Below are positions 1-64,000 of a stretch of DNA of 64,000 bases, piece by piece. The notes below the pieces were generated by a model. The model did no database searches, was not told the origin of the DNA, and saw only the letters and a list, made by a program, of their open reading frames with translations. The stretch is from an uncultured virus (IMG/VR IMGVR_UViG_3300006217_002156) (lineage: Duplodnaviria > Heunggongvirae > Uroviricota > Caudoviricetes), in IMG/VR virus record IMGVR_UViG_3300006217_002156; one strand, 5' to 3'. Both the position numbers and the translations under genes were made by a program. How positions within the stretch are numbered: position 1 is the first letter of the stretch; every line of letters starts with the position of its first letter.

Positions 1-76
1 TTCTTTGCGGCGGAATCCGCCATTTTATCACCTCCACAGCTTTAGAGAAGGGGCGGCTTGCGCCGCCCCCGCCGGG

Positions 77-223
77 TTACTGCTGATCCTTTGCCATTGC
101 GATTTTGTCCAGCAGTTCAACGATTTCCTGCGTTGTGTAGGTGTCTTTGTCGCCGCTTGTGAAAATCAGGCGAAGGTCATACAGTTGAACCTTTTGGGCC
201 ATCTTGGCTTCCTGCTCCGTCAT
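77..223 (-). CDS. Small hypothetical protein, 48 aa (MTEQEAKMAQKVQLYDLRLIF...)
   Basis: Manually translated; AGAAAGGAG RBS; GC hairpin after the stop. Confidence 0.65.
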   Translation of the reverse strand: MTEQEAKMAQKVQLYDLRLIFTSGDKDTYTTQEIVELLDKIAMAKDQQ

Positions 224-278
224 GGTCTGCGCTCCTTTCTTTAGGATGATTACATTATATCATAGACGTACGTCTACG

Positions 279-626
279 TCAAGGGGGATTTTTAATTTTT
301 TCGGACAACGAGTTAATCATTTGTTTGACAAGCTCACGATCTGCGCTACTTAAAAGACTGTATTGTTGGGCGAGTTGCTTGACATCTTCATCAATATCCA
401 GTTCGTGAGTAACATCTTCAAAAATTGGTTCGTTGCCATTGACAAGCCATTCTGGGTTTACGTTATATTCACGGCAAATATCACGAATGGTACGTTCGGT
501 AATATTTCGGGTTCCTTTTTCCATGTTGGTAATGGCACCGCCTGACATATTGATGGCGGCACCAAAGGCGCGTGTGGTCAAATTTAACTGTTCTCGCAAA
601 TATTTTAGCCTTTCATGAATGTCCAT
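279..626 (-). CDS. XRE-family HTH repressor
   Basis: ERLKYLREQLNLTTRAFG...ITNMEKG...VNPEWLVNG; GGAGGTG RBS. Confidence 0.85.
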   Translation of the reverse strand: MDIHERLKYLREQLNLTTRAFGAAINMSGGAITNMEKGTRNITERTIRDICREYNVNPEWLVNGNEPIFEDVTHELDIDEDVKQLAQQYSLLSSADRELVKQMINSLSEKIKNPP

Positions 627-757
627 GTATTCACCTCCATGAAAGCAATATACCACAGCTTGATTTCAAAGTAAACAGAAAAATGAAAAAATATCTTGAC
701 ATTGTTTTCAAAGAATGTTATATTGGTTTCAATGAAAACAAGAAAGGAGGAGGCAAA

Positions 758-931
758 ATGCTCCAGCAAAAAGTAGAAGACGTAAAAGATACAGCGTTGA
801 AGTTGGATGAAATCAAGACCTACCATCCGGAAGACTACTTTTACTTAAAAGGTTGGATTCATTGCTTGTTGCGGAAAGAGAGTATGACGGGTAGCCAGCC
901 CCGCAAGCCGCCAGCGGACCGACCCGCATAG
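758..931 (+). CDS. Small hypothetical protein divergent from the repressor
   Basis: AAGGAGG RBS; TTGACA...TATATT promoter at ~696-724. Confidence 0.65.
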   Translation: MLQQKVEDVKDTALKLDEIKTYHPEDYFYLKGWIHCLLRKESMTGSQPRKPPADRPA

Positions 932-978
932 GGCCATACCAGCCGGGAAGGAGTGGTATCTGAAAATCACCCTTTACA
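923..978. repeat. Conserved element X, copy 1 (54/56 identical to 47609-47664)
   Basis: cccgcatagggccataccagccgggaagg.gtggt.tctgaaaatcaccctttaca in both prophages. Confidence 0.9.
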
Positions 979-1195
979 ACATTTGTAGTAGTTCATCTTC
1001 CCAACCAGAAGTAATCGTGTCTTCGGGGATATCCCCGAGTGCGGTCATGGCAGTCGTCAGTCTGCTATAAATACCATCTGGCATTGGCTGGCCGCAGTTT
1101 GGGCAGATGAACTGTTGAGATGGCTGGAAGCTGCCCGCCCCGATCTCTGTGGAACATCGGCAGATTTTGCAGGTTATTCTAATTTTACAGTACAT
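974..1195 (-). CDS. Zn-ribbon moron protein
   Basis: CKIC and CPNC motifs; AGGAGGTG RBS; own promoter within element Y. Confidence 0.65.
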   Translation of the reverse strand: MYCKIRITCKICRCSTEIGAGSFQPSQQFICPNCGQPMPDGIYSRLTTAMTALGDIPEDTITSGWEDELLQML

Positions 1196-1216
1196 AGATT
1201 TCACCTCCTTCCACCG

Positions 1217-1287
1217 CCATTCTACCACAGGCGGCGGGAAGGGGCAAGAAAAAGCCGCCCGGAGGGGCGGAGGAGGAGAGGAGGTGA
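1217..1287. promoter_or_regulatory. Conserved element Y, copy 1: minus-strand terminator plus sigma70 promoter, plus-strand RBS
   Basis: Near-identical to 45627-45696; minus strand reads GC hairpin-TTTTT, then TTGCCC-17-(TG)TAGAAT. Confidence 0.75.
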
Positions 1288-1292
1288 GACAC

Positions 1293-1481
1293 ATGCGCAT
1301 GTCCACAAGAGTCACCAGGCGGGAGATCGTCCCCATGCTGACCGCCAAGGAGGTGGCAGAAAAGATGGGGGTCGACCGCAACGAGGTGTACCGGCTTGCC
1401 AACCGGAGGGACGGGCTGCGGGCCTACAAGGTGAGCGGCCGGCTCCGGTTCAAGCCGGAGGACGTGGAGGAGTATATGTAG
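1293..1481 (+). CDS. Excisionase-like HTH_17 protein
   Basis: MLTAKEVAEKMGV...VYRL...LRAYKV..RLRF. Confidence 0.8.
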   Translation: MRMSTRVTRREIVPMLTAKEVAEKMGVDRNEVYRLANRRDGLRAYKVSGRLRFKPEDVEEYM

Positions 1482-1702
1482 CAGCCTCCACAAGAGAGGC
1501 CGGCTGGCCGGCCGAAATGTCCGAAGCAAACGAAGTGTCAACAGCAGTTGGATCTTCAGTCAAATCTGATTGTCAGTGTAAAATTTGTGTAAACGCAATA
1601 TGAACTATGTGTGAACATATTGTCGCACCAGATATCAGATTATTACTGTGTATATCAGATTTATCAAATTGCCCCGAAAAAACGAGAAAGAGAGGAAAAG
1701 AC

Positions 1703-1942
1703 ATGTCAATGAAAAGCACACTCCAGGACATGCTCCTGGGCAAGCTCCAGCGGGAGCGTCAAGTGGTGACAGTTTTTATCACCAACGGATTCAGGACAAG
1801 TGGCCGGATTACCGGCTTTGACCAGCACACAATCGTACTGGAGATCAGAGGGGAACAGCAGATTATTTCTAAACACGCCGTTTCCACCATCACCCCCAGC
1901 CAGCCAGTCGACTTGGACAACTTGCGAGAGGAGGCGCGGTAA
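1703..1942 (+). CDS. hfq: Hfq/Sm-like RNA chaperone, phage copy 1
   Basis: LQD..L..L..ER..VTVF.TNG...GRI.GFD..(Sm1) and KHAVSTI.P (Sm2). Confidence 0.9.
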   Translation: MSMKSTLQDMLLGKLQRERQVVTVFITNGFRTSGRITGFDQHTIVLEIRGEQQIISKHAVSTITPSQPVDLDNLREEAR

Positions 1943-2187
1943 TGGATGCCCTGATGACCCCTCGTGAGGTGGCGGAACAGTTCGGAGTGAGTTGTGTCAC
2001 TGTGTACCGCCTGTGCGCCGAACCAGACGGCCTGCGGTCGTACAAGGTGGGCAGCCGTACCAGGTTCAAACCCGAGGACGTGGACGAATATCTGGAACGC
2101 CGCCTGGTCCGGCCTCCCCAGCGGCAGACCGGTCCCAACGTCGTCCGCTTCCAGTATAAGCCCGGGATGAAGGTTGTCAGTTTGTGA
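1942..2187 (+). CDS. Excisionase-like HTH_17 protein, paralog of 1293-1481
   Basis: LMTPREVAEQFGVS..TVYRL...DGLRSYKVG.R.RFKPEDV. Confidence 0.8.
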   Translation: MDALMTPREVAEQFGVSCVTVYRLCAEPDGLRSYKVGSRTRFKPEDVDEYLERRLVRPPQRQTGPNVVRFQYKPGMKVVSL

Positions 2188-2200
2188 GAGGAGAAACGAC

Positions 2201-2803
2201 ATGCGGAAGAAACTGAATGCCAGCCCGCAGAAGGATATCCCGCCCCTCTCCCCCACGGACAAGCGCTGCTTCGCGGCGCTGGCGGGTCTGCTGGTTGCCG
2301 TCACAGTGGTCTATGAGGCGACCGACGGCGCGGCCGTCCGAGCGGCGGAGCGGGTGGACAAGCCCCTGGCGGAGCTTACCTGGGAGGCGCCGCTGAACCA
2401 GCCCCGGCTGTTGGAGGCGATGGTGGTCCAGCTGGAGCGGGACCTCTGCCGGGAGGACGTACCCCTGGACCGAGAGCTTCAGGAGGTTCTGGGGGCGGCC
2501 TGTGAGGAGCACGGGGTCCCTGTCCACCTGGCCCTGGGCCTGATCGAGGTGGAGAGCCGATTCCAACCCGAGGCGGATAACGGTCTGTGCTACGGCCTCT
2601 GTCAGCTCAACAAGCGGTATTACCCGGATGACCTCACCCCCGCCGGGAACATCCAGGCGGGGATGGCGCATCTCGGCGGGCTGTTGGACCGGTACGGGGA
2701 CGCGGCGGCCGCCCTGACGGCCTACAACGCCGGGCATGACACCGGATCAAGAACCTACGCCAACGCCGTCCTGGCGGCGGCGGAACACTGGAAGGAGGAC
2801 TGA
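2201..2803 (+). CDS. Membrane-anchored SLT lytic transglycosylase
   Basis: LIEVESRF, YGLCQLN and LTAYNAG motifs; N-terminal TM segment. Confidence 0.85.
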   Translation: MRKKLNASPQKDIPPLSPTDKRCFAALAGLLVAVTVVYEATDGAAVRAAERVDKPLAELTWEAPLNQPRLLEAMVVQLERDLCREDVPLDRELQEVLGAACEEHGVPVHLALGLIEVESRFQPEADNGLCYGLCQLNKRYYPDDLTPAGNIQAGMAHLGGLLDRYGDAAAALTAYNAGHDTGSRTYANAVLAAAEHWKED

Positions 2804-2805
2804 GC

Positions 2806-2997
2806 ATGTGCCTGAATAATACCGAACGCCGGGTGACGGCAAAGCTGCGGGAATGGTTCGGCCGGGGCAAGGTGGAGCAGGTGCTCCCGGTGGAGCCCGG
2901 CATCTGGCAGGCCCGCCTGATGGACGGTGGTCTGGCCTACGCCACGGTGGAGGAGGATGGCTCCATCACCATCCAGGAGCGGGAGGTGGTGTGCTGA
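2806..2997 (+). CDS. Hypothetical protein
   Basis: AGGAGG RBS, tight operon packing. Confidence 0.6.
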   Translation: MCLNNTERRVTAKLREWFGRGKVEQVLPVEPGIWQARLMDGGLAYATVEEDGSITIQEREVVC

Positions 2998-3117
2998 TGG
3001 CGGGCAAAAAGAAGCCCCGCACAGTGGACAGACTGTGCGGGACTGGGGATGCTATGACCATAAAGTACATGGTTAGTATAGCACCTCTCAATAAAAAAAT
3101 CAAGGGGGGTAAACTCA

Positions 3118-3330
3118 ATGCGTAAAAATTTACAATCTGCCCGCAAAGCCGCCGGCCTCACCCAGCGGCAAGTGGCTGAATACTTACATGTGTCAGAACG
3201 ACACTACAAATTTATGGAGTCTGGTCATACAACAGGTAACGTTGATCTATGGGACAAGCTAGAAGATTTGTTTAACGTTCATCAACGTGTTTTGCGAGAA
3301 ATTCATCCCGGCAAAGAAGATAGTCGGTAG
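3118..3330 (+). CDS. XRE HTH protein
   Basis: NLQSARKAAGLTQRQVAEYL...YKFMESG. Confidence 0.8.
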   Translation: MRKNLQSARKAAGLTQRQVAEYLHVSERHYKFMESGHTTGNVDLWDKLEDLFNVHQRVLREIHPGKEDSR

Positions 3331-3496
3331 ATACGTTCAAAATATCTGCGATTTTGATTAGTGCATAGATGTTAGGAGAACTGTGCCCACTTTCATAATT
3401 TCGGTAACTTCTTAACCCCATACACAACAAATCAGCCATTTTTTGAGCTGTGAAACCTTTTGCTTTCCTAGTTTCGTTTAGCCGTTTCGGAAACAT
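3272..3496 (-). CDS. XRE HTH protein, homolog of 47739-47966
   Basis: KRLNETRK...YRNYESG...VSTDYLLCRD. Confidence 0.85.
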   Translation of the reverse strand: MFPKRLNETRKAKGFTAQKMADLLCMGLRSYRNYESGHSSPNIYALIKIADILNVSTDYLLCRDEFLAKHVDER

Positions 3497-3617
3497 TTTT
3501 CATTCCTCCTTGAAATTAAACCTTGACAGTGAAAGAATCTTACACTATAATTCGAAATGTGAACAGTGCAAGAATCTTTCACGTGCAAAAATGAGACACT
3601 ATAAGGAGGAAGAAACT

Positions 3618-3875
3618 ATGAACCATGAAACTTTTCAAATTATCGACCGAGTGGAGAGCAACACAGCATTCTTGACCTGCGCCGTTGAGGCGTTTGCGCT
3701 GCTGCATGAAACGCTGGAGCATGACCTGTGTACTCGTGAGCAGACCCAAGGAGGTATGGGCTACTGTCTGCGTGTGTGCAGTTCTATGGTGCCAGTGCTC
3801 CGGGAGCTGCGCCGGATCAGCGAGGACTTGGATGCTGTTGTTGCGGCAGCATATGAGCAAAAGAAAGAAGGGTAA
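3618..3875 (+). CDS. Hypothetical protein
   Basis: AAGGAGG RBS; TTGACA-17-TATAAT promoter at ~3523-3551. Confidence 0.6.
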   Translation: MNHETFQIIDRVESNTAFLTCAVEAFALLHETLEHDLCTREQTQGGMGYCLRVCSSMVPVLRELRRISEDLDAVVAAAYEQKKEG

Positions 3876-3877
3876 CT

Positions 3878-4141
3878 ATGGGAAAGTATATCCAAGTACC
3901 CAAAGAATTGTTAGACAATAAGGCGGTGTCGTTGAAAGCAAAAGGGCTGTATGCCCTGATTTTGGCACAACCACTTCATTGGGAAAATTCCATTATGGCC
4001 TTAGTGGAGGCATCTGGAGCGAGCAAACACATCATCTCTCTTACCCTCCAGGAATTGGAGGAAGCTGGATATTTAGAGCGCCACCAGCTGACAGAGGACG
4101 GGCGGTTTTGCGGAATGGAATACGAACTGAAAGAACGGTGA
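3878..4141 (+). CDS. Winged-HTH replication-organiser-like protein
   Basis: VSLKAKGLYALI...LQELEEAGYLER. Confidence 0.75.
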   Translation: MGKYIQVPKELLDNKAVSLKAKGLYALILAQPLHWENSIMALVEASGASKHIISLTLQELEEAGYLERHQLTEDGRFCGMEYELKER

Positions 4142-4147
4142 TATTTA

Positions 4148-4975
4148 TTGACACGGGATGAAATTATGCGTACTGACCAGTCCTGCGGTGGGATGTTTGC
4201 GGTCATCCCATCTGTAGTGATGCAGGACCCAGCATTGTCTATGTCTGCACGTATGCTGTATGGGATTATCACTTGGCGGTGTAATGACAAATCCTATTGC
4301 TGGGCCTCCAACCGTACGTTGGGAACCGTACTTGGATTATCCGCTAAGCGGGTGTCCGCTCTGGTTTCTGAGCTGGAGGCACAAGGCCACATTGAGACAG
4401 AGATTGTCAAAGACTCAGAGACTGGGGCGGTAAAGTACCGCTACATATATCCCATCGTGAAAAGCAGTCGTAGAGTTGTAGACCCTATCCCTAAGAATGA
4501 GGATACCCCTCCCCAGGAACAAGCATACCCTTCCCCAAACTCAGGAGGACCTCCCCCCGAAAATGAGGAGGATATATATGAGAAATATAAAAAGAATGAT
4601 AAAGAGAAACAAAAAGAACCCCCTAAAGCCCCCCAGGGGGCGGAGGGGCGGAAGAGCAAATTTGCCCTCCAGGAGGAGGCCAAGCCCTTACTGCGGGCCT
4701 ACGTGGGGCAGGACAGTGAGCTGGCCTGGGCGCTGGCGGACTTCATCCAGCTCCGGGAACAGCTGCGGGCGGTAAACTCAGCGGTGGCCATCAAGGCCCT
4801 GCTGAGCAAGCTGGACAAGCTGTCCGGCGGGGACCGGGCAATAAAACTCCAGCTTATCGAGGAGGCCATGGCCAACAGCTGGAAGTCGGTGTTCCCCTCG
4901 AAGGGTGGAAAAGCCCGGCCGGCCGCGCCGCCGGATCGCCATGTGGTGGAGCGTGAGGAGGTGCCCACATGGTAG
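4148..4975 (+). CDS. Phage replication initiator (HTH_36 N-terminus)
   Basis: FAVIP..V..DPALS..AR.LYG.I...CWASN; upstream of helicase. Confidence 0.8.
   Translation: MTRDEIMRTDQSCGGMFAVIPSVVMQDPALSMSARMLYGIITWRCNDKSYCWASNRTLGTVLGLSAKRVSALVSELEAQGHIETEIVKDSETGAVKYRYIYPIVKSSRRVVDPIPKNEDTPPQEQAYPSPNSGGPPPENEEDIYEKYKKNDKEKQKEPPKAPQGAEGRKSKFALQEEAKPLLRAYVGQDSELAWALADFIQLREQLRAVNSAVAIKALLSKLDKLSGGDRAIKLQLIEEAMANSWKSVFPSKGGKARPAAPPDRHVVEREEVPTW
4482..4572. repeat. Iteron-like imperfect ~22 bp tandem repeats inside the initiator gene (probable ori)
   Basis: Four units of the type accc.tccc.aa...gagga followed by an A-rich tract. Confidence 0.55.
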
Positions 4976-6360
4976 CGGACGTGAGCTACGATGCCCAGGT
5001 GGGCGTGCTGGGCTCTATCCTGCTGGAGCCGGGGCTGGTGGGCCAGGTCATGACCCGGGTCCGGCCGGAGGATTTCACAAGCGGAGTGTATCGGACCATC
5101 TACCAGGCCATTACCGGGCTGTTCCTGGAGGGGAAAACGCCAGACCCTGTCCTGGTACGGGAGCGGCTGTCCGGGATAGGAGCCATCGGTGAGACCCTGT
5201 ACCAAATCATGACTCTGACCCCCACCGCCTCCAACGTCTGGGAGTACACGTCGGAGCTGAAAAAGCAAGCTGCGCTGGCCTCCCTGCGGGAGATCGGGCG
5301 ACAGCTGGAGGCAGTGCTGGCGCTGGAGGAGGCCCAAGAGCTGGTGGATCAGGCCAACGCCGTGTTCTCCGCCCGGCCTGGGGTGGAGCGAGTAAGCGCC
5401 CAGCAGTTGGTGGAGGACTTTATGGACCGCCACGGTGAAGGCAGGCACCCGGATTATCTCACATGGTCGCTACCCAAGCTGAACGACCGGATGTACACCG
5501 AGGCGGGAGACATGGTGCTGCTGGGCGGCTACGCCAGCGCCGGAAAGACGGCCCTGGCCCTGCGGTTTGCCTGGCACATGGCGAAGAGCCGACGGGTGGG
5601 CTTCTACAGCCTGGAGACCGGCCCCTCCAAGCTGGGGGACCGGTCGGTGGCCGCCATTGCCGGGATCGACATGGGGGCCATCAAACGCAGTACCCTCACC
5701 GACGGAGACTGGGAGAAGCTGGCCGACTATGCGGAGGGGATGGCGGAGTGTACTCTAGACTTGATTCCCGCCGGCGGGATGACCGTCCAGGATATTCAGG
5801 CGGACGCCCTGGCCCACCGGTATGAGGTGGTCTACTTGGACTATGTACAGATCATCAAGGCCCCCAAGGGCGGGAACCGCACAGAGATCGTGACCAATAT
5901 CAGCATCGAGCTCCACCAGCTGGCCCAGACCCACGGGGTCACGGTGGTGGCCCTGTCCCAGCTGAGCCGGGCCAAGAGCACTGGAGACGGCGGAGAGGCG
6001 GCCCCCACCATGAGCAGCCTGCGGGAGTCCGGCCAGCTGGAGCAGGACGCGGACGCGGTGCTGCTGCTGTACCGGGAGGAGCCGGACAGGCCGGAGAGCC
6101 GCCGGGTGCTGTTCGTGGCGAAGAACAAAGAGGGGGCCATCGGGAAGCTCTATCTGGACTTCGACGGCCGGACTCAGACCTTCCGGGAGTCGGACACCAC
6201 CAACGAGGTAGCCTCCGCTATGTCGGCTGCGGGCCGGAAGGCAAGGCGTTCCACCCGGGAAGCAAAGGACAAACAGATGACCTGGGAGGACCTGACCGAG
6301 AAGTTGGACAGAGAATTTCCATTTGCCGATAAGGAGGAACAACATGACACAGACAGATAA
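4969..6360 (+). CDS. dnaB: DnaB-like replicative helicase
   Basis: GGYASAGKT, YSLE, DYVQII, LSQLSR, LRESGQLEQDAD. Confidence 0.95.
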   Translation: MVADVSYDAQVGVLGSILLEPGLVGQVMTRVRPEDFTSGVYRTIYQAITGLFLEGKTPDPVLVRERLSGIGAIGETLYQIMTLTPTASNVWEYTSELKKQAALASLREIGRQLEAVLALEEAQELVDQANAVFSARPGVERVSAQQLVEDFMDRHGEGRHPDYLTWSLPKLNDRMYTEAGDMVLLGGYASAGKTALALRFAWHMAKSRRVGFYSLETGPSKLGDRSVAAIAGIDMGAIKRSTLTDGDWEKLADYAEGMAECTLDLIPAGGMTVQDIQADALAHRYEVVYLDYVQIIKAPKGGNRTEIVTNISIELHQLAQTHGVTVVALSQLSRAKSTGDGGEAAPTMSSLRESGQLEQDADAVLLLYREEPDRPESRRVLFVAKNKEGAIGKLYLDFDGRTQTFRESDTTNEVASAMSAAGRKARRSTREAKDKQMTWEDLTEKLDREFPFADKEEQHDTDR

Positions 6361-6640
6361 AGCGGCCCTGGCGAACCGGCTGGACGGTGTGGGCCTGGTG
6401 ACCCCCACCCTGGCGGAGGGGCAACCGGAGCAGATGGATACGGTCCGGGATATTGAGACCATCACCGGCGAGATTCTGGAGGCCAAGCGTGTAGGCGGTG
6501 AGGCTATTATCACCATCGGCCAGCGGCGTGAAGGAGTAGGTGGCCATGGCCCTGGAGCACATAGGCGACGTCCAGGTGGTGTCGGTGACCGAGACCGTCC
6601 AGGAGCAGTTGAGTATTGGAGGATAATATGCGAATTTTGA
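6344..6640 (+). pseudogene. Probably truncated DUF3102-like gene
   Basis: RDIETITGEILEAKRVGGEAIITIGQR, then protein-like sequence is lost. Confidence 0.45.
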
Positions 6641-6855
6641 AGCCCGGCGACCCCTGCCCCTGCTGCGGGCAGCCCATCAAGGAGGGACTGCCCGCCGAGG
6701 CAATTATAGCGCTCAGCTGGATTCAATATGGACTGGAGCTGCGGATGGCACTGAGCGAAGTCAATAAGAAGCCTATGCTCTCACAAGAGACCAGCGATCT
6801 GCCGTCTGCGGGCTGGCGGACCTGGATGCGAAAGCGTTTTGAAATAGAGGACTGA
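6628..6855 (+). CDS. Small Cys-containing hypothetical protein
   Basis: LKPGDPCPCCGQPI; GGAGG RBS. Confidence 0.6.
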   Translation: MRILKPGDPCPCCGQPIKEGLPAEAIIALSWIQYGLELRMALSEVNKKPMLSQETSDLPSAGWRTWMRKRFEIED

Positions 6856-6857
6856 GC

Positions 6858-7331
6858 ATGGAGGCCGTTAATAGAAGAATCATATTGGTCTGTGTGCCAG
6901 AGATGGACGTGGAGCGCCAGCGGGAGATACGGGATTTCCTACTGGAGGGGTGGCAAAAAGGTATGATGGTAGTATCTGACGAAGCAGAGATATCAATACT
7001 GGAACTTCCGCCGCTGTATGGTGTGGCAGTACAGCCGCAGGACCCTGCGCCGGAAGCGTTTCCGAGCCTGGAATCTGAGCCTCCTCCCGGTGAGGCGTCT
7101 GAAGGCGAGGAGAAACGCGCCATCTTCCGGCGCTTGCAGGACTACCGCGCCGCCCATGGCCGCGGATGCCTGGCCGAAGTGGCCAAAGCGACCCGCACCA
7201 GGGGACGGCTCAGCGACAGCACCCTGCGGATGCTTTTGACGGGCGACACCGTACTGCCCATCGAGGACTGGCGGAGAATCGGCAGGGCGCTGGAGCGATT
7301 GGAAAAGCAGGAGGCAAGCCATGTCGGATGA
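6858..7331 (+). CDS. Hypothetical protein with a possible C-terminal HTH
   Basis: RBS and operon context. Confidence 0.6.
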   Translation: MEAVNRRIILVCVPEMDVERQREIRDFLLEGWQKGMMVVSDEAEISILELPPLYGVAVQPQDPAPEAFPSLESEPPPGEASEGEEKRAIFRRLQDYRAAHGRGCLAEVAKATRTRGRLSDSTLRMLLTGDTVLPIEDWRRIGRALERLEKQEASHVG

Positions 7332-7560
7332 ACGCGAAATCCAGACTGTTATGATAAATACCGGCTGTGACCGGGAAACAGCCATTGAGGCCCTTGAATG
7401 GGCAAATTCTCGGGTTACTATCGCAATCAGGCGGGGCGTTATGAACAGGAATCAAAACGGCCTGATCTGCCCGGCTTGTCTGATGCCGACGGCGGAGCGG
7501 TGGACATTCTGCCCATACTGCGGGGAGCCGCTGAAACGAAAGGCGGCGGACGATGGCTAA
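7321..7560 (+). CDS. UBA-like plus Zn-ribbon protein
   Basis: TGCDRETAIEALE; CPAC...FCPYCG. Confidence 0.6.
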   Translation: MSDEREIQTVMINTGCDRETAIEALEWANSRVTIAIRRGVMNRNQNGLICPACLMPTAERWTFCPYCGEPLKRKAADDG

Positions 7561-8377
7561 AGCAATCAAACACATCACCGCCGGCCTGCTCCATATTGAG
7601 GTCCTGGGCAAGGTGCCGGACCGGACCAATGAACGAAAGCGCCGGGGCGCGCGGGCCAATCCCACGCCCCCGGCCCAGGGCTTCTATAACCTCAAGCTGG
7701 CTTACCGGGAGGTAATGCTCCTGTTAGCCGCCAACTTTGGCCGGCGAGACTGGGTGATTACCCCTACTTATGACGACGCGCACCTCCCGGCGGACAAAAA
7801 GGCGGCGGGGAAGTTTCTCCAGCAGAAATATTTTCGGAAGCTACGGGAGACCCGCCGCCGCCGGGGCGAGGAGCTGAAATACATCTATACCACCGAGGGC
7901 TGGCATGGCAAGCAATACAACGAGTTCCTGGAGGAGGACGGGAGCCTGGAGGACCGCCGCCTGCACCACCACATTGTAATCAACGCCACCGGCCCCGGGG
8001 ACCTGGAGGAGCTGCGCAGCCTGTGGCCCGGCGGCGGCTATGTCCGGATCGAGCCGCTGGACGTCCATTATTATGAGGCTCTGGCCAGATACCTGACGAA
8101 GGAGACGAGGGAGTTCGGCCGGACGAGGCCGGGTGACCGCACATGGGGCCGGTCCATGAATCTAACTGAATATCAGGTGGAGTACATTGAGATACCCACG
8201 GACAGCATTACCCTGACGCCGCCTTACGGCGCGGTGGACTATACGCCCTTCCATGAGAAGAATCCATTTGGGTACGCGGACTGTGTGGGCGCCATGTATC
8301 TTCTGTTCCCAAATACTTCCAGCTCCGGCTATTCTTACGCCCAGGGCCGAAGCCGGGGACAGCCGCCTAATAATTAA
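7553..8377 (+). CDS. HUH-family (rolling-circle Rep-like) protein
   Basis: ITPTY motif I, LHHHIVIN HUH motif, LARYLTKE motif III. Confidence 0.75.
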   Translation: MAKAIKHITAGLLHIEVLGKVPDRTNERKRRGARANPTPPAQGFYNLKLAYREVMLLLAANFGRRDWVITPTYDDAHLPADKKAAGKFLQQKYFRKLRETRRRRGEELKYIYTTEGWHGKQYNEFLEEDGSLEDRRLHHHIVINATGPGDLEELRSLWPGGGYVRIEPLDVHYYEALARYLTKETREFGRTRPGDRTWGRSMNLTEYQVEYIEIPTDSITLTPPYGAVDYTPFHEKNPFGYADCVGAMYLLFPNTSSSGYSYAQGRSRGQPPNN

Positions 8378-8456
8378 TTTAGCTTGAAACCAATCTTAAT
8401 AATAGAACAGCCTGAGAGAAAATAGAGCAGCCCAGGATGAAGAGAGGTGATTCAGG

Positions 8457-8657
8457 TTGCAAAATAAACGAATGTGTGATAAGCTAAGTGTGAGAAATGG
8501 CCGGTATGTGTGTCCGTTCTGCAAGGCGGCGACCTACCAGAAGGCCAGTTCAGAGACCAGCGCGAAAAACCTGATCCTCTGGTGCCGGCGATGCAAGACG
8601 GAGTTTCAGGTCAATATCGACAGTGGCCAGTGCTCATTGACAGCCCGCGCCCGATAA
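8457..8657 (+). CDS. Cys-rich KTR/Com-like Zn-ribbon protein
   Basis: CPFC...T.AKNL.LWCRRCK.E..VNI. Confidence 0.7.
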   Translation: MQNKRMCDKLSVRNGRYVCPFCKAATYQKASSETSAKNLILWCRRCKTEFQVNIDSGQCSLTARAR

Positions 8658-8697
8658 CTTCCCCAAGGGGGAGATTGTCGGGCGCGGGCTTTTATTT
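8642..8697 (+). terminator. Long hairpin terminator/attenuator ahead of terS
   Basis: agcccgcgcccga...tcgggcgcgggct followed by tttattt. Confidence 0.75.
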
Positions 8698-8713
8698 GCC
8701 AGGAGGTGAGGAT

Positions 8714-9160
8714 ATGGGCCGATCGAGAAAATTCAAAACCGCCAGAGCGCTGTCCGACGCCTGGGAGGAGTACAAGACCTGGTGCGACAGCCGGAAGGCT
8801 ATGACCCACGGCTTCAGCTCCAAAAACTCGGCGTTCGTCAGCAAGAACCTCCAGCGCAGCGTGACCTACACCATCGAGGGATTCTGTGCCCATGTCGGGA
8901 TTTCCCGACAGTCATTTTACGAGACCTACGCCGGGCGATTTCCTGACACGTTTACGCGTATGCGGGAAGAATGCGAAGTCGATTCCAGGATGAAGTTCGA
9001 GCTGGGGATCATCGACTCCCGCCTGGCCCCGCTGTGGATGAGCCGGTATGGATACAGCGCTAAGACAGATAACGCTCAGACCACTGTTCCGCAACGGGAA
9101 GACGACCCCCTCACCGCCGCCCTGAAGGAGTCCGCCAATGCTATCCGAAAAACAGATTGA
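8714..9160 (+). CDS. Terminase small subunit
   Basis: Position; GR.RKF, TIEGFC..VGISRQ.FY HTH. Confidence 0.75.
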   Translation: MGRSRKFKTARALSDAWEEYKTWCDSRKAMTHGFSSKNSAFVSKNLQRSVTYTIEGFCAHVGISRQSFYETYAGRFPDTFTRMREECEVDSRMKFELGIIDSRLAPLWMSRYGYSAKTDNAQTTVPQREDDPLTAALKESANAIRKTD

Positions 9161-10385
9161 TATTCTCCGCTGGCCCTACACCGGCAAGAGCGCCCTGATC
9201 TGTGACGGCGCGGTGCGCTCCGGCAAGACGTCGGTGATGTCTTTGTCTTTCGTGCTGTGGGCTATGGGCAGCTTCAGCGGCTGCAACTTCGCTCTGTGCG
9301 GCAAGACGGTGGGGGCGGCGGAGCGCAATATCGTACACCCGCTACTGGACATCACCTACCTGACCGAACAGTTCTCCCTGGACTATACCCGTTCCGGCCA
9401 TGTGCTTACTGTCTCTCGGGGCGGAAAAACCAACCGGTTCTACATCTTCGGTGGCCGGGATGAGTCCAGCTACACGCTGATCCAGGGGATCACTCTGGCA
9501 GGGGTGCTGTTGGACGAGGTGGCGCTGATGCCCCGGTCCTTTGTGGAACAGGCTCTGGCGCGTTGCTCCGTCGCAGGAGCGAAGCTGTGGTTCAACTGCA
9601 ACCCAGACGTTCCAGAGCACTGGTTCCGTAAGGAGTGGCTGCTGAAGCTCCAGGAGAAGGACGCTACTCACCTGCACTTTACCATGGAGGATAACCCGGG
9701 CCTGACAGAGGCCATCAAGGCCAGGTACCGCAGCATGTACGCGGGGGTATTCAAGCGGCGGTACATCGACGGCGAGTGGACCGCCGGTGATGGGCTGATT
9801 TATGACATGTTTGATCCGTTTATCCATGGCTATGGGGATGATGAACGTCCCAAGGGTCTGGAGTACCAGGCAAGCCGGTATATTGCCTGCGACTATGGTA
9901 CGATCAATCCCTGCGTCTTTCTGGACATCTACGACGACGGCGAGACTGTCTGGGTGGACCGGGAATATCGCTGGGACAGCCGGGACATCGACCATGGCGG
10001 CCGGCAGAAGACTGACAGTGAGTACGCCGATGATTTTCTGTCTTTTCTGGGGGCTAACACTCAGTTCTGGTGCCCCGCCGTGGTAGACCCCTCCGCCGCC
10101 AGCTTCATTGAGGAGCTGCGGCGCCGTCAGGTCTACGTGATCTCTGGCGACAACAATGTCCTGGACGGCATCCGCCGGGTGGGCGCGCTGTTCCAGTGGA
10201 AACGTCTGCGGGTGCATCAGCGGTGTCAGGGTTTGACCAACGAGCTGCAAAGCTATGTTTGGGACAGCAAGGCGGCCGCAATGGGGATTGAGAAACCGGT
10301 GAAGAGTCTGGACCACGGTCCCGATGCTTTACGCTACTTTGTCAACACCTGTCTGCCCTCGTGGCGGTACGGAGGGGATGAATAA
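9138..10385 (+). CDS. PBSX-type terminase large subunit
   Basis: DGAVRSGKT, LLDEVALMP, CNP, DYGT, DHGPDALRY. Confidence 0.95.
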   Translation: MLSEKQIDILRWPYTGKSALICDGAVRSGKTSVMSLSFVLWAMGSFSGCNFALCGKTVGAAERNIVHPLLDITYLTEQFSLDYTRSGHVLTVSRGGKTNRFYIFGGRDESSYTLIQGITLAGVLLDEVALMPRSFVEQALARCSVAGAKLWFNCNPDVPEHWFRKEWLLKLQEKDATHLHFTMEDNPGLTEAIKARYRSMYAGVFKRRYIDGEWTAGDGLIYDMFDPFIHGYGDDERPKGLEYQASRYIACDYGTINPCVFLDIYDDGETVWVDREYRWDSRDIDHGGRQKTDSEYADDFLSFLGANTQFWCPAVVDPSAASFIEELRRRQVYVISGDNNVLDGIRRVGALFQWKRLRVHQRCQGLTNELQSYVWDSKAAAMGIEKPVKSLDHGPDALRYFVNTCLPSWRYGGDE

Positions 10386-12099
10386 CATGAGCGAATGGAA
10401 CAACGAAACGGTGTCCGTTCTGGACGCCTTCTCCAATCCGCTGTTCCGGCTGGGGTATGGGTCGCAGTCTCCCCTGGAGGCCACCGAATACCCCATGACC
10501 CGGATGACGGACAACTACGCCCTGCTTAACTCTCTCTACCGGGACAACTGGGTGGTGCAGAATGTGGTAGGCATTATCCCAGACGATATCACGAGGAAAT
10601 GGTTCACCCTCACCGGTACGATCAGCCCAAAGCATATCCAAGAGCTGGAACAGGTGCAGACCAATACCGCCCTCCGCGAGAGCGTCAATGAGGGACTGCG
10701 CTGGGGCCGTCTCTATGGCGGGGCGGCGGGACTAATCATGATCCGGGGACAGGAACACCTGCTGGACCGTCCCCTGGACCTGGGGGCAATCCTGCCCGGA
10801 ACCTTCCAGGGGCTTTACGTCCTGGACCGCTGGTGCGGCATCGCTCCAGAACTTGGGCTGATCTATGACGGCCGGGGCCGTATGGTTCCCGAGTATTACA
10901 CCATCAGCGGGGAGAATGGCCGCACGGTGGCCCGGGTCCACCACTCCCGGATCATCCGCTTTACCGGCCGGGAGCTGCCCTACCTGGAGCGTATTGCGGA
11001 GCTGTATTGGGGTGAATCTGAGGTAGAGGCCCTGTATCAGGACGTGGTGAAGCATGACAATGTAGCCGCTAACATGGCCGCCCTCACCTTCCGGGCCAAT
11101 GTGGACACTATGGAGGTTCAAAACCTGGACCAGTTGTTCGCCATGACCTCCGGGGAGGCGCAGCGGCGCTTTTGGAACCTGATGCAGGCTCAGAGCGTGA
11201 TACGCTCCAACTTTGGGATGCACCTGGTGAACAAGGGCGACCAGGTGAAAAACACCCAGTACACCTTCACCGGCCTGGAGGAGGTCTATGAGGCCATGTG
11301 TCTGGACCTGTCCGGGGCCTCCCGCATCCCCATGACCAAGCTCTTCGGCCGCTCCCCCGCAGGGCTGAACGCCACCGGGGAGTCCGACCTGACCAACTAC
11401 TACGACTACATCGACTCCCTGCGGGAAAGCAAACTGCGGCCCATCCTCCAGAAGCTCCTGCCTGTGCTGGCCATGTCCGCCTGGGGCTGCGTGCCGGAGG
11501 GGATGGATATCACCTTCCCGCCCCTGTGGGCCCCGAAAGCGGATGAGGTAGCCAAGATCGCCAGCGCAAAGGCGGAAACCATTCTGGCCGTATTCCAGTC
11601 CGGGCTTTTGGGCGCGGACACCGCCCAAAAGGAGCTGAAAAAACTGGCTGCGGAGACCGGGATGTTTGACAGCATCACCGACGAGGAGATCGCCGCCAAC
11701 AGGGGCAGAACCTACGCTGAACTTACCGCCCTGTCCGACCCCTTCGCCGGCCTCACCCCGCCCGCCGCTTCTGATGAGTTTACCAGAGACAGCCTGACCG
11801 CTGATTACAATCCCCACCACGACCCCGCCACTGGGCGCTTTACTTCTGGCGGCGGAGGTAGTAAAATAGGAAGCGGAAAAGCCGGCAAAACAAAGTATGC
11901 GCCGTCGCCGCAGAGGAGCCATAAGGGAATACAATTAAAGCCCAAAAAATATGCAAGGCTGTGTGGAACCTTGAATACCCAATTTCCTGGGTTGAAGGCA
12001 GGAGATGTCAGGTGTATATGTGACGCTAAGAAGGTATACACAGTTGAAGCAGATGGTTATGGTGGTATGCATGTAATTTCGGCTGTGAATATCAAGTAG
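10378..12099 (+). CDS. DUF1073-type portal with a basic C-terminal extension
   Basis: VHHSRI, GASRIPMTKLFGRSPAGLNATGESD; tail begins after YNPHHDPATGRFTSGGGG. Confidence 0.9.
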   Translation: MNNMSEWNNETVSVLDAFSNPLFRLGYGSQSPLEATEYPMTRMTDNYALLNSLYRDNWVVQNVVGIIPDDITRKWFTLTGTISPKHIQELEQVQTNTALRESVNEGLRWGRLYGGAAGLIMIRGQEHLLDRPLDLGAILPGTFQGLYVLDRWCGIAPELGLIYDGRGRMVPEYYTISGENGRTVARVHHSRIIRFTGRELPYLERIAELYWGESEVEALYQDVVKHDNVAANMAALTFRANVDTMEVQNLDQLFAMTSGEAQRRFWNLMQAQSVIRSNFGMHLVNKGDQVKNTQYTFTGLEEVYEAMCLDLSGASRIPMTKLFGRSPAGLNATGESDLTNYYDYIDSLRESKLRPILQKLLPVLAMSAWGCVPEGMDITFPPLWAPKADEVAKIASAKAETILAVFQSGLLGADTAQKELKKLAAETGMFDSITDEEIAANRGRTYAELTALSDPFAGLTPPAASDEFTRDSLTADYNPHHDPATGRFTSGGGGSKIGSGKAGKTKYAPSPQRSHKGIQLKPKKYARLCGTLNTQFPGLKAGDVRCICDAKKVYTVEADGYGGMHVISAVNIK

Positions 12100-12111
12100 G
12101 AGGTCAGATAA

Positions 12112-12375
12112 ATGGGGGAAAAAGACTTGCGCCAGGAACTTCGTACATTGCTGATGAGTTATGTGGGCGAGGCGGAAGAAAAGAAAGACTCTGTCACAGA
12201 AGAGGATGTGGAACTGGAAATAATCGTTGCTGAAGCCTGTCACATTGAACAGGAAATTCTAGATTATGCGGCCGAACATCCAGAGGCACCATTTTGGGAC
12301 TTTTTAAAATTGAATAAACCGGGACTCTTTGGTGTTACACAGGAAGAGCTGCTGGAGGATGACGAGGACGACTAA
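12112..12375 (+). CDS. Acidic small protein, candidate immunity 1
   Basis: Paralog of 12909-13157 (HIEQEI.DY...HP.APFWDFL...KPGL...TQEELLEDDEDD). Confidence 0.7.
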   Translation: MGEKDLRQELRTLLMSYVGEAEEKKDSVTEEDVELEIIVAEACHIEQEILDYAAEHPEAPFWDFLKLNKPGLFGVTQEELLEDDEDD

Positions 12376-12562
12376 CTGATCATCTCTTACCGCCCTGTCC
12401 GTCCTCTTAACTTAAAACCAGGAGAAAACGCAGATTGCTTTTTTGATAGATTTTATTATCAGTTTACTGTTGACGGGCTTGGCAGCTACCGTTTTACAAC
12501 ACGTATGCCAATTGTCGGAAACGAAAAATATATCGATGGTCTGCGGAGAAAGGAGGGCTAAT

Positions 12563-12808
12563 ATGCAGTATGAGCTTACAAAATGCCAACAATTGCTCAC
12601 AGATAAGTATCTTGATGGAGTAAAGAGCAAAAAAGACGAGATGATGTTTCTTAGCGTAGGAATGGGGGCAAATTCGTTTGGATTTGAAGAAAAGATTATA
12701 GATTACTTGAATTTGCACCCAAAAGCTACTCTTCAGGAATTAGACCAATACGCAAAGCAGTTCTTTCCGGAACTTGTAATTGAAGATGACGAGGACGAGG
12801 TTGACTAA
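12563..12808 (+). CDS. Acidic small protein, diverged candidate immunity 2
   Basis: AAGGAGG RBS; EEKIIDYL..HP.A..; acidic EDDEDE tail. Confidence 0.65.
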   Translation: MQYELTKCQQLLTDKYLDGVKSKKDEMMFLSVGMGANSFGFEEKIIDYLNLHPKATLQELDQYAKQFFPELVIEDDEDEVD

Positions 12809-12813
12809 GCGGT

Positions 12814-12890
12814 TTCGTCGCCGCAGAGGAGCTATAAGGGAATCCAGCTGAAGCCTAAAACCTACGCCCGGCTCACCGGGACGCTGAACA
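12814..12890 (+). repeat. Orphan partial copy of the portal C-terminal coding sequence (~11902-11980)
   Basis: cgtcgccgcagaggagc.ataagggaat.ca..t.aagcc.aaaa..ta.gc..ggct...gg.ac..tgaa.ac. Confidence 0.8.
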
Positions 12891-12908
12891 CAAATAGGGG
12901 GCACTTAT

Positions 12909-13157
12909 GTGGAAGAAAAATTAAAAGTATTCCTCCAAAGATACATTGGGCAGGGGGAAGAAAAAAAGGATAAGGTCCAGGAAGACGATGTGGAAATGCT
13001 GGTCCACTCCGCCGTATATGACCACATTGAGCAGGAAATTTTCGACTACGGCACAGCTCACCCTGATGCCCCGTTTTGGGATTTTCTCTCTTTCATTAAG
13101 CCTGGACTGAAGGGTATTACGCAGGAAGAGCTGCTGGAGGATGACGAGGACGACTAA
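12909..13157 (+). CDS. Acidic small protein, candidate immunity 3
   Basis: Paralog of 12112-12375. Confidence 0.7.
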   Translation: MEEKLKVFLQRYIGQGEEKKDKVQEDDVEMLVHSAVYDHIEQEIFDYGTAHPDAPFWDFLSFIKPGLKGITQEELLEDDEDD

Positions 13158-14324
13158 ATGCCCATGAACCGCACCCCCGTTTTAAAGCGGGTCCCTAACA
13201 ACTGGGAAGAGCTGGAGAAGCTGCGGGAGATATTCCTGAAGGCGGAGAATGATCTGATTGCTGAGATTGCCCGCCAGCGTTCCCGTGGACTAGTGGACTA
13301 TCATACCGAGGCGGCCCTGTCCCGGGTGCAGGCCACCCTCCAGAAGCTGGTGGATGATGCTTGGAAGTACGTGCCTCGGATGATTGAGAAGCAGTTCTAT
13401 ACCCAGCACCCTGAAGTCCGAAGAATCCCGGAGACCGTGGAGAAGCACCAGGCGGGCTATGCCAACGCTTATGCCCTTACCCTGGAGCAGACCGCCATCG
13501 TGGAGCAGCTGACAATCAATCTCTTAGGTGAACTGATGGAGGCCTCTGCCACGGCCAAGCGCAATACAGAGGATGTGATCCTGGGCCGGTTGGAGAATGA
13601 CGTCTTCCGCCGGACTGGCCTGGCCCGTGTGGCAGCTATGGAGGCTGAGGGTGCCGGCGCCTACCCCTCCGCCCGGAAGATGATTCAGGACCTTCGAGCC
13701 CAAGGCGTCACCTGCTTTGTGGACAAGGCGGGGCGAAAATGGAGTTTATATTCCTACTGTAACATGGTGGCCAGGACCACCAGCAGACAGGCGGAGATAC
13801 TGGCTGTTCTTACCCAGGACCCGAAATGGGACCTGTATCAGGTTACCTCCCACACTGGGTCCTGTGGCCTATGCGCCCCCCTGGAGGGCCGCGTCTACTC
13901 CAAGAGCGGGACCGACCCGGATTTCCCGCCCCTGGCCTCCGCCTTTGGGAAAATCGACCCCGCGGGCCCCAACGACCTGAGCAACACTTATCTCAACATA
14001 CATCCTAATTGCCTCCATCAGCTCATAAGATGGACGCCCATAGGACACACGCCGGAAGAGCTGGAGAAAATCAAGCGTTTTTCCAGCTTCCGGACGAACC
14101 CGCCCAGCCGGGACCCCCGGTCCAGAAAGCAGATTGAAGCTTACCGCAGAAAGGAGGCCGGCCGCAGGCAGTTTTTGAAGGACCTTCGTCAATTCCAGGA
14201 TATGAAGCTGGTCCTGGGCCGCCGGATGACCGGGAACGCGGCGGAGTTTGTAAAGCACAAAATGGCCGGTGACGAAAAGTACCGCCGGTGGGTGGAGCTG
14301 TATCGAGAGGAGCTTGGGAAATGA
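13158..14324 (+). CDS. Phage minor capsid protein (Phage_min_cap2/MuF-like)
   Basis: FVDKAGRKWSL..Y..M..RT; CGLCAPLEGRVY; HPNCLH. Confidence 0.85.
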   Translation: MPMNRTPVLKRVPNNWEELEKLREIFLKAENDLIAEIARQRSRGLVDYHTEAALSRVQATLQKLVDDAWKYVPRMIEKQFYTQHPEVRRIPETVEKHQAGYANAYALTLEQTAIVEQLTINLLGELMEASATAKRNTEDVILGRLENDVFRRTGLARVAAMEAEGAGAYPSARKMIQDLRAQGVTCFVDKAGRKWSLYSYCNMVARTTSRQAEILAVLTQDPKWDLYQVTSHTGSCGLCAPLEGRVYSKSGTDPDFPPLASAFGKIDPAGPNDLSNTYLNIHPNCLHQLIRWTPIGHTPEELEKIKRFSSFRTNPPSRDPRSRKQIEAYRRKEAGRRQFLKDLRQFQDMKLVLGRRMTGNAAEFVKHKMAGDEKYRRWVELYREELGK

Positions 14325-14449
14325 GCGAGACAGTTATCAAAGCCATAGAGGCCATCCTGGCTCGCGGCGACCGGGTAGAACTGATCCCGACTAAAGACGG
14401 TGTACGCGTGATTGGAGTGAAACGCAGGGAGGTAAAGCTGAATGGCTAA
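14321..14449 (+). CDS. 42-aa protein (MSETVIKAIEAILARGDRVEL...), paralog of 23349-23474
   Basis: Manual translation; ATGA overlap with the upstream gene. Confidence 0.65.
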   Translation: MSETVIKAIEAILARGDRVELIPTKDGVRVIGVKRREVKLNG

Positions 14450-14488
14450 AAACCGTACCGGGTCTTTAAAATAAACTTAAAAAACCTC

Positions 14489-14535
14489 TTGACTTTTTAT
14501 CACACCTAAAGTAGAATAAAGGTGTGATTAAAAGT
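14489..14535 (+). promoter_or_regulatory. Sigma70 promoter with inverted-repeat operator
   Basis: TTGACT-17-TAGAAT flanked by atcacacct/aggtgtgat. Confidence 0.7.
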
Positions 14536-14543
14536 GAGGTGAT

Positions 14544-14720
14544 ATGGTGAGCCCACGCACAGGGCGGCCAAAAGTGGAAAATCCAATAAATAAGCGTTTT
14601 AGTGTATGTCTTGATGAAAAAACATTAAAACAGCTTGAAGTCTACTGCCAAACAAACGGAATTACAAAAGGTGAGGCAGTACGAAATGGAATCCATCTGC
14701 TTTTGGAGCAAGAAAAATAG
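14544..14720 (+). CDS. Ribbon-helix-helix (CopG-like) regulator
   Basis: SPRTGRPKVENP...LDE....LE.YC...ITKGEAVRNGI. Confidence 0.75.
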   Translation: MVSPRTGRPKVENPINKRFSVCLDEKTLKQLEVYCQTNGITKGEAVRNGIHLLLEQEK

Positions 14721-14832
14721 AGTGTTGGCGGCCTCACAAACCTCACCAACACCCTATGACACCACACCCGGAGGTCTGGTAAATCTGATTATGCCATACT
14801 TCCTGGTGAAAATCAACAGGAGGTTTTGAAAA

Positions 14833-15045
14833 ATGAATACCGATGCTAGAAAGAGAATTGAGCGGTACATTGCGCAGACACCAATCAGCGAACGTGACGA
14901 GATCAATTACTGTATCCGAGTCAGTGAAATCAGAGCTCTGTATGAGTTGATGGAGCAGGACTGGTATCACGCAATCTGCATGATTTTTTCCTATGGCCGG
15001 GCCAAAGGCTACCGGGCCGCAAAGGCGGAGGCGAAACGTGGGTAA
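14833..15045 (+). CDS. Hypothetical protein (YGRAKGYRAAKAE family)
   Basis: AGGAGG RBS. Confidence 0.65.
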   Translation: MNTDARKRIERYIAQTPISERDEINYCIRVSEIRALYELMEQDWYHAICMIFSYGRAKGYRAAKAEAKRG

Positions 15046-15742
15046 ATTTATTGATTTGACCGGGCAGAGGTTTGGGAGACTGACAGTAATACGGAGGACT
15101 AACGATTATGTAGCGCCTGGTGGTGCTACCGAGCCAATGTGGCTATGTATCTGTGACTGTGGGAATGAAACAACAGTTAAGAGAAGTGCGTTAAAAGGTG
15201 GGCATACTAAAAGTTGTGGGTGTTTTCATTCCGAAAGAATTTCTAAGCTAATGAAAAAGCAAAATCCATTTACGATTAACGGTGAAAAGGTCTATGTCTG
15301 TCTACTCAATTCTAAATCGGAAATGGTAGTTGATAAAGACACTTGGTTCAATACTACTCGCTATTTTTGCTGGTCGTTATCGTCAAATGGATACGCAAAG
15401 GCAAGAATCGGTAATAAAAGTGTTTACTATCATGTTTTTGCTTTTCCTAATTGCCCTGATGGTATGGAGAGAGATCATATAGACGGAAATCGACTTAATA
15501 ATTGTCGGACTAACATACGGTTTGTAACTCGATGCAACAACAATAAAAATAGAAAATTCAAAGAAAATCGAAAGAGCGGTAAAACTGGGGTAAATTGGTC
15601 AAAATCTTCCAATAAATGGAGAGCCATAATAAAAGCAGACGGAAAATACATAAGTCTTGGCTATTTTGTGGACCTCCAAGATGCTATTGATGCCCGTGAA
15701 GCCGCTGAAATCAAGTACTTTGGAGAGTACAGAAGAAAGTAA
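15038..15742 (+). CDS. HNH homing endonuclease with AP2 domain
   Basis: DLTGQRFGRL, C.CDCG, KSCGC, DHIDGNRLNN, W.A.I...LGYF. Confidence 0.9.
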   Translation: MGKFIDLTGQRFGRLTVIRRTNDYVAPGGATEPMWLCICDCGNETTVKRSALKGGHTKSCGCFHSERISKLMKKQNPFTINGEKVYVCLLNSKSEMVVDKDTWFNTTRYFCWSLSSNGYAKARIGNKSVYYHVFAFPNCPDGMERDHIDGNRLNNCRTNIRFVTRCNNNKNRKFKENRKSGKTGVNWSKSSNKWRAIIKADGKYISLGYFVDLQDAIDAREAAEIKYFGEYRRK

Positions 15743-15749
15743 ATATTGA

Positions 15750-15826
15750 GCCCTGCCCTAAACGTTGGACAGGAAGAACCGAGCGTGGTTGATGGCAAAA
15801 GCCATTGGCCGCGCTTTTATTTTTGG
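15750..15826 (+). promoter_or_regulatory. Structured leader/attenuator motif, copy 1
   Basis: P1 hairpin, gaaga linker, terminator hairpin plus U-tract; homologous to 23482-23557. Confidence 0.65.
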
Positions 15827-15837
15827 AGGTGAGCCCC

Positions 15838-17049
15838 ATGTTCTATTACTACGGTACAGTGCTTTCTGATCACATTACGAAAAAACCCAACGGTGGGATT
15901 ATCTGTACCGACGTTCCCATCGCCCGAACGGGCACCCAGGAGTATTTGGCCCGGGAACTTCATCTGGACGGCGACCCGGAGCGGGTGATTACTGTCACAC
16001 GGGAGCCGGCGGAAGTATTCTCTGCGGCAGCTATGGCCTCCTTTGAGGGGGTCTGTATTTGCGACAGTCATCCGCCCGAAGACGTGACCGCCGAGAACTT
16101 CAGCCAGTACAGCAAAGGACATGTCCAGAATATCCGCCGCAGCGGCGACTACCTGGTAGGCGACCTTCATATCGACGACGCTGTGCTTGCCGACCAAGTG
16201 CTGAACAAGGCAAAGCGCCAGATATCGTGCGGCTATACATGCCAATATGTGCCGCTTGGAAACGGATACACCCAACGCGAGATACGCGGCAACCATGTCG
16301 CCATTGTCCTCAGAGGCAGGGCGGGGAGTTCCGTATCTATACATGATAACAGCCCGAAAGGGCGGAAAGAAGGTAAAATCCACATGAGCAAATTCACTGA
16401 GGCCATCTTGTCCGCTTTTGGCATGGCGATCAAGGAGACCAACGACCAGGAGGAAATCAAATCCCTGGTCACCACCACCGCCACTGCCCTGGATGCCGGC
16501 CCCACCCCCGCGGCCGCCCTCGAGGAAAAGCCCGCCGCCAAGGAGGAGCCCACCGCCGACTTAATGGTGGAGCAGGCTCCCAAGGGAGATGACCTGGGCA
16601 GCAAGCTGGACAGGCTGATCGAGATGGTGGGCGCCCTGAAGCGCGAGGAGAATCCGGGGGAGAAAAAGCAGGCCGACGGCCTGGAGGAGCTGGTCGAGCA
16701 GCTGGAAGGGAAGAAGGAAGACCCGGAGAAGGCTGTCACCATCCCCGCCGATGAGATGGATGCCTGCGCCTCCTCCAATGGAAGGGACGCCGCGCTGGCC
16801 ATTGTCAAAGCCATGCAGCCCGTGGTGGCCTCCATTGAGGATAAGGCGGTTCGGGCCCAGGTCACAGACGCCCTGCTGGCCGCCTTCAAGGGCCCGGACG
16901 TGCTGGGGGCCATCGACAGCGCCGCCCAGGCCAGCGCCCGCAAAGCGGCGGACGCCGCCGGCCGCACCAGCTATGAACAACGCTGTGCCGATTCTGAGGC
17001 AGCCTACGCCGCCCGGAATCCCCACAAACACACCGACAAGGAGGTTTAA
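15838..17049 (+). CDS. DUF2213 head protease/scaffold protein
   Basis: VPIARTG.QEY, SFEG....HP, ISCGY, GNHVAIV.RGRAG. Confidence 0.9.
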   Translation: MFYYYGTVLSDHITKKPNGGIICTDVPIARTGTQEYLARELHLDGDPERVITVTREPAEVFSAAAMASFEGVCICDSHPPEDVTAENFSQYSKGHVQNIRRSGDYLVGDLHIDDAVLADQVLNKAKRQISCGYTCQYVPLGNGYTQREIRGNHVAIVLRGRAGSSVSIHDNSPKGRKEGKIHMSKFTEAILSAFGMAIKETNDQEEIKSLVTTTATALDAGPTPAAALEEKPAAKEEPTADLMVEQAPKGDDLGSKLDRLIEMVGALKREENPGEKKQADGLEELVEQLEGKKEDPEKAVTIPADEMDACASSNGRDAALAIVKAMQPVVASIEDKAVRAQVTDALLAAFKGPDVLGAIDSAAQASARKAADAAGRTSYEQRCADSEAAYAARNPHKHTDKEV

Positions 17050-17051
17050 TT

Positions 17052-17561
17052 ATGGGACTGCATCCTCAGAACATCGGCGCCGCGATGCCTCATGGTTTCG
17101 CCGGCAGCTATGCCCGGCAGCCGGACATGATCGCTAACACCCACCCTGCGGGGGCGGACCTGCCCTTCGGCGCGGCGCTCCAGTACGAAGCCAACGGCGC
17201 GGTGGTACCCATGGGCGCTGGGAGTACGGCCCAGGACTTCGTTGGCGTGGCCTCCCGGGAGGTCAAGAGCGCCCTGAGCTACCTGGAGCAGGGTATCGGG
17301 GCCTACGCCAAGACCGAGGCGGTCCCCGTGTTCATGCGTGGAGCTATCAATGTCAAGTGTAATGTGGGGGCCCCAAAACTGGGCGGCGCAGTTTACGTCC
17401 GCATTGCGGCCAACGAGAGTATCCCCACCGGCGTGGTGGGCGGCTTCGAGGCGGCGGCGGACGGCGGGAACACCGTGGAGCTGACCAACTGCCAGTGGGC
17501 CGGTCCGGCGGACGCCAACGGGATTACCGAGCTGCGTATCCTCACCATGAACAATGCGTAA
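17052..17561 (+). CDS. Head decoration/cement protein
   Basis: Between DUF2213 and capsid; GFAG, LPFG, RG.INV. Confidence 0.7.
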   Translation: MGLHPQNIGAAMPHGFAGSYARQPDMIANTHPAGADLPFGAALQYEANGAVVPMGAGSTAQDFVGVASREVKSALSYLEQGIGAYAKTEAVPVFMRGAINVKCNVGAPKLGGAVYVRIAANESIPTGVVGGFEAAADGGNTVELTNCQWAGPADANGITELRILTMNNA

Positions 17562-17574
17562 GGAGGGAGAAACC

Positions 17575-18615
17575 ATGTATCAGAATACAGGAACCTTTAA
17601 CGCCGGTGTATTCAGCACCGGGAAAGCGTCCACCCCTGGCCCCATGTCCGGCGTTCCCGTGATGGATGAGGCGGGCATCGCCTCCGGCGGGGCCTTCCTG
17701 GTCTCCGAGCTGGAGAAACGGGACCCCCTGATCCGCAAGCCTCTGACCAGCGTTACCTACCCCCGGGACATCGTGGTAAAGGTTGGCGGCGGCTGGGTAG
17801 ACTTTACCTCCGCCATGTCGGTGGCCTATGGCATTACCGGCGGCTCCGGAGACAGCCCCATCACCGCCGGCGGGGCCAATGGCGTTCCCATTGTGCAGGC
17901 CAGCATGGACAAGGGTCTCTACAAGGCCCATGTTTTTGCTGCCGCCCTGCGGGTGATGTTCGTAGACATGCAAAAGGCCAACTTTATCGGCCGGTCCCTG
18001 GATCAGCTGCTCAGTGATGGCGTGCGCACGACCTACGACAAGCACATGGATGAGAATGTCTATAGAGGCTTTGCGGCTTACGGCACTACCGGACTGGTCA
18101 ACGACCCCGATGCGGTGGAGACCACCGTGCCCGCCAACGGGACAGGTGGGGCTACCAAGTGGTCGGCTAAGACGAAGGAACAGATTTTGGCTGACATCAA
18201 TAAGGCCCTCACCGACACCTGGGCCGCCGCCGAGTATGACGAGAGTGCCATGCCCAACCATATCCTGCTGCCCTATGAGCAGTATACCTACCTGCTGAAC
18301 ACCCCTGTTACCGAGCTGGCTACCGAGACTCTGATGGATTTCATCCTTAAGAACAACGTAGCGGCCAAGAACGGCGGCTCCCTGTTCATTGGAGCCACCC
18401 GCTGGTGCAAGGGCGCGGGTACGGGCGGCGCCGACCGTATGGTGGTATATGTCAACCACGAGCGCTTCCTCCAGATGGAGGAGCTGGTCCCCTTGTCCCG
18501 GATCATGTCCGCCCCTGTCCCCACCAACGTGTGCTATGACACCGCCTACATGGCCAATATTTCCCAGGTGCAGATGCTCTACCCCCAGACAGTCACCTAC
18601 TGGGACGGAATTTAA
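17575..18615 (+). CDS. Major capsid protein (DUF2184)
   Basis: FLVSELEKRDP, PNHILLP..QY, GAGTGG.DRMVVY. Confidence 0.9.
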   Translation: MYQNTGTFNAGVFSTGKASTPGPMSGVPVMDEAGIASGGAFLVSELEKRDPLIRKPLTSVTYPRDIVVKVGGGWVDFTSAMSVAYGITGGSGDSPITAGGANGVPIVQASMDKGLYKAHVFAAALRVMFVDMQKANFIGRSLDQLLSDGVRTTYDKHMDENVYRGFAAYGTTGLVNDPDAVETTVPANGTGGATKWSAKTKEQILADINKALTDTWAAAEYDESAMPNHILLPYEQYTYLLNTPVTELATETLMDFILKNNVAAKNGGSLFIGATRWCKGAGTGGADRMVVYVNHERFLQMEELVPLSRIMSAPVPTNVCYDTAYMANISQVQMLYPQTVTYWDGI

Positions 18616-18627
18616 GGAGGGCCTATT

Positions 18628-18927
18628 ATGTCTGCTTTTGTTGTTTCTTACCGCAATGTTGTTATCCCCCACCCCGATGGCGGGCCCCCTTGCCACCTGA
18701 CCAGGGGGTATGCCGGTCCGGTGCCCGACTGGGTGCCTGGGATCGCCTACTTCAAGGCTCTTGAGGCGGACGGCAAGATTGTCCTGTCCACGTCCAGGAA
18801 GGACAAGGACCTGCGCAGAGCCAAGGCGGCGGCGGATAAAGCCCGCAAGACCGCCGAAAAGGCTGTCCAGGAATCGGCGGCGCCGGTCGGTGATTCTGTG
18901 GAGGAACCAGATGTATCCAGAGAGTAA
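18628..18927 (+). CDS. Small head-associated protein
   Basis: VPDWV....YFKAL..DGKI; follows capsid. Confidence 0.65.
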   Translation: MSAFVVSYRNVVIPHPDGGPPCHLTRGYAGPVPDWVPGIAYFKALEADGKIVLSTSRKDKDLRRAKAAADKARKTAEKAVQESAAPVGDSVEEPDVSRE

Positions 18928-19414
18928 GCCCCAGTTTCTGGGCGTAAAAGCTGCGGCGGCCAATATCGGTCGAGGGACGGGTGAATATACCACCGATATG
19001 TTTCAGGAGGATTTTCCCCAGTTCTTCACTAAGGGTACAGAGGAAGCGCCGCCGGCCTCCCTCCTGACCCAGACCATGCTGGAAGCGTTCATCAGACAGG
19101 CCAACGCGGCTATCCAGCCGGACAAGTGGCTGGATGTCTGGCGGTACGCCTGCGGGCTCTATGTGGCCCATAACGCCGCGCTATACCTGCGCACCTGGTC
19201 CGAGGGCAGTGACAGCCCCGCCCAGGCGGCGGCTTCGGGGGCACTGGTGGGAGTGGTCAGGTCGGCCCAACTGGGGGACAGCTCCGTCAGCTATGACACC
19301 AGCGCCCTTACCCGGGCCACCGAGGATTGGGGCGACCTGAACAGTACCCAGTATGGCCAGCTGCTGGCCTCCAGGGCCAGGCTGGTGGGTATGGGAGGAA
19401 CCTACAGTATATAG
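18911..19414 (+). CDS. DUF4054 head-tail connector
   Basis: F.EDFPQF, GLYVAH, GD.SVSYD, STQYGQ.L. Confidence 0.85.
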   Translation: MYPESKPQFLGVKAAAANIGRGTGEYTTDMFQEDFPQFFTKGTEEAPPASLLTQTMLEAFIRQANAAIQPDKWLDVWRYACGLYVAHNAALYLRTWSEGSDSPAQAAASGALVGVVRSAQLGDSSVSYDTSALTRATEDWGDLNSTQYGQLLASRARLVGMGGTYSI

Positions 19415-19555
19415 AGCTCTTATACATATATATGTAGGAGACTAACGCAGGAAATCTGCTGCTCCCTTCCCTTTTCATCGCACCCGCTTTGGCCTTAGCT
19501 AATCGCATTTATGTGGTGCTCCCAGGGCTTAACTTCCCCCGCTCTGTCGGGGTAG
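19406..19555 (-). ncRNA. TnpB omegaRNA scaffold A1 (cognate, downstream of tnpB)
   Basis: ctaccccgacagagcgggggaagttaagccctgggag...gatgaaaagggaa pattern right after the tnpB stop. Confidence 0.75.
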
Positions 19556-19564
19556 GCAGCTGAT

Positions 19565-20728
19565 TTAGGCCAACTGCAAACCATAGTTTCTGAGGTTAAT
19601 TGCTGCTGCCAAGTCTCGGTTATTGTGTGCTCCACACTGAGGACATGTCCACGACCGGACTGTCAAATCCTTTGTGGCAGGATTCTTTGTTCCACACTGG
19701 GGGCAGAGCTGAGAAGACGGGAAAAATCTGTCGGCCCTGATGAATCGGATATTGTACCAGTTGCTTTTATATTCCAGCTGGCGCAGGAACTCATAAAAGC
19801 CTTGATCTTGAATTGCCTTGGAAAGGTGCTTGTTCTTCATCATCCCGGAGACATTCAAATTCTCCACAGTGATGCTGCAAGGTATTTTCTTTATAATGGC
19901 AGCGCTAGACTGATGGCGATGATTTTGGCGGATGTTGGTCAGGCGGCGTTTGATCCGTAGCACCTGTTTCTCTAACTTTCGGATGTTAGCAGTCTTAATA
20001 AGCCTCTGACCAACTTTGTTCATCTCATACTTTCGTGAAAGCCGCCTCTGGAGCCGCCGCAGCTTCTTTTCCAGACGGCGGACCTCCTGTGTGTGGTTGA
20101 TGTTGCCGAAGGTGGTTCCGTCTGAACATACAGCAAGGTTTTTGATTCCTACATCTATGCCCAGCGGTTCTCCTGTGGGAACCTCCTGAGAATCAGGAAA
20201 CTCATAGACAGCACTGAGCCACCAGTTCAGACCATCATAAGTAACTCGAGCTGAGTAGGCAGGCCGGTCAAGGGGTAACTTGTTCTTTTCGGCTAATTTG
20301 ACCCAGTTGAAGGTGCGGCCCTTTTTCAAAAGAGGATGTAACTTTTGAATCTTGACGTACCAAGGACGAACTTTCACACTTCGTCCTTCCAGGTAGAACG
20401 AGGGCCGGGATTTTGTCCGAGACTTGAAACGAGGGTATTTGGCTTTTCCCTTAAAAAAGTTTTGATAGGCTGTAGTGGCGTCTTTGATAGCTGCAGTAGC
20501 TACTATGCGTGCAGTGTCATTGAGCCAGGAATATTCAGGTTTCCGTCTGAGGGAGGTGAGCTCCTTGCACAAATCGAAGGAGCTCAGAAACTTCTCGCCC
20601 TGTGCATAGTTCTCCTGCTCCCGGCTCAGTGCCCAGTTATAAGCCCACCGGGCCACGCCCGCACATTGGAACAAACGGGTTTGCTGCTTGTTGTTCGGGT
20701 GTAGCATGACCCGAATGGTCTTATACAT
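19565..20728 (-). CDS. tnpB: TnpB RNA-guided endonuclease, RuvC D-E-D intact
   Basis: HTH_OrfB N-terminus, GIDVG, VENLNV, CPQC/CPQC Zn finger, RDLAAAINL. Confidence 0.95.
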   Translation of the reverse strand: MYKTIRVMLHPNNKQQTRLFQCAGVARWAYNWALSREQENYAQGEKFLSSFDLCKELTSLRRKPEYSWLNDTARIVATAAIKDATTAYQNFFKGKAKYPRFKSRTKSRPSFYLEGRSVKVRPWYVKIQKLHPLLKKGRTFNWVKLAEKNKLPLDRPAYSARVTYDGLNWWLSAVYEFPDSQEVPTGEPLGIDVGIKNLAVCSDGTTFGNINHTQEVRRLEKKLRRLQRRLSRKYEMNKVGQRLIKTANIRKLEKQVLRIKRRLTNIRQNHRHQSSAAIIKKIPCSITVENLNVSGMMKNKHLSKAIQDQGFYEFLRQLEYKSNWYNIRFIRADRFFPSSQLCPQCGTKNPATKDLTVRSWTCPQCGAHNNRDLAAAINLRNYGLQLA

Positions 20729-20939
20729 TGTTTGGCCTCCCACATGTAATGCGCCGGTATATAGCAGCCAGTGTATCAGCAACACCCTGGAGCCATTTGT
20801 CGTGTTTGTCCCTGGGTGTAACCGCAGTAAACCGGTTCAAGGTAATCTCTTGAATGAGCCTGAAATCCCCTGTTTCCGTAAGGGCAAGCCTTACAGTGAA
20901 TCCGTAAAACTGGATTGTTCCCTCTTGGAGCAGTTGGAC

Positions 20940-21037
20940 GGCCTGTGGTATCGGCTTCTCAGCCGTTCGCGGTTCGCCGTGCCGCCCAGCGGCAGCACTC
21001 CCCGCGCGTTTAGGTTCGGACCTGCCCGGCCCTACCG
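20940..21037 (-). ncRNA. Orphan IS605-type omegaRNA-like scaffold B1
   Basis: ggtagggccgggcaggtccgaacctaaacgcgcggggag...gaaccgcgaacggctgagaagccg; homologous to 23227-23322. Confidence 0.6.
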
Positions 21038-21060
21038 CACCATTAGTTGTCGCATCAGGG

Positions 21061-21516
21061 TCACGCCGCATTCTGAGCGCCCCCTCTCTCCTGCACCTTG
21101 ACCCGGAGCTTGACCCCCAGGCTATATCCCTGCCCCATGCCTCCATAGATGGCGTACTGGACCACCTGGGTCTCCATACCGGCGTCCATGAGCGGGGCCA
21201 GCATGGCGGCCACCTCACGGGGCAGGTGCCCTACCTGGCCCACCCTGCGGCCCCACAGAAGACCGTACACAGCGATGGCGTTCTTGTCGTAGGGGTTGTC
21301 CGGTTCCCGCTCCAGCTGGTAGCTGGTGTCCTCCAGGACGTTCTGTTCCAGTCTGCGGAGCACCTGCTGACTGTTGCCGAAGGTAACGCCCACAGCCTTA
21401 GTGACGAGACTGCCCACCTTGATGAAGGCCCAGGCCCGCCGCATGGCCTCCCCCCGGTCCTTCAGGACGGGGGAGAGACGGTTGGCGATTGCCATAACTT
21501 GTTTTCTAGTGTTCAT
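21061..21516 (-). CDS. HIRAN-domain protein
   Basis: VGVTF, LEREPDNPYDKNAIAV, VGHLPREVAAMLAPLMDAG. Confidence 0.9.
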   Translation of the reverse strand: MNTRKQVMAIANRLSPVLKDRGEAMRRAWAFIKVGSLVTKAVGVTFGNSQQVLRRLEQNVLEDTSYQLEREPDNPYDKNAIAVYGLLWGRRVGQVGHLPREVAAMLAPLMDAGMETQVVQYAIYGGMGQGYSLGVKLRVKVQERGGAQNAA

Positions 21517-21523
21517 TTTGATA

Positions 21524-21647
21524 CCTCCTATAGAGCTTGAGACTGATTTTTTGCTCAATTCCCCATTCACAGCACCCGCTTTGGCCGAAGCTGCTTGCGT
21601 TTGTACGGCGCTCCAGAGGCTTGACTTCCCCCGCTCTGTCGGGGTAG
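21524..21647 (-). ncRNA. Second A-type omegaRNA scaffold A2 (orphan)
   Basis: 24-nt identity with A1 (21624-21647 = 19532-19555) and colinear similarity through agctctata. Confidence 0.7.
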
Positions 21648-21659
21648 TGTTTGCTGTAA

Positions 21660-21884
21660 TCATAACATTTTCAGGTCTTCCAGGTCGATGGCCCGGTCGG
21701 GCGCGATAGTGGAGACGGCGTGCTTGTAGATGAAATACTGTTCATTCCTGATTTCCACCGCCACAATGGTCTCATCGAAGCCAGTGATCCGCCCCTTCAT
21801 CTGGAAGCCGTTTGTGATGATGACAGTCACCACCTGACGCTCCTGTTGGAGTCTGGAAAGGATGCGGTCCTGTAAATTGTTCAT
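21660..21884 (-). CDS. hfq: Hfq/Sm-like RNA chaperone, phage copy 2
   Basis: NLQDRIL..L..ER.VVTV..TNGFQMKGRITGFD...IYKHAVSTIAP. Confidence 0.92.
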   Translation of the reverse strand: MNNLQDRILSRLQQERQVVTVIITNGFQMKGRITGFDETIVAVEIRNEQYFIYKHAVSTIAPDRAIDLEDLKML

Positions 21885-22075
21885 GCCACACCTCCGAAGT
21901 CCGCAGCCTGGGCACGGTTGTACCGTTTTAAAATCGAAAGCTGGCAGTCGGGGCACAGGACATGCCCGAATAGGTCCGGGTCGGCCTCCCGGCCCCACAG
22001 CTCCGCTTGGCAGCAGTCGCAGTAGGCGTCCGGGATGGTTTGCTGGGGGTCTGTAAGAATCGAAAATTTTAGCAT
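21881..22075 (-). CDS. Small Zn-finger protein
   Basis: CDCC...LCPDC; GAGGAGG RBS; overlaps the hfq start. Confidence 0.65.
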   Translation of the reverse strand: MLKFSILTDPQQTIPDAYCDCCQAELWGREADPDLFGHVLCPDCQLSILKRYNRAQAADFGGVA

Positions 22076-22169
22076 AAAAATGGGCCTCCTCATTTGATTT
22101 TTAGAAAAAACTATGGTAAGATAGACCCAGGAACCAGGGGCCGAAGCCCCTGGCCTGGGAGGGGCCTAG

Positions 22170-22256
22170 TTATCTAGGCCAGTTGGCTACCAAAGCGTCA
22201 TGCAGGCTGTCGTAGGCTTTGCCCTGGTAGTGCCACTTTCCCGAGTGGAACCGCAT
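22170..22256 (-). CDS. 28-aa peptide MRFHSGKWHYQGKAYDSLHDALVANWPR
   Basis: GGGAGGTG RBS; TGGACA-17-TACAAT promoter; homolog at 39151-39240. Confidence 0.7.
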   Translation of the reverse strand: MRFHSGKWHYQGKAYDSLHDALVANWPR

Positions 22257-22475
22257 GTTCTTCACCTCCCTTTTCAGTCTCCGCTGGCCGGGTGTCCTAC
22301 CACCCGGCCCGGCGGGATTGTCAGCGGGTTTCCCCGGCTGATGGTGTTATTGTATCACCTCGAATACATTTTGTCCATTGGCAGAATGTACTAACTTGAA
22401 TACATTTCTTTGTGCAGAATTGTACTTGAGTGAATACGCTCTCTGTGGTACAATTAGATGCGAAAGGAGGACCTA

Positions 22476-22751
22476 ATGCCGATTTCGATGGTAAAGGTGA
22501 AGGAAGTCATGAATCAGCGTGGGTTAAAAAAATTTGACCTAAGAAAGCAAGGATTTAGCCCAAATGTTATCGACAAGGTGCTGTCTGGCCCACTGGACAA
22601 AACCAAAAGGGTCGATACTGAAACCATTGACAGGCTGTGTGAGGTGCTCGAGTGCCAACCAGGCGATATAATGGAGTACGTTCCCGACCCCGACGGCGAA
22701 CAAAAAAGCCCGCCCCCCGGAGAGGGGAGCGGGAGCGGGCTTGACAACTAA
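22476..22751 (+). CDS. HTH_26 (YozG-like) regulator
   Basis: TIDRLCEVLECQPGDIMEYV. Confidence 0.85.
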   Translation: MPISMVKVKEVMNQRGLKKFDLRKQGFSPNVIDKVLSGPLDKTKRVDTETIDRLCEVLECQPGDIMEYVPDPDGEQKSPPPGEGSGSGLDN

Positions 22752-23091
22752 ACACCAAGCGGTTATAATAACGGCAAGAGGACGGTTCCCCTGTGTGCTA
22801 GACAGAGGAGCGGCCAACTAAGAGCAAAGTAATTGGAATTGCCGCTTCTTGCTAGGGACAGGGGGCGGCTATTTCTTTAGGTTATTGCCTAAAGCGATAG
22901 CGGTAAGTACGAGCATAAAGAGTGCTATAACTTCGCCAACGCTCATGGGCTTTCCTCCTTTCAGAGTTAGCCCCGCCCTCTTGCTGGACAATAATATACC
23001 ACAGATCTTGCAAAAGCACAACAAAAAACCCCGCCCCCCGGGGAGGGGAGCGGGAGCGGGCTTGACAACTAAACACCAAGCGGTTATACTA
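22699..23091 (+). repeat. ~72 bp direct repeat (22699-22770; 23020-23091) carrying an antitoxin-RNA promoter
   Basis: ...gggagcgggcTTGACAactaaacaccaagcggtTATAAT/TATACT twice. Confidence 0.85.
22869..22946 (-). CDS. Type I toxin-like hydrophobic peptide MSVGEVIALFMLVLTAIALGNNLKK
   Basis: AAGGAGG RBS; single TM plus lysine tail; convergent antisense promoter. Confidence 0.75.
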   Translation of the reverse strand: MSVGEVIALFMLVLTAIALGNNLKK

Positions 23092-23177
23092 AAGACAACG
23101 AGGGTGCGACCAACAGACGGTCAACCCCCGGGTTTAGTTACAAAGAAGTAACCGCTATGCTGGGGAGCAGAGGGCGG

Positions 23178-23225
23178 TTACTTCTTTTTACCCTGGATGA
23201 ACAGGCTGCAAATGCCAATGATAAC
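23178..23225 (-). pseudogene. 3' remnant of a holin-like type I toxin (VIIGICSLFIQGKKK*)
   Basis: 14/15 aa identical to the C-terminus of 42628-42708; 5' part replaced by scaffold B2. Confidence 0.75.
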
Positions 23226-23226
23226 A

Positions 23227-23322
23227 CGGTAGGGCGGGGTACGCCCGAACCTAACGCGCGGGGAGAGAAGGGCAATGGCCCGCTCGACGAACCGCGAACG
23301 GCTAAAAGCCGATGCCAATGCC
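23227..23322 (+). ncRNA. Orphan IS605-type omegaRNA-like scaffold B2
   Basis: cggtagggcggggtacgcccgaacctaacgcgcggggaga...ctcgacgaaccgcgaacggctaaaagccg. Confidence 0.6.
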
Positions 23323-23348
23323 AGAAAACAACCCTGAAAGGAGCCCAC

Positions 23349-23474
23349 ATGTCCCCCAAAACAATCGCCGCCATCATCGCGGCCCTTGACAAGGGCTTCC
23401 GGGTGGAACTGACAAAAGAAAAAGACGGTGGTATCGCCATACGCACCGTCACCCGGAAGGCCCTGAAAATTTAA
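23349..23474 (+). CDS. 41-aa protein (MSPKTIAAIIAALDKGFRVEL...), paralog of 14321-14449
   Basis: AAAGGAG RBS; aligns with 14321-14449. Confidence 0.7.
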   Translation: MSPKTIAAIIAALDKGFRVELTKEKDGGIAIRTVTRKALKI

Positions 23475-23481
23475 CATTGTA

Positions 23482-23557
23482 CCCACGCCCTAAGCGGTGG
23501 GCGGGAAGAGCTGAGTGGAGCTGACAGGAGAAATCCTGTTGGCTCTATTTTTATTTT
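23482..23557 (+). promoter_or_regulatory. Structured leader/attenuator motif, copy 2
   Basis: Same architecture as 15750-15826 with compensatory changes. Confidence 0.65.
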
Positions 23558-23570
23558 GGAAGGAGGTCAT

Positions 23571-23978
23571 ATGAACTACAATGACTGGTATACCGACTTG
23601 GTGGATGTCTACCGGGTCCAATCGGTTCAAGACGGGGCCCTGACTACGCAGGAGCGGGTCCTGGTGGAGGCGAATATCCCATGCCGGGTCTATCGGAACA
23701 GCGTCCACGGGCCCAGGATGCAGCCCACCGCCGCCAAGGTGGAGCAGGAGGATAAGCTGGCCTGCGCCAATGAGGCGGACATCCGGGGCGGCGATGAGCT
23801 GATAATCCGCCGGGGTGCCCGCCTGGATCAGGCCCGCCAGCGAGTCCGGGCCTTCGCCGGAGAGCCGGCCTATTTCTATGAACCCTTTGGAGCGGTCCTC
23901 CCCGGCCTGGCCCACCAGGAGTTGGCTCTGCTCCAGATGGAGTATCTGAAGGGAGAGGTGGACGATGGCAGCAGGTGA
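23571..23978 (+). CDS. Head-tail adaptor/closure protein
   Basis: Position; IPCRVY, DIR.GDEL.I, HQE. Confidence 0.75.
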   Translation: MNYNDWYTDLVDVYRVQSVQDGALTTQERVLVEANIPCRVYRNSVHGPRMQPTAAKVEQEDKLACANEADIRGGDELIIRRGARLDQARQRVRAFAGEPAYFYEPFGAVLPGLAHQELALLQMEYLKGEVDDGSR

Positions 23979-24474
23979 CGCCCTCCGCCGTCGACTGGAG
24001 GAGCTCCAAAGGCAGTCCGGCAGCCGGCAGAGGTTGCGCAATATTGCCCAGGCGGCCACGGTATGCGCCGTAAAAGAGGCCACAGTCCACACACCTTCCA
24101 ACGGGGACGAAAAGAACCGCAGCGTTGGCATGATTACCGGCGAGCTAGCCCAGCACTGGTTAGATGACAGCCAGGTGGAGCCAGTTGTCACCGGGGATGA
24201 ATATTCCACCGCTTTATGCAACAATGTTCAGTATGCCAGCTATGTCAACGACGGCCACCGGATGGACCAGCATTTTGTTCCCGGCCTGATGGTTGACCCG
24301 TACACGGGCCTTCTGGAGCGGGTGGACCCGGAGATAAAGGGGACGGGCCTGATGGTGGGTACCCGGACAAGCTATGTACCTGGCCTCTACATGAAAGAAA
24401 AGGCTGTAGATAAGTACAAGGAAGTCGTAGAAGCGGAGTTCTCCCGGCTGGTGCGGGAGGTGTTCGGCGGATGA
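23965..24474 (+). CDS. HK97 gp10-like neck protein
   Basis: TP...TGEL..HW, NNVQYASYVNDGHR. Confidence 0.85.
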   Translation: MAAGDALRRRLEELQRQSGSRQRLRNIAQAATVCAVKEATVHTPSNGDEKNRSVGMITGELAQHWLDDSQVEPVVTGDEYSTALCNNVQYASYVNDGHRMDQHFVPGLMVDPYTGLLERVDPEIKGTGLMVGTRTSYVPGLYMKEKAVDKYKEVVEAEFSRLVREVFGG

Positions 24475-24923
24475 CCTTCACCATACAGACCCTCGCCAGC
24501 TCCCTGGCCGACTACCTGCGTCCGGAGCTTCCCGGCGCGACCTTCTACAGCAGCCCCAACCAGCAGGGTACCCGCCTTCCGGCTCTGTTCCTACGGCGCA
24601 CCAACGCTCGGATTGCAAGGAAGACGGGAGACCGTTTCCTGCGCACACTGGGGCTGGACCTGGTATATATAGAGGAGTTTAACCAGTTGGGCATGGACGA
24701 CCGCTACACCGCCGCCGCTGACATCCTGGACCAGGTGATGGAGACCTTTCCTTACTACAGCGGCGAGGGTAAACGGACTGCCCTCCTGCGGACCTATGAG
24801 CGCAAGTGGGACATCGTCGACGATGTCCTCCACTATAAATTCGACCTCAAAATCTGGGTGGGCAAGGCAGAGGATACGGTCCTGATGCAATCCATCCAGT
24901 CCTATCATGAGGAGGTATCTTAA
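24471..24923 (+). CDS. Tail terminator-like protein
   Basis: QQG...PA.F, DDVLHYKF. Confidence 0.7.
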   Translation: MTFTIQTLASSLADYLRPELPGATFYSSPNQQGTRLPALFLRRTNARIARKTGDRFLRTLGLDLVYIEEFNQLGMDDRYTAAADILDQVMETFPYYSGEGKRTALLRTYERKWDIVDDVLHYKFDLKIWVGKAEDTVLMQSIQSYHEEVS

Positions 24924-25105
24924 TGGACAAGAAACCTACCACTAAGGCGGAGGGCCCCCGGTATTCTACCGCTGATCTGCTGAACAGCAAGGCGCTGTCC
25001 GGCTACCAGCGGGACTTTGCCAGGGTCCTGCTGACCAAGCCGGACTATACCCTCCAGGAGGCCAAGGCTATCCTGGGCAACTTCTTTAAGGGAGGTGACG
25101 CCTGA
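24923..25105 (+). CDS. Small tail-region protein
   Basis: Precedes sheath; homolog of 61057-61242. Confidence 0.7.
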   Translation: MDKKPTTKAEGPRYSTADLLNSKALSGYQRDFARVLLTKPDYTLQEAKAILGNFFKGGDA

Positions 25106-26454
25106 TGGCGGGCGGAACCTGGACCGCACAGAACAAGGTGCGGCCCGGTATTTACATCAATTTTAAGAGCAGCGGCGGCCAGACGGTGACTCAGGGAGAC
25201 CGGGGCGCCGTGGCTATCGCTGAGGCCCTCTCCTGGGGCCCCGTGGGCCGGGTCATGACCATCAACGCAGGGGATGATCTGACTCCCTTTATCGGCTATC
25301 CTGTCACCGAATCCCAGTCCTTGTTCCTGCGGGAGATGTTCAAGGGCACCAATGTCACCAGCGGCCCCACTAGGGTGCTGCTGTACCGTCTCCCGGCTAG
25401 CGGGGCGGCCTCCGCATCGGCGGCCTTATCGGAGAGCTCCGGTATCACTGTCACTGCCAAATACCCCGGCGCACGGGGAAATGATATTGCGGTAATTGCC
25501 GCCGCCTCGGTGGACGATCCGGGCAGTTTCAACGTTACCACAGTAGTGTCCGGCCAGATCGTGGACAGCCAGCAGGCCAAGACCGGAGCGGACCTGACTC
25601 CTAACGACTGGGTCACATGGTCAGGGACTGGCCCTTTGGAGCCCACTGCGGGGGTGCAGCTCACCGGCGGCGCGGATGGTACAGTTCAGTCCGCCTCTTA
25701 CGCCGCCGCGCTGACCGCGTTGGAGCCCTACACCTTCGATGTCCTGGCCTACGACGGGGAGGATGAAACTGTGCGGGAAGCTATGACCGCTTTTGTCAAG
25801 CGTATTGCGGAGCAGGACGGCAGATACACCCAGCTGGTAACCGCTGGGGCCTCGGGTGCGGACAGCCGGTTTGCTATCAACAACATCAGCGGTGCGGTGC
25901 TGTCCGACGGTACTCAACTCACCCCTCAGCAGGTGATCTGGTGGCTGGCAGGCGCGGAAGCCGGAGCGCAGTACTATCAGAGCCTATCTTACGCCGCCTA
26001 CCCTGGTGCGGCGGATGTGGTTCCCCGGCAGACGGACAGCGAGATTTCCGCCGCCATCCTGTCCGGGAATATCGTGCTGGATCAGGAGTTTGGTCAGGTG
26101 CGTATCGAGACTGATATCAACACCCTGACCGCCTACACCCCCGACATCGGTGAGGTGTTCCACAAAAACGTCACCATGCGGGTGTGTAATTCTCTAGCCA
26201 ACGACCTCTACCGGGAGTTTTCCCTGAACTTCCTGGGCAAGGTCAAAAATGATGAGGAGGGCCGTGGCCTGTTCAAGGCAGCCATTTTGGACTACCTGCT
26301 CACCATGTACAGCCGGGGCGCCCTCCGGGAGCGGCCTGCCAGCGACGACGTAACGGTAGAGCAGGGGGACCGCTCTGACAGCATCGTCGTCACCATCGCT
26401 ATCCGCATTGGCGATGCGGTGGAGAAGGTGTACGTCACCATCTCTGTATCCTGA
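25105..26454 (+). CDS. Tail sheath protein (XkdK-like)
   Basis: GGTW..QNKVRPG.YINF, AKYPG.RGN, GKV.ND.EGR. Confidence 0.92.
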   Translation: MAGGTWTAQNKVRPGIYINFKSSGGQTVTQGDRGAVAIAEALSWGPVGRVMTINAGDDLTPFIGYPVTESQSLFLREMFKGTNVTSGPTRVLLYRLPASGAASASAALSESSGITVTAKYPGARGNDIAVIAAASVDDPGSFNVTTVVSGQIVDSQQAKTGADLTPNDWVTWSGTGPLEPTAGVQLTGGADGTVQSASYAAALTALEPYTFDVLAYDGEDETVREAMTAFVKRIAEQDGRYTQLVTAGASGADSRFAINNISGAVLSDGTQLTPQQVIWWLAGAEAGAQYYQSLSYAAYPGAADVVPRQTDSEISAAILSGNIVLDQEFGQVRIETDINTLTAYTPDIGEVFHKNVTMRVCNSLANDLYREFSLNFLGKVKNDEEGRGLFKAAILDYLLTMYSRGALRERPASDDVTVEQGDRSDSIVVTIAIRIGDAVEKVYVTISVS

Positions 26455-26468
26455 AGGAGGGCTGATTT

Positions 26469-26942
26469 ATGAGTTTTCTTTTGGAGCGCGACACCCTCAA
26501 CGGCGCGTCGGGCAAGGCCGTTGTCACGGTCAACGGCCAGATCAAGGAACTGTTCGGGGCCAAGAAGGTCCAGACCCAGGCAGAGATCGCCACCTCTGAT
26601 ATGAAGGTTGTTGGGACCAAGAAGATCCAGAAAAAACCGGCGGGCGTGACCCAGACAGGCACCATGACCATCTACTACGGTACGCCTCTGTTCCTGGATA
26701 TGCTTGCCCAGTACATCCGCCAGGGCCGGATGCCATACTTCACCTTTCAAACCACCAACAATGACCCTACTACTACGGTAGGTGTGCAGACGGTGGCTTA
26801 CTACAACTGCAAACTGTCCGGGACCATTCCCTTGTCTGTCCTGGACGCGGATGTGGACATGCTGACCATGGACATCAGCTTCACCTATGAGGATTTTGAG
26901 ATTCTCTCCGCCTTCCACGACCCGGCGGAGACCGGAACCTGA
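26469..26942 (+). CDS. Tail tube protein (XkdM-like)
   Basis: TGTMTIYY.T, NNDP...G.QT, FTYEDFE. Confidence 0.9.
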   Translation: MSFLLERDTLNGASGKAVVTVNGQIKELFGAKKVQTQAEIATSDMKVVGTKKIQKKPAGVTQTGTMTIYYGTPLFLDMLAQYIRQGRMPYFTFQTTNNDPTTTVGVQTVAYYNCKLSGTIPLSVLDADVDMLTMDISFTYEDFEILSAFHDPAETGT

Positions 26943-26956
26943 GAAAGGAGTTCAAC

Positions 26957-27525
26957 ATGAGCAATCTGAACGCGTTTTTGAACCCTGTAAACGTCGAAGA
27001 GAAGCAGGAGGTCATGATCTCTAAGCGCTTTCGGAACGAGGAGGGCGAACCGGTCCCCTTTGTGATCCGGCCCCTCACCCAGCAGGAGAATGACGCCTTG
27101 ATCCGCAAGTCTACCCACATGGTCAAGGCCAGCGGAAAGCCAGTGGAAAAGCTGAACAACCTGGAATATGGCCGGCGGGTGGTGGTAGCCGCTACGGTCT
27201 CCCCCGACTTTGCCAGCGAGGAGGTTTGCCGGGCCTATGGCACCATGGACCCCCTGGAGGTCCCTGGCAGGATGCTGCTGGTTGGGGAGTACGCCAGGCT
27301 GTCCGAGGCCATTATGGCGCTGTCCGGCCTGGATGACGATTTGGAGGAGCAGGCAAAAAACTAATTGCCCGGGGTGACCCGGACACCCTGCTGGCCTACT
27401 ACATGTTCGTCAATCATGGGTGGGCTCCCGGCAGGGTAGCCGAGCTTACATCCCGGGAAAAGGTTATAGCCACGCTGTTCGCGATCAAAGAAATAAAGGA
27501 TCGACCCAAGAAGGAGGGAATTTAA
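26957..27525 (+). CDS. Tail assembly chaperone (XkdN-like; 26957-27364), extended by a -1 frameshift to 27525
   Basis: Ends EQAKN* on A AAA AAC (27355-27361); -1 frame open to 27525. Confidence 0.8.
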
Positions 27526-29460
27526 ATGGCGTCCGTCCGGGAAGAACTTGTTCTGGTGGACCGGTTTTCGACCTCCTTCAACCAATACCTGAACCTGCTG
27601 GCCCGCGCCACCGGCGGCGCGTCCAATGCCGCAGCGGCCCAGAACCAGCTGAATGAAAGATTGGATCGTATGGCTGGAGCCGCCGATGAGGCGTCTGAGG
27701 CCGCTCGAAGGGCGTCAGAGGGGCAGAATAGCCTGAACCAACGCATGAACCAGGGGCAGTCATCCGCTTCCGGACTGGAGCGGCGTCTGTTGAGCCTGGC
27801 TAAGGCTTATATCAGCCTGCGTACCGCTCAGGCCTTTGTGGGCTTGTCCGACGCTCTGACCCAGACCAACGCCCGACTGGAGCGGATGAACGATGGACTC
27901 CAGACCACAGCAGAACTTCAGGGCCTGATTTACCAGGCGGCCCAGCGCTCCCGGGGCGCTTATCAGGAGACCGCCGATCTGGTGGCCAAGCTGGGCACGC
28001 TGGCTGGGGATGCCTTCAGCAGCAGCGCTGAGCTGGTGGCCTTCGCAGAGCAGATCAACAAGCAGTTTGCCCTGGCGGGCACCAGCACCCAGGGAGCACA
28101 GGCCGCTATGCTTCAACTGACTCAGGCCATGTCCTCAGGCATGCTTCGGGGCGAGGAGCTGAATTCTATTTTGGAGCAGGCCCCCACCATTGCCCAGGCC
28201 ATCGCCAAATATATGGGTGTGACCACCGGCGAAATGCGCCAGCTGGCCAGCGAGGGCAAAATCACCGCCCAAGTGGTGAAAAACGCTCTGTTCGAGGCGG
28301 CGGCAGAGACAAATGCCGCCTTTGAAAAAATCCCTCTGACCTTTGGGCAGGCATGGACTATGGCGGGCAACGCTGCCTTCAAGGCCATGGAACCCGCCTC
28401 AAAACGGCTGAATGAACTGCTGAACAGCGACCTGGGCCAGAAGGCTGTCAACGGCCTCATTGCCGCCTTTGAACTGCTGGGCAGCGCGGCGACGGGCGTC
28501 ATCGACCTGCTGACGGCGGGAGCCCAATGGGTGTCGGACAACTGGGACCTGGTGTCCACGGTGCTGCAATTCGCCAGGGGTGCAATGCTGGCCTTTGCGG
28601 CGGTCTCAGTGGCTTCGGCGCTGGCGTCAGCGGGGGCGTGGGCAATCGCCCATTTACCGCTGCTCCTGTTCGCCGCTTTGATTGGTTCAATCATTGTGGC
28701 CATGTATGCCGCAGGTATGACCAGCGAAGAGATTGGCGCGCACATCGGAGCGGTGCTCGGCGGGCTGTACACCTTTGGCTACAACCTGGTTGCGGCGGCC
28801 TGGAATCTCATCGCCACATTTGCCGAGTTTTTCGCCAATGTGTTCGACAACCCGGTAGCGGCCATTGCGAACCTGTTTCTGGGCTTGTTCAACTTCATCA
28901 TGGACGTGGTGGGCAACGCCGCCGGAGCCATTGACGCCCTGCTGGGCTCCAACCTGTCCGGAGCGGTCCGGGGCTTCCAGAATAAGGTCAACAAATTTGT
29001 TGTTGACACCTTCGGCGAGAACCAGATCAAGGTGGAGCGGATGACGCAGATCAGCTACGCTGACACCATGGCCCAGTGGTCTCAGGCCGGGGCGGGAATA
29101 GGCCGGGCATTGGACAATTTCAGTGTTGGAGATGTGATAGGCGGGTTCTCCAGTAACCCCATTGATTACTCCGCTATGTTGGACGCCTCCGGCATCCCGG
29201 CCAGCCTGGACTCCATCGGCAAGGACACTGCCGCCATCAAACGCAGCGTCTCTCTGTCGGAGGAGGACATCAAGCTGCTGGTAAATATGGCCGAGCGGCG
29301 GTATGTGAACAACATCAACCTGACCGCCCAGACACCGGTTATCACCATCAATGGTCAGAACACCGGCAACTTCCAGGAGGATTTACAGTGGCTGGAGGAC
29401 TCCTTGCAGAAGATCCTTCTGGAGCAGGCGGCCAGCCACACCGACTTAAGCTATCGCTGA
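27526..29460 (+). CDS. Tape measure protein
   Basis: QLTQAM.SG.LRGEELNSI.EQAP, ASEGKITA. Confidence 0.92.
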   Translation: MASVREELVLVDRFSTSFNQYLNLLARATGGASNAAAAQNQLNERLDRMAGAADEASEAARRASEGQNSLNQRMNQGQSSASGLERRLLSLAKAYISLRTAQAFVGLSDALTQTNARLERMNDGLQTTAELQGLIYQAAQRSRGAYQETADLVAKLGTLAGDAFSSSAELVAFAEQINKQFALAGTSTQGAQAAMLQLTQAMSSGMLRGEELNSILEQAPTIAQAIAKYMGVTTGEMRQLASEGKITAQVVKNALFEAAAETNAAFEKIPLTFGQAWTMAGNAAFKAMEPASKRLNELLNSDLGQKAVNGLIAAFELLGSAATGVIDLLTAGAQWVSDNWDLVSTVLQFARGAMLAFAAVSVASALASAGAWAIAHLPLLLFAALIGSIIVAMYAAGMTSEEIGAHIGAVLGGLYTFGYNLVAAAWNLIATFAEFFANVFDNPVAAIANLFLGLFNFIMDVVGNAAGAIDALLGSNLSGAVRGFQNKVNKFVVDTFGENQIKVERMTQISYADTMAQWSQAGAGIGRALDNFSVGDVIGGFSSNPIDYSAMLDASGIPASLDSIGKDTAAIKRSVSLSEEDIKLLVNMAERRYVNNINLTAQTPVITINGQNTGNFQEDLQWLEDSLQKILLEQAASHTDLSYR

Positions 29461-29478
29461 GAAAGAGGGTCCCCGACT

Positions 29479-30219
29479 GTGAAAAATCAATACGGCCTGT
29501 ACCTCTCCCGGGAGGGGACTACCCTCCGGTTCCCCGTCAATCCGGAGAGCTATAAGATTTCCAGGGACAATGACAACGGCGAATATAACGTCCTGGGAGT
29601 GGGCCCCATCATGATCCCCCGCACCCCCAAGCTCCAGGTAGTCACCTGGTCCGGGCTGCTGCCGGGCCAATCTGACTTAGGATCGGTCCTCACCGCCGGC
29701 GGCTTCCAGCCTCCTAAATTCTACATCGACTTTGTCCAGAAGGCGCTGGACCAGAAAGCGGTCCTCCGCTTTGTGGCCAACCGCTATATGGAGGATGGGA
29801 CCCCTATCTTTGATACCAACATGGAGGTCCTGCTCACCCAGTTCCACACCGAAGAGCGGGGTGGAGAGACCGGAGATTTCTACTATGACATCGGCCTGAG
29901 CGAGTACCGGGACTATTCCGCCAAAACCGTTACCCTTCAGCAGCCCGCCCCTGCCCAGCCGGTGCAGGCCAGCACGGAGCCCACCCGTTCCATCCCGGCC
30001 AGCCAGTTTACTGTGGGTCAGGAGGTCATTGTCAACGGGAATTACTACTACTCCAGCTGGGGCAAGGAGCCCCACGGTACCTTTTCCGGCTACCAGGGCA
30101 AAATTTCCCGTATCATCACCACCGACCCCACACGAAAGTATCCCTATCACATCACCACACTGAAGGGGAACAACCGGGGCTGGGTGAAGAAATCCCAGAT
30201 TCAGGCGGTGACAAAATGA
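29479..30219 (+). CDS. Tail tube initiator (XkdP-like)
   Basis: FPVNPE, GD.YY.I.L.EYR. Confidence 0.75.
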   Translation: MKNQYGLYLSREGTTLRFPVNPESYKISRDNDNGEYNVLGVGPIMIPRTPKLQVVTWSGLLPGQSDLGSVLTAGGFQPPKFYIDFVQKALDQKAVLRFVANRYMEDGTPIFDTNMEVLLTQFHTEERGGETGDFYYDIGLSEYRDYSAKTVTLQQPAPAQPVQASTEPTRSIPASQFTVGQEVIVNGNYYYSSWGKEPHGTFSGYQGKISRIITTDPTRKYPYHITTLKGNNRGWVKKSQIQAVTK

Positions 30220-31190
30220 GGCAGGAGCTGATTATCCTGGAAAAGAGTACCGGGCGGTGCTGGGATATCGCGCCCCAGGTGCAGAAGGTGACCTATACTA
30301 CCAACCGCACCGGCTCCCCGGGAACGCTGAAATTCACCGTCAACGCCTCCGGCATCTCCTTTGTGGAGGGGGATACAGTTCGATACTCAGTAGACGGTCA
30401 GTTGATTTTTCTGGGCTGGGTGTTCACCAAATCCAGGGACCGCTATTCTGTTATTGACGTCACCTGCTATGACCAGCTGCGCTATCTGAAGGCCAGCGCC
30501 AGCTACTGTTTCACCGCCCGCACCGCTGGACAGATTATCCGAGAGATCGCCCAGGACTTCCAGCTCACTGTGGGTACGCTGGACAACACCGGCTACCCCG
30601 TCCCTTCTCTCATCATGGAGGACAAGAGCTGCTTGGACATTATCTCCGCCGCCATCCAGCGGACTCTGCTGGCCACCGGGAAGCTGTACACCTTCTTTGA
30701 TGACGCCGGCGTCCTCTCCCTCCGGGAGACGGGGGCCATGGTGGCAGTGGGCGTGGTGGGGACCGGCTCGCTGCTGCTGGACTACAGTTACAAGACCGAC
30801 ATTGATGAGCAGACCTACAACTCCATCAAGCTGGCGCGGCCCAACAAGGAGACTGGCCGGGCAGATGTGTTCCAGGCGATTGACGCAAGCAACATTGCCC
30901 GCTGGGGCCTGCTCCAGCTCTATCAGAAGGTGGACGAGGCCATGAACAGCGCCCAGGCGGGCTCCCAGGCCAGGTCAATGCTCTCCTATTACAACCGGCG
31001 GTGGCGGACGCTGAGCATATCTTCACTGGGCCTGCTGGGACTCCGGGCTGGCCAGATGCTAATGATGGACGTGCCCTATCTGGGGGATATCAATCTAAAA
31101 CAGCTGGTCCTTCTGGAGAAGGTGACCCACACCTTTGAGAACGACCTGCACACCATGGACTTTGAGGTTCAGGAGTTGGGGGTGGACTGA
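30216..31190 (+). CDS. Baseplate hub (XkdQ-like)
   Basis: R.GSPG.L.F, CYDQLRYLK, WGLLQ.Y, VTHTF. Confidence 0.85.
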   Translation: MRQELIILEKSTGRCWDIAPQVQKVTYTTNRTGSPGTLKFTVNASGISFVEGDTVRYSVDGQLIFLGWVFTKSRDRYSVIDVTCYDQLRYLKASASYCFTARTAGQIIREIAQDFQLTVGTLDNTGYPVPSLIMEDKSCLDIISAAIQRTLLATGKLYTFFDDAGVLSLRETGAMVAVGVVGTGSLLLDYSYKTDIDEQTYNSIKLARPNKETGRADVFQAIDASNIARWGLLQLYQKVDEAMNSAQAGSQARSMLSYYNRRWRTLSISSLGLLGLRAGQMLMMDVPYLGDINLKQLVLLEKVTHTFENDLHTMDFEVQELGVD

Positions 31191-31751
31191 TTGGACCTGA
31201 TCGACACGCTGCACGGGATCATGGAGCGCTCCATGGACGCCTATGGCCTTTCTGACCTGGCCATGGGCACCGTCACCAGCGAAAAGCCCTTGGAGGTCAC
31301 CATTCGGGAGTCTATGGCTCCCCTGCCTCAGGAGGTACTGCACCTCACGGCGGCGGTCGTCGAGAAGAAAATTCCCGTCCTGGCCCATGAGCACATTACC
31401 GCCGGGTTCCGGCACGGCCACACGGTCTCCGGCCTCCGTCACGACCACAGCATTTCCAGCCTGGAGCACACCCACACTACCCAGGAGGGGGACACAGGAA
31501 GCGCTCTGGGCGGCGTCTATCAAACCGGCCAGGCCCTCCCTGAGGCCGTTCAGACCTCTGACGCCCTTACTCCGGACGCCTACACCTCCGACCAAAGGCT
31601 CAAGGATATCGTCTGCTATGAAAATGGAGTTCCTCTCCCGGTGGAGGGAGATTATATCATACTGAATCGGGGGCTGGCTGTGGGAGACAAGGTGCTTCTG
31701 CTGCGGGTTATGCGGGGACAGCAGTTTATCATCTTATCCCGGATTTTTTGA
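31191..31751 (+). CDS. DUF2577 baseplate spike-like protein with His-rich insert
   Basis: GTVTS.KPL, L.VGDKVLLLR..GQ.F.IL. Confidence 0.8.
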   Translation: MDLIDTLHGIMERSMDAYGLSDLAMGTVTSEKPLEVTIRESMAPLPQEVLHLTAAVVEKKIPVLAHEHITAGFRHGHTVSGLRHDHSISSLEHTHTTQEGDTGSALGGVYQTGQALPEAVQTSDALTPDAYTSDQRLKDIVCYENGVPLPVEGDYIILNRGLAVGDKVLLLRVMRGQQFIILSRIF

Positions 31752-31763
31752 GGAGGGGAGTTT

Positions 31764-32171
31764 ATGGCGATACTGCCTCAGTCTGATATTGATCTGTCTC
31801 AGGGCGTTGAGTTTCAGGATCAGCCATCCCTCACCTGGATCGCAGACCCGGTGACCCAACGGCTCCGGGGGCTGGGGGACAACTATGAGGCTGTCCGTCA
31901 GACGGTGGAAATCATTGTCAATGTGGAGCGCTTCCACTGGCAGATTTATACCCCCAACTTCGGGCGGGATTTTGACGGTCTGCTGGGGAACGATCCTGGT
32001 TATGTCGCCTCTGAGCTCCAGCGCCGCCTGACAGACGCTTTTCTCCCCGACAACCGCATCCTGGGCATCTCTGATTTCTCTTACACATTTCAGGATACCA
32101 CCCTCACCGCCGCTGTGACCGTCAACACCGTATTCGGTGAGGTACAAACCGCCTTGGAGGTGACGCTGTAA
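31764..32171 (+). CDS. DUF2634 (XkdS-like) baseplate wedge protein
   Basis: EAV.Q.V...VERF...IY...G, D.RI. Confidence 0.8.
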   Translation: MAILPQSDIDLSQGVEFQDQPSLTWIADPVTQRLRGLGDNYEAVRQTVEIIVNVERFHWQIYTPNFGRDFDGLLGNDPGYVASELQRRLTDAFLPDNRILGISDFSYTFQDTTLTAAVTVNTVFGEVQTALEVTL

Positions 32172-33289
32172 TGCTGGATTTCAGCTCCAAGCCCTATCGG
32201 GCCATTCTGGAGACTCTGCTGGCCAAGGTGCCCAGCTCCCTGGACAAGCGGGAGGGCTCCATGATCCAGACCGCCCTGGGGGCCGTGGCTTACGCTTTGG
32301 AGGAGTTTTATATGCTCCTGGACCAGGTACAGACCGGCGCGTTTATTCAGACCGCTGTGGGCTCTGACCTGGACAGCCTGTCTATCTTGGCCAACGTATC
32401 CCGATATCCGGCGTCTCCGGCGGTGCGCTTAGGGGCGTTCAATCTGGACACGATCCCCATTGGCTCCCGGTTCTCCACCATTGACGGCGGGGACAGCGTC
32501 AACTTTACCGCTGCCGCCCGGATCGGGGCGGGACAGTATCAGATGACCTGCGAGACTCCTGGCGTCATCGGGAATCAGTACACCGGTCCTATCCTTCCCA
32601 TCACCGCCATTCCGGGGCTGACCAGCGCCGAGATCACCGATATTCTGGTGCCTGGAGATGACGAGGAGACCGACAGCTCCCTACGGGCCCGCGTCATCTC
32701 CGCTTTGAATGAGCGGCCTTTCGGCGGCAATGTGGCTGACTACAAGCGGGTGGTGCTGGCCATAGACGGCGTGGGCGGCGTTCAGGTCTACCCCACTTGG
32801 GACGGCGGCGGAACGGTAAAACTGTCCCTCATCGGTTCCGACTGGATGCCGGCCTCAGTTCAACTGGTGGAGACGGTTCAGACCGCCGTGGACCCGCCCC
32901 CCAACCAGGGCCTGGGCTACGGCACGGCGCCCATCGGCGCGAAGGTGACTGTTACCGCGCCTGAGACGGTCGCGGTGGATGTGGCGGCCACCCTCACCTT
33001 GGGGGTGGGCTACACGGTGGAGCAGATGCAGCCCCTGGTGGAGAAGGCCATCGGGGACTACCTGCTCTCTGTCCGGCAGGCATGGCCGGAGCCGGACGCT
33101 TCCGGATTGACCCATTACACCTCCTGGGTCTACCTGGCCCGGCTGACCGCCGCCATCCTCCTGGTCCCCGGCGTGGTCAACACCACCGGGGTGACGCTCA
33201 ACGGGGAGACAGCGGACCTGGAGCTCATCGAGACCGGCCTGACCCAACAGGTACCGGTTTTAGGAACGGTGGTGCTGTCTGATGCCTGA
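32171..33289 (+). CDS. Baseplate J-like protein
   Basis: DKREGS, CET.G..GN, G.DEETD..LR, GGN.ADY, GGGTVK. Confidence 0.92.
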   Translation: MLDFSSKPYRAILETLLAKVPSSLDKREGSMIQTALGAVAYALEEFYMLLDQVQTGAFIQTAVGSDLDSLSILANVSRYPASPAVRLGAFNLDTIPIGSRFSTIDGGDSVNFTAAARIGAGQYQMTCETPGVIGNQYTGPILPITAIPGLTSAEITDILVPGDDEETDSSLRARVISALNERPFGGNVADYKRVVLAIDGVGGVQVYPTWDGGGTVKLSLIGSDWMPASVQLVETVQTAVDPPPNQGLGYGTAPIGAKVTVTAPETVAVDVAATLTLGVGYTVEQMQPLVEKAIGDYLLSVRQAWPEPDASGLTHYTSWVYLARLTAAILLVPGVVNTTGVTLNGETADLELIETGLTQQVPVLGTVVLSDA

Positions 33290-34166
33290 GACCGACATCT
33301 GTCAATATTGGCCTCTCTGGTTCCGAAAGATTTTGGATTTCCAGGCCCTGTGCCAGACGGTAGGCGATGAGCTGCGGGTCATGGCCTCCGCCATGGAGCA
33401 GGTGCGCCAGAACCTCTATGTTCAGACCATGGATGAGGCCGCCGCCGCGGCCTGGGAGTCCATCTTCCACATTGTCCCCAACCCCGCCACCGAGACCCTG
33501 ACCTTCCGCCGGGACCGTATTCTCAACCGGCTGTCCATGCGTCCGCCCTTCACCCTCACCTTTCTCTATCAGCGCCTGGACGCCCTTTTTGGGCCCGGGA
33601 ACTGGGAGGTGGAGGTGGACTATCCCAACTACACCCTGTACATCGAGGCAGCGGTGGAGGACCAGCAGTATTTTGCTGAGATGTCCGTCACCATGGACAT
33701 CATCAAGCCCTGCCACATCGTCTACATCAGCCGCCCCCGGGTGGCCGCCTCCTTCCAGGTGTCGGAGTCAATCACCCGCACCCTGGGCGAGTACAACTAT
33801 ATTCTGGGCGGCTGGGCACTGGGTCAGCTGCCGTTCTTCAGCGGCGACGAGGAGGAGGTTGTCAAAATGGCTACGCAGCCAAGCATTCAGCAGCCGTTCC
33901 TGGATCAGGCGGCCAGCTTTGTGGCGGAGGACATCAAGTCCGTCCGCGTCAACGGGACCATTATTATTACCGCCCTGTCCAAATCCACCGTGGGCAATGT
34001 GGCCTCTGTGGGTTACCGGGTGCTTCGGGAGCAGACGGAGGAGGTCAGCCTGATCGAGCTGCTGGACGCCGCTGGGACGGTACTCACCACCAGCGCCGTC
34101 TATGTCCCCATTGTGGAGGAAACCGTCGCCTTCCGCCATGCTTTCATCGTTAAGGAGGGAACCTGA
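33282..34166 (+). CDS. YmfQ/DUF2313 baseplate protein
   Basis: WE.I..I.P...ETL.FRR.RI, KP.H. Confidence 0.8.
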   Translation: MPETDICQYWPLWFRKILDFQALCQTVGDELRVMASAMEQVRQNLYVQTMDEAAAAAWESIFHIVPNPATETLTFRRDRILNRLSMRPPFTLTFLYQRLDALFGPGNWEVEVDYPNYTLYIEAAVEDQQYFAEMSVTMDIIKPCHIVYISRPRVAASFQVSESITRTLGEYNYILGGWALGQLPFFSGDEEEVVKMATQPSIQQPFLDQAASFVAEDIKSVRVNGTIIITALSKSTVGNVASVGYRVLREQTEEVSLIELLDAAGTVLTTSAVYVPIVEETVAFRHAFIVKEGT

Positions 34167-34167
34167 T

Positions 34168-35574
34168 ATGGCAGACAGACCTTTAACAGAACCTTTGGCC
34201 GCTGATCTGCCCGAAGACTGGAGCAGCGGCCAGATCGTGGCCCCTTCGGGCACGGATGTGGGCTTGAGCGAACAGCACGGCTACAACTACCTTATGCGGC
34301 AGGTCAACGCCGCCCGCCAGGCCATCAACACCATCAATGAGGGATTCGAAACCATCTCCGGCAAGCGCACCTGCACTGTGGTGGTCGGTACATCAGCCGG
34401 CGGATGGACCGAGGCCGACTGCGACTATCTTTGCGACGGCGCGGACGATGATGTGGAGATCAACCAGGCTATTGAGGACGCTGGCCAGTATGGTCAAATG
34501 GATTTAATGCCATCCGATCTTTTTTATGCAATTAAAGGCGGAACGGTACTCCTCCTTCCTGGAGTCTATAATATATCTTCTCAGATCGTCGTAAAGCAGG
34601 GCATAACGTTGAAAGGCAGTGGGAGACATGTTACAAAGATAAAAAGCGGAGGGATAGATTTCCCTGGAAAATATTCTCCCATGCTGACGCTGTCGTTCTC
34701 CTGTCTCAGTGATTTGAATATCATAAGCTCTTATGTTAATTTCGACGTGGAGCCATCTGTTGCCCTTGTCTCAGCAAGCGGTTCCACCATCACAAATTGC
34801 AGCTTTTCAGGGGGCCAGTCTGTCAAATGGCAGATATATCATTCCGGTGGGTACATAGATGTAAATAGCTGCTTGTTTGGCGGCGGGCATGGCGATATTC
34901 TCGAATCGGACTCAGGCCCCAGAGTGAGATTTTGTGATAATTATCTCAATAATTCTTATGGACTTATCAGCATCAAGGGCGGCGACCAGGCGCCAACTGT
35001 TCTTATCTTAAATAACTACGCCGGTTATCCATTCGAGCTTGTTCTGGATTCGATTTCAAGCAACAGCGTTATTTCCGGGAATTACATTGGCCGGCTGGAG
35101 CTTTTTAACACGAAGAACTTGAGGTATGCTTCTATGGCGACCCGGATAATCGCGAATGCTTTTCGCCCTAACAATCTGGACGATCCCATCATTAAGCTCG
35201 GAGAAAACACAGGCGGAAATTTTATCACGGGGAACCAGTTCACCTACACCACCTACAACAGTCCTTATACCAATATCTTAAGCGATGAAGGCTCTGGGAA
35301 TATCGTCCGTTTCAACAGCGACGATACCGGCAGCGGCGGAAGCGGCGGCGCCGGCGTGTCCAGCTTCAACGGCCGCTCCGGAGCTGTCACACCTCGATCA
35401 GGAGACTACACCGCCGATATGGTGGGGGCCAGGGCCAACACTTGGACGCCAACCGCAGCAGATGTGGGCGCGATCCCCACCGGCGCTGTGTCGAACATCC
35501 AAACGCTCACTCAGGCGGAGTATGATGCTTTGGCCGTCAAAGACCCAACAACTCTATACCTGATTAAGGAGTAG
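34168..35574 (+). CDS. Tail fibre/spike with beta-helix (pectin-lyase-like) domain
   Basis: DYLCDG.DD..EIN.AI, GGTV.L.PG.Y.I, V.SFNGRSG.V, LTQAEYDAL...TLYLI. Confidence 0.75.
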   Translation: MADRPLTEPLAADLPEDWSSGQIVAPSGTDVGLSEQHGYNYLMRQVNAARQAINTINEGFETISGKRTCTVVVGTSAGGWTEADCDYLCDGADDDVEINQAIEDAGQYGQMDLMPSDLFYAIKGGTVLLLPGVYNISSQIVVKQGITLKGSGRHVTKIKSGGIDFPGKYSPMLTLSFSCLSDLNIISSYVNFDVEPSVALVSASGSTITNCSFSGGQSVKWQIYHSGGYIDVNSCLFGGGHGDILESDSGPRVRFCDNYLNNSYGLISIKGGDQAPTVLILNNYAGYPFELVLDSISSNSVISGNYIGRLELFNTKNLRYASMATRIIANAFRPNNLDDPIIKLGENTGGNFITGNQFTYTTYNSPYTNILSDEGSGNIVRFNSDDTGSGGSGGAGVSSFNGRSGAVTPRSGDYTADMVGARANTWTPTAADVGAIPTGAVSNIQTLTQAEYDALAVKDPTTLYLIKE

Positions 35575-35577
35575 GCT

Positions 35578-36825
35578 ATGGTGAAGTTAGGAAATCAAAG
35601 TGTTTCAGCGCTCTGTCTGGGCGAAGCAAGGGTGGCAAGGGCCATTCTGGGGGAGCAGGTTGTGTTCTCCACCCATTCCGTCTTCACCGTCGCCGCCTCC
35701 ATCGACCCCGCCGGGAGCGGGACCGTCACCGGGGCGGGGCGGTACCGGGAGGGGGAGACGGTCACCCTCAAAGCGACGCCGGCGGAGGGCTATGAGTTCA
35801 CAGGCTGGCAGGAGAACGGCCAGACCGTCAGCGAAGAGGGGGAGTACACCTTTACTGTGACCAAAAATCGAACCTTCGCCGCTGTATTTGAAGAGGAGTC
35901 GCAATATATGGCGGGCAGAGACTGGTGGAGCTCAGAGCTGCCGTCCTCCGGATATTGGCGGGCCGTCGCATATGGGAACGGGAGGTTTGTGGCCATTGGA
36001 GGAGATGGGCCTACATTAGGCTCCAAGCGGTCGGCCTACAGTGAAGACGGTGTCGCCTGGACCGCGACGACGCTTCCGACTGACGCCTATTGGACGGATA
36101 TAACCTATGGCGCAGGGAGGTTTGTTGCGGTTGGTTATACAGGCTCAAAAACAAACCTTTTCATTTACAGCACTGATGGAATTAACTGGGAGTACTGTCC
36201 GTCTCGCGTCTATGGCTTTTGGTGCGGGGTGACTTATGGAGATGGGAAATTTGTAGCTGTCGCCGGAGGATCATATTCAGACAACAGAGCTGCTTATAGT
36301 ACGGACGGCCTTAACTGGACAGCGGCGACGCTTCCAACTTCTCTTGTCTGGACAGGGGTTTGCTATGGCGGTGGGAAATACATCGCAACATCGGGATATA
36401 CCCAAACCGATAAAGCCGCCTATAGTGAGGATGGCGTTACCTGGAAATTGATGACCATGCCCTCCTCTGCAAAATGGCGGGGAATTACCTATGGAAATGA
36501 TAAATTCATTGCAGTTGACAATAGTATTAGTTCTGTAAAGGTCATCTGCAGCGAGGACGGAATCAATTGGACCACAGGAACGCTTCCATTCCAGGGCTAT
36601 TGGCTTTGTATCGCCTACGGAGGAGGAAAATTTGTTGCAAAACCTACGAAAGACAAAAATGGAAACAAATTAGCATACAGCGAGGACGGAATGGTTTGGA
36701 TGGAAACGACGTTCCCGTTCTCAACAAGCGTGTATCGTATTGCCTACGGCGGCGGGAAATTTGTGGCTGTTGGATATAACAGCAAAAACGCAGCTTACAG
36801 CAGCAAAAAGGGTCCCGCTATTTGA
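35578..36825 (+). CDS. Receptor-binding protein: InlB-B-like repeat plus beta-propeller repeats
   Basis: G.G.Y.EG..VTL.ATP.EGY.F.GW; ~7 W...YG.GKFVA...S.DG..W repeats. Confidence 0.75.
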   Translation: MVKLGNQSVSALCLGEARVARAILGEQVVFSTHSVFTVAASIDPAGSGTVTGAGRYREGETVTLKATPAEGYEFTGWQENGQTVSEEGEYTFTVTKNRTFAAVFEEESQYMAGRDWWSSELPSSGYWRAVAYGNGRFVAIGGDGPTLGSKRSAYSEDGVAWTATTLPTDAYWTDITYGAGRFVAVGYTGSKTNLFIYSTDGINWEYCPSRVYGFWCGVTYGDGKFVAVAGGSYSDNRAAYSTDGLNWTAATLPTSLVWTGVCYGGGKYIATSGYTQTDKAAYSEDGVTWKLMTMPSSAKWRGITYGNDKFIAVDNSISSVKVICSEDGINWTTGTLPFQGYWLCIAYGGGKFVAKPTKDKNGNKLAYSEDGMVWMETTFPFSTSVYRIAYGGGKFVAVGYNSKNAAYSSKKGPAI

Positions 36826-36850
36826 AGAAAAGAAAGGATGGATTGAAGTC

Positions 36851-37327
36851 TTGGACGAAAAAATTAACAGCATAAAGGCGGCTGCAGCCGCCGTGACCGG
36901 GCTGCTCACCGGACTGTGGGGCTGGCTGGGGTGGCTTACGGCGGGCTGGGTGGCCCTGATGGCGCTGGACTACCTCACCGGCTCCGCCGCCGCCTGCAAG
37001 GCCGGGGCCTGGTCCAGCGCCCACGCCCGAGAGGGCATTTGGCACAAGGCGGGGATGATCGTGGTGGTGATCGCGGCCGCCGGAGCGGATTTGCTGTTAG
37101 ACATTGTGCTCAACAGCCTGCCCATGATACAGCTGCCCATGGAATACCCCGGCCTGCTCTGCCCAATGGTGCTGGTGTGGTACATTGTCACTGAGCTGGG
37201 CTCCATTACAGAGAACGCCGTCCATATGGGAGCCCCCGTTCCCGCCTGGCTGGTCAAGCTGCTGGCGGTGAGCAAAGAGGCCGTGGACAAGGCAGGGGAG
37301 ATTCTGAGCGAGGAGGAGAAGCAATGA
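36851..37327 (+). CDS. Phage holin (holin_4_1/TcdE-like)
   Basis: M.LDY.TG, S....GI..K, E.GSI.EN...G.PVP..L. Confidence 0.9.
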   Translation: MDEKINSIKAAAAAVTGLLTGLWGWLGWLTAGWVALMALDYLTGSAAACKAGAWSSAHAREGIWHKAGMIVVVIAAAGADLLLDIVLNSLPMIQLPMEYPGLLCPMVLVWYIVTELGSITENAVHMGAPVPAWLVKLLAVSKEAVDKAGEILSEEEKQ

Positions 37328-38184
37328 GGCTGAAACAGCAGTATCTTACCCAAAACGACTGTTATAAGCGGGGCAGAACAATCCAGGTCAAGGGCGTGAT
37401 GGTCCATTCCACCGGGGCCAACAACCCAAACGTCAAGCGCTATGTCCCTGGCGACAGCATGATCGGGAAAAACACCAACAACAACCATTGGAACCGCCCA
37501 GGAGTGGAGAAGTGCGTCCACGCCTTTATCGGGAAGTTTGCGGACGGGAAAGTGGGCACTGTCCAGACCCTGCCATGGAATCTTCGGGGCTGGCACTGTG
37601 GCAAGGGGACAAGCGGAAAAAGCGCAAACGATACCCATATCAGCTTTGAGATTTGCGAGGACGGCCTGACTGACTCTACATACTTCAAGACTGTTTATCA
37701 GGAGGCGGTAGAGCTGACCGCTATGCTGTGCAAAAAATACGGGCTGGACCCGCTGAAGAACGGCGTTGTAATCTGCCACCAGGAGGGATACCGCCTGGGC
37801 GTGGCCTCCAACCACGGGGACGTGCTCCACTGGTTCCCCAAACACGGGAAAAGCATGGATGACTTCCGGGCAGATGTGGCCCGGGCGATGAAGGGAGAGG
37901 ATGACATGACAGAGGAACAGGTCAAGCAGATCGCCCAGGCCGTCTGCGCCCAACTGATGGAGCTGGACAGCTACCCCATGTTTATCCGAAATTTTGAAAA
38001 GTACCGCCAGGAGCTGGCGAAGCTGCCCGCGCCCCAGTGGGCGGTGGATAACGGGGAGTGGGACAGGTCCTGCCAGGCGGGGATTGTCGCCAGCCAGGAC
38101 CGCCCCCAGGACTTTGTCACCAGGGCTGAGGCGGCCGCCATGGCCCTGCGGGGCAGAGGGACTGGTGCGGTCCGGGAGACTTGA
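37324..38184 (+). CDS. Endolysin, N-acetylmuramoyl-L-alanine amidase (Amidase_2)
   Basis: MVHSTG, QTLPW..RGWHCG, SFEICED, ICH.EG, SNH.DV. Confidence 0.92.
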   Translation: MRLKQQYLTQNDCYKRGRTIQVKGVMVHSTGANNPNVKRYVPGDSMIGKNTNNNHWNRPGVEKCVHAFIGKFADGKVGTVQTLPWNLRGWHCGKGTSGKSANDTHISFEICEDGLTDSTYFKTVYQEAVELTAMLCKKYGLDPLKNGVVICHQEGYRLGVASNHGDVLHWFPKHGKSMDDFRADVARAMKGEDDMTEEQVKQIAQAVCAQLMELDSYPMFIRNFEKYRQELAKLPAPQWAVDNGEWDRSCQAGIVASQDRPQDFVTRAEAAAMALRGRGTGAVRET

Positions 38185-38201
38185 AGCAGGGAGGCCGGGG
38201 A

Positions 38202-38723
38202 TTATTCCCCGGCCTCTTCCTCTACGTATTCCATGATGTCGCCGGGCTGGCAGCTGAGGATTTGACATAACCGCATGATTGTTGACGTGTTCACATCACT
38301 GTTTTTTACAAGGCGGTCAACAATGGTTGGAGATATCCCCATTTTGCGAAGGTCAAACTTCTTTACCCCTCTTTCTGCCATTAGGGAGAAAAGCTTGTAG
38401 TACCGAATTCCGGGCCCTGGTGTTCGCTTGATAATTGTTTCCCGTTCTACACGCTTGCTGTTTTCAGATTGGGTAATCCATCGGCAATTATCTGGGCTAT
38501 ACGGCCCCTTTGCGTCAATACGGTCGATGGTCAGATGTTCTTCATAGCCATTATTTAAGGCCCATTCCATAAACGAAGTAAGCCCGTGTTCTCCCATCCA
38601 TTCATCACAAATGGCAATCCCTTTTGCGCCGTAGAATCGGTATGCGTCACAGTTCGAATTATAACAACGTTGTTTCATGCCAGAAAAGATTGCGTATAGG
38701 CGTGTTTTACTAATGCTATCCAT
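38202..38723 (-). CDS. HNH-like domain fused to HTH_26
   Basis: MKQRC.N...YG..GI..C.EW...TIDRID..G.YSP.NCRW plus CQPGDIMEY. Confidence 0.75.
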   Translation of the reverse strand: MDSISKTRLYAIFSGMKQRCYNSNCDAYRFYGAKGIAICDEWMGEHGLTSFMEWALNNGYEEHLTIDRIDAKGPYSPDNCRWITQSENSKRVERETIIKRTPGPGIRYYKLFSLMAERGVKKFDLRKMGISPTIVDRLVKNSDVNTSTIMRLCQILSCQPGDIMEYVEEEAGE

Positions 38724-38938
38724 TAAACTACCTCCCCTGTGTCGTTTATCGTGAACGACGCAGTATAGGTGCAGTCTAACGCCACTGCTATTGCTTGTAA
38801 ATCCTTTTCGGTAAAATTGTCACGTTTCATTTTGTTGTTGAGATTTTGCGGACTAATCCCCAGACGGCGCGCAAGTTCTGCCTCCGAGATGTTGCCCCGC
38901 TTAACAAGAAGAATTCTAATCCGTTCGCTTAGTGCCAT
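38723..38938 (-). CDS. XRE HTH regulator
   Basis: SEAELARRLG.SPQNLNNK.KR.NF...DL..IA. Confidence 0.85.
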   Translation of the reverse strand: MALSERIRILLVKRGNISEAELARRLGISPQNLNNKMKRDNFTEKDLQAIAVALDCTYTASFTINDTGEVV

Positions 38939-39150
38939 TTCACTACACTCCTTTCGTTGATAGCACAATTATACATTATATAATTTATATTGTCAATAAT
39001 AAAGACGATAAAATAAAAATATTTTCGAAAATATCATCAAAATAGTATTGACAGCATCAACTTTATAGTGTACAATAATAATTGTCAAGGGGAACCCCCC
39101 AAGACAATAAAAAGCCCCGGCTGGCGGGCCAGGGCAGAAAGGAGGCCGAT

Positions 39151-39240
39151 ATGAAGTACATCCACGGCACCTGGTACTACCAGGGACGGGCTTACGAAAG
39201 CCTGAACGCCGCGCTCAAGGCGGCATGGGCTAACAAGTAA
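39151..39240 (+). CDS. 29-aa peptide MKYIHGTWYYQGRAYESLNAALKAAWANK
   Basis: AAAGGAGG RBS; TTGACA..TACAAT promoter; homolog of 22170-22256. Confidence 0.7.
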   Translation: MKYIHGTWYYQGRAYESLNAALKAAWANK

Positions 39241-39437
39241 GGCCCACGGGGCCGGGGAAACCCGGCCCCACAAAAAACCAGCCTCCACAGGAAGTATAGC
39301 ACAGAGAAAGCGGGAACGCAAGGAAAACCGGGATGCGGCCCCTCTGAATCAGCCGGGATAACGGCGGGCTCTGCGCTATCTCGGCATTTCGATTGCCGCC
39401 TTTTTCGGGTATAATTTTGTCGAAAGGGGGCGGCAGC

Positions 39438-39776
39438 TTGGGAATTCAGAATAACATTGCGGCAATACTACGGGCGAAGAAGAAGAACGACGGGAGGAGC
39501 CTGGCAGAGTGGTCGGCAGAGCTGGGGGTTGCGTGCTCCACCCTCCAAGAGTATATGAAGGGGGAGGGGAACCCCACCGTTATTATGGTGGAGCACCTGG
39601 CAGAGAAGATGGGCATTTCGCCGGTGGCTCTGGTGGCGGGCGACATGGAGCCGGAACAGTATGAGACGGCCCTGCTTATGCTGGACACCATTCAGGCGGT
39701 GTCCGTTCTGCCTCAGCCCAAGCGGGTCCGGTTTGCAGAGCTGTTTTTAGAGCTGATGCTGCTGTGGGAGGAGTGA
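39438..39776 (+). CDS. HTH protein (probably host)
   Basis: ELGV..STLQ.Y..G.GNPT. Confidence 0.75.
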   Translation: MGIQNNIAAILRAKKKNDGRSLAEWSAELGVACSTLQEYMKGEGNPTVIMVEHLAEKMGISPVALVAGDMEPEQYETALLMLDTIQAVSVLPQPKRVRFAELFLELMLLWEE

Positions 39777-39781
39777 AGGAA

Positions 39782-40114
39782 ATGACGAGGGTTTACGATC
39801 TGCTGTATCGGCTGGGGGTGACGGCGAATTACACAGGCTTTTTCCATATGGCCTGCGCGGTATCGCTGTGCGCCCAACAGCCGGACCGGCTGCTGCTGGT
39901 GACGAAGTGGCTGTATCCGGAGGTGGCAAAGCAGTATGGGACAAATTGGAAGGCGGTGGAACAGAATATCCGGAGGGTGGGCTGTATCATATGGCAGACG
40001 AACCGGCCCGGGCTGGAGGAGCTGGCGCACAGACGTCTGGAGCAGAGGCCGTGCTCCGCCCAACTGCTGGCGATTTTGGCCTCCTCGCTGGATGCCGGTT
40101 CTCTGGCGGTTTAG
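39782..40114 (+). CDS. Standalone Spo0A C-terminal DNA-binding domain protein
   Basis: LG..ANY.GF, TKWLYPEVAK.Y.T...AVE.NIR. Confidence 0.85.
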   Translation: MTRVYDLLYRLGVTANYTGFFHMACAVSLCAQQPDRLLLVTKWLYPEVAKQYGTNWKAVEQNIRRVGCIIWQTNRPGLEELAHRRLEQRPCSAQLLAILASSLDAGSLAV

Positions 40115-40158
40115 GGAATAGGAGGCCGGGCGGGAGAAGGGCTCCCGCCCGGCAAGGC

Positions 40159-40497
40159 TCAGGTATCCCCAGCGAATAGAGCGGTCAGCTCCCGGAGCAG
40201 TTGAATGACTTGCTGCCGTTGTTCCGGGGGCAGGCTGGACAACGCTTCAGCCGCTTTGAGGATGGTCTCCACCGGCTCCGGTAGGGGAGCCGGACAGGAG
40301 ACGATTTCAGTGATGGGGACGTTCATTTTTTCCGCGAGCATCTCAAGCGTGTCCGCCCGCGGATTAGAGACGCCTTTTAAATAGCACTGCGTGGAGGACA
40401 TGGGAATCTCTAATCGGGTGGACAGGGCTTGCATGGACAGGTTGTTTTCAGCTTTAAACCGCTGCATAACGCGGGATACACTTTCACAGATGGACAT
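40159..40497 (-). CDS. HTH protein (probably host)
   Basis: RLEIP.SS.Q.YLKG.SNPRADTLE.LA. Confidence 0.75.
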   Translation of the reverse strand: MSICESVSRVMQRFKAENNLSMQALSTRLEIPMSSTQCYLKGVSNPRADTLEMLAEKMNVPITEIVSCPAPLPEPVETILKAAEALSSLPPEQRQQVIQLLRELTALFAGDT

Positions 40498-40707
40498 GAT
40501 AATCTCCTCTCTTTTTCTTGGATTATCGTGTCTACCGGGAGGCCCGCGGCATCGTGCCGGAGGGGCTATTTTGATGGCGAAGTGTGCCCCGAGGTGTGCC
40601 CCGAATACACCCCAAGGTACCCCGAAATGCCAGCATACACAGCTGACATTTGCAATGCTTTCAGAAAGAGAAAAAGCCCCAGAGCCTTGCGGCTCTAGGG
40701 CTTTCCC

Positions 40708-40754
40708 TGGTGGAGACAACAGAACTCGAATCTGTGACCTCTCGCGTGTGAGGC
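40708..40754 (-). tRNA. 3' half of tRNA-Val(CAC): att core of prophage 2
   Basis: gcctCACacgcgagaggtcacagaTTCGAgttctgttgtctccaCCA; 5' half absent; ~520 bp beyond the integrase stop. Confidence 0.8.
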
Positions 40755-40948
40755 CTACCCTAAAAAAGCCGCTTTTTCTTATGCTGCAAGGGGATAACAA
40801 ATATCTCATATCTATTTTGCCCCCAATTTTGCCCCGAACCCTTAAAGTGGTCAGTTGACTTAAATACATTATCGCACATTTCGACAAAAGTTGCAAGGTG
40901 AATCTGGACAGCTGAGGGATATCCTCAGCAATTTTTTTGAAAAACCTC

Positions 40949-40991
40949 TTGACTTTTCTGTGTACACGTAATATAATTAACGTGTACACAG
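40949..40991 (+). promoter_or_regulatory. Sigma70 promoter with inverted-repeat operator
   Basis: TTGACT-17-TATAAT; ctgtgtacacg/cgtgtacacag. Confidence 0.75.
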
Positions 40992-41006
40992 GAAGGAGGC
41001 GAGAAG

Positions 41007-41186
41007 GTGAGACCAAGGATTGGGCGTCCACCCGTAGAAAACCCCAAAAACATCCAGCTTAAAATTCGTGCTGATGAAAAATTAATGGCGGATTTGGATT
41101 TTTGCTGCGAGGCGTTAAGCAAAACACGAAGCGATATTATCCGTTTGGGGATTCAAAAGGTAAAAGCGGAAGTGGACGAAAAATAA
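41007..41186 (+). CDS. Ribbon-helix-helix regulator
   Basis: RPRIGRPPVENPK....IR.DE....LD.C....TRSDIIR.GI. Confidence 0.75.
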   Translation: MRPRIGRPPVENPKNIQLKIRADEKLMADLDFCCEALSKTRSDIIRLGIQKVKAEVDEK

Positions 41187-41273
41187 GAGTAGCCCGTCAC
41201 CCTGAACAAGTCCCGGACTACTCCAATCACCACCCGAAGGAGGCTAAATCTATTGGCGGAAAACGCTTAAATC

Positions 41274-42413
41274 CTAAAGCATAAATGCCTTTTCCACGTG
41301 GTCGATCAATTGCTCAGGTTTGTTATCGACCACGTGGCTATATACATTTAACGTCATCTTTATGTCTGAATGACCTGCCAAATATTGGATTTTTTTGATG
41401 TCGCATCCCGAAGCACATAAACGGCTTATATAACTATGGCGTAGCAGATGGGGTGTGACCTTAAAATCCAGCGTCCGCTCAATCTTGGGGCCACGGGGCT
41501 GCCTCTGGACCTCCTGATCCAGAGCGACCACATTGGAAGCCCGTCGCCGCTCCACGATCTTCATTAGGTTTTTTACGGTTTGCGGCGTAGCGTTTCCGCC
41601 ATTAGCGGAAGGAACCACAAAGACGCTCTTGGTCTGCTTCTTCTCCTCAGCCAGGGCTGCAGCCAAAACAGCCGGCAACGGGATAGTCCGGTGGGCGGCC
41701 TTTGTCTTAAGCGGGGAAGGAAATACACCTTTGGTTCCCTCGAAGCGGACGGCATTGTTTACCGTCAGGTGGGGAGGAGTGGCCGTGAGGTCCACGTCCA
41801 CCCAGCGCAAGCCGCAGATTTCCTCCCGGCGCAGACCGGTGTACAGGCCCAGCATGATAAACAGGTAGGCCCTAGTGCCCTTGGTAGCCTCCAGGAGGGC
41901 TTTGCATTGCTCTGGTGTGAGGGGCGTTTTTTCCTTGCTCCTCTCCCCAGCTGCTTTCAGCTTGCCACAGGGAGACCGGAAAATCAATCCATTCTCAACT
42001 GCACAATCAAAAATAGATTTCAGGGTGATTACCGTTTTGGACTGCATGGAGTTGGACAGGTGAGCCATCTTGGAGAGCACCATCTGGCAGTGCTCCGGCT
42101 TGACCTCCTTCACCAGCATCCCGCCAATATAGGGGCAGATGTGGACGTTGATTGCGTTGACGTAGTCCGATCTCCGGGAGTAGGACCACTTGTCCTTGCG
42201 GTTGTTGTACCACTGGGTGGCCAGCTCAGCTACGGTGGTCTTGTCGTCCAGGACAATACCCATCCGCTGGGCGGTCTCCAGGTCGTACAGTTTCTTCCGC
42301 AACTCCTCCTTGCTCCTGGCACGGACATCCTTCCAGGTTCCGTCCCGGAGCTTGAGACGCTTACGGTAGTAACCCGTCTTGGGGTCGAAGTAAAATTCCG
42401 GCCGCTTTGCCAT
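41274..42413 (-). CDS. int: Tyrosine integrase
   Basis: TGLRREE, HLLRH, LAGHSDI.MTL.VY. Confidence 0.95.
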   Translation of the reverse strand: MAKRPEFYFDPKTGYYRKRLKLRDGTWKDVRARSKEELRKKLYDLETAQRMGIVLDDKTTVAELATQWYNNRKDKWSYSRRSDYVNAINVHICPYIGGMLVKEVKPEHCQMVLSKMAHLSNSMQSKTVITLKSIFDCAVENGLIFRSPCGKLKAAGERSKEKTPLTPEQCKALLEATKGTRAYLFIMLGLYTGLRREEICGLRWVDVDLTATPPHLTVNNAVRFEGTKGVFPSPLKTKAAHRTIPLPAVLAAALAEEKKQTKSVFVVPSANGGNATPQTVKNLMKIVERRRASNVVALDQEVQRQPRGPKIERTLDFKVTPHLLRHSYISRLCASGCDIKKIQYLAGHSDIKMTLNVYSHVVDNKPEQLIDHVEKAFML

Positions 42414-42627
42414 TGCTTTTTCTCCTTTCTCTTCTTTGGCAAGCCGACGTTCTCTATCTCGCGGCCTTTATCGCACCCAGAGGGGCGGTTCTTGTTGCAT
42501 TTTCTTAAATACTGTGTTATCCTGATATCAGGAAAGAATTATCTTTCAGCGCTGCCGAACAGCAGCGGTCAGCCCTCGACGGAGGGCGGCTCCTTGCCCT
42601 CTGATCTTCGGAAAGGGGGGCTGCCTG

Positions 42628-42708
42628 ATGAGTACATCCGAAGTGTTACAGCTTTGTTTGGTTATCATTGGTATTTGCGGCCTGTTTATTCAGGGCAAAA
42701 AGAAGTGA
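42628..42708 (+). CDS. Holin-like type I toxin MSTSEVLQLCLVIIGICGLFIQGKKK
   Basis: Hydrophobic 26-mer plus KKK; convergent antisense promoter. Confidence 0.8.
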   Translation: MSTSEVLQLCLVIIGICGLFIQGKKK

Positions 42709-42998
42709 CCGCCGGCACCCTGACAAGTACGGCGATCACCTTCGCTAATCTTTAAGGGCTGACCGTGTTCCGGCAACGCCCTTTCTATGTTTAGTATAAC
42801 CGCCCGATATTAATTTGTCAAGTACCGCTCCCAGTGCTCCAACACCGGGGGCGGTTTTTATTGCGTATTGTCGATAACTGTGGTATGATGCTGGCAGGAA
42901 AGAATTGTCTTTCAGCGCTGCCAGTAACGGTAGGCGGTTGGCCCTCCTGACAGGGGGCAGCTTCTTGCCCTCTGATCTTCGGAAAGGGGGGCTGCCCA

Positions 42999-43085
42999 AT
43001 GGTCACATACAGTGAACTGTTTCAGTACACACTTGTCATCATCGGCATTATCGGCCTCTTTATTGCGGCCAATAAAAAGAAGTAA
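42999..43085 (+). CDS. Holin-like type I toxin MVTYSELFQYTLVIIGIIGLFIAANKKK
   Basis: Hydrophobic 28-mer plus KKK; same context as 42628-42708. Confidence 0.8.
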   Translation: MVTYSELFQYTLVIIGIIGLFIAANKKK

Positions 43086-43259
43086 CCGCCCCTGGCTCCA
43101 ACCGTGGCGGTTACTTCTCGTAACTAGCTAAGAGGGGCCAACCGCTTACCGGCAGCGCCCTTTCTATGTTTAGTATAACCGCCCGATATTAATTTGTCAA
43201 GTACCGCCCCGCCGCTGGCCGGGGCGGTTTTCGATTCAGTGTCCAAGTTAGACACATTT

Positions 43260-44135
43260 TTACACCGAAAATTCCACTTTTTTTACTTTGCCTAATACCC
43301 GAATATTTGTGACTTTTGTATTGTAAATTTGCGGCTTGTGCGAGGGATTGGTAGATTGCGGCAGAAGGGTAACTGTATCCCCGGAAGAATAGAAACGTTT
43401 AACGGTGGCATCATTCTCCCCTACCATAACTACAGCTACTTCGCCATTCTCCACCTCTTCCTGGCGGCGTACGATAATAATATAACCGTCATTTATTCCA
43501 ATGGCGTTCATGCTGTCTCCATGTACTCTAAGGGCGAAGTATTCCGCCCCGCCGTTCAGATCAGTAAGCGTATAGCCCTCAATGTGCTCCTCAGCGTACA
43601 AGGGCAGACCCGCAGAGATGCGGCCCAAAATGGGAATCTGGTGCCATGTCGGGGGGTCAATAGAAATTACGTTGGATGGGAGTAACTGAGGCTTATGGGT
43701 ATCCCGTTCCATAGGGACATCATATCCCATAAGCCAAGCCTCATTTACATCAAGGGCTTGAGCAATCAAAGTTGTTCGATCCTGTTTAGGAGTAAACGCA
43801 CCGCTACAATATTGACTCATCGCACTTTTAGGGATTCCCGTTTTTTCGCATAAGTCCTTTTGATTCATGCCACGAATGGCCAGTCCCTGGCGGATTCTCA
43901 GTGCACAACTTACCTTTTCACCTGCAGGGGTAGGCATTTCCCAACCCATAAGGGCTTGAGGAGTGGTCTGTAAAATCTTTGCGATAGGCGCTAATCTATC
44001 GCCAGGAACTTTTTCAATATCCCCATTTTCATATCTGTAGATTGTGGCAGGAGATACCCCGAGTTTTTCGGCTACATACTCGGCAGAAACACCAATTTCC
44101 TTTCGCCTTACTTTTATACGCTGACCAGTTGTCAT
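43260..44135 (-). CDS. CI/LexA-like repressor with two HTH domains and S24 peptidase
   Basis: Two XRE HTHs; ISAG cleavage site, GDSM, ATVKRF. Confidence 0.9.
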   Translation of the reverse strand: MTTGQRIKVRRKEIGVSAEYVAEKLGVSPATIYRYENGDIEKVPGDRLAPIAKILQTTPQALMGWEMPTPAGEKVSCALRIRQGLAIRGMNQKDLCEKTGIPKSAMSQYCSGAFTPKQDRTTLIAQALDVNEAWLMGYDVPMERDTHKPQLLPSNVISIDPPTWHQIPILGRISAGLPLYAEEHIEGYTLTDLNGGAEYFALRVHGDSMNAIGINDGYIIIVRRQEEVENGEVAVVMVGENDATVKRFYSSGDTVTLLPQSTNPSHKPQIYNTKVTNIRVLGKVKKVEFSV

Positions 44136-44173
44136 GGATATGCCTCCTCTCACTTGTAACTATACATGATTTC

Positions 44174-44290
44174 GTGCAAAAATGCAAGAGGAAAAATAGA
44201 CAACAATAAAAAGTTTTTGCAACAATGCAATTTAGGGTTGACTTGCAATAATGCGTGTGCTATTATAATGGCGTACTCGCATTATTGCAA
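44174..44290. promoter_or_regulatory. Genetic switch region with four TGCAAnAATGC operators
   Basis: Copies at ~44174, 44217, 44243 and inverted at 44278; TTGACT...TATTAT promoter. Confidence 0.7.
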
Positions 44291-44310
44291 AGACGGGAGG
44301 TGGATGTAGC

Positions 44311-44427
44311 TTGAGTACAAACATGGATATTCTTCGGGGAAAGATGGCTGAAAAAAAGGTGAGTGCAGAGGACATGGCAAAGGCTATGGGAATCAATGCT
44401 AGTACCTTTTACCGCAAGATGAAATAA
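44311..44427 (+). pseudogene. Truncated Cro-like gene (38 aa)
   Basis: LRGKMAEKKVS.EDMAKAMGINASTFYRKMK* stops at the end of the HTH. Confidence 0.6.
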
Positions 44428-44612
44428 GAGCTTGCTGATATAGGTTGTATATTTCAAATGTGAATATTGCTTAGGGTTTGTTCCAAACTTACTGTACAAA
44501 TTATTTAGCAAAACACACTCCCAATATGGGTATTGCCTAATTATAAAACTACCGTCAAATTTTTCGTTATGAAATCAATGAAAAGACACACAGAATACGG
44601 GTATTTTGAAAT

Positions 44613-44978
44613 TTATTCTTCATCAGGCAGGCCAAAAGCCTTTTTATAACCATCCAGAGAATCAATAAATACTTTGATAGCATCAAGTTCAGGTTCAGAC
44701 ATTTTCTCAATCTCAGCAATCAGTCGCTTTTTGGTGGGAGACAGGTCAGGAGCATCGGCCCTTGAAACATAGCAATCTCCCTCCCCAGTCAGCACCCATT
44801 GGGCAGAGTATCCATATGCTTGTTCAATCAGTAAGGCGAGCGCTTCAGAAATGTTACAGCGCTTGCCTTTTAGCATATTTGATACATAGCTTTCAGTGAC
44901 CTTGATTGCACTGGCTAAATCTTTCTGCTTGATATGCTGCTCATCAAGAATAAGACGAATCCTATCTTTTAGTTCCAT
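44613..44978 (-). CDS. XRE HTH repressor, copy A
   Basis: Near-identical to 46944-47315. Confidence 0.85.
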   Translation of the reverse strand: MELKDRIRLILDEQHIKQKDLASAIKVTESYVSNMLKGKRCNISEALALLIEQAYGYSAQWVLTGEGDCYVSRADAPDLSPTKKRLIAEIEKMSEPELDAIKVFIDSLDGYKKAFGLPDEE

Positions 44979-45092
44979 ATTATCACCTCGCGGACAGCAT
45001 AACACAAAAACTTTTCCAAGTCAAGAAAAAAGGTATTGACAGCTTATCTAAGAAATGCTATGCTTATCCCAGAAAAGAAAGGAGGGCTAAAA

Positions 45093-45260
45093 ATGCTGGG
45101 CGAGAAAACTGTGAAAATCATCGAAGCAGTAAGAAACATGACAGACCACGAAGCAGACATTCTCGAAGTGTTTATTTCTGGATTCCGAGCAGGAAAGCAG
45201 GTATCAGGTCAGGAGACTGGAAATGAGACTGTATTCTCACGCGTGGCACGAGCCGGATGA
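45093..45260 (+). CDS. Small divergent protein, copy A
   Basis: Near-identical to 47430-47597. Confidence 0.7.
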   Translation: MLGEKTVKIIEAVRNMTDHEADILEVFISGFRAGKQVSGQETGNETVFSRVARAG

Positions 45261-45461
45261 ACGCAATCCGGCATTTTGACGAAGGGTAAGAGGGTATAGG
45301 CATTTATCAACACGGAGGGTAAAAGGGATAACAAAGATGGAAAGGGGGTGAGGGGATGCGCATCATTATTGAGGCCGAGCCGAAAGATATCGCCGCCCTT
45401 GTATTGGCGGTACAAGAGCGGCAGGCAGAACAGTCCGACCCGTTTTCAGGGCTTTTAGCGG

Positions 45462-45617
45462 TTAGTCATCCGGAAGTTTCTTGACTGCATTATAGAATGC
45501 TGCAAGGATTTGGTCAATATTCTCTGGCGTTATCGGTTTGGTGGTTCCAGTGGAGTAAATTCCGTTTAAATACTCACCAGCAAGCTTTATGGCCAGTTCC
45601 TTGTTGCTCTTAGGCAT
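45462..45617 (-). CDS. Small moron protein (MPKSNKELAIKLA...)
   Basis: Downstream of the element Y promoter. Confidence 0.55.
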   Translation of the reverse strand: MPKSNKELAIKLAGEYLNGIYSTGTTKPITPENIDQILAAFYNAVKKLPDD

Positions 45618-45626
45618 AATTCCGCC

Positions 45627-45696
45627 CCATTCTACCACAGGCGGCGGGAGGGGGCAAGAAAAGCCACCCGGAGGGGCGGAGGAGGAAAGGAGGTGA
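45627..45696. promoter_or_regulatory. Conserved element Y, copy 2
   Basis: Near-identical to 1217-1287. Confidence 0.75.
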
Positions 45697-45899
45697 AAAA
45701 GATGTTTATACCGATGACCATGAGCCCGGAGGAATCGACCGCGGAAATCGACCGCGGAAAGGTTGATCTCTCCGTGGTCAGTGAAATCGAGAAGATTCTT
45801 TGTCGTGAAAAATTGACACCGCTGCAAGCACAGGCAGTACTTACAGCGGCATGGGATTGGATTACTCGCCATGGGCGTATCACTAGTTGGGAGGAATAA
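45693..45899 (+). CDS. Hypothetical protein
   Basis: RBS supplied by element Y. Confidence 0.55.
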   Translation: MKKMFIPMTMSPEESTAEIDRGKVDLSVVSEIEKILCREKLTPLQAQAVLTAAWDWITRHGRITSWEE

Positions 45900-45943
45900 C
45901 ACCCATTTTCTCAGAAACGGACAGCAAAAACCCCTGTTTTAAG

Positions 45944-46184
45944 ACAAATGTTGTAAAGGGTGGTTTTGAGAAAAACCGCCTAATACAACAAAGCGGCGGC
46001 TCGTTTGTGGTGATCGATACGGCGCAAGGGGGGTGAGACGGCGGTACACTGGCAGGAAGGCCACAACAGTGTACCGTCATTCGTTTCCCTGCTGGTACAA
46101 GCAGCCGCCTCCGGCGGCTTCAGCCGGGGGCTTGGGGGCTACGGCCACCAACAAGCTCGCGCCGGGTATATACCGGCGCATTAC
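45944..46184 (+). ncRNA. Candidate structured non-coding RNA (six consecutive hairpins; strand uncertain)
   Basis: e.g. gacggcggtacactg...cagtgtaccgtc, gccgcctccggcggc, gcgccgg-gtatata-ccggcgc. Confidence 0.45.
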
Positions 46185-46190
46185 TTGACA

Positions 46191-46601
46191 TTACATTCTG
46201 TTTGCCTGAATCTTTGTCATGAGGGCTTCCTGCAAAACCTGGGAGAAGTTGATATTGCGTTCCAGTGCCGCAGCATTGAGCCATGCGGGTAATGTCACAG
46301 TGCGATTAACAGACCGGTTAACTTTCGCCATGCGGATAGAGGGCATATATACATCGACCAACACAGCCCGTTCGTTCTCGGCGGTTGTTATATTAGACAG
46401 CGGCGTAGGTGCGGGGATTTCCTCGTTATCCTCTTCCATGCCGTAGAGGGCACAGCCCAGCAGTTCTCTTGCAGATAACAGCGCGTCATTGTCATCTGCA
46501 CCGCTGGTAGCAACATCCAGGTCAGGAAAGACAACTGCAATTTCCTGACCAGCTTCATAGGTGAATACAGCGGGATAAACATAGCGTTCGGTTTTCTTCA
46601 T
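46191..46601 (-). CDS. hicB: HicB antitoxin
   Basis: YPAVF, V.FPDL, A.ELL, IP.P, TVTLPAWLN...INFSQ.LQEAL. Confidence 0.92.
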   Translation of the reverse strand: MKKTERYVYPAVFTYEAGQEIAVVFPDLDVATSGADDNDALLSARELLGCALYGMEEDNEEIPAPTPLSNITTAENERAVLVDVYMPSIRMAKVNRSVNRTVTLPAWLNAAALERNINFSQVLQEALMTKIQANRM

Positions 46602-46645
46602 AAACAAAGCCTCCTGTTGAAATTAGGGGGGAGGGGAGTCGGGGC

Positions 46646-46843
46646 TTACCTGAATTTAAGCCCCGACTGCCGTTCGATACTGTCAAGTGTTTTGCGGGGA
46701 ATGTCCTTGTCCGGATGTTTAACCGTTGTCCGCCCTTTTTTTGTTGGGTGCTTGAATTGGTGGTGACTCCCGGTCACGTCCACTTCATACCATCCATCCG
46801 CTTTCAGTATCGCTATAACTTCCCTTGATGAATAGCTTTTCAT
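46646..46843 (-). CDS. hicA: HicA toxin
   Basis: DGW....GSHHQFKHPTKKG..TV.HP.KDI. Confidence 0.92.
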   Translation of the reverse strand: MKSYSSREVIAILKADGWYEVDVTGSHHQFKHPTKKGRTTVKHPDKDIPRKTLDSIERQSGLKFR

Positions 46844-46943
46844 GTACTTCCCTCCCGGCAATACTATAATAACACATATAAAAGTATTTGTCAACAGGAA
46901 AAACAAATATTTTTACATGTGTCAGAAAGGAGAAACCAGGGGA

Positions 46944-47315
46944 TCACTCCCCCGGTTTATTGTCAGCAGAGAATGCCTTTTTGTAACCGTCCAGGGAATC
47001 AATAAATACTTTGATGGCATCAAGTTCAGGTTCAGACATTTTCTCAATCTCAGCAATCAAGCGCTTTTTGGTAGGAGACAGATCAGGAGCATTAAACTTT
47101 GAGACGTAGCGCTCTCCTTCACCAGTCAACACCCATTGGGCAGAATATCCGAATGCTTGTTCAATCAATAGGGCAAGAGCCTCCGAAATGTTACAGCGCT
47201 TGCCTTTTAGCATATTTGAAACATAGCTTTCAGTCACCTTGATTGCACTGGCTAACTCCTTCTGTTTGATATGTTGCTCATCAAGAATAAGTCGAATTCT
47301 ATCTTTTAGCTCCAT
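46944..47315 (-). CDS. XRE HTH repressor, copy B
   Basis: Near-identical to 44613-44978. Confidence 0.85.
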   Translation of the reverse strand: MELKDRIRLILDEQHIKQKELASAIKVTESYVSNMLKGKRCNISEALALLIEQAFGYSAQWVLTGEGERYVSKFNAPDLSPTKKRLIAEIEKMSEPELDAIKVFIDSLDGYKKAFSADNKPGE

Positions 47316-47429
47316 ATTATCACCTCGTGTATACGATAACACAAAAACTTTTCCAAGGCAAGAAAAATGGTATTGACAACTTATCTAAGAAATGATATGC
47401 TTATCCCAGAAAAGAAAGGAGGGGTGAAC

Positions 47430-47597
47430 ATGCAGGGCGAGAAAACTGTGAAGATTATCGAAACTGTAAGAAACATGACGGACCACGAAGCAGATATTCT
47501 TGAAGTGTTCATGTCTGGCTTCCGAGCCGGAAAGCAGGTATCGAAACAGGAAATCGGAAATGAATCTGTGGCCTTACCGACGACCCAGGCCGGGTGA
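47430..47597 (+). CDS. Small divergent protein, copy B
   Basis: Near-identical to 45093-45260. Confidence 0.7.
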   Translation: MQGEKTVKIIETVRNMTDHEADILEVFMSGFRAGKQVSKQEIGNESVALPTTQAG

Positions 47598-47608
47598 ACG
47601 CCATCCGG

Positions 47609-47664
47609 CCCGCATAGGGCCATACCAGCCGGGAAGGGGTGGTGTCTGAAAATCACCCTTTACA
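47609..47664. repeat. Conserved element X, copy 2
   Basis: 54/56 identical to 923-978. Confidence 0.9.
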
Positions 47665-47738
47665 GCATCTGTATTATCAGAAGATAGAGGCTGGAGATAG
47701 GACTGGGGATTTCTTTATTTGGGATACGCTGGAGGATA

Positions 47739-47966
47739 TCACAGGGATTCACCAGCGTGTTCTGCGAGAAAATCATCCCGGCAGAGAAGATAGTCGGTAG
47801 AAACATCAAGTATATCAGCTATACGGACAAGGCAGTCCAGGGATGGAGAGCGGTCAGATTGCTCATATTTCTGATAAGTATTCAATGCAACATCCAACAT
47901 ATCCGCCATATTTTGCTGGGTATACTTTCGCTTCATTCGCAACTCACGTAATCTTTTATTAAACAT
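47739..47966 (-). CDS. XRE HTH protein
   Basis: KRLRELR...YQKYEQ...VSTDYLLCRD. Confidence 0.85.
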   Translation of the reverse strand: MFNKRLRELRMKRKYTQQNMADMLDVALNTYQKYEQSDRSPSLDCLVRIADILDVSTDYLLCRDDFLAEHAGESL

Positions 47967-48058
47967 GAAAATTCCTCCTTGACAATACATACAAAACGTA
48001 CTATATTACAGGTGGACAATCTACATACAATTCGTATGTAAAACGAGAGGACACTATC

Positions 48059-48268
48059 ATGGATGAAATCACGAAAGAGACCGAATGCTGCCAGAACGGT
48101 AAGCACTTCTATCAGCACTATGTGGAGAACATGTTTTGCAAGGAACGGTTTACGCCTACTGTGTTTGGACACTGCGTATATCCACGGTTCAAGAATCGGA
48201 AGTGTGAAGATGTATGTGGGAAGTTTGAAAGGAGGGAGAGGGATGAGAAAGGCTGTGGGGTATTTTGA
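48059..48268 (+). CDS. Small Cys-rich protein
   Basis: CCQN.KHF.QHY...GHC...C.KFE. Confidence 0.55.
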   Translation: MDEITKETECCQNGKHFYQHYVENMFCKERFTPTVFGHCVYPRFKNRKCEDVCGKFERRERDEKGCGVF

Positions 48269-48479
48269 CTGGCCGGAGCCGTCGCTGGACGAGCCGGAGG
48301 CAGCGCCCAGGAGATGCGGGAAATGCGGCGCCGGGTTTGACCTGGGGGAGAGCTTGTACCGGGACGGAGAGGCCCTGTTCTGTGAGGAGTGCTTCAAGGA
48401 ATGGGCTATGGAGCTTCTGGAGACCAGTCCTGTAATTTTGGCGCAGCGGATGGGCTTTGACGTGGAGGCGGCGGAGTAG
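48243..48479 (+). CDS. Zn-finger protein
   Basis: CGKCG...FCEEC. Confidence 0.65.
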   Translation: MRKAVGYFDWPEPSLDEPEAAPRRCGKCGAGFDLGESLYRDGEALFCEECFKEWAMELLETSPVILAQRMGFDVEAAE

Positions 48480-48488
48480 GAGGCAGCC

Positions 48489-48692
48489 ATGGAGAAAAAC
48501 GGTGTGGCGAGATATGTAGAGACCGGTGTTTCCATTTTCTTCCCGGAGGGGGAGATGAAGTGTGCTCTATGCCCGCTGCTGGAGACCTACTCCAGGGATC
48601 AGTGCAGGCGGACGGGAGAATACATTTTGGACCGCCGGGTGATTGGGCAGCTTTGTCCGCTGGAAATAAAAGCAAAGGAGAACGCTTTATAA
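48489..48692 (+). CDS. Small Cys-rich protein
   Basis: CALCP, CR.TGE, CPL. Confidence 0.65.
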   Translation: MEKNGVARYVETGVSIFFPEGEMKCALCPLLETYSRDQCRRTGEYILDRRVIGQLCPLEIKAKENAL

Positions 48693-48693
48693 C

Positions 48694-49326
48694 ATGGGGA
48701 TTCCTGTTTTGATCCTTGGTGACTCCGGCGCTGGGAAATCTGCTTCCATGCGGAATTTTAACAGCCAGGATGTGCGTGTGTTCAACGTGGCAAGCAAGCC
48801 GCTGCCCTTCCGGGGGAAGCTCCCGGTGCTGAACGCAGCCACCTACAGCTCCATCATTCAGACCCTTTCCAAGCCTGACCGAAAGATTTACGTCATTGAC
48901 GACAGCCAGTATCTCATGGCCTTTGAGTTCTTTGACCGGGCCAAAGAGACCGGGTATAATAAATTTACGGACATCGGGCTTCACTTTCGTGATTTAATCC
49001 AGTTCATCGTCTCTCAGACCCCGCCGGATGTTATTGTATACCTACTGCACCACACGGAGAGCAGCGAAACCGGCACCCTGAAGGCAAAGACCATTGGCCG
49101 GATGCTGGATGAGAAGCTGACCGTGGAGGGGCTTTTCTCCATCGTCCTGCTGTGCAAGGGGGAGAAGGACCGGCACTACTTTGAGACCCAATCCAATGGA
49201 CTCAGCACAGCCAAAAGCCCCATGAAAATGTTCCCGCCAGAGATCGACAACGATCTGAAGCTGGTGGACGACACCATCCGCGAATACTACGGCATGGACA
49301 AACAAGAAAGGGAGGAAACGGTATGA
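48694..49326 (+). CDS. AAA_24/Sak4-like ATPase (recombination)
   Basis: LILGDSGAGKS, VIDD.QY, AKSP. Confidence 0.85.
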   Translation: MGIPVLILGDSGAGKSASMRNFNSQDVRVFNVASKPLPFRGKLPVLNAATYSSIIQTLSKPDRKIYVIDDSQYLMAFEFFDRAKETGYNKFTDIGLHFRDLIQFIVSQTPPDVIVYLLHHTESSETGTLKAKTIGRMLDEKLTVEGLFSIVLLCKGEKDRHYFETQSNGLSTAKSPMKMFPPEIDNDLKLVDDTIREYYGMDKQEREETV

Positions 49327-49853
49327 GACACACGGATTGGAGAGCCGTTGCGGCAAGAGATGACTTCGACAATCCCATCCCTGGCGCTTACATCGCAAGG
49401 ATCATCACTGTGACCGACGTGGAGGAGAAGGAATACCTTAGGATCGAGTGGGACTTTGCAGAGGGCAGCTACAAGGGCTATAACGGGGAGACCTTTTCCC
49501 GGGCCGGGTTCTGGCCCACCGCCATGTTCTGCTCTTACAAAGAGACAGCAAAAGGCTTTTTCAAGTCTTTTCTGAACGCTGTGGAGGCCTCCAACCCTGG
49601 TTATATCTTCGATGATTACCACCCGGAGCTCCTGGTAGGGAAGCTGATCGGCGTGGTCCTGGGGGAGGAGGACTATACCAGATCCAACGGCGATTCCGGC
49701 AAGCGCCTGTATGTGGCGCAGAAGAAGTCCATCCAGCAGATCCAGGCCGGGGACTTCAAGCTCCCTCAGCCGAAAAAGAAGGCGTCTGCGCCGGCGCCCC
49801 AGTACCCGGCTGCCGATATGGACGATGATGGCCCCCTCCCCTGGGACGAATAA
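49323..49853 (+). CDS. DUF669-like single-stranded DNA-binding protein
   Basis: PG.Y..RI, L.GK..G.V...E.Y, acidic DDDGPLPW tail. Confidence 0.7.
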   Translation: MRHTDWRAVAARDDFDNPIPGAYIARIITVTDVEEKEYLRIEWDFAEGSYKGYNGETFSRAGFWPTAMFCSYKETAKGFFKSFLNAVEASNPGYIFDDYHPELLVGKLIGVVLGEEDYTRSNGDSGKRLYVAQKKSIQQIQAGDFKLPQPKKKASAPAPQYPAADMDDDGPLPWDE

Positions 49854-49864
49854 GGGGGGAGCCC

Positions 49865-50701
49865 ATGAAAAGCGGGATCGACTATTTCCCGCTTGATGTC
49901 ACACTGGATGCGAAAATGGAACTGATAGAAGCAGAGTTTGGCCTGACAGGATTTGGTGTAGTCGTTCACTTGCTGCAGGAGATCTACGGCAAGGCAGGTT
50001 ACTACATTGAATGGACAAATGAGGTTGCGCTTTTGTTCGCCCGCAAGGTCGGGTTGGGTGGGGGCGCCGTTTCTGAAATAGTGGAGGCTTCTATCAGACG
50101 GGGTATGTTCGACAAAGAGATCTTCAATAAGTACCGAGTCCTCACATCAAAGGGCATACAAAAGAGGTATTTTGAGGCCGTCAGCCGCCGGAAGTCTCTG
50201 GAAGTCGATTTTAACATACTCCTGGTTGACCTTACCATTTTTTCTGAAAATGTTACCATTAAGCGGGTAAATGTAAACATTCTTTCCCAAAATGCCGACA
50301 GTTCCAAACAGAGGAAAGAAGAGAAGAGTAAAGTAGAGAAGAGTAAAGTAGAGCATAGGAAAGGAAAGAAAGGGGCGGACAAGCCGCCCGCTTCCTCTCA
50401 TTTCGTGCCGCCCACTCTGGAGGAGGTCACGGCATATATCAAAGAGAAGGGTTATCAGGCTGCCGATCCCAGGGCCTTTTTGGATTTCTATACCTCAAAA
50501 GGCTGGATGGTAGGGAAAAACAAGATGACGAACTGGAGAGCTGCCGTATCGGGATGGGACAGAAGGCAGCGGCAATTTTCCGGAACCGCTGCCGGTTATG
50601 GAGGGACAAGGCCGCAGCCGGGTACACCGGGGGAGGCGGATCAGCGCTCCAGGGAGGACATGGAACGCTTGCGAAAGTTCATGGAGGGGGCGAAGGGATG
50701 A
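49865..50701 (+). CDS. DUF4373 replication initiator
   Basis: GIDYFPLD, GYY, LTS.GIQKRY, PPTLEEV..Y, F.DFY...GW. Confidence 0.85.
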   Translation: MKSGIDYFPLDVTLDAKMELIEAEFGLTGFGVVVHLLQEIYGKAGYYIEWTNEVALLFARKVGLGGGAVSEIVEASIRRGMFDKEIFNKYRVLTSKGIQKRYFEAVSRRKSLEVDFNILLVDLTIFSENVTIKRVNVNILSQNADSSKQRKEEKSKVEKSKVEHRKGKKGADKPPASSHFVPPTLEEVTAYIKEKGYQAADPRAFLDFYTSKGWMVGKNKMTNWRAAVSGWDRRQRQFSGTAAGYGGTRPQPGTPGEADQRSREDMERLRKFMEGAKG

Positions 50702-50937
50702 GAGGCTGTCAACTGACAAATTGGTACACCGTCTACAAAGCGGAGCGGGACCAGCTGGTCACCATTGGGTTTGCCAAAGAGTGCGCAGCCTACCTGGGCT
50801 GGGCGGTAGATTCCTTTCGGTCCATGGTGTCCAAGGTCAAGAGCGGGAAAAACAAGTCCTACTGCGTGGTGGTGGAGGACTTGCTGTCTGGGTCCTATGC
50901 GGTCTACGGGGCGGACAACACCGGGGAGCTGAGATGA
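50698..50937 (+). CDS. Hypothetical DNA-binding protein
   Basis: Y.VY...D.LV..G.A.ECA..LG....SF. Confidence 0.6.
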   Translation: MRGCQLTNWYTVYKAERDQLVTIGFAKECAAYLGWAVDSFRSMVSKVKSGKNKSYCVVVEDLLSGSYAVYGADNTGELR

Positions 50938-51344
50938 GAGAGCATAGAGTCGTGAAGCTGGTGATCCCGGGGGTGCTGCCCAATCTCAACGACTACATAG
51001 CGGCGGAGCGCCGGCACCGGCAGAAGGCGGCCGCCATGAAGCGCCGGACTGAGCAGGTCATCGCCCTGGCGGCCAGAAAACAGCTCCGGGGAGTGCGCTT
51101 TACCGGGCCGGTGGTCATGGGGTATTGCTGGTATGAGCCCAACCGGAGAAGGGACAAGGACAACGTGTCCAGCTTTGGCCGAAAGTGCATCCAGGACGCC
51201 CTGGTGCGGGCGGGGGTGCTGAAAAACGACGGCTGGGGGGAGATCGACTCCTTCTCCGACAGGTTCTTTGTGGACAAGGACAATCCCAGGGTGGAGGTAA
51301 CCATCGAAGAGCGGAAAAGCGGGCAAGGAGCGACGGTGGACTGA
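50934..51344 (+). CDS. rusA: RusA-like Holliday junction resolvase
   Basis: RRDKDN...K.IQDALV.AG.L.ND, PRVEV.I. Confidence 0.85.
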   Translation: MREHRVVKLVIPGVLPNLNDYIAAERRHRQKAAAMKRRTEQVIALAARKQLRGVRFTGPVVMGYCWYEPNRRRDKDNVSSFGRKCIQDALVRAGVLKNDGWGEIDSFSDRFFVDKDNPRVEVTIEERKSGQGATVD

Positions 51345-51436
51345 AGTGAGGGCGAGCGGAAGGCCGCTTTGCGGCCTGAAGACCAGCCCGAATCAGAGGG
51401 AAGCGGAGCGACGGGGTGTGAGGGAGGAGGCAAAAA

Positions 51437-51874
51437 ATGAACTGGAAGATAGAAGCGATCAACAAGCTAAAGGGCTATGAAGCCCATCGGGTGGCCTTGG
51501 CTGCCATCCCGGCGGAGATCAAGCGGCTGGAGGAGGATGCGACCGTGCTCAAAACGGCCAGCACGGATCGGGAACCGGTTCATCAGGGGGAGAGCAACAG
51601 AGAGGACCAGCTGCTGTCCAACATCGTCCACCGGGGGGAGCTGGAGCGGGCGCTGAAGCAGGCCCGGGCCTGGGTGAACATTGTGGAACAGGGACTTGGA
51701 GTGCTGGATGCAGAGGAGCGCCAGGTGCTGGACAGATTCTATATCCACCGGGCTATGGGGAATATTGACCTTCTATGTGAGGAACTCCACCTGGAGAAAA
51801 GCCGGGTCTATGAACTCAAGGACAAGGCTTTGCGTCATTTTACCCTGGCGCTCTATGGCGTGGTGGAGACCTAA
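51437..51874 (+). CDS. ArpU/RinA-like late transcriptional regulator
   Basis: Before terS; L..EER.VL.RFY...L..EL.......Y..K..AL. Confidence 0.75.
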   Translation: MNWKIEAINKLKGYEAHRVALAAIPAEIKRLEEDATVLKTASTDREPVHQGESNREDQLLSNIVHRGELERALKQARAWVNIVEQGLGVLDAEERQVLDRFYIHRAMGNIDLLCEELHLEKSRVYELKDKALRHFTLALYGVVET

Positions 51875-52063
51875 AAGACCGGAAAAAAACCGGAAGATTT
51901 TCTGGATTGACAGTGATAGAATGATAAAAACGAACATGGGATAGAAGCCCCGCCGGGCCAAAGATCCGGCGGGGTTTTGTGCTGGGAAGGGCAACCGAAA
52001 GGAGTGGTGAGAAGGATCTCGGACCTTTGCTGCTGCCCTTTATTTTGACTTGGGGTGGTGAGA

Positions 52064-52627
52064 ATGGCCAAGCTGACGCCAAAGCAGGAGCGGTTTGTGA
52101 ATGAATACCTGGTGGATCTCAATGCCACCGCCGCTGCTAAGCGGGCTGGATATAGCGAAAAGACAGCCAAAAGTCAAGGGCAAAGGCTGTTGACCAATGT
52201 TGACATCCAGGCTGCCATCCAAAAGCGCCGTGCAAAGCTCCAAGGTAAACTGGAAATCACCCAAGAGCAGGTGCTTGAGGAGCTGGCCGCTATCGCTTTT
52301 GCCAACGGTGCTGACTTCGCCACCGTCAGTCAAAATGGCATTGTCCGCATTACTCCCACCTCTGAGTTGTCGGAGGGAAAACGCAAAGCCATTGCCTCCA
52401 TCAAGGAGGGCCAATATGGCACGGAGGTCAAGACCTATGACAAGGTCAAGGCCCTTGAGCTGCTGGCCAAGTACTTGGGCCTGTTCGACAGCAAGAGCGG
52501 TGGCACAGAGCCGGAAGAAAACAATATCTTTGAGGTCATCGGCCAGAGCACCAGAGAGGAGTTAGACACAAGTGAGATACCAGAAATTGAGCCCCCGTCA
52601 AAACCTGGCCATGACATGGTGGAATAG
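52064..52627 (+). CDS. Terminase small subunit
   Basis: LTPKQ.RFV.EYL.DLNAT.AA.RAGYS. Confidence 0.92.
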   Translation: MAKLTPKQERFVNEYLVDLNATAAAKRAGYSEKTAKSQGQRLLTNVDIQAAIQKRRAKLQGKLEITQEQVLEELAAIAFANGADFATVSQNGIVRITPTSELSEGKRKAIASIKEGQYGTEVKTYDKVKALELLAKYLGLFDSKSGGTEPEENNIFEVIGQSTREELDTSEIPEIEPPSKPGHDMVE

Positions 52628-53798
52628 GCCGGGATTTGAGAGCTATGACGGTATCATTTGTGACGGCTCTATCCGCTCCGGCAAGACGGTGGCCATGACT
52701 GTGGGCTTTGTCCTGTGGGCTATGACCCGCTTTGAGGGGCAAAACTTTGCCATCTGCGGGAAAACCATTGAGAGCCTGCGGCGCAATGTGACCAATAATC
52801 TACCCACCTGGCTGGTTGGGATCTTTTCATTCAAAGAGCACCGTGTAGAAAATAAGATCACGGTTACAGCCGCAGAACGAACAAATACCTTTTATTTGTT
52901 CGGGGGCAAAGACGAAGGCAGCGCCGCCCTCATTCAAGGCATCACCTTGGCGGGTATCCTGCTGGATGAGGTGGCCCTCATGCCGGAGAGCTTTGTGAAG
53001 CAGGCAACAGCCCGCTGCTCTGTGGACGGCTCCAAGCTGTGGTTTAACTGCAACCCGGAGGGTCCGGTCCACTGGTTTTACACTACTTGGATCTTGGAGG
53101 TTCAAAAGCGAAACATGCTGCACCTCCATTTCACCATGGATGACAACCTTAGCCTCTCCGCCGCTGTCAAGGCCAGGTATGAGAACCTTTACTCTGGCGT
53201 GTTTTATGACCGCTTTATCCGGGGCCTGTGGGTGGCGGCGGAGGGGCTTATTTACACCATGTTCAACAAGGACTTTCATGTGGTCAAGCCGGAGCCCCGG
53301 CCCTATGACCGCTACTATATCTCTGTGGACTACGGTACCATCAACCCTACCAGCGCCGGCCTGTGGGGCCGCGCCAATGGCCGGTGGTACCGAATGCAGG
53401 AATATTACTTTGACAGCCGCAAAGAGGGGCGCCAGCGCACCGATGAGGAGCACTACGCAGAATTAGAGGCCCTTGCGGCGGACTTGCCCATCCGGGCGGT
53501 CATTGTGGATCCTTCCGCAGCCTCTTTTATTGAGGTCATCCGCCGCCATGGCCGGTTTCGGGTGGAGAAGGCATCCAACGCTGTCATTGATGGAATCCGC
53601 AATGTGGCCACACGACTCCAGAATGGAGATATTTTTATCTGCGACAACTGTAAGGACTGTATCCGGGAGTTTGGCATGTACCGCTGGGACGAAAAAGCCC
53701 ATACGGACCGGCCCATCAAGGAAAATGACCACAGCATGGACGACGTGCGCTACTTTGTCCACAAGGTCTACGCCCCGGAGCTGTTCAGCTTCAAGTGA
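52572..53798 (+). CDS. PBSX-type terminase large subunit
   Basis: DGSIRSGKT, LLDEVALMP, CNP, DYGT, DHSMD..RY. Confidence 0.95.
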   Translation: MRYQKLSPRQNLAMTWWNRPGFESYDGIICDGSIRSGKTVAMTVGFVLWAMTRFEGQNFAICGKTIESLRRNVTNNLPTWLVGIFSFKEHRVENKITVTAAERTNTFYLFGGKDEGSAALIQGITLAGILLDEVALMPESFVKQATARCSVDGSKLWFNCNPEGPVHWFYTTWILEVQKRNMLHLHFTMDDNLSLSAAVKARYENLYSGVFYDRFIRGLWVAAEGLIYTMFNKDFHVVKPEPRPYDRYYISVDYGTINPTSAGLWGRANGRWYRMQEYYFDSRKEGRQRTDEEHYAELEALAADLPIRAVIVDPSAASFIEVIRRHGRFRVEKASNAVIDGIRNVATRLQNGDIFICDNCKDCIREFGMYRWDEKAHTDRPIKENDHSMDDVRYFVHKVYAPELFSFK

Positions 53799-53809
53799 GG
53801 TGAAAAATA

Positions 53810-55351
53810 ATGGTGGTGCTGAATTTGCGAAATGACTGCGCAGTTAGGACGGACACCAACTTCAAGCTCGGTATGACAGACAGGCGCTTTTTGGAGCTGG
53901 AGATTACATCCTGGCTGCATTCCCTGGAGCGTAAGCAACAGCTCACCGCTGAGATCTATTATGATGGCCGGCAGGACGTGCTCAAGAGGAGGCGCATGGC
54001 GCTGGACGACGACGGCAAGCTGGTGCAGCTGGAGCATTTGCCCAACAACCGGCTGGTCAATAATCTCTACTCCAAGATGGTGGACCAAAAGACGAACTAC
54101 TCTTTTGGCCGCCCTTTTTCTTTTGATACCGAAAACAAAGAGTACGCCAAGGTTTTGGGAAATGTTTTCGGCCACCGCTTCCGCCGTACGCTCCGCAACA
54201 TCGGAGAGGGCGCTTTTATTGGCGGGAAAAGCTGGCTTTATATCTACTACGACGATAACGGGGAACTGAGCTTCAAGCGATTTCCAGCCCATGAGATCCT
54301 GCCCTTTTGGGCGGATGCGGACCATACTATACTGGATGCTGCCGTCCACGTCTATGCGGTGCTGGAGTATGACGAAGATGAACAGGCAAAAAAGGTGGTC
54401 AAGGTAGAAGTGATGCATGGCGGCGGCGTGGATTGCTTTTTTCGCCGGGATGACGGCACCCTTGAGCCAGACCCGGATGGGAGATCCGGCCCCTATATAG
54501 CCGTGGCGGATTCCTCCGACAGGGTGGTCAGCGGTTATAACTGGGAGCGCATCCCGTTGATTTGCTTTAAAAGCTCTCACCATGAAATTCCCCTGCTGTC
54601 CAGGGTGAAGTGCCTGCAGGACGCCTATAATGACATCCTTTCTAACTTCACCAACCAGATGGAGGAGGATATCCACAGCACCATCCTGGTCATTAAGAAT
54701 TATGACGGAGAGGATCTTGGCACTTTCCGCAAAAATCTGTCAACTTACGGCGCCATTAAGGTCCGTTCCTATGAGGGAGCTGAGGGTGGGGTAGATACCC
54801 TTGAGATCACTGTGAACGCTGAAAACTATAAGGTGCTGCTCTCTCTGCTGAAAGACGCCATTATCGAAAATGCCAGAGGTTACGACGCCAAGGATGACCG
54901 CATGAGCGGCAACCCGAACCAGCTAAACATAAAGACGATGCTGTGCGACATTGATTTGGATGCCAACGGGATCGAAACCGAGTTTCAGGCCAGTATGGAA
55001 GAGCTGCTGTGGTTTGTCAACCGGCATCTGGTCAACACCGGGCAAGGAAATTTTGAAAACGAACCGATTCGCATGATCTTTGACCGGGATACCGTTATCA
55101 ATGAGAGTGAGGTTATCACTAACTGCAAGAACTCCGTGGGCATCCTCTCAGATGAAACCATTGTGAAGATGCACCCCTGGGTGGACGATCCCACAACTGA
55201 GCTTGAGCGGATCAAAAGGGAAAGGGAGGAGGCTGCCGACGACCCCTACCAGGCCGCTTTTATGGCCAACCGGAAGAACAGCGCAGGCGGCTCCGGTGGT
55301 GATCCATTGACCGGCCAGGACGGCGGTGACAGCAATGGCCCGGCAGACTAA
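53810..55351 (+). CDS. SPP1-type portal
   Basis: YY.G.QD, VDQK..Y, NW..IP.I.FK, S.ET....HPWV.D...EL.RI. Confidence 0.9.
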   Translation: MVVLNLRNDCAVRTDTNFKLGMTDRRFLELEITSWLHSLERKQQLTAEIYYDGRQDVLKRRRMALDDDGKLVQLEHLPNNRLVNNLYSKMVDQKTNYSFGRPFSFDTENKEYAKVLGNVFGHRFRRTLRNIGEGAFIGGKSWLYIYYDDNGELSFKRFPAHEILPFWADADHTILDAAVHVYAVLEYDEDEQAKKVVKVEVMHGGGVDCFFRRDDGTLEPDPDGRSGPYIAVADSSDRVVSGYNWERIPLICFKSSHHEIPLLSRVKCLQDAYNDILSNFTNQMEEDIHSTILVIKNYDGEDLGTFRKNLSTYGAIKVRSYEGAEGGVDTLEITVNAENYKVLLSLLKDAIIENARGYDAKDDRMSGNPNQLNIKTMLCDIDLDANGIETEFQASMEELLWFVNRHLVNTGQGNFENEPIRMIFDRDTVINESEVITNCKNSVGILSDETIVKMHPWVDDPTTELERIKREREEAADDPYQAAFMANRKNSAGGSGGDPLTGQDGGDSNGPAD

Positions 55352-57080
55352 TGCCGCCTATTGGGCCCAGCGCATGAAAAATATGGAGGATGCGCTGCTG
55401 AACCAGTCCTATGGATATGTTGAGAATATGGAGCGGCAATTTGCCGCCGCCCAAGTCGAGATCGAGCGTCAAATCGCCGCATGGTATCAGCGCTTTGCAG
55501 ACGCCAACGGCATCACCTTTGCGGACGCCAAGCGGCTGCTCACTAAAGGGGAGCTGGAGGAGTTTCACTGGAGCGTGGAGGAGTACATTGCCCACGGTCA
55601 GCAAAACGCCCTTAACGGGGCCTGGATGCGCCAGCTTGAGAATGTCAGCGCCAGGATGCAAGTCACACGGCTGGAGGCGTTAAAGCTCCAGATCCAGCAG
55701 CAGGCGGAGGTGCTGTACGCCAACCAGCTCGACTTTGTGGACGCCGCCGCCCGGGAAATGTACTTAGGAAGCTACTACCACACCGTCTTTGAGATCCAGC
55801 GGGGCCTTGGGGTAGGCTGGACTATGCAGGCTATCAATGAGGAGACCATTAAAAAAGTGCTCTCCCGTCCCTGGACTATCGACGCTCAGACCTTTCGGGA
55901 CCGATGTTGGACCAACAAGCAGGCTCTGGTCAACAGTGTCAATACTCAGCTGACGCAAATGATCATCCGGGGAGAGGCCCCGGATCGGGCCATTGCCGCC
56001 GTGGCCAAGCAGTTCAACGTGTCCAAGGGGAAAGCGGGCCGCCTCATCATGACGGAAAGTGCCTATTTTGCCGGCGCGGGGCAAAAGGACTGTTATGGTG
56101 AGCTGGGGGTGGAGCGGTTCAAGGTCGTGGCCACCTTCGACAAGGGCACCTGCGACATATGCGGGGCGATGGACGGCCAGGTTTTCAAAATGTCGGAGTA
56201 TCAGGTGGGCCTCACCGCTCCGCCGTTCCATCCCTGGTGCCGGTGCTGCACTGCCCCCTATTTTGAGGATATAGAAGGCCTGGGGGAACGTTATGCCCGT
56301 GACGCTGTGACAGGTGAGCACTTCAAGGTGCCAAACAATATGACCTATGAACAGTGGAGAGTAAAACAAAATGAGCTCCACGGTGACGGAACAGTTGAAA
56401 AAATGCGGATGATGAGCTATAATGAGAGCGCTGATAAAGCTCAATATAGCCGCTATCAGTCAGTTTTGGGCGAGTTGTCCCCGGAGAGTTTTGCCGATTT
56501 TCAGCGGCTCAAGTACAATGATCCAGATGGCTGGGCCACGGCCAAGGCTCAGTATAGAATCCTCAATAGCTACAAAGTGGATGCGGGCGAGCTGTCCCGC
56601 ACAGATATTTTGCAGTTGGATAATGTGGTCATTACAGAGAAACGATCCAATTTTGCCAGCGCTTTCAAATACAGCGGCAACATTGCTGGTGCTTATCTGG
56701 ATGGTGACAGTGCTGCCATGTATTATGCGCACAGCAAGATATCCGAAAGTCCCAAGGGCTATAAGGGCAGCGCTGAGCTTGTCTTATTGAAAGACGAGCG
56801 CAGATTTTCCTATATTGATGTTTTGACAGATACCGGTGCAATGCGGAGCGGCACATGGCACGATACAGAGGCTAAGCTGTTTGAGTATTTTGCGGATTTG
56901 TACGAAATAACCCCCTTTACGTCTATCACCATGCTCTCGGAGAGAGGCATGTGTGATAGTTGTAAGGGTGTTATGGAGCAGTTCCAAGCGCTCCACCCGG
57001 ATGTAAAAATCAATGTTGTTTCCAACAAAAAGGTGGAGAGCGATGTCTGGAAGCACAGGAGGCGGAAAAGAAAAAAATGA
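55335..57080 (+). CDS. MuF minor capsid protein with C-terminal deaminase toxin domain
   Basis: TC..C..MDG, PPFHPWCRC; then HDTEAK...SERGMCDSCK.V..QF...HP. Confidence 0.85.
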   Translation: MARQTNAAYWAQRMKNMEDALLNQSYGYVENMERQFAAAQVEIERQIAAWYQRFADANGITFADAKRLLTKGELEEFHWSVEEYIAHGQQNALNGAWMRQLENVSARMQVTRLEALKLQIQQQAEVLYANQLDFVDAAAREMYLGSYYHTVFEIQRGLGVGWTMQAINEETIKKVLSRPWTIDAQTFRDRCWTNKQALVNSVNTQLTQMIIRGEAPDRAIAAVAKQFNVSKGKAGRLIMTESAYFAGAGQKDCYGELGVERFKVVATFDKGTCDICGAMDGQVFKMSEYQVGLTAPPFHPWCRCCTAPYFEDIEGLGERYARDAVTGEHFKVPNNMTYEQWRVKQNELHGDGTVEKMRMMSYNESADKAQYSRYQSVLGELSPESFADFQRLKYNDPDGWATAKAQYRILNSYKVDAGELSRTDILQLDNVVITEKRSNFASAFKYSGNIAGAYLDGDSAAMYYAHSKISESPKGYKGSAELVLLKDERRFSYIDVLTDTGAMRSGTWHDTEAKLFEYFADLYEITPFTSITMLSERGMCDSCKGVMEQFQALHPDVKINVVSNKKVESDVWKHRRRKRKK

Positions 57081-57406
57081 CCTATCATTTCACTTACAAA
57101 GAAGAAACGGAAATTTTCCTCGGCCGGATGAACAGAGACAAGCCCAAAACTGGGGCACTTGCGGCATCCGAGTGGCTCCCGGAGTTTAATGAGAAACAAC
57201 TCAAAGAAGCAGAAAGGCTTGATGTCATCTTACCTCTCATCAAGTGGTGCGTTGAGCATGATCTGCTGACAGAGGAGCTTGAGGATGAACTTTATCTCTA
57301 CTATGAGGACTACACCAACGGAGTTCTTGAGCCTATTCTGGCAGAGTATGAGGCCGATGAGGTCATTCGAGATCTCACTGCGTGCTACAAAAAGGTTTTC
57401 ATGTAG
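57077..57406 (+). CDS. Candidate immunity protein for the MuF deaminase
   Basis: Acidic; ATGA-coupled to the toxin stop; followed by a terminator. Confidence 0.65.
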   Translation: MTYHFTYKEETEIFLGRMNRDKPKTGALAASEWLPEFNEKQLKEAERLDVILPLIKWCVEHDLLTEELEDELYLYYEDYTNGVLEPILAEYEADEVIRDLTACYKKVFM

Positions 57407-57423
57407 CATGATCCTTTGTTGTT

Positions 57424-57458
57424 AAAAGCATCGTGATGAACAATCACGATGCTTTTTT
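57424..57458. terminator. Intrinsic terminator
   Basis: aaaagcatcgtgat-gaaca-atcacgatgcttttt. Confidence 0.8.
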
Positions 57459-57556
57459 CATACCCAAATTACCGCCTCGGGCGGCGGACAACAAATAAGC
57501 CCGCGGCAATACCGGGACTGGCCGGATAAAAAGGATAGCCGAGCAGGAGGTACACA

Positions 57557-58156
57557 ATGTTGGAATGGCTGAAAACGATTCTGGGAGACGTATGGACGGA
57601 GGAGATCGATAAGAAGGTCTCCGACGAGATCGGCAAGGGCTTTGTGGCCCGGGCCGACTTCAATACGCTCAACACCGAGAAGAAGGCGCTGGCGGATACC
57701 GTCAAGGATCGCGACAAGCAGCTTGAGACCCTCAAAGACAGCACTGGGGACACAGAGGCACTCAGGCAGCAAATCGCCGTGCTGCAGGAGGACAACGCCG
57801 CGTCGGCCAAAGCTTATAAGGCGGAGATCAAGCGCCTCAAGGTGGATACCGCAGTCGACCTCGCCCTCGCTGCGGCCAAGGCGAAGAACGCCAAAGCGGT
57901 CAAGGCGCTCCTGGAGTTGGAGAACGCCGAACTTGCCGAGGACGGCACGGTCAAGGGACTCGGCGATCAGATCAAGAAGCTGGCCGAGTCTCCTGAGAGT
58001 GCGTTCCTGTTCGACGCCGGCAGGCAGCAGGGCTTTAGAGGTTTCAAGCCCGGTGAGGGCGGAGGTGCCCCCCTGAACGGGGGTAAGGATCCGAAGGATA
58101 TGAGCTACAGTGAGCTGTGCGCTTATCTCGCCGAAAACCCTGACGCAAAACTGTAA
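57557..58156 (+). CDS. Phage scaffolding protein (GP20-like)
   Basis: RD.QL..LK, A.AKN.KAVKALL, G...G..DQI..L...FLF. Confidence 0.85.
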   Translation: MLEWLKTILGDVWTEEIDKKVSDEIGKGFVARADFNTLNTEKKALADTVKDRDKQLETLKDSTGDTEALRQQIAVLQEDNAASAKAYKAEIKRLKVDTAVDLALAAAKAKNAKAVKALLELENAELAEDGTVKGLGDQIKKLAESPESAFLFDAGRQQGFRGFKPGEGGGAPLNGGKDPKDMSYSELCAYLAENPDAKL

Positions 58157-58168
58157 GGAGGCCGCACG

Positions 58169-58312
58169 ATGAAACTGATTGGCAGCAAAGAAAAGAGCTA
58201 CCAGCTGGTGAGCTCTTACGAAGAAGAGAAGCCCCAAAAGCCGGAGAAACCCGGAAACAAGCCGCCTAAGGGCGGCACCACTGGCCCTGACCAGGGCAGA
58301 AAGGAAGAGTAA
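58169..58312 (+). CDS. 47-aa hypothetical protein between scaffold and capsid
   Basis: AAGGAGG RBS; manual translation. Confidence 0.5.
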   Translation: MKLIGSKEKSYQLVSSYEEEKPQKPEKPGNKPPKGGTTGPDQGRKEE

Positions 58313-58315
58313 ATT

Positions 58316-59407
58316 ATGCCGAATTCCAAGTTTGACGCAAAGAGCTTCAACCCCCAGGCTTTCAAGTATATCATCGACCGCATTCCCAACCTGCGCATGA
58401 ATGAGCTGCGCAAATCCAAGGCCATCGTCGGCAACCCGGACATCCGTGCAGTCCTGGCACCCCAGGACGGTACCGGCTATGCCCGGCTCGCCATGCGCGG
58501 CCTGCTGGACGGCGACGCGGTGAACTATGACGGCCAGACCGACATCACCGCCACCTCCACCAAGACCTTCGAGCAGGGCGTCCCTGTGATCGGTCGGGCT
58601 AAAGCCTGGACGGAGAAGGATTTCTCTTATGATATCACCGGCGGTCAGGACTTCATGGAAAATATTGCCCAGCAGGTGGCCGAGTACTGGACCGGCGTCG
58701 ATCAGGACACCATTTTGGCGATCTTGGAGGGCGTGTTCAACATGGGTTCTATCACTGCCCCTGACGCCAAAAGCAAGGAGTTCTGTGACTTGCATACCTA
58801 TGACGTCTCCGGCGCCGACAATGGCTTCATGGCCGCTACGACGCTCAACAGCGCCATGCAGCAGGCCTGCGGCGCAAACAAGAAGAAGTTCTCCATGGTT
58901 TTCATGCACTCCGTGGTGGCGACCAACCTGGAGAATCTCAACCTCATCAAGCACCTGACCTACACCGACAAGGACGGCCTGACCCGTGACCTGGACCTAT
59001 ACACCTGGAGCGGCCGGCTGGTGGTGGTCGATGACAACCTGCCGACGATTGAGGTTGCCGAGAGCGCCGCCGGTGAGGGCGACGGCTATACCAAATATGT
59101 GACCTTTGTCCTGGGTGACGGCGCAATCAATTTTGAAGACATCGGGGCCAAGGTGCCTAACGAGATGGCCCGCGACCCTAAGACCAACGGCGGCGTGGAC
59201 ACCCTGTATACCCGTCAGCGCAAGGCCATTGTGCCTTTCGGGATCTCCTATGAGAAGGCTGCACAGGCCTCCCTTTCCCCCACTGATGCCGAGCTCAAAA
59301 ACGGCGCTAACTGGGTTCTGGTCCATTCCGGCGAGCCTGAGGCTGCGGGGCGTTCCTATATCAACCACAAGGCCATTCCAATCGCCCGTATCCTGTCCAA
59401 GGGCTAA
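58316..59407 (+). CDS. Major capsid protein
   Basis: FD.K.FN..AF, NYDG.TDI, GRAKAW.EKDF, MHS.VA.NL, P.G.S. Confidence 0.88.
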   Translation: MPNSKFDAKSFNPQAFKYIIDRIPNLRMNELRKSKAIVGNPDIRAVLAPQDGTGYARLAMRGLLDGDAVNYDGQTDITATSTKTFEQGVPVIGRAKAWTEKDFSYDITGGQDFMENIAQQVAEYWTGVDQDTILAILEGVFNMGSITAPDAKSKEFCDLHTYDVSGADNGFMAATTLNSAMQQACGANKKKFSMVFMHSVVATNLENLNLIKHLTYTDKDGLTRDLDLYTWSGRLVVVDDNLPTIEVAESAAGEGDGYTKYVTFVLGDGAINFEDIGAKVPNEMARDPKTNGGVDTLYTRQRKAIVPFGISYEKAAQASLSPTDAELKNGANWVLVHSGEPEAAGRSYINHKAIPIARILSKG

Positions 59408-59418
59408 GGAGGCAAGGT

Positions 59419-59808
59419 GTGGATGTTCTCGCGGCCGTAACCGCCCGGCTGAGCGCCCTGGGTTATTCCGTGAATGAGGCCGACAATGCGGCGCTTGATT
59501 ACAGCATCAAAAAGGCTGAGGCGGCCCTGCGGGCCGCTGCAAATCAGCCAGAGGTGCCTGAGGGGCTGTTCTATGTTTGGGCGGATATGGCCGCGGGTCT
59601 ATTTCTCGCTGATAAGAAGGCTTCCGGCGCGCTGAATGAGGTTTTCGACTTTTCCGCCCCGGCGAAAAGCATTTCTGAGGGCGATACCTCTGTCTCTTTT
59701 GCGATCACTGACGGCGGCACCTTTGAGACCCAGTTTGATGCCATGCTTGCCAAGCTGATCCACCCGGATCCGGACCTCATTCTTGCATTCAGGAGGCTGG
59801 TATGGTGA
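59419..59808 (+). CDS. Head-tail connector
   Basis: KSISEGDTSVSF, FRRL.W. Confidence 0.8.
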   Translation: MDVLAAVTARLSALGYSVNEADNAALDYSIKKAEAALRAAANQPEVPEGLFYVWADMAAGLFLADKKASGALNEVFDFSAPAKSISEGDTSVSFAITDGGTFETQFDAMLAKLIHPDPDLILAFRRLVW

Positions 59809-60164
59809 GTAGCTATCAAAACGCCCTGCGCAAGTTCTGGGTTGGCCGCTGTGACGTTTTTGTAAGAGAGACGACGGTAAACCCGGCTAACGGCAGAAAC
59901 GAGCCTATGGAGGTGAAGAAGCTGGTAGGGGAACCCTGCCGGCTCTCGTTCAGCAATACCTCAAGCACAACTGAGAAGGGGGAGGCGGCACTGATCCAGC
60001 AGGTGGTGAAGCTCTTTCTCTCCAAAGAGGCCGAGATCCCCCCTGGCTCGAAGATCGTCGTGACCCAGAATGGCGTCACACAGGTCTTCACCCATTCCGG
60101 CGAGCCAGCCATCTACAGTGGCCATCAGGAGATCGTGCTGGAGACCTTTAAGGAGTATGCCTGA
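59802..60164 (+). CDS. Head-tail adaptor
   Basis: PCRLSF, KLF.....IPPGSKI.VTQNG, HQEI.L. Confidence 0.8.
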   Translation: MVSSYQNALRKFWVGRCDVFVRETTVNPANGRNEPMEVKKLVGEPCRLSFSNTSSTTEKGEAALIQQVVKLFLSKEAEIPPGSKIVVTQNGVTQVFTHSGEPAIYSGHQEIVLETFKEYA

Positions 60165-60637
60165 TGGCGAGATGGGGACGAGTGGACTACGAGCAGTTCA
60201 GGAAGCTCCAGCAAAATATCGCCAAACTCGCTGAGACCACGGATATGGACGACTTTTGTCGTGAATGCTGCAAAGCGTTGGCTGCCAGACTGCTGGCTCT
60301 GGTGATACCGGCGACGCCGGTGGGCAGGTATCCGAAATCAGCCGGTAAGAAGGGCGGTACTCTGCGGCGGGGCTGGGGGGCGGACACAGCTGGAAAGGCC
60401 AAGGCCTATGTGGCGGGCCTTCCCATTACAAAGGCAGGTTCCGGCTATCAGATTGAGATCATCAATCCAGTTGAGTATGCCAGCTATGTGGAGTTTGGAC
60501 ACTGGACCCGGGGCGGCGCTGGCTGGGTCGAAGGCCGATATATGTTGACCGCTTCGGAAGAGAAGCTGAAAACAGTGGCTCCGAGCGTTTTGGAGAAACT
60601 GTTGCTTGAGCGCTTTAAGGAGGCCTTCCATGTCTGA
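60164..60637 (+). CDS. HK97 gp10-like protein
   Basis: TPV, GG.LRRGW, NPVEYASYVEFGH. Confidence 0.88.
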   Translation: MARWGRVDYEQFRKLQQNIAKLAETTDMDDFCRECCKALAARLLALVIPATPVGRYPKSAGKKGGTLRRGWGADTAGKAKAYVAGLPITKAGSGYQIEIINPVEYASYVEFGHWTRGGAGWVEGRYMLTASEEKLKTVAPSVLEKLLLERFKEAFHV

Positions 60638-61055
60638 GATCAATACGAGCCTTATTTTAGATGGCATTACGTTGGCTTTGCGCGGGGCTTTCCCAAAAAG
60701 TCAAATTGCATCCAAGGCGGTTAAGCAGGGGCTGTGTGCCCCTGCTTTTATTGTGCTGTTAACTTCGGCAAGTCAAGGGGCCCGGCCCTCAGAGCGGCTG
60801 CGTCAGCTTACACGCTTTGACATCATCTATTTCCCCAGGCATGGACGGGAGGAGTGCTACAAGGCGGCAGATAAGCTCTGCGAAGTTCTTGGAGTAATTA
60901 CCTTGCCGGGGGGAGATCAGCTGCGGGGCTTTGATATCAGCTTCAGCGTAATTGATGGCGAGCTCCACTTTCTTGTCTCCTACAACTATTTTGCCTACCG
61001 GGAAAAAGGGGGGACATCAATGGGGAGTTTGGAGATCCAGCAAGGAGGAATGTGA
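60630..61055 (+). CDS. Tail terminator-like protein
   Basis: QG...PAF, FDI.YFP, DG.LHF. Confidence 0.75.
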   Translation: MSEINTSLILDGITLALRGAFPKSQIASKAVKQGLCAPAFIVLLTSASQGARPSERLRQLTRFDIIYFPRHGREECYKAADKLCEVLGVITLPGGDQLRGFDISFSVIDGELHFLVSYNYFAYREKGGTSMGSLEIQQGGM

Positions 61056-61056
61056 A

Positions 61057-61242
61057 ATGGCGAAAGTTATTGCGGCGGAAAATCACGCCGCTCAAAAGTT
61101 TTCCAAAGAGCAGCTGATCCGATCCACTCGCTTTGCCGGGCGGCGCGATCTGTTGGGCGCTCTTTTGAAAGAGGATAAGCGGTACTCGGTGGAAGAGGCC
61201 GAGACGGCGATCGAACACTACATGAAAGGCAAGGTGACCTGA
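61057..61242 (+). CDS. Small tail-region protein
   Basis: FSKEQL..S.RF...RDLL.ALL...Y...E. Confidence 0.75.
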   Translation: MAKVIAAENHAAQKFSKEQLIRSTRFAGRRDLLGALLKEDKRYSVEEAETAIEHYMKGKVT

Positions 61243-61243
61243 T

Positions 61244-62584
61244 ATGGCTCTTGGCGGCGGTATCTGGGCAGGACAAAATAAGGTGCTCCCCGGAACTTAT
61301 ATCAATGTTTCCAGCGCCGCAAAGGCATCCGCGGCGCTCTCTGAGAGAGGCTATGCGGCCATGCCCCTGATGCTGGACTGGGGTCCTGATGGCACGATTT
61401 TCACCGTGACAAGCGTAGACTTCCAAAAGAACAGTCTGAAACTCTTTGGCCATGCCTATGCTGATGCGGCTATGCTTCCCCTGCGGGAGCTCTTCCGGCA
61501 TGCGCAGACCCTCTATGCCTACCGGCTGAACAGCGGCGGCGCAAAAGCCTCCAACAAATTCTGCACGGCAAAATATACCGGAAGCGCCGGGAACCGACTC
61601 TCCACAGTCATTGCGGTCAATGTGGACGATGAGGCCTTGTTTGATGTCAGCACTTATATGGACAGGACCGTTGTGGACACCCAGACGGTGGCGAAGGCCG
61701 AAGATCTTGTGCCCAACGAGTTCGTTGTCTGGAAGACTGATGCGGCCCTTGAGGAGACAGCAAAAACTCCGCTGAGCGCAGGGTCCAACGGCACGGCGAA
61801 TGCGGCGGCCTATCAGGCCTTTCTTGATAAGATTGAGAGCTACAGCTTCAATACCCTGGGCTGTCCTTCTGATGACGCGGCTACCATTGGCCTGTTCGTC
61901 AACTTTACCCAGCGGATGCGGGATGAAGTGGGCGCAAATTTCCAGACCGTTGTCTTCAATGCGCTTAATGAGGCCAAGGCCGGAGACTATGAGGGCGTGA
62001 TCGGGATCGGGAATAAGGTCGCTGACTTTGATTCTGCGATCCCCGGCATGGGCCAGTATGGCCTGGTGTACTGGGCGACAGGCATCTCCGCCGGCTGTGC
62101 GGTCAACAAGTCCAACACCAATAAGCGATATGACGGAGAGCTGAGCGTCGACGTGGACTACACCCAGGCCGACTTGGAGAAGGGGATCAAGACCGGCCGG
62201 TTTATGTTCCACAATGTGGGCGGGGAGGTTCGCATCCTGGAGGACATCAACTCCCTGGTGACAGTCTCTGACACTAAGGGTGATATTTTCAAGGCTAATC
62301 AGACCGTACGTGTCTGCGACCAGATCGCCAACGACGTGGCTGTCCTCTTCAACACCCGCTACCTGGGAACTGTGCCCAATGATGCGGCTGGCCGTGTGGC
62401 GCTGTGGAATGACATCTGCAAGATCTATCAGGCGCTTGAGTCCATCCGTGCAGTCGAGAACTTTGACCCTGATACGGTGACGATCGAGCAGGGCGAGACC
62501 AAGAAGGCCGTTGTCTGCACGACCAGGGATCTCAACATTATCAACGCTATGGCCCAGCTCTACCTGAGCGTCGTGGTCATGTGA
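61244..62584 (+). CDS. Tail sheath protein
   Basis: ALGGG....QNK.LPG.YIN, EDINS, RV.DQIAND, ND..GR. Confidence 0.92.
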   Translation: MALGGGIWAGQNKVLPGTYINVSSAAKASAALSERGYAAMPLMLDWGPDGTIFTVTSVDFQKNSLKLFGHAYADAAMLPLRELFRHAQTLYAYRLNSGGAKASNKFCTAKYTGSAGNRLSTVIAVNVDDEALFDVSTYMDRTVVDTQTVAKAEDLVPNEFVVWKTDAALEETAKTPLSAGSNGTANAAAYQAFLDKIESYSFNTLGCPSDDAATIGLFVNFTQRMRDEVGANFQTVVFNALNEAKAGDYEGVIGIGNKVADFDSAIPGMGQYGLVYWATGISAGCAVNKSNTNKRYDGELSVDVDYTQADLEKGIKTGRFMFHNVGGEVRILEDINSLVTVSDTKGDIFKANQTVRVCDQIANDVAVLFNTRYLGTVPNDAAGRVALWNDICKIYQALESIRAVENFDPDTVTIEQGETKKAVVCTTRDLNIINAMAQLYLSVVVM

Positions 62585-62597
62585 GGGAGGGAGATCA

Positions 62598-63074
62598 ATG
62601 AACCAGGCAATTATGAACGCGCTGGACGCCGTTTCCGGTTCTCAGGCGTCTGCATATATCACCATGGACGACGGAAACCGCTACTGCTTTATGCAGCTGT
62701 ACTCCTTTGAGTCCAGTATGGAGATCAACATTGCGGAGGTGCCGATCCTGGGTAAAACCGGCAAAGGCAGCAAGCCCGCAGGCTGGACGGGGACCTGGTC
62801 CGGTACGGCCCACTACAACCAGTCCATCATCCGTAAAATGCTCCTGGAGTATAAGAGGACCGGTATCATGCGCCCCTTTGATATCCAGATCACCAATGAG
62901 GATCTGACCGCCTCTGTAGGCCGTCAGACCATCATTCTGAAAAATTGCCTTACCAAGGGCGGTATTCTGGCCAAGTTTGATGCGGACTCCGAGACCCTGG
63001 ATGAGGATCTGGAAGGCACCTTCGACGACTGGGAGATGCCTGAGACCTTTACGTTGCTTAACGGCATGCAATGA
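62598..63074 (+). CDS. Tail tube protein (XkdM-like)
   Basis: VPILG.T.KG.K, FDIQ.TNED, GRQT..L, TF.D. Confidence 0.9.
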   Translation: MNQAIMNALDAVSGSQASAYITMDDGNRYCFMQLYSFESSMEINIAEVPILGKTGKGSKPAGWTGTWSGTAHYNQSIIRKMLLEYKRTGIMRPFDIQITNEDLTASVGRQTIILKNCLTKGGILAKFDADSETLDEDLEGTFDDWEMPETFTLLNGMQ

Positions 63075-63100
63075 GCCGAAATAAAAGAGGAGGAAAACTC

Positions 63101-63708
63101 ATGGCGAAAACTCTCACTGCGTTCCTTGCACAGAACGCCAAAAAGATCGACAATGTAAACTTTGCCGTGTCTGACCGTTTTGTGGACCCAGAGACCGGAA
63201 AGCCTATGCAGTGGGAAATCTGCTGCATTACCGCAGCGGAGAACTCCGGCCTCAGAAGGACGTGTATGCGCACAGTCTCCGTGCCCGGCAAGAAGGGCCA
63301 ATTTACCCAGGACTTTGACGCCAACGCCTACCTTGTAAAGGTGGCTGTACGCTGCACGGTGTTTCCAAATCTCAACGACGCAGAGCTCCAGGCGAGCTAC
63401 GGCGTTATGGGGGCCGAACAGCTTATCACCACCATGCTGACCCCCGCCGAGTTTGAAGACTACTCCACAAAGGTCCTTCAGGTCAACGGCTTCCAGACCG
63501 GAGACGAGATGGTGACCGACGCAAAAAACTAATTCTTGGAGACGACCCCGAAGCGAACTACGCCTACTACTGTCTCCACAAGCTCCGCTGGCCGCCGAAG
63601 GTTTTTCTTGACATGGATCCTTATGAGCGGGCTTTTATAATTGCGGCAATCGATATTAAGGTCGAGCAGGAGAAAAAACAAGCGGCAAAGATAAAGCGAA
63701 AAAAATAA
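63101..63708 (+). CDS. Tail assembly chaperone (63101-63532), extended by a -1 frameshift to 63708
   Basis: Ends DAKN* on A AAA AAC (63523-63529); -1 frame open to 63708. Confidence 0.8.
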
Positions 63709-63741
63709 CTTAGCGGCGGAGTGGGGTCCCGCCGCTAAGTT
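63707..63741. terminator. Hairpin between convergent genes
   Basis: aacttagcggcgg...ccgccgctaagtt. Confidence 0.65.
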
Positions 63742-64000
63742 TGCTGCCTGCTTCATTAAATTCTTTAAGTACTTGATACGTCATCCCCAGTGCGTATTCA
63801 GTCTGGCTTATGTCAATCTGAATATTTTGCTGCTGATTCCCTGTCACAATGGTAAAGGCGTCTCTGGCGACGGCTTTGACCGCCGATATTTTAGACAGGG
63901 GAAGGTCAAAGGAATTTTTTATACCGATAAAGACGAGCCTTTGATTGGTGACGATATGGTCTCCAGGGTTGTACTTGGTAACGTCACCGCGAATTGGAGT
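63710..64000 (-). CDS. 3' end of a moron gene with a PH-like domain (start outside window)
   Basis: Open frame ...GDHIVTNQRLVFIG..NSFDLPLSKISAV... Confidence 0.55.
   Translation of the reverse strand, partial: TPIRGDVTKYNPGDHIVTNQRLVFIGIKNSFDLPLSKISAVKAVARDAFTIVTGNQQQNIQIDISQTEYALGMTYQVLKEFNEAGSKLSGGTPLRR

What the first reader, a model, noticed from the sequence alone, without database searches (positions are those of the whole stretch)
19406..23322. One TnpB, four omegaRNA-like scaffolds of two structural classes
Seen: A1 (19406-19555) and A2 (21524-21647) share a perfect 24-mer, then cacccgctttggcc and the terminal agctctata, with diverged internal stems. B1 (20940-21037, minus) and B2 (23227-23322, plus) share ggtagggc..ccgaacct.aacgcgcggggag...gaaccgcgaacggct..aagccgat.cca with compensatory stems. 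The B copies resemble IS605 right-end RNAs but lack the usual subterminal hairpin/TCAA end. Inference: a dispersed multi-guide set, decoy RNAs that titrate host or competitor TnpBs, or protein-binding regulatory switches.
Basis: partly seen in the sequence, partly recalled or inferred. Interest (0 to 1): 0.85.

Follow-up and report, generated by a model that had tools for sequence, protein, structure and literature searches.

The report
Phage island with leftover TnpB guides
The four look-alike stretches are real guide-RNA scaffolds of two known transposon types inside a 4-kb cargo island of a gut prophage: one serves the island's own DNA-cutting enzyme and points at the island-free version of the phage, while the other three are enzyme-less leftovers whose guides simply copy their neighbouring DNA.

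Summary
A1 and A2 are RAGATH-18/IS607 reRNAs; B1 and B2 are IS605 omegaRNAs whose right-end hairpin is shortened, not missing. All four lie in a 4,160-bp island (19411-23570) inserted just before the start codon of a virion gene that directly follows its neighbour in 79 of 79 related phages. The island has no transposase, carries hfq, HIRAN, a regulator and small toxin-antitoxin-like units, and copies a late-operon leader to restart expression. Its intact TnpB belongs to a distinct IS607 subclade lacking the G-reading lysine; A1 ends exactly at the junction, implying an AT-ended TAM (TTCAT) and a guide against the empty allele. A sister island in an unrelated prophage ends instead in an IS605 TnpB with a B-type RNA. 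A2, B1 and B2 are scaffold-only insertions without tnpB or left end; their guides equal their own flanks, and no foreign target was found. Best reading: a transposase-free, RNA-guided homing island with PATE-like leftovers; only A2 fits the resident enzyme. Multi-guide, decoy and switch ideas are unsupported. Expression and cleavage are untested.

The parts
19411..23570 (.). 4,160-bp accessory island inserted immediately before the ATG of a head-tail connector gene
   Evidence: Junctions read; flanking genes adjacent (gap at most 22 nt) in 79 of 79 relatives holding both, 1 of 80 loci lacked the second gene; GC 0.53 against 0.61 and 0.60 in the flanks
18911..19414 (+). Virion structural gene (DUF4054, phrog_302); its last codons supply the A1 guide, the island supplies its stop codon
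19391..19410 (-). Predicted 20-nt guide of A1 (matches the empty allele behind TTCAT)
   Evidence: Inference from pseudoknot register and empty sites
19411..19555 (-). A1: cis reRNA scaffold (RAGATH-18 core 19467-19527), ends in AT rather than GG
19565..20728 (-). tnpB, 387 aa, IS607/RAGATH-18 lineage, RuvC D192/E289/D372 intact
20721..21071 (-). ORF-X, small gene of unknown function (72-75 aa in homologs), here 116 aa because B1 sits in frame inside it
20945..21037 (-). B1: orphan IS605-type omegaRNA scaffold, short right-end hairpin, one mismatch in the pseudoknot
21061..21513 (-). HIRAN-domain gene; its ribosome-binding site and start are the A2 guide
21530..21647 (-). A2: orphan reRNA scaffold (RAGATH-18 core 21559-21619), all helices and pseudoknot kept
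21660..21884 (-). hfq
   Evidence: Pfam PF17209
21881..22093 (-). Small zinc-finger-like ORF shared with the sister island
22349..22377 (-). Promoter-like site that would drive the leftward operon (hfq, A2, HIRAN, B1/ORF-X, tnpB, A1)
   Evidence: Consensus match 10 of 12; function not shown
22476..22751 (+). Cro/C1-type HTH regulator, divergent from the operon
   Evidence: PF13443
22699..23226 (.). Two type I toxin-antitoxin-like units (strong promoters at 22741 and 23062, small hydrophobic ORFs on the minus strand); the second toxin-like ORF has lost its 5' part at B2
   Evidence: the toxin-antitoxin label is recalled from architecture and comes from no call
23227..23318 (+). B2: orphan IS605-type omegaRNA scaffold, 92 nt, pseudoknot kept
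23349..23570 (+). Restart module: small ORF (phrog_29211), gut-2-like motif (23481-23528, below gathering score) and ribosome-binding site, homologous to the late-operon leader of related phages
23571..23978 (+). Head-tail adaptor gene (phrog_615); its start codon and next codon give the inferred TAM TTCAT on the minus strand

Best explanation
The region is a phage accessory island that uses a transposase-free TnpB as an RNA-guided homing endonuclease. The leftward operon ends in tnpB and A1; TnpB matures A1, whose 3' guide is the end of the upstream virion gene. In a co-infecting sister phage without the island that sequence follows TTCAT (start of the next gene) and is cut; repair from the island-bearing genome copies the whole island, or the rival is destroyed. 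The island survives inside an essential operon because it brings a copied late leader and ribosome-binding site. A2, B1 and B2 are footprints of later TnpB elements that entered the island and lost left end and tnpB, leaving the bare scaffold with its own flank as guide (PATE-like, but without a left end, so immobile by transposase). A2 can probably be loaded by the resident TnpB and would protect or home only its own site; B1 and B2 need an IS605 TnpB from the host or a sister island, and B1 is decaying. Shown: families, boundaries, empty alleles, intact RuvC, absence of tnpA. Inferred: TAM, expression, loading, cleavage, homing, order of events.
For: Island boundaries and 79 of 79 empty alleles. 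Pseudoknot register of 23 canonical reRNAs places the A1 end at 19411, the same base as the junction. The last two scaffold bases (AT) equal the last two bases before the empty-site guide (TTCAT in 70 of 79), the rule reported for IS607 TnpB (PMC10690162, passages). The lysine that reads G(-1) in ISFba1 (PMC11061315 section 11; register) is K in 16 of 18 canonical IS607 TnpBs but 0 of 14 in this subclade. Subclade of 14 proteins, 66-83% identical, SH-aLRT 100, RuvC aspartates invariant. No hit to 7 serine or 4 Y1 transposases and no tnpB remnant elsewhere in the window. Sister island in G002 with Znf, hfq, HIRAN and a terminal IS605 tnpB plus B-type RNA, also placed before an ATG with its own ribosome-binding site; empty allele in G430. 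B1 is a 35-codon in-frame insert in ORF-X relative to 3 homologs. Contigs from one mouse-gut study lack B2 at its slot and carry a B copy elsewhere in the island.
Against: No RNA or activity data. The A1 guide has at least 4 mismatches of 20, mostly in the seed, to all 79 sampled empty alleles, so no natural target is in hand; the sampled phages are only 58-77% identical in protein. Only two islands were seen as DNA; further members rest on matching contig lengths of protein records, which is indirect. HIRAN searches found no third island: no further hit among 401, 112, 12 and 25 genomes, and one unrelated-context hit among 165. In G002 the RNA end is truncated at the junction with a weak pseudoknot, so that module may be inactive. 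Helix conservation in A2 is from two sequences and could predate the loss of its tnpB. How a scaffold-only insertion forms is not shown.
Confidence: 0.55

Rival explanations
1. Plain decay: tnpB-A1 is a stranded IS607 remnant, the island is kept for its cargo genes, and A2, B1, B2 are inert scars of recent insertions.
For: Orphan scaffolds are common in this RNA family: 13 of 102 pattern hits had no tnpB upstream, several with left-end remnants. B1 has a pseudoknot mismatch. No matching target among 79 empty alleles. Microhomologies could explain the deletions.
Against: A diverged, full-length, RuvC-intact subclade with a changed TAM-contact helix; three orphans all cut back to the scaffold with no tnpB remnant; 23 of 23 helix pairs kept in both A copies despite 22 differences.
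Confidence: 0.25
2. Regulatory switches: TnpB binds A2 (and an IS605 TnpB binds B1) in the operon mRNA, processes it and hides the HIRAN ribosome-binding site, giving feedback control of cargo and tnpB.
For: A2 and B1 lie upstream of tnpB in one predicted operon; the A2 guide is the HIRAN ribosome-binding site. TnpB processes its own mRNA 5' of the scaffold (PMC10278001, abstract and section 13).
Against: ORF-X homologs lack B1; the G002 island has a gene, not an RNA, between hfq and HIRAN; positions of B differ between islands. A conserved switch should stay in place.
Confidence: 0.08
3. A dispersed multi-guide set that aims one nuclease at several foreign targets.
For: Four structured scaffolds within 4 kb, three co-oriented with tnpB; A2 is cognate.
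Against: Guides equal native flanks: B2's flank is present in relatives without B2, B1's is ORF-X coding sequence. No convincing target in 340 sequences, 3.17 Mb; 1 of 165 genomes with a 2-mismatch hit for B2 against 2 control hits; 17 of 112 for A2, all 2-mismatch, and the 8 inspected are ribosome-binding sites of unrelated genes. B RNAs belong to another TnpB clade.
Confidence: 0.07
4. Decoy RNAs that soak up host or competitor TnpB.
For: B1 and B2 match the IS605 family of the probable host group and have no cognate enzyme in the window.
Against: B2 lies just behind a predicted terminator hairpin of the antitoxin-like RNA and has no promoter match of its own; no known threat from these TnpBs to this phage; B presence varies between islands.
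Confidence: 0.05

Closest known systems
IS607 TnpB with RAGATH-18-derived reRNA (ISFba1, PDB 8IAZ; PMC11061315)
   Same: RAGATH-18 core above gathering score, reRNA wholly downstream of a 387-aa TnpB, 5' hairpin-3' end pseudoknot, intact RuvC, best solved-structure match of the subclade profile.
   Different: No serine-recombinase tnpA, no left end; scaffold ends in AT not GG; G-reading lysine lost; inferred AT-ended TAM instead of AGGAG/GAGGG; second, orphan copy.
IS200/IS605 omegaRNA and PATE-like non-autonomous elements (PMC10055086)
   Same: B1/B2 match the full omegaRNA model; protein-less omegaRNAs that need TnpB in trans are described there.
   Different: Right-end hairpin cut to 5 bp, 92-93 nt in all, ends CCAA/CCAC, no left-end hairpin, so not a complete PATE.
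Free-standing phage homing endonucleases and HEG islands (Seg/Mob type; reviewed in PMC13565253)
   Same: Nuclease between conserved phage genes, able in principle to cut the rival allele and co-convert neighbouring DNA.
   Different: The nuclease is RNA-guided, the island has sharp boundaries, about 3 kb of cargo and its own operon restart, and the nuclease class differs between sister islands.
TldR (nuclease-dead TnpB repressors) and TranC (as summarised in PMC13565253 section 17)
   Same: Prophage-borne, transposase-free TnpB derivative with extra guide-like RNAs.
   Different: RuvC intact in both islands; no repeat-spacer array; guides match own flanks, not promoters of other genes.

Membership tests
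RAGATH-18 reRNA (A1, A2) | Rfam RF03064 score at or above gathering cut-off | tested here: met
   53.7 and 47.9 bits against 44.9
RAGATH-18 reRNA (A1, A2) | Pseudoknot between the 5' hairpin loop and the 3' end | tested here: met
   5 of 5 pairs in both copies, with a sequence unlike all 23 canonical copies
IS607 transposon | TnpB of the IS607/RAGATH-18 clade with intact RuvC | tested here: met
   Nested among 18 IS607 TnpBs in a quick tree of 45 rows; D192, E289, D372
IS607 transposon | Serine-recombinase tnpA and left end | tested here: not met
   No hit with 7 tnpA queries; the far end is a phage late leader
IS607 transposon | GG core dinucleotide and G-rich TAM | tested here: not met
   End AT, empty site TTCAT in 70 of 79; the TAM itself was not measured
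IS605 omegaRNA (B1, B2) | Full-length match to a family covariance model | tested here: met
   56.6 and 60.3 bits, model positions 1-117
IS605 omegaRNA (B1, B2) | Subterminal hairpin within 10 nt of the end and pseudoknot | tested here: inconclusive
   Hairpin present but 5 bp; pseudoknot 4 pairs with one G-U in B2, one mismatch in B1
PATE | Both left-end and right-end hairpins without genes | tested here: not met
   No left-end match in the island with 5 queries, apart from one 16-nt hit inside tnpB
TldR | Inactivated RuvC | tested here: not met
   Catalytic residues intact in the window and in G002
RNA-guided homing endonuclease | Guide plus TAM re-formed at the empty allele and broken at the filled allele | tested here: inconclusive
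   Geometry fits, but sampled alleles carry 4 or more mismatches
RNA-guided homing endonuclease | Cleavage and biased inheritance | not testable with these tools
   Needs experiments

The most novel reading that the evidence does not exclude
A family of transposase-free, RNA-guided homing islands in gut prophages: a cargo operon (Znf, hfq, HIRAN) that lodges before the start codon of an essential virion gene, restarts the operon, reads that start codon as its TAM through an IS607-lineage TnpB that has switched to an AT-ended TAM, exchanges IS607- and IS605-type TnpB modules, and carries bare scaffolds as nested minimal homing units that borrow TnpB in trans.
Probability: 0.3. Interest if true: 0.75.

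Novelty: new variant of a known kind. Interest (0 to 1): 0.5.

Why it matters
If true, TnpB would drive multi-gene islands through phage populations with no transposase at all, an RNA-guided counterpart of free-standing homing endonucleases, and start codons of essential genes would be natural, conserved TAMs. Two side results are directly testable: a compact IS607-lineage TnpB subclade with a predicted AT-ended TAM (reported ones are G-rich), and a natural 92-nt omegaRNA. The orphan scaffolds alone are ordinary.

Tried and rejected
No whole genome is held for the window, so host IS605 copies could not be checked. Exact patterns for B and A found nothing in viral contigs; 6 metagenome hits were chance; 0 of 401 genomes had the B 3' pattern. 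No match for A or B in plasmids; the phage collection gave only short, mostly tnpB-internal matches and one distant HIRAN. Viral searches gave no member of the TnpB subclade (best 55%) and no close HIRAN. No RNA holder listed; expression untested. I first read the joint as a clean empty site for B2; record lengths in 2 runs instead leave up to 139 letters between the pieces, which fits the intact 5' part of the toxin-like gene, so B2 replaced sequence. The idea that B guides start inside the short hairpin and share a target was dropped: the model and the third copy both end at 23318, and no target was found. ORF-X is not tnpA; the plus frame over it has no homolog; the Atlas gave one low hit only. 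TGAT lies 11, 16 and 4 nt before A2, B1 and B2 (background 7% per site), but this was noticed after the fact and does not rebuild a clean empty site for B2, so it is kept as a lead only. Single-sequence folding energies were not significant for A1, A2 or B1 (z 0.1 to -1.3; B2 -2.2). The tree is the quick version; the careful search did not finish, and 2 of 20 canonical IS607 loci were left out for lack of a full ORF.
Full report
Setting. The window holds two tandem prophages (terminase, portal, capsid, sheath and baseplate genes; integrase at 41274-42413). No genome is held for it; the closest relatives of its parts come from Oscillospiraceae-type gut bacteria, which is an inference about the host.

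Observation. The shared 24-mer, 14-mer and terminal motif are present as described and occur only twice in 64 kb. A1 and A2 are the only Rfam hits of the window, both RAGATH-18, the RNA shown to guide IS607 TnpB (PMC11061315; I read parts 1-2 of the text, passages and sections 10-11; no supplements, whose TAM tables may bear on the TAM claim). A pattern from the 5' part of B gave 48 genome and 54 viral loci; of these 102, 82 lie directly behind a tnpB 3' end, 7 are too near a contig end and 13 are orphans. A model from 26 canonical copies finds B1 and B2 over its full length. B differs from the canon by loss of the outer right-end stem; the 5-bp core and a TCAA/TCAC-like end remain. A subterminal hairpin is the one feature reported as general for TnpB omegaRNAs (PMC10278001, abstract and section 13).

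Structure. With helices taken from the Rfam alignment and by analogy, 23 of 23 pairs hold in both A copies; 5 of 22 differences in the first 98 columns fall in helices and all keep pairing, one on both sides; a further 5-bp stem is kept with two exchanged pairs. The loop-to-end pseudoknot has a sequence found in none of 23 canonical reRNAs and is intact in both. With two sequences this is not statistical covariation. In B2 the pseudoknot has 4 pairs (one G-U), in B1 one mismatch; crosswise both are perfect, a sign of drift from one ancestor.

The larger unit. In 79 of 79 related phage loci that hold both flanking virion genes they are adjacent. In the window 4,160 bp (19411-23570) lie exactly before the ATG of the second gene. 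The island has a leftward operon (Znf-like ORF, hfq, A2, HIRAN, ORF-X with B1, tnpB, A1), a divergent HTH gene, two toxin-antitoxin-like units (label recalled, not from a call), B2, and a copy of the late-operon leader of related phages. No transposase or second tnpB remnant is in the window.

The enzyme. TnpB (387 aa) has intact RuvC residues and 13 relatives at 66-83% identity, then a drop to 55%. These 14 form a supported long-branch clade inside the IS607 group (quick tree). The pseudoknot register puts the A1 end at 19411, the junction base. The scaffold thus ends in AT, and the empty allele reads TTCAT before the guide in 70 of 79 loci. For an IS607 TnpB the last two scaffold bases were reported to equal the last two TAM bases (PMC10690162, passages). 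The lysine that reads G(-1) in ISFba1 is K in 16 of 18 canonical proteins and in 0 of 14 of the subclade. An AT-ended TAM is therefore inferred from three lines, none measured. Against: the guide mismatches every sampled empty allele at 4 or more of 20 positions, so only close sister phages, not in hand, could be targets.

A sister island. One of the 102 loci (L196, genome G002) has a B-type RNA directly behind an intact IS605 tnpB, at the end of an operon with homologous Znf, hfq and HIRAN genes and no tnpA, in an unrelated prophage. A relative (G430) shows the empty allele; this island too sits before an ATG and brings a ribosome-binding site. Its RNA end is truncated, so its activity is doubtful. 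Protein records suggest more members: HIRAN and ORF-X homologs share contig lengths 2726 and 1930, an ORF-X and a subclade TnpB 5688, a G002-type HIRAN and a subclade TnpB 50511; this is indirect. Genome searches found no third island.

The orphans. B1 adds 35 in-frame codons to ORF-X compared with 3 homologs, 38 compared with a fourth. Removing A2 leaves a normal hfq stop, ribosome-binding site and HIRAN start. B2 replaces the start and promoter region of a small toxin-like gene; contigs of one mouse-gut study resume at 23319 without B2 and carry a B copy matching 23228-23318 elsewhere in the island. So each orphan is a late, scaffold-only addition whose guide is its native flank. Target searches were negative. 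Protein-less omegaRNAs used in trans are described for PATE-like elements (PMC10055086, passages), and the family here has such copies, with and, by eye, without left ends.

Mechanism. Most likely TnpB-A1 cuts island-free sister phages and the island is copied by repair, as free-standing homing endonucleases do (PMC13565253, passages and section 17). A2 fits the same enzyme and would guard only its own site; B1 and B2 need an IS605 TnpB. Plain decay is the main rival; switches, foreign-target guides and decoys have no support here.

Literature and earlier notes. Six full-text searches (listings only) showed no paper on a transposase-free TnpB cargo island in phages or an AT-TAM RAGATH-18 TnpB; the library lacks most subscription papers. 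Earlier scan notes report other phage orphans as PATE-like leftovers and one transposase-less TnpB element; they are unchecked leads.

Verdict. Real, mostly explained by known RNA families; the orphans are ordinary, the island and its re-specified TnpB are a new variant worth testing. Interest 0.5.

Noticed in passing
window 20743-20769 and 46161-46187: A 21-nt near-perfect match (inverted) between the end of ORF-X just before tnpB and the region after a HicB-like gene; no such pair in 100 shuffles. Unexplained.
   Followed up: partly
window 1607-1942 and 21660-21884: The first prophage encodes two Hfq proteins, one in the early region and one in the island.
   Followed up: no
window 42482-43210: Two more tandem toxin-antitoxin-like units beside the integrase, homologous to those in the island.
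   Followed up: partly
window 55326-57077: Minor head protein (Mu F-like) of the second prophage fused to a toxin-deaminase domain.
   Followed up: no
window 14288-15742: A second copy of the small phrog_29211 ORF and an HNH endonuclease gene upstream of the scaffold gene, a second inserted block in the same late region.
   Followed up: no
window 44635-44934 and 46972-47271: Duplicated 300-nt HTH repressor module, 88% identical.
   Followed up: no
L232:1479-1595 and L246 (match at 4001-4030): Identical IS605 omegaRNAs in two phage contigs with different flanks; one has a left end and no tnpB, the other shows neither by eye.
   Followed up: partly
L204:1343-1500: An omegaRNA directly followed by what looks like the start of a tnpB gene, the reverse of the usual order.
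   Followed up: no
L185, L191, L208, L225, L265 (pattern match positions): Other IS605-type omegaRNAs that lack the usual right-end hairpin, several behind intact tnpB genes.
   Followed up: no

Follow-up and report, generated by a model that had tools for sequence, protein, structure and literature searches.

A candidate TnpB homing cassette in a phage cargo island between DUF4054 and a head-tail adaptor gene

The window, a 64,000-nucleotide stretch of DNA from an uncultured Caudoviricetes virus (IMG/VR IMGVR_UViG_3300006217_002156), harbors a 4-kb block of extra genes exactly between two phage structural genes that usually overlap at this point. This island appears to be a composite cargo block, the left end of which would be a transposase-less, IS607-derived TnpB/RAGATH-18 cassette. 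The best overall explanation, to which we give an even chance, is a TnpB homing cassette that entered at the AT where the stop of DUF4054 and the start of the head-tail adaptor gene overlap. Its RNA scaffold would end at 19411, its guide would run from 19410 to 19391, and the far junction would hold the matching TAM, TTCAT. In a phage without the island, the TAM would directly adjoin the guide target; TnpB would make its cut within the last part of DUF4054, and the island would be copied as the break is repaired with the filled phage as template (homing). Such an insertion would do almost no harm, with the scaffold antisense stopping DUF4054 at its normal codon and the far end giving the next gene a ribosome-binding site (RBS). 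TnpB homing itself has already been published; new here is a TnpB clade of 14 members in which the TAM-reading residues have changed, located beside 4 kb of cargo.

Features of the island and its flanks (window coordinates)
Feature	Position	Strand	Basis
DUF4054 virion structural gene, complete	18911..19414	+	Pfam PF13262, phrog_302, translation
Likeliest A1 guide, antisense to last 7 DUF4054 codons	19391..19410	-	Predicted from pseudoknot register
reRNA/omega-RNA scaffold A1	19411..19556	-	Rfam RF03064, 53.7 bits (gathering 44.9)
TnpB, 387 aa	19565..20728	-	RuvC D192/E289/D372 and four zinc cysteines intact
Structured repeat B1, inverted copy of B2, no assigned family	20930..21037	-	Inverted repeats I1, I2
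HIRAN-domain protein (cargo)	21061..21516	-	Pfam PF08797
A2 guide position (RBS and start of HIRAN gene)	21510..21529	-	Pseudoknot register
Scaffold A2, without own tnpB	21530..21647	-	RF03064, 47.9 bits; repeat D1, 79% over 96 nt
Hfq-family protein (cargo)	21660..21884	-	PF17209; TIGR02383 above cut-off
64-aa ORF, no family	21881..22075	-	Domain/profile searches, translation
Divergent promoter-like sites and 21-nt direct repeat	22349..22454	.	Consensus scan, repeat D9
Cro/C1-type HTH regulator	22476..22751	+	PF13443
Two type I toxin-antitoxin-like modules	22699..23225	.	Repeat D2, promoters, translations
Structured repeat B2, adjoins truncated small ORF	23227..23330	+	Repeat search, alignment, consensus fold
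Small ORF (phrog_29211), gut-2-like RNA (23481-23528) and RBS	23349..23565	+	phrog, Rfam, locus comparison
Predicted TAM TTCAT, antisense of next gene's start	23571..23575	-	Prediction
Head-tail adaptor gene, directly 3' of DUF4054 in relatives	23571..23978	+	phrog_615, locus comparison

The island and its empty site

An empty site exists: 80 DUF4054 loci were compared, one of which is cut off, and the island is absent from all 79 scorable relatives, with neither an insert nor a tnpB match between DUF4054 and the next gene in any of them. The comparison supports the island as an insertion at the DUF4054/next-gene junction. The boundaries proposed in an earlier note on this DNA, with the left stretch ending at 19405 and the right one starting at 23566, stand as written. 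Joining them gives a GGTYVI ending, the most frequent DUF4054 C-terminus (40 of the 120 proteins listed), and a 4-nt stop/start overlap. Compared with island-free relatives, this reconstructed junction agrees with the 59 of 79 loci that have the 4-nt overlap and departs from the other 20, which have a gap of 9–13 nt. The empty relatives are distant from the window phage (58–77% protein identity), so that a close empty allele is unsampled. DUF4054 was found in none of 401 genomes of one family, which may not be the host's, and the next gene as query retrieved six loci, all on contigs already in the set. A sequencing run sharing 7% of words, compared at 80% likeness, yielded only relatives, with one contig piece ending at 19405; among the matches listed there is neither a joint across the island nor a carrier of the RNA scaffold.

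In the filled allele DUF4054 is unbroken and ends in GGTYSI, with its stop codon at the same position as in relatives; this TAG stop is supplied by the antisense of scaffold A1. Both junctions share ATAT in register (19409–19412 and 23569–23572), and therefore a second, equally in-frame join is possible. The serine replaces a residue that is Val, Ala or Ile in 119 of 119 homologues; none of the 79 loci has Ser at this codon, and a Ser-codon pattern scan of the viral collection gave no matches. The Val codon is found at the far junction.

That the island lacks a transposase, as the earlier note implies, is borne out for IS607 tnpA within the window: 50 tnpA proteins from relatives gave no match in the island, and the best match in the window (E 0.005 over 42 aa) lies outside it. 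The IS607 left-end motif, TnpA-binding repeats after a GG/AG core, is absent from the window; this is a weak test, the motif having been recovered from just 34 of 137 positive controls. The far end of the island is a phage module without a recognisable IS607 left end.

Within the cargo, B1 and B2 align at 75%, 3 of 25 pairs of their consensus fold are changed on both sides, and B1 has no Rfam match. The HIRAN query retrieved distant loci only. A 113-aa ORF (21062–20724) without family or Atlas match is not counted as a gene. The leftward promoter-like site could drive hfq-A2-HIRAN-tnpB-A1. The toxin-antitoxin label is a tentative one taken from the layout, which comprises strong plus-strand promoters at 22741 (12/12) and 23062 (11/12), a hydrophobic 25-aa ORF (22946–22869, minus strand) and a truncated ORF (23225–23178, minus strand); the ORFs have no family match. 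The gut-2-like RNA scores 37.4 bits, below the gathering threshold of 39.8. In relatives the phrog_29211/gut-2-like module is found upstream of head genes, and here it supplies the RBS of the next gene.

TnpB and the register of its RNA scaffolds

The TnpB protein reaches 307 bits with profile NF040570 (cut-off 100) and 156 bits with NF038280 IS607_TnpB, whose cut-off of 350 is not reached. Judged by its sequence it is of the IS607/RAGATH-18 type with intact catalytic residues, and a RAGATH-18 RNA follows directly downstream of the gene. Among 15 aligned TnpB sequences D192 and D372 are invariant, and E289 is missing only in one with a deletion. A TldR, i.e. a nuclease-dead TnpB repressor, was ruled out because the RuvC triad is intact. 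The close clade of 14 sequences (13 full-length proteins at 66–83% plus one fragment) has an altered TAM-reading helix, with R74, I75 and T78 in the window protein. In the alignment K80 and K83 of ISFba1 correspond to I75 and T78; the position of K83, which in ISFba1 reads G at TAM -1, is small or aliphatic in 14 of 14 clade members, whereas of 105 generic homologues 97 show the N-N-K pattern with Lys at this place. Arg74 and Ile75 align with Lys76 and Phe77 of ISDra2 TnpB, the residues that recognise G(-3) and T(-4) in its TTGAT TAM.

A quick tree, which was used only for clade support and placement because its AG/GG row labels are partly wrong, places the clade among relatives whose scaffolds have offset-8 ends. 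An AlphaFold model (pLDDT 57, pTM 0.28) was too poor and was set aside. Searches for DNA of the close TnpB clade gave best matches of at most 57% in viral contigs, species genomes, metagenome contigs and phage/plasmid records; among genomes the clade was found in 1 of 54 at E≤1e-90, the seed genome itself, and by DNA in none of 401.

Scaffold A1 consists of a 5' hairpin, the RAGATH-18 core (19467–19527; the Rfam match ends at 19467) and two 3' hairpins. A pseudoknot, as described in the ISFba1 structure by Ren et al. (PMC11061315), is predicted between loop AGAG (19545–19542) and CTCT (19416–19413), followed by a terminal AT (19412–19411). A2 has the same 5' hairpin and CTCT+AT end, so that both copies contain the predicted offset-8 pair and AT, and in the fold of both no more than one base lies between the last hairpin and the partner. 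The scaffolds of 103 of the 123 relatives stop 2 nt beyond the pseudoknot partner; the offset of the loop 4-mer before the anchor is 8 nt in 103, 9 in nine and 10 in none of the 123, and four pair types covary at offset 8. Of 442 pairs that share their end but not their flanks, 292 have unlike bases immediately after partner+2, and A1 and A2 diverge immediately after CTCTATA.

Applied to A1 and A2, this family register places the scaffold end at 19411, which is probably correct, and thus the guide start at 19410. The predicted end lies in the shared ATAT, and the empty allele obtained with it is as long as that of the relatives. This register is based on relatives at 30–57% protein identity and the two copies in the window, since DNA of close TnpBs and near-identical phages was not recovered. 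An AT core is absent among the relatives' scaffold ends, for which the end pattern used allowed only G/A endings. Scaffold patterns gave no matches in one scan of viral contigs and four unrelated matches in another. The earlier note had taken 19405 as directly 3' of A1, whereas the register ends the scaffold five bases earlier. Neither its guide start nor its TAM is likely to be correct; its claim that the A1 guide targets the junction flank is retained, as the guide points outward into the last DUF4054 codons.

Predicted TAM, guide match and competing readings

TTCAT is found at the junction position in 54 of the 79 relatives, all of them empty, and an element-free allele with this predicted TAM beside the guide target exists. 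The last two TAM bases equal the last two scaffold bases, and TAM and scaffold end differ at -3/-4; IS607 systems discriminate self from non-self by such shared last two bases and differing upstream bases (10.1101/2023.11.20.567912, 10.1101/2023.08.09.552727). In the likeliest register no G-rich motif is found at the empty-site TAM position, and AGGAG or GAGGG TAMs are unlikely because K80 and K83 are not kept. Against TTCAT, Arg74 would suit a G at -3, where TTCAT has C. In the literature searched, no RAGATH-18 TnpB with a TTCAT TAM was found, and the sole TAM described there as TTCAT belongs to an IscB.

The guide seed failed against the sampled alleles: each of the 79 empty relatives has no fewer than 3 mismatches to guide positions 1–10 and no fewer than 4 to positions 1–20, owing to the serine codon of the filled allele. 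In ISFba1 single mismatches at guide positions 1–13 impair activity, and in ISDra2 double mismatches at positions 1–12 abolish it. Given this seed mismatch, spread of the island by cutting relatives is no more than a possibility. As guide positions 3–5 are the Ser codon absent from sampled alleles, either the target is an unsampled close relative or the aim was lost; loss since insertion seems at least as likely. The homing geometry is present, and the cutting of real empty phages has somewhat less than an even chance. Targets with up to 3 mismatches for either likeliest guide are absent from 352 loci (3.3 Mb). At 24910, beside the flank TCATG, 17 of 20 bases agree with the A2 guide; this match was discarded as a likely chance similarity between ribosome-binding sites.

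The unique Ser codon, together with the Val codon at the far junction, would also suit a mere passenger, joined after the DUF4054 Tyr codon (the junction of the earlier note) by illegitimate recombination, with the cassette bringing five stale flank bases. The scaffold would still end at 19411, so that the guide seed would be foreign, nothing would be cut at the DUF4054 junction and the island would spread like any moron. The patchwork of modules found elsewhere in these phages and the second scaffold with its unrelated guide fit such an origin. However, chance alone would have to account for an Ile and a stop at exactly the natural codons, and for the in-register ATAT, in foreign DNA, and the far-side GT is explicable by the module's conserved GAGGT ribosome-binding site; we consider the passenger possible but unlikely.

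Two other registers would bring the guide closer to sampled alleles, with best matches of 2 mismatches in 20 in either case. If loop ACAG paired with CTGT (19407–19404), the scaffold would end in AG at 19402 and the guide would start at 19401, with a TAM of about CGTAG, which is present at the TAM site in 14 of 79 relatives. A1 provides a perfect 4-bp pair followed by AG, the family's usual end, the guide would be wholly natural DUF4054 sequence, and homing against Val alleles would become possible. This register is nevertheless improbable: it needs the offset of 10 seen in no relative, A2 is devoid of a CTGT partner, the duplex is weaker (-4.0 versus -7.6 kcal/mol for AGAG:CTCT), the Lys reading G(-1) is lost in this TnpB, the AG core is absent at the far junction, and TAM and self differ only at -5. 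Also improbable is the register of the earlier note, with the scaffold ending at 19406, the guide starting at 19405, a TAM (A)TGAC and a perfect match to a Val-coding empty allele. It rebuilds the commonest natural ending, and ATGAC shares TGA with the TTGAT read by the ISDra2 residues aligned with Arg74/Ile75 and has the G at -3 that Lys76 reads. On the other hand, no loop 4-mer pairs with 19411–19408 and thus no in-register pseudoknot is formed, 7 nt instead of the family's 2 would separate partner and guide, A1/A2 divergence begins right after CTCTATA, TAM and scaffold end have no common core dinucleotide, unlike in IS607, and at the variable TAM site ATGAC is found in only 8 of 79 relatives.

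Returning to the homing cassette ending at 19411, its most far-reaching form is rather unlikely: a RAGATH-18 TnpB clade would have swapped a G-rich RBS TAM for TTCAT, the start-codon antisense at stop/start overlaps, with the scaffold end serving as the upstream stop and the far end restoring the downstream RBS, and a 4-kb multi-gene island (Hfq, HIRAN, toxin-antitoxin-like modules, second guide RNA) would home between phages in an essential operon without a transposase. No TnpB-homed cargo island in a phage was found in the literature searched. If true, an entire cargo island, rather than just a small insertion sequence, would be carried between phages by RNA-guided homing. The nuclease would be a compact one whose TAM probably ends in AT, the measured TAMs of this family in the literature surveyed all being G-rich. 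If the seed is truly mismatched, a homing system would have lost its aim with the nuclease still intact.

Comparison with known systems

The cassette resembles ISFba1-type IS607 TnpB (PMC11061315; PDB 8IAZ) in its order of tnpB, 5' hairpin, RAGATH-18 core and 3' hairpins, in the predicted pseudoknot between hairpin loop and scaffold end, in the RuvC triad and in the protein length of 387 aa. In contrast to ISFba1-type elements, it has neither tnpA nor a clear left end, its pseudoknot core is AGAG:CTCT instead of GYYR-type, its scaffold ends in AT instead of GG/AG, K80 and K83 are not kept, and upstream of it lie another scaffold and some 2.8 kb of cargo. Unlike IS607/RAGATH-18 systems in general, it would not use a G-rich TAM (AGGAG, GAGGG, TGGG, GGG) and lacks the residues reading one.

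TnpB of CboIStron (Zedaveinyte et al., 10.1101/2023.11.20.567912) and ISXfa1 (Yoon et al., 10.1101/2023.08.09.552727) cuts the element-free joint; as predicted here, the last two scaffold bases equal the last two TAM bases and self differs from TAM at -3. Their serine recombinase, GG core and G-rich TAM have all been measured, whereas the features described here are sequence-based predictions, and the island contains neither a transposase nor an intron.

The proposed mechanism, cutting of the empty allele and copying by recombination, equals the cut-and-copy homing of TnpB described by Meers et al. (10.1101/2023.03.14.532601) and the TnpB gene drive on plasmids of Mears et al. (10.1101/2025.02.20.638934). 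Together with a review describing plasmid TnpB spread independent of TnpA and phage co-infection homing as theoretically possible (PMC13565253), these studies agree with the earlier note that TnpB cleaves element-free alleles and may spread without a transposase. Their systems are IS605 elements on chromosomes or plasmids with a perfect guide match, in contrast to a multi-gene phage island. Finally, as in SegF/SegB intronless homing, in which free-standing homing endonucleases carry neighbouring DNA into co-infecting relatives (PMC13565253), the nuclease gene is located between two conserved phage genes; the SegF/SegB targets are protein-specified, whereas the target here would be specified by RNA.

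The DUF4054 junction and the setting of the island

In the DUF4054 relatives from viral contigs (the best 80 of 131 kept, one of them cut off), the junction to the next gene is a 4-nt stop/start overlap in 59 of 79 scorable loci and a gap of 9–13 nt in 20; none of these 79 carries an insert or tnpB match there. The earlier note had proposed such an alignment of island-free relatives as a check, and its join of the stretch ending at 19405 to that starting at 23566 recreates GGTYVI, the most frequent natural DUF4054 ending (40 of 120 proteins listed). As the relatives' junctions are all empty and the join restores the commonest ending, the island, a block of extra genes between DUF4054 and the head-tail adaptor gene, is an insertion at this junction. 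The join thus held as a natural-type empty site, while two features had been overlooked: the filled DUF4054 gene is complete on translation, with GGTYSI-stop and the stop codon at the relatives' position, and ATAT lies in register at both junctions. Because of the latter, a second join, inside ATAT, also yields an allele of normal length, with Ser replacing Val. With at most 83% protein identity, the sampled relatives are too distant to stand in for the empty allele of this phage itself.

The TAG stop of DUF4054 is supplied by the antisense of A1, the RAGATH-18 scaffold beside tnpB, and the far end of the island consists of a small ORF, a gut-2-like RNA and a ribosome-binding site, a module that relatives also have before head genes and whose conserved GAGGT can account for two of the three bases that make up the Val codon at that end. 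Consequently, both flanking genes are little affected and the insertion is nearly neutral. In the same operon, phrog_29211-type modules bracket inserts twice: the small ORF of the far end, phrog_29211, recurs upstream of another insert, with a small regulator-like ORF, an HNH endonuclease gene and, before a head gene, a gut-2-like looking hairpin.

The region sits within a head-tail gene cluster in a prophage-like stretch; DUF4054 and the adaptor gene are 4.16 kb apart, with 53% G+C against 61% and 60% in the flanks. The DUF4054 homologues, where named, bear Oscillospiraceae names, which suggests this host group. Beyond the integrase, genes for replication, terminase, portal, capsid and a tail-sheath-like protein (labelled by inspection) appear for a second time, which suggests that portions of two prophages lie in the window. 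An ORF that we take to be HicB-like separates two near-identical HTH regulator ORFs.

Features of the island and its surroundings
Feature	Position	Strand	Basis or remark
DUF4054 gene	18911-19414	+	family search
head-tail adaptor gene	23571-23978	+	family search
TnpB	20728-19565	-	D192, E289, D372 and four zinc cysteines present
Hfq gene, phage-borne	21660-21884	-	above TIGR02383 cut-off
A2 (second RAGATH-18 scaffold)	21510-21647	-	including guide position
Match to A2 guide	24910-24929	+	17/20 bases, first 10 perfect; flank TCATG
B1	20930-21037	-	inverted copy of B2
B2	23227-23330	+	inverted copy of B1
Other insert, with phrog_29211 copy	14321-15830		
HNH endonuclease	14993-15742		
Integrase	41274-42413		
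HTH regulator ORFs	44613-45005, 46944-47342	-	within 44613-47342
Second gene set	48694-64000		

TnpB, its clade and the scaffold end

TnpB with a RAGATH-18 RNA directly after its gene corresponds to the IS607-type system that Ren et al. described (PMC11061315), where the measured TAMs are AGGAG in 18 and GAGGG in 4 of 22 strains. With 50 tnpA query proteins from relatives, no IS607 tnpA was matched in the island. In a quick tree, TnpB and 13 full-length homologues (66–83% identity) form one clade (support 100, long stem) that branches from within ordinary IS607 TnpBs. In the TAM-reading helix, members of this clade carry Arg at 74, Ile or Ala at 75 and, at 78, a residue that is either small or aliphatic, positions held by Asn, Asn and Lys in 97 of 105 generic homologues; by alignment, I75 and T78 correspond to ISFba1 K80 and K83, and R74, I75 and T78 to ISDra2 K76, F77 and Q80. 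Given this altered helix, the TAM probably departs from the G-rich type usual in the family and cannot be deduced from a characterised relative. Ordinary IS607 relatives (L081-L325) mostly lie between a GAGG ribosome-binding site and the start codon.

The second scaffold, A2, lies after hfq and before a HIRAN gene, whose ribosome-binding site occupies its guide position; its changes preserve structure, and hfq shares a putative transcript with both guide RNAs. The structured elements B1 and B2 (about 100 nt, 75% alike) have no Rfam match and no useful match in phage records. B2 adjoins a truncated small ORF as though inserted there, and their 5′ hairpin may resemble the starts of TnpB omega-RNA.

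In the ISFba1 structure, the 5′ hairpin loop pairs with the scaffold's final bases (Ren et al., PMC11061315). From 245 TnpB loci retrieved, the filters (complete C-terminus, 300 nt of downstream sequence, both anchors present, no duplicates) left 124 distinct ones, and in 123 of these the scaffold end could be called. The loop 4-mer pairs with this end at offset 8 (nt before the anchor) in 103, at offset 9 in 9 and at offset 10 in none, with covarying pairs GTTA:TAAC, GTTG:CAAC, GCTA:TAGC and GCCA:TGGC; 11 loci, some miscalled by the end pattern, fit none of offsets 7–9. Ends were set by a consensus pattern and checked on 442 pairs of loci that share an end but not their flanks; base 1 after partner+2 differs in 292 of them and base 2 in 104. 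Both A1 and A2 have AGAG at offset 8 and CTCT followed by AT just past the last hairpin; with this family register A1 probably ends at 19411, the guide starting at 19410. A1 also contains an offset-10 pair, ACAG:CTGT followed by AG, which would start the guide at 19401, but it is without counterpart in A2 and at an offset used by none of the 123 relatives. The guide start at 19405 assumed in the earlier note finds no support in either register.

Predicted TAM and guide match

The predicted end of A1 falls inside the ATAT common to both junctions. In this register the minus-strand sequence at the far junction is TTCAT, antisense to the start of the following gene, so that TTCAT would be the TAM and the guide would run outward from 19410. 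TTCAT occupies the empty-site position in 54 of 79 relatives. Its last two bases equal those of the scaffold end, while −3 and −4 differ, a pattern also described for CboTnpB, an IS607 TnpB (10.1101/2023.11.20.567912), and ISXfa1 (10.1101/2023.08.09.552727). In favour of the TAM proposed earlier, ATGAC has G at −3, as would suit Arg74 at the place of ISDra2 K76, which reads G there (PMC10097598), whereas TTCAT has C; ATGAC, however, is found at this position in only 8 of 79 relatives, and nothing supports its guide start.

Because the filled allele has a Ser codon, the 19410 guide has at least three mismatches in its first 10 positions to every empty allele (79/79). Ser at that codon occurs in 0/79 loci and 0/119 proteins, and no Ser-type ending turned up when the viral collection was scanned with a pattern. 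ISFba1 is impaired by single mismatches at positions 1–13 (Ren et al., PMC11061315) and ISDra2 abolished by double mismatches at 1–12 (PMC10097598). The other two registers match better, yet with at least two mismatches in 20 to every relative. Either the empty allele had Ser, or the seed was altered once the island was in place, or the cassette brought five foreign bases with it. That some natural empty allele is cut today is, in our judgement, a serious prospect though somewhat doubtful. Of the homing reading put forward earlier, the insertion at an empty site and the outward-pointing guide stand; its guide start and TAM are probably wrong, and in the likelier register the seed is mismatched to every relative sampled.

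Comparison with known systems

Cutting of element-free alleles by TnpB, with the element copied by recombination, is described for IS605 (10.1101/2023.03.14.532601) and IS607 (10.1101/2023.11.20.567912), and TnpB spread in plasmids without TnpA activity has been reported (10.1101/2025.02.20.638934; review PMC13565253); the homing logic itself is therefore already known. On the available relatives, the seed of the guide was not matched. Literature searches listed no publication on the features that are distinct here, namely the altered pseudoknot and TAM-reading helix of the clade, a probable AT core where stop and start codons overlap, the presence of a second scaffold, and the genes carried as cargo. 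In its predicted mode of action the cassette resembles IS607 TnpB homing systems, without being a complete IS607 element.

Follow-up and report, generated by a model that had tools for sequence, protein, structure and literature searches.

Our analysis identifies A2 as a real, intact, stand-alone reRNA. It is a compact 117-nt scaffold of the RAGATH-18/IS607 type (positions 21530..21646, minus strand; Rfam RF03064 match and pseudoknot register), and it lies immediately before the Shine-Dalgarno (SD) sequence of a HIRAN-domain gene in the window, the 64,000-nt stretch of DNA analyzed here. The best explanation, to which we give a probability of about one half, is that A2 is a stand-alone second DNA-targeting guide for the intact TnpB encoded nearby and that the SD is captured flank.

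The A2 locus is situated within the head module of a prophage, in a 4.16-kb island (19411..23570) delimited by comparison with relatives and contigs. The island separates a DUF4054 gene (18911-19414) from the next head gene (23571-23978). These two genes directly overlap in 56 of 80 phage relatives, and one study's four gut metagenome runs all yielded contigs in which the island is skipped. Its minus strand carries, in order, a small ORF, hfq, A2, the HIRAN gene, B1, tnpB, and A1. The right part holds an HTH gene, B2, and two units called type I toxin-antitoxin-like from a reading of their promoters, terminators, and small ORFs. Four scaffolds (A1, A2, B1, and B2) therefore fall within 4 kb.

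Against RAGATH-18 (Rfam RF03064; gathering score 44.9), the family described as the guide scaffold of IS607 TnpB (Ren et al., PMC11061315), A2 scored 47.9 bits and A1 53.7 bits. The two copies are 79% identical across 96 nt, and no third A-type copy was detected in the whole window with a search model trained with A1 and A2. Both contain GCTCTATA on the minus strand, after which A2 alone runs into AGGAGG (21529-21524), followed by a 7-nt spacer and the HIRAN ATG (21516-21514). The letters that the sequence-only reading gave for the ends of A1 and A2 and for the HIRAN ribosome-binding site (RBS) are correct. On the 5' side, the stop codon of a phage hfq gene (21660..21884, minus strand; PF17209, E 6e-22) precedes A2 by 13 nt; with the 117-nt unit removed, the hfq-HIRAN spacer would be an ordinary 13 nt, the SD, and 7 nt. 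No effector gene lies directly upstream of A2, and a tnpB of the cognate type is found ~800 nt downstream, which is the arrangement of a stand-alone omegaRNA. The window holds another phage-borne hfq gene at 1607-1942 (+).

To place the 3' end of the scaffold, we gathered canonical reRNAs from 240 loci of TnpB relatives. An 8-nt first loop was present in 58 of these canonical reRNAs, and every one of the 58 pairs nucleotides 3-7 of that loop with nucleotides -2 to -6 of the right end; the ISFba1 structure names this contact between first loop and 3' end PK2 (PMC11061315). Applied to A1 and A2, this register gave a single best solution in each, with five Watson-Crick pairs between AGAGC and GCTCT. 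In A2, the first-loop strand AGAGC (canonical CGTTA) occupies 21633..21637 and the 3' strand GCTCT (canonical TAACG) 21532..21536, both on the minus strand. The AGAGC loop was present in 0 of 111 canonical reRNAs. The register ends A1, the cognate reRNA behind tnpB, at 19411, giving it 144 nt (19411..19554, minus strand; RF03064 and register), equal to the canonical median. It ends A2 at 21530, and the SD is therefore the guide seed rather than the scaffold terminus. In the predicted 20-nt A2 guide (21510..21529, minus strand), AGGAGG takes up positions +1 to +6 and the HIRAN ATG positions +14 to +16. Thus, the earlier proposal that the scaffold terminates on the SD has to be corrected, whereas its companion proposal, that the guide covers the HIRAN start, stands.

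The exact DNA end was also considered. A GG core right end of the TAACGG/CAACGG type closes 95 of 111 canonical ends, and by the register A1 and A2 end in CTCTAT. The two copies match at three extra positions 8-10 nt beyond the pseudoknot strand, and an alternative DNA end 7 nt beyond that strand could place AGGAG inside the A2 terminus. Such an end would fit the observation that GTC is the most frequent codon at DUF4054 junctions without the island (34 of 56), where the codon of the window's left flank occurs in 0 of 56. With either end, the canonical register would place the SD within what the RNP would use as its seed.

The structure of A2 has been kept. Its 3' stem-loop (21537..21558, minus strand, from sequence comparison) has arms TTGAG/CTCAA where A1 has GGGAG/CTCCT, a difference of two changes, each on both sides of the stem. 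The Rfam core contains 17 differences between A1 and A2 in 61 positions, but 15 of its 16 base pairs form in each copy and the remaining one is open in both. Four of the pairs differ in sequence, and these are formed in A1 as well as in A2. Differences fall in 10 of 64 family-conserved columns and in 14 of 48 columns elsewhere, a depletion that is not significant (p 0.11). At 117 nt, A2 lies below the range of the 58 canonical scaffolds (126-160 nt), and the 27 nt absent from it map to the 3' flank of the scaffold. We infer that they correspond to those parts of the 3' flank that were disordered and dispensable in the ISFba1 reRNA (PMC11061315). The TATAAG-type right-end repeat is likewise missing from the compact form; the fold is nonetheless kept. 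Equilibrium folding gave unremarkable z-scores (-1.18 for A2 and 0.10 for A1), and the SD was mostly paired whether or not the pseudoknot strands were held, in a program that cannot form the real fold. With the rewired pseudoknot of A1 and intact stems, A2 appears fit to be bound by the neighboring TnpB.

The tnpB gene (19565..20728, minus strand) encodes a 387-aa protein of the IS607/RAGATH-18 clade, as assigned by family match and alignment, and its RuvC triad D192/E289/D372 is intact. Its subclade comprises 14 other proteins, 66-85% identical to it, and beyond these identity drops to 55%. Across the subclade, D192 and D372 are invariant (14 of 14) and E289 is found in 13 of 14. A profile of 10 tnpA ORFs from relatives, run in six frames, found no tnpA in the island, and the ORF before tnpB was rejected as a tnpA remnant on the same result. 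In ISFba1, lysine K83 is described as reading G(-1), the last G of the TAM (PMC11061315). When residues were mapped onto chain 8IAZ with an inferred +3 numbering offset, the ISFba1 TAM contacts K80 and K83 aligned to I75 and T78 of our TnpB, and the N121/N122 TAM-contact region fell in an alignment gap. Among the matches listed, K83 is retained in 7 of 7 canonical relatives and in 0 of 8 subclade sequences. These substitutions suggest that the TAM of the subclade probably differs from the canonical G-rich TAM.

Comparison with described systems places the locus among stand-alone reRNAs, a known kind. It shares with the IS607 TnpB/RAGATH-18 reRNA of ISFba1 (8IAZ; Ren et al. 2024, PMC11061315) the scaffold core, the first hairpin, and the terminal pseudoknot; a 387-aa TnpB with intact RuvC and an A1 of canonical length are further likenesses to such systems. 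The differences are the lack of tnpA, the AGAGC/GCTCT pseudoknot, the lack of a terminal GG at the scaffold end, the replaced TAM-reading lysines, and a second scaffold, 27 nt shorter, upstream of tnpB. The stand-alone trans-acting omegaRNAs of Altae-Tran et al. 2023 (PMC10691335) are similar in having no effector or transposase at the scaffold and a compatible effector in the same DNA. Unlike them, A2 lies inside the putative operon of its effector within a prophage island, its seed is an SD, and two scaffolds of a second (IS605) type lie nearby. In the IStron TnpB/omegaRNA system (Zedaveinyte et al., bioRxiv 2023.11.20.567912), a bound scaffold in a longer transcript also covers a junction; here, there is no group I intron (no Rfam match), and the covered feature would be the SD. 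TldR repressors (PMC13622181; PMC10705468) are TnpB relatives without a transposase, as is the protein studied here, which resides in a prophage. TldRs are described as nuclease-dead and repressing at DNA, whereas this TnpB keeps all three RuvC residues. What is new is the compact scaffold, the rewired pseudoknot, the tnpA-free TnpB subclade, and the four-scaffold prophage island. An A2-like arrangement at an SD was not found in the IS607/TnpB or HIRAN/TnpB literature within our coverage, outside which most subscription papers lie.

We assessed how unusual it is for a guide to contain a start codon. The ATG of an ORF of at least 80 aa lies within 25 nt in 48 of 98 distinct canonical guides, compared with 164 of 1620 random flank positions (10%). 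Guides holding start codons are thus common in the RAGATH-18/IS607 family, as expected from SD-like TAMs; the measured TAMs contained AGGAG in 18 of 22 strains and GAGGG in 4 (PMC11061315). The placement of A2 is therefore above chance against random DNA and not against its family, and because a scaffold at a start codon is common family anatomy, placement alone is no evidence of regulation. Canonical insertions split the SD, with the first ATG at offset 6-9 in 24 of the 42 ATG-bearing guides (of 58), and only one of 98 canonical guides keeps a full SD and the start. Because the A2 guide has a whole SD and its ATG at offset 13, what is usual in the family does not directly account for it. Without A2, hfq and HIRAN are separated by so short a spacer (13 nt and the SD) that any tolerated insertion would end near the SD.

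Stand-alone reRNAs beside tnpB are rare. None was found near tnpB in a search of 134 canonical loci (all 80 genome loci and 54 of the 80 viral loci), and the two second reRNA matches among these loci each stood behind a tnpB of their own. At a Paraclostridium locus represented twice in our set (L051 and L225, ~6170-6950), a reRNA-like scaffold was observed ~650 nt downstream of tnpB, and the interval contains a 30-nt CRISPR-like repeat at least twice.

The gene behind A2 (21061..21516, minus strand) encodes a stand-alone HIRAN-domain protein of 151 aa (PF08797, E 6e-15) with nine close relatives. One HIRAN relative, P0129, contains two in-frame inserts, both missing from its sister P0128 cluster of 13 members. 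Residues 135-164 of P0129 are 83% identical to A2 read in frame across 30 codons; at least 83 of the 90 nt are compatible with A2 and 78 with A1, and shuffled peptides need at least 36 changes. The other insert, near the start (residues 13-42), shares 68% identity with the in-frame reading of B1 and is a clean addition of 31-32 codons. At the A-type insert, HIRAN codons continue to its first base and about three codons are lost. P0129, a single protein from two short contigs that could be a pseudogene or a misassembly, indicates that the compact scaffold also sits inside HIRAN coding sequence and not only at the RBS. Together with our failure to find a conserved A2-HIRAN junction, this insert speaks against the suggestion that an omegaRNA had been co-opted at HIRAN. 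No reRNA was found at 19 distant HIRAN loci; the loci L365 and L366 have ordinary SD sequences. The TnpB P0012 and the HIRAN protein P0137 have the same sources, contig count, and size of longest contig, a hint that the two genes travel together. We also noted that an ATG overlapping the hfq stop opens a stop-free frame of 200 aa through A2 into HIRAN (21061-21663, minus strand).

Next to the A2 guide's own site, no second perfect site was found in the window or in 3.37 Mb of loci. The best other match (17/20) falls at 24910-24929 (+), on the RBS and start of a small gene before the tail sheath gene; it has a perfect 10-nt seed, and we did not accept it as a target, given that p was ~0.06 once the SD and ATG were taken into account. 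The A1 guide matches the uninterrupted phage junction at 16/20 positions in three loci (L105, L106, and L108), with three seed mismatches, and the codon needed for a perfect match was present at 0 of 56 empty junctions. This match is preceded by TTCAT, which would suit an AT-rich TAM. An A2-less HIRAN allele was not seen as DNA, and the A2 target is therefore hypothetical.

Searches for homologous DNA of the island, which covered samples and do not establish absence, found none. The four DNA runs of one study contained no contig over A2. The exact A-hairpin pattern gave 0 matches in metagenome contigs and the longer A and B patterns 0 and 0 in viral contigs. A 16-nt pattern matched 21 loci in viral contigs, all unrelated by BLAST; L262 and L263 were inspected and rejected. 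TnpB scans of viral, genome, and metagenome contigs listed 80 loci each, with none of those listed above 55% identity, and HIRAN scans retrieved distant relatives only. Aligned against samples of 54, 401, 5, and 401 genomes, HIRAN gave 0, 2, 1 (the same), and 0 matches, and TnpB against 12 and 2 genomes gave 0. The island DNA, compared with 401 genomes with two candidates scored per genome, gave almost only hfq-type matches. Nothing close to the island was present among annotated phages and plasmids, and the A2 translation, used as a query, found no other carriers.

As a second guide, A2 would have arrived in the hfq-HIRAN spacer either as the remnant of an IS607-type right end or by a scaffold-only insertion, and the SD and start codon of HIRAN, mere flank, would have become its guide. 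If A2 is expressed, the TnpB encoded ~800 nt downstream would load it as a second scaffold and trim its 5' side. The guide could then act on the DNA of A2-less alleles and so serve homing or maintenance in a variable island of the prophage. Covering of the SD while TnpB is bound, and loss of the downstream message upon guide trimming, would be side effects. Stand-alone omegaRNAs acting in trans have been described, and their role has been called unknown (PMC10691335); for an IS607 TnpB, CboTnpB, the RNA is described as working equally in trans and as being processed on its 5' side. We favor the second-guide reading because A2 has kept its architecture and the rewired pseudoknot of A1, because RuvC is intact, because it is normal in the family for a right end to be followed by a start region, because P0129 carries A2-type and B-type inserts that the P0128 cluster lacks, and because the A1 guide aligns with the uninterrupted phage junction. 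It is weakened by the whole SD, the lost TAM lysine, the rarity of stand-alone reRNAs beside tnpB, the seed mismatches of the A1 guide, and differences that are not depleted in conserved columns. The second-guide reading is compatible with both translational feedback and scaffold-only mobility, which we weigh below.

Translational regulation by A2 is possible, with no support yet. A2 may have been co-opted and kept as the 5' leader of a HIRAN-tnpB message, on which bound TnpB would hold the SD in its guide channel, block HIRAN translation, destabilize the message, and so limit TnpB itself; we regard this as rather unlikely. Such a feedback loop is physically possible, as A2 stands upstream of HIRAN and tnpB in a terminator-free stretch (no minus-strand terminator-like site between 22126 and tnpB) and behind a promoter-like site. 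This sigma70-like site (21659..21688, minus strand; 9/12, extended TG), from which transcription would start ~6 nt before A2, is weak evidence, since seven such sites were found in the region versus 2.4 expected. Another sigma70-like promoter (22349..22377, minus strand; 10/12, TG) lies upstream of the run from the small ORF through hfq, A2, and HIRAN to tnpB. The exact fit of the SD to guide positions +1 to +6, the typically pre-organized seeds of TnpB (PMC13622181), the fold kept by compact A2 without its TATAAG-type repeat, and the coincidence of P0012 and P0137, as a hint of lasting linkage, are all in keeping with feedback, as is the reported repression of IStron splicing by both active and dead TnpB, which cover the junction of scaffold and guide (bioRxiv 2023.11.20.567912). 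However, tnpB has a GGAGG SD of its own (in the 8-nt range), about half of the family members hold a start codon in the guide with no sign of design, no conserved junction was found, an A2-type scaffold is placed elsewhere in P0129, and no result connects Hfq with A2. Moreover, one TnpB ortholog, the IS200/IS605-type AmaTnpB, is reported to process its RNA by RuvC at the 5' end and not on the 3' flank (Nety et al., PMC10278001). With processing on the 5' side only, a cut would fall between hfq and the scaffold and not at the SD. Of the RBS control envisaged in the sequence-only reading, occlusion is thus plausible, whereas direct removal of the RBS by TnpB is not supported.

Two further explanations concern the origin of A2, and we consider both improbable. 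The scaffolds may be mobile units without a left end, tnpA, or tnpB, copied around the island at exact RNA lengths (~117 nt for the IS607 type and ~93-96 nt for the IS605 type), each minting a guide from its flank, which would make the island a self-programming multi-guide cassette. The crowding of four scaffolds into 4 kb, with no further A- or B-type copy elsewhere in the window, is consistent with this, as are the clean insert boundaries in P0129 and a B2 that is present, absent, or otherwise arranged among the contigs of one study. However, the idea rests largely on one back-translated protein and on a method that sees only in-frame cases, the scanned window ORFs include no reverse transcriptase or transposase, the window has no TnpB for the B scaffolds, and the A2-translation search gave no other carrier; repeated whole-element insertion and deletion could also produce the same picture. 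Alternatively, A2 could be an inert relic, the right end of a lost element whose structure-preserving changes date from the time of its own tnpB and which now lacks any function. The lack of a perfect target in the window and the 3.37 Mb of loci would agree with a relic, and the bases 5' of A2 bear a weak resemblance to the 3' end of a tnpB gene plus spacer. This likeness may instead be native hfq sequence, because the other phage hfq of the window ends in a similar peptide. The absence of any stem-breaking change in A2 and the recurrence of the compact form in P0129 also count against a relic. A combined scenario, in which gut prophages took up a tnpA-free TnpB subclade with its rewired pseudoknot and altered TAM contacts into a HIRAN-linked island, where bare scaffolds of two families spread as RNA-length copies, each drawing a guide from its flank, and the copy at the SD closes a self-silencing loop, seems to us similarly unlikely.

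The locus offers a natural 117-nt reRNA, 27 nt below the family median, and a naturally rewired pseudoknot for compact editors, for which a TnpB subclade with a probably different TAM would also be useful. The function of stand-alone omegaRNAs could moreover be addressed cleanly at this locus. Should the feedback be real, TnpB binding would be expected to silence the downstream gene at about half of all RAGATH-18 elements; we found no discussion of such a general silencing cost in the literature searched. If scaffold copying and feedback were both true, scaffold insertion would be a way of acquiring guides, alternative to the spacer acquisition of CRISPR and with translational control built in.

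The two other scaffolds of the island are of the IS605 type. B1 (20945..21037, minus strand) is a stand-alone omegaRNA-like scaffold recognized by motif comparison; a possible ORF (21071-20721) reads through it without a stop. This ORF extends over the end of HIRAN and the beginning of tnpB and gave no family match. B2 (23227..23318, plus strand) aligns at 93% identity across 43 nt with the right end of an IS605 element in L360 and is replaced by 139 other letters in contigs of two of the four runs. Where B2 stands here, related contigs have the 5' portion of a small gene resembling a type I toxin, and in one type of contig B2 is joined, in the opposite orientation, to 22121. In viral loci, the B motif stood behind a tnpB in five of five cases; in our window, neither a TnpB matching the B scaffolds nor a further B-type copy was found. 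The end hairpin is shortened in both B1 and B2.

Several features of the island borders and surroundings were also recorded. The last bases of A1 supply the TAG stop (19411-19414) of the plus-strand DUF4054 (head-tail connector) gene, the right end of the island gives a new SD to the next head gene (23560-23573), and ATAT is present at both island junctions. The type I toxin-antitoxin-like region at 22699-23230 consists of two tandem units with near-perfect sigma70 promoters on the plus strand and, on the minus strand, short ORFs that are hydrophobic and have strong terminators. A gut-2 RNA-like match (23481-23528, plus strand; 37.4 bits versus a gathering score of 39.8) follows a 41-aa ORF of phrog_29211. 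Finally, a second prophage in the window encodes, at 55326-57080 (+), a MuF-like head protein that carries a fused deaminase toxin domain (PF14424); a small ORF comes next.
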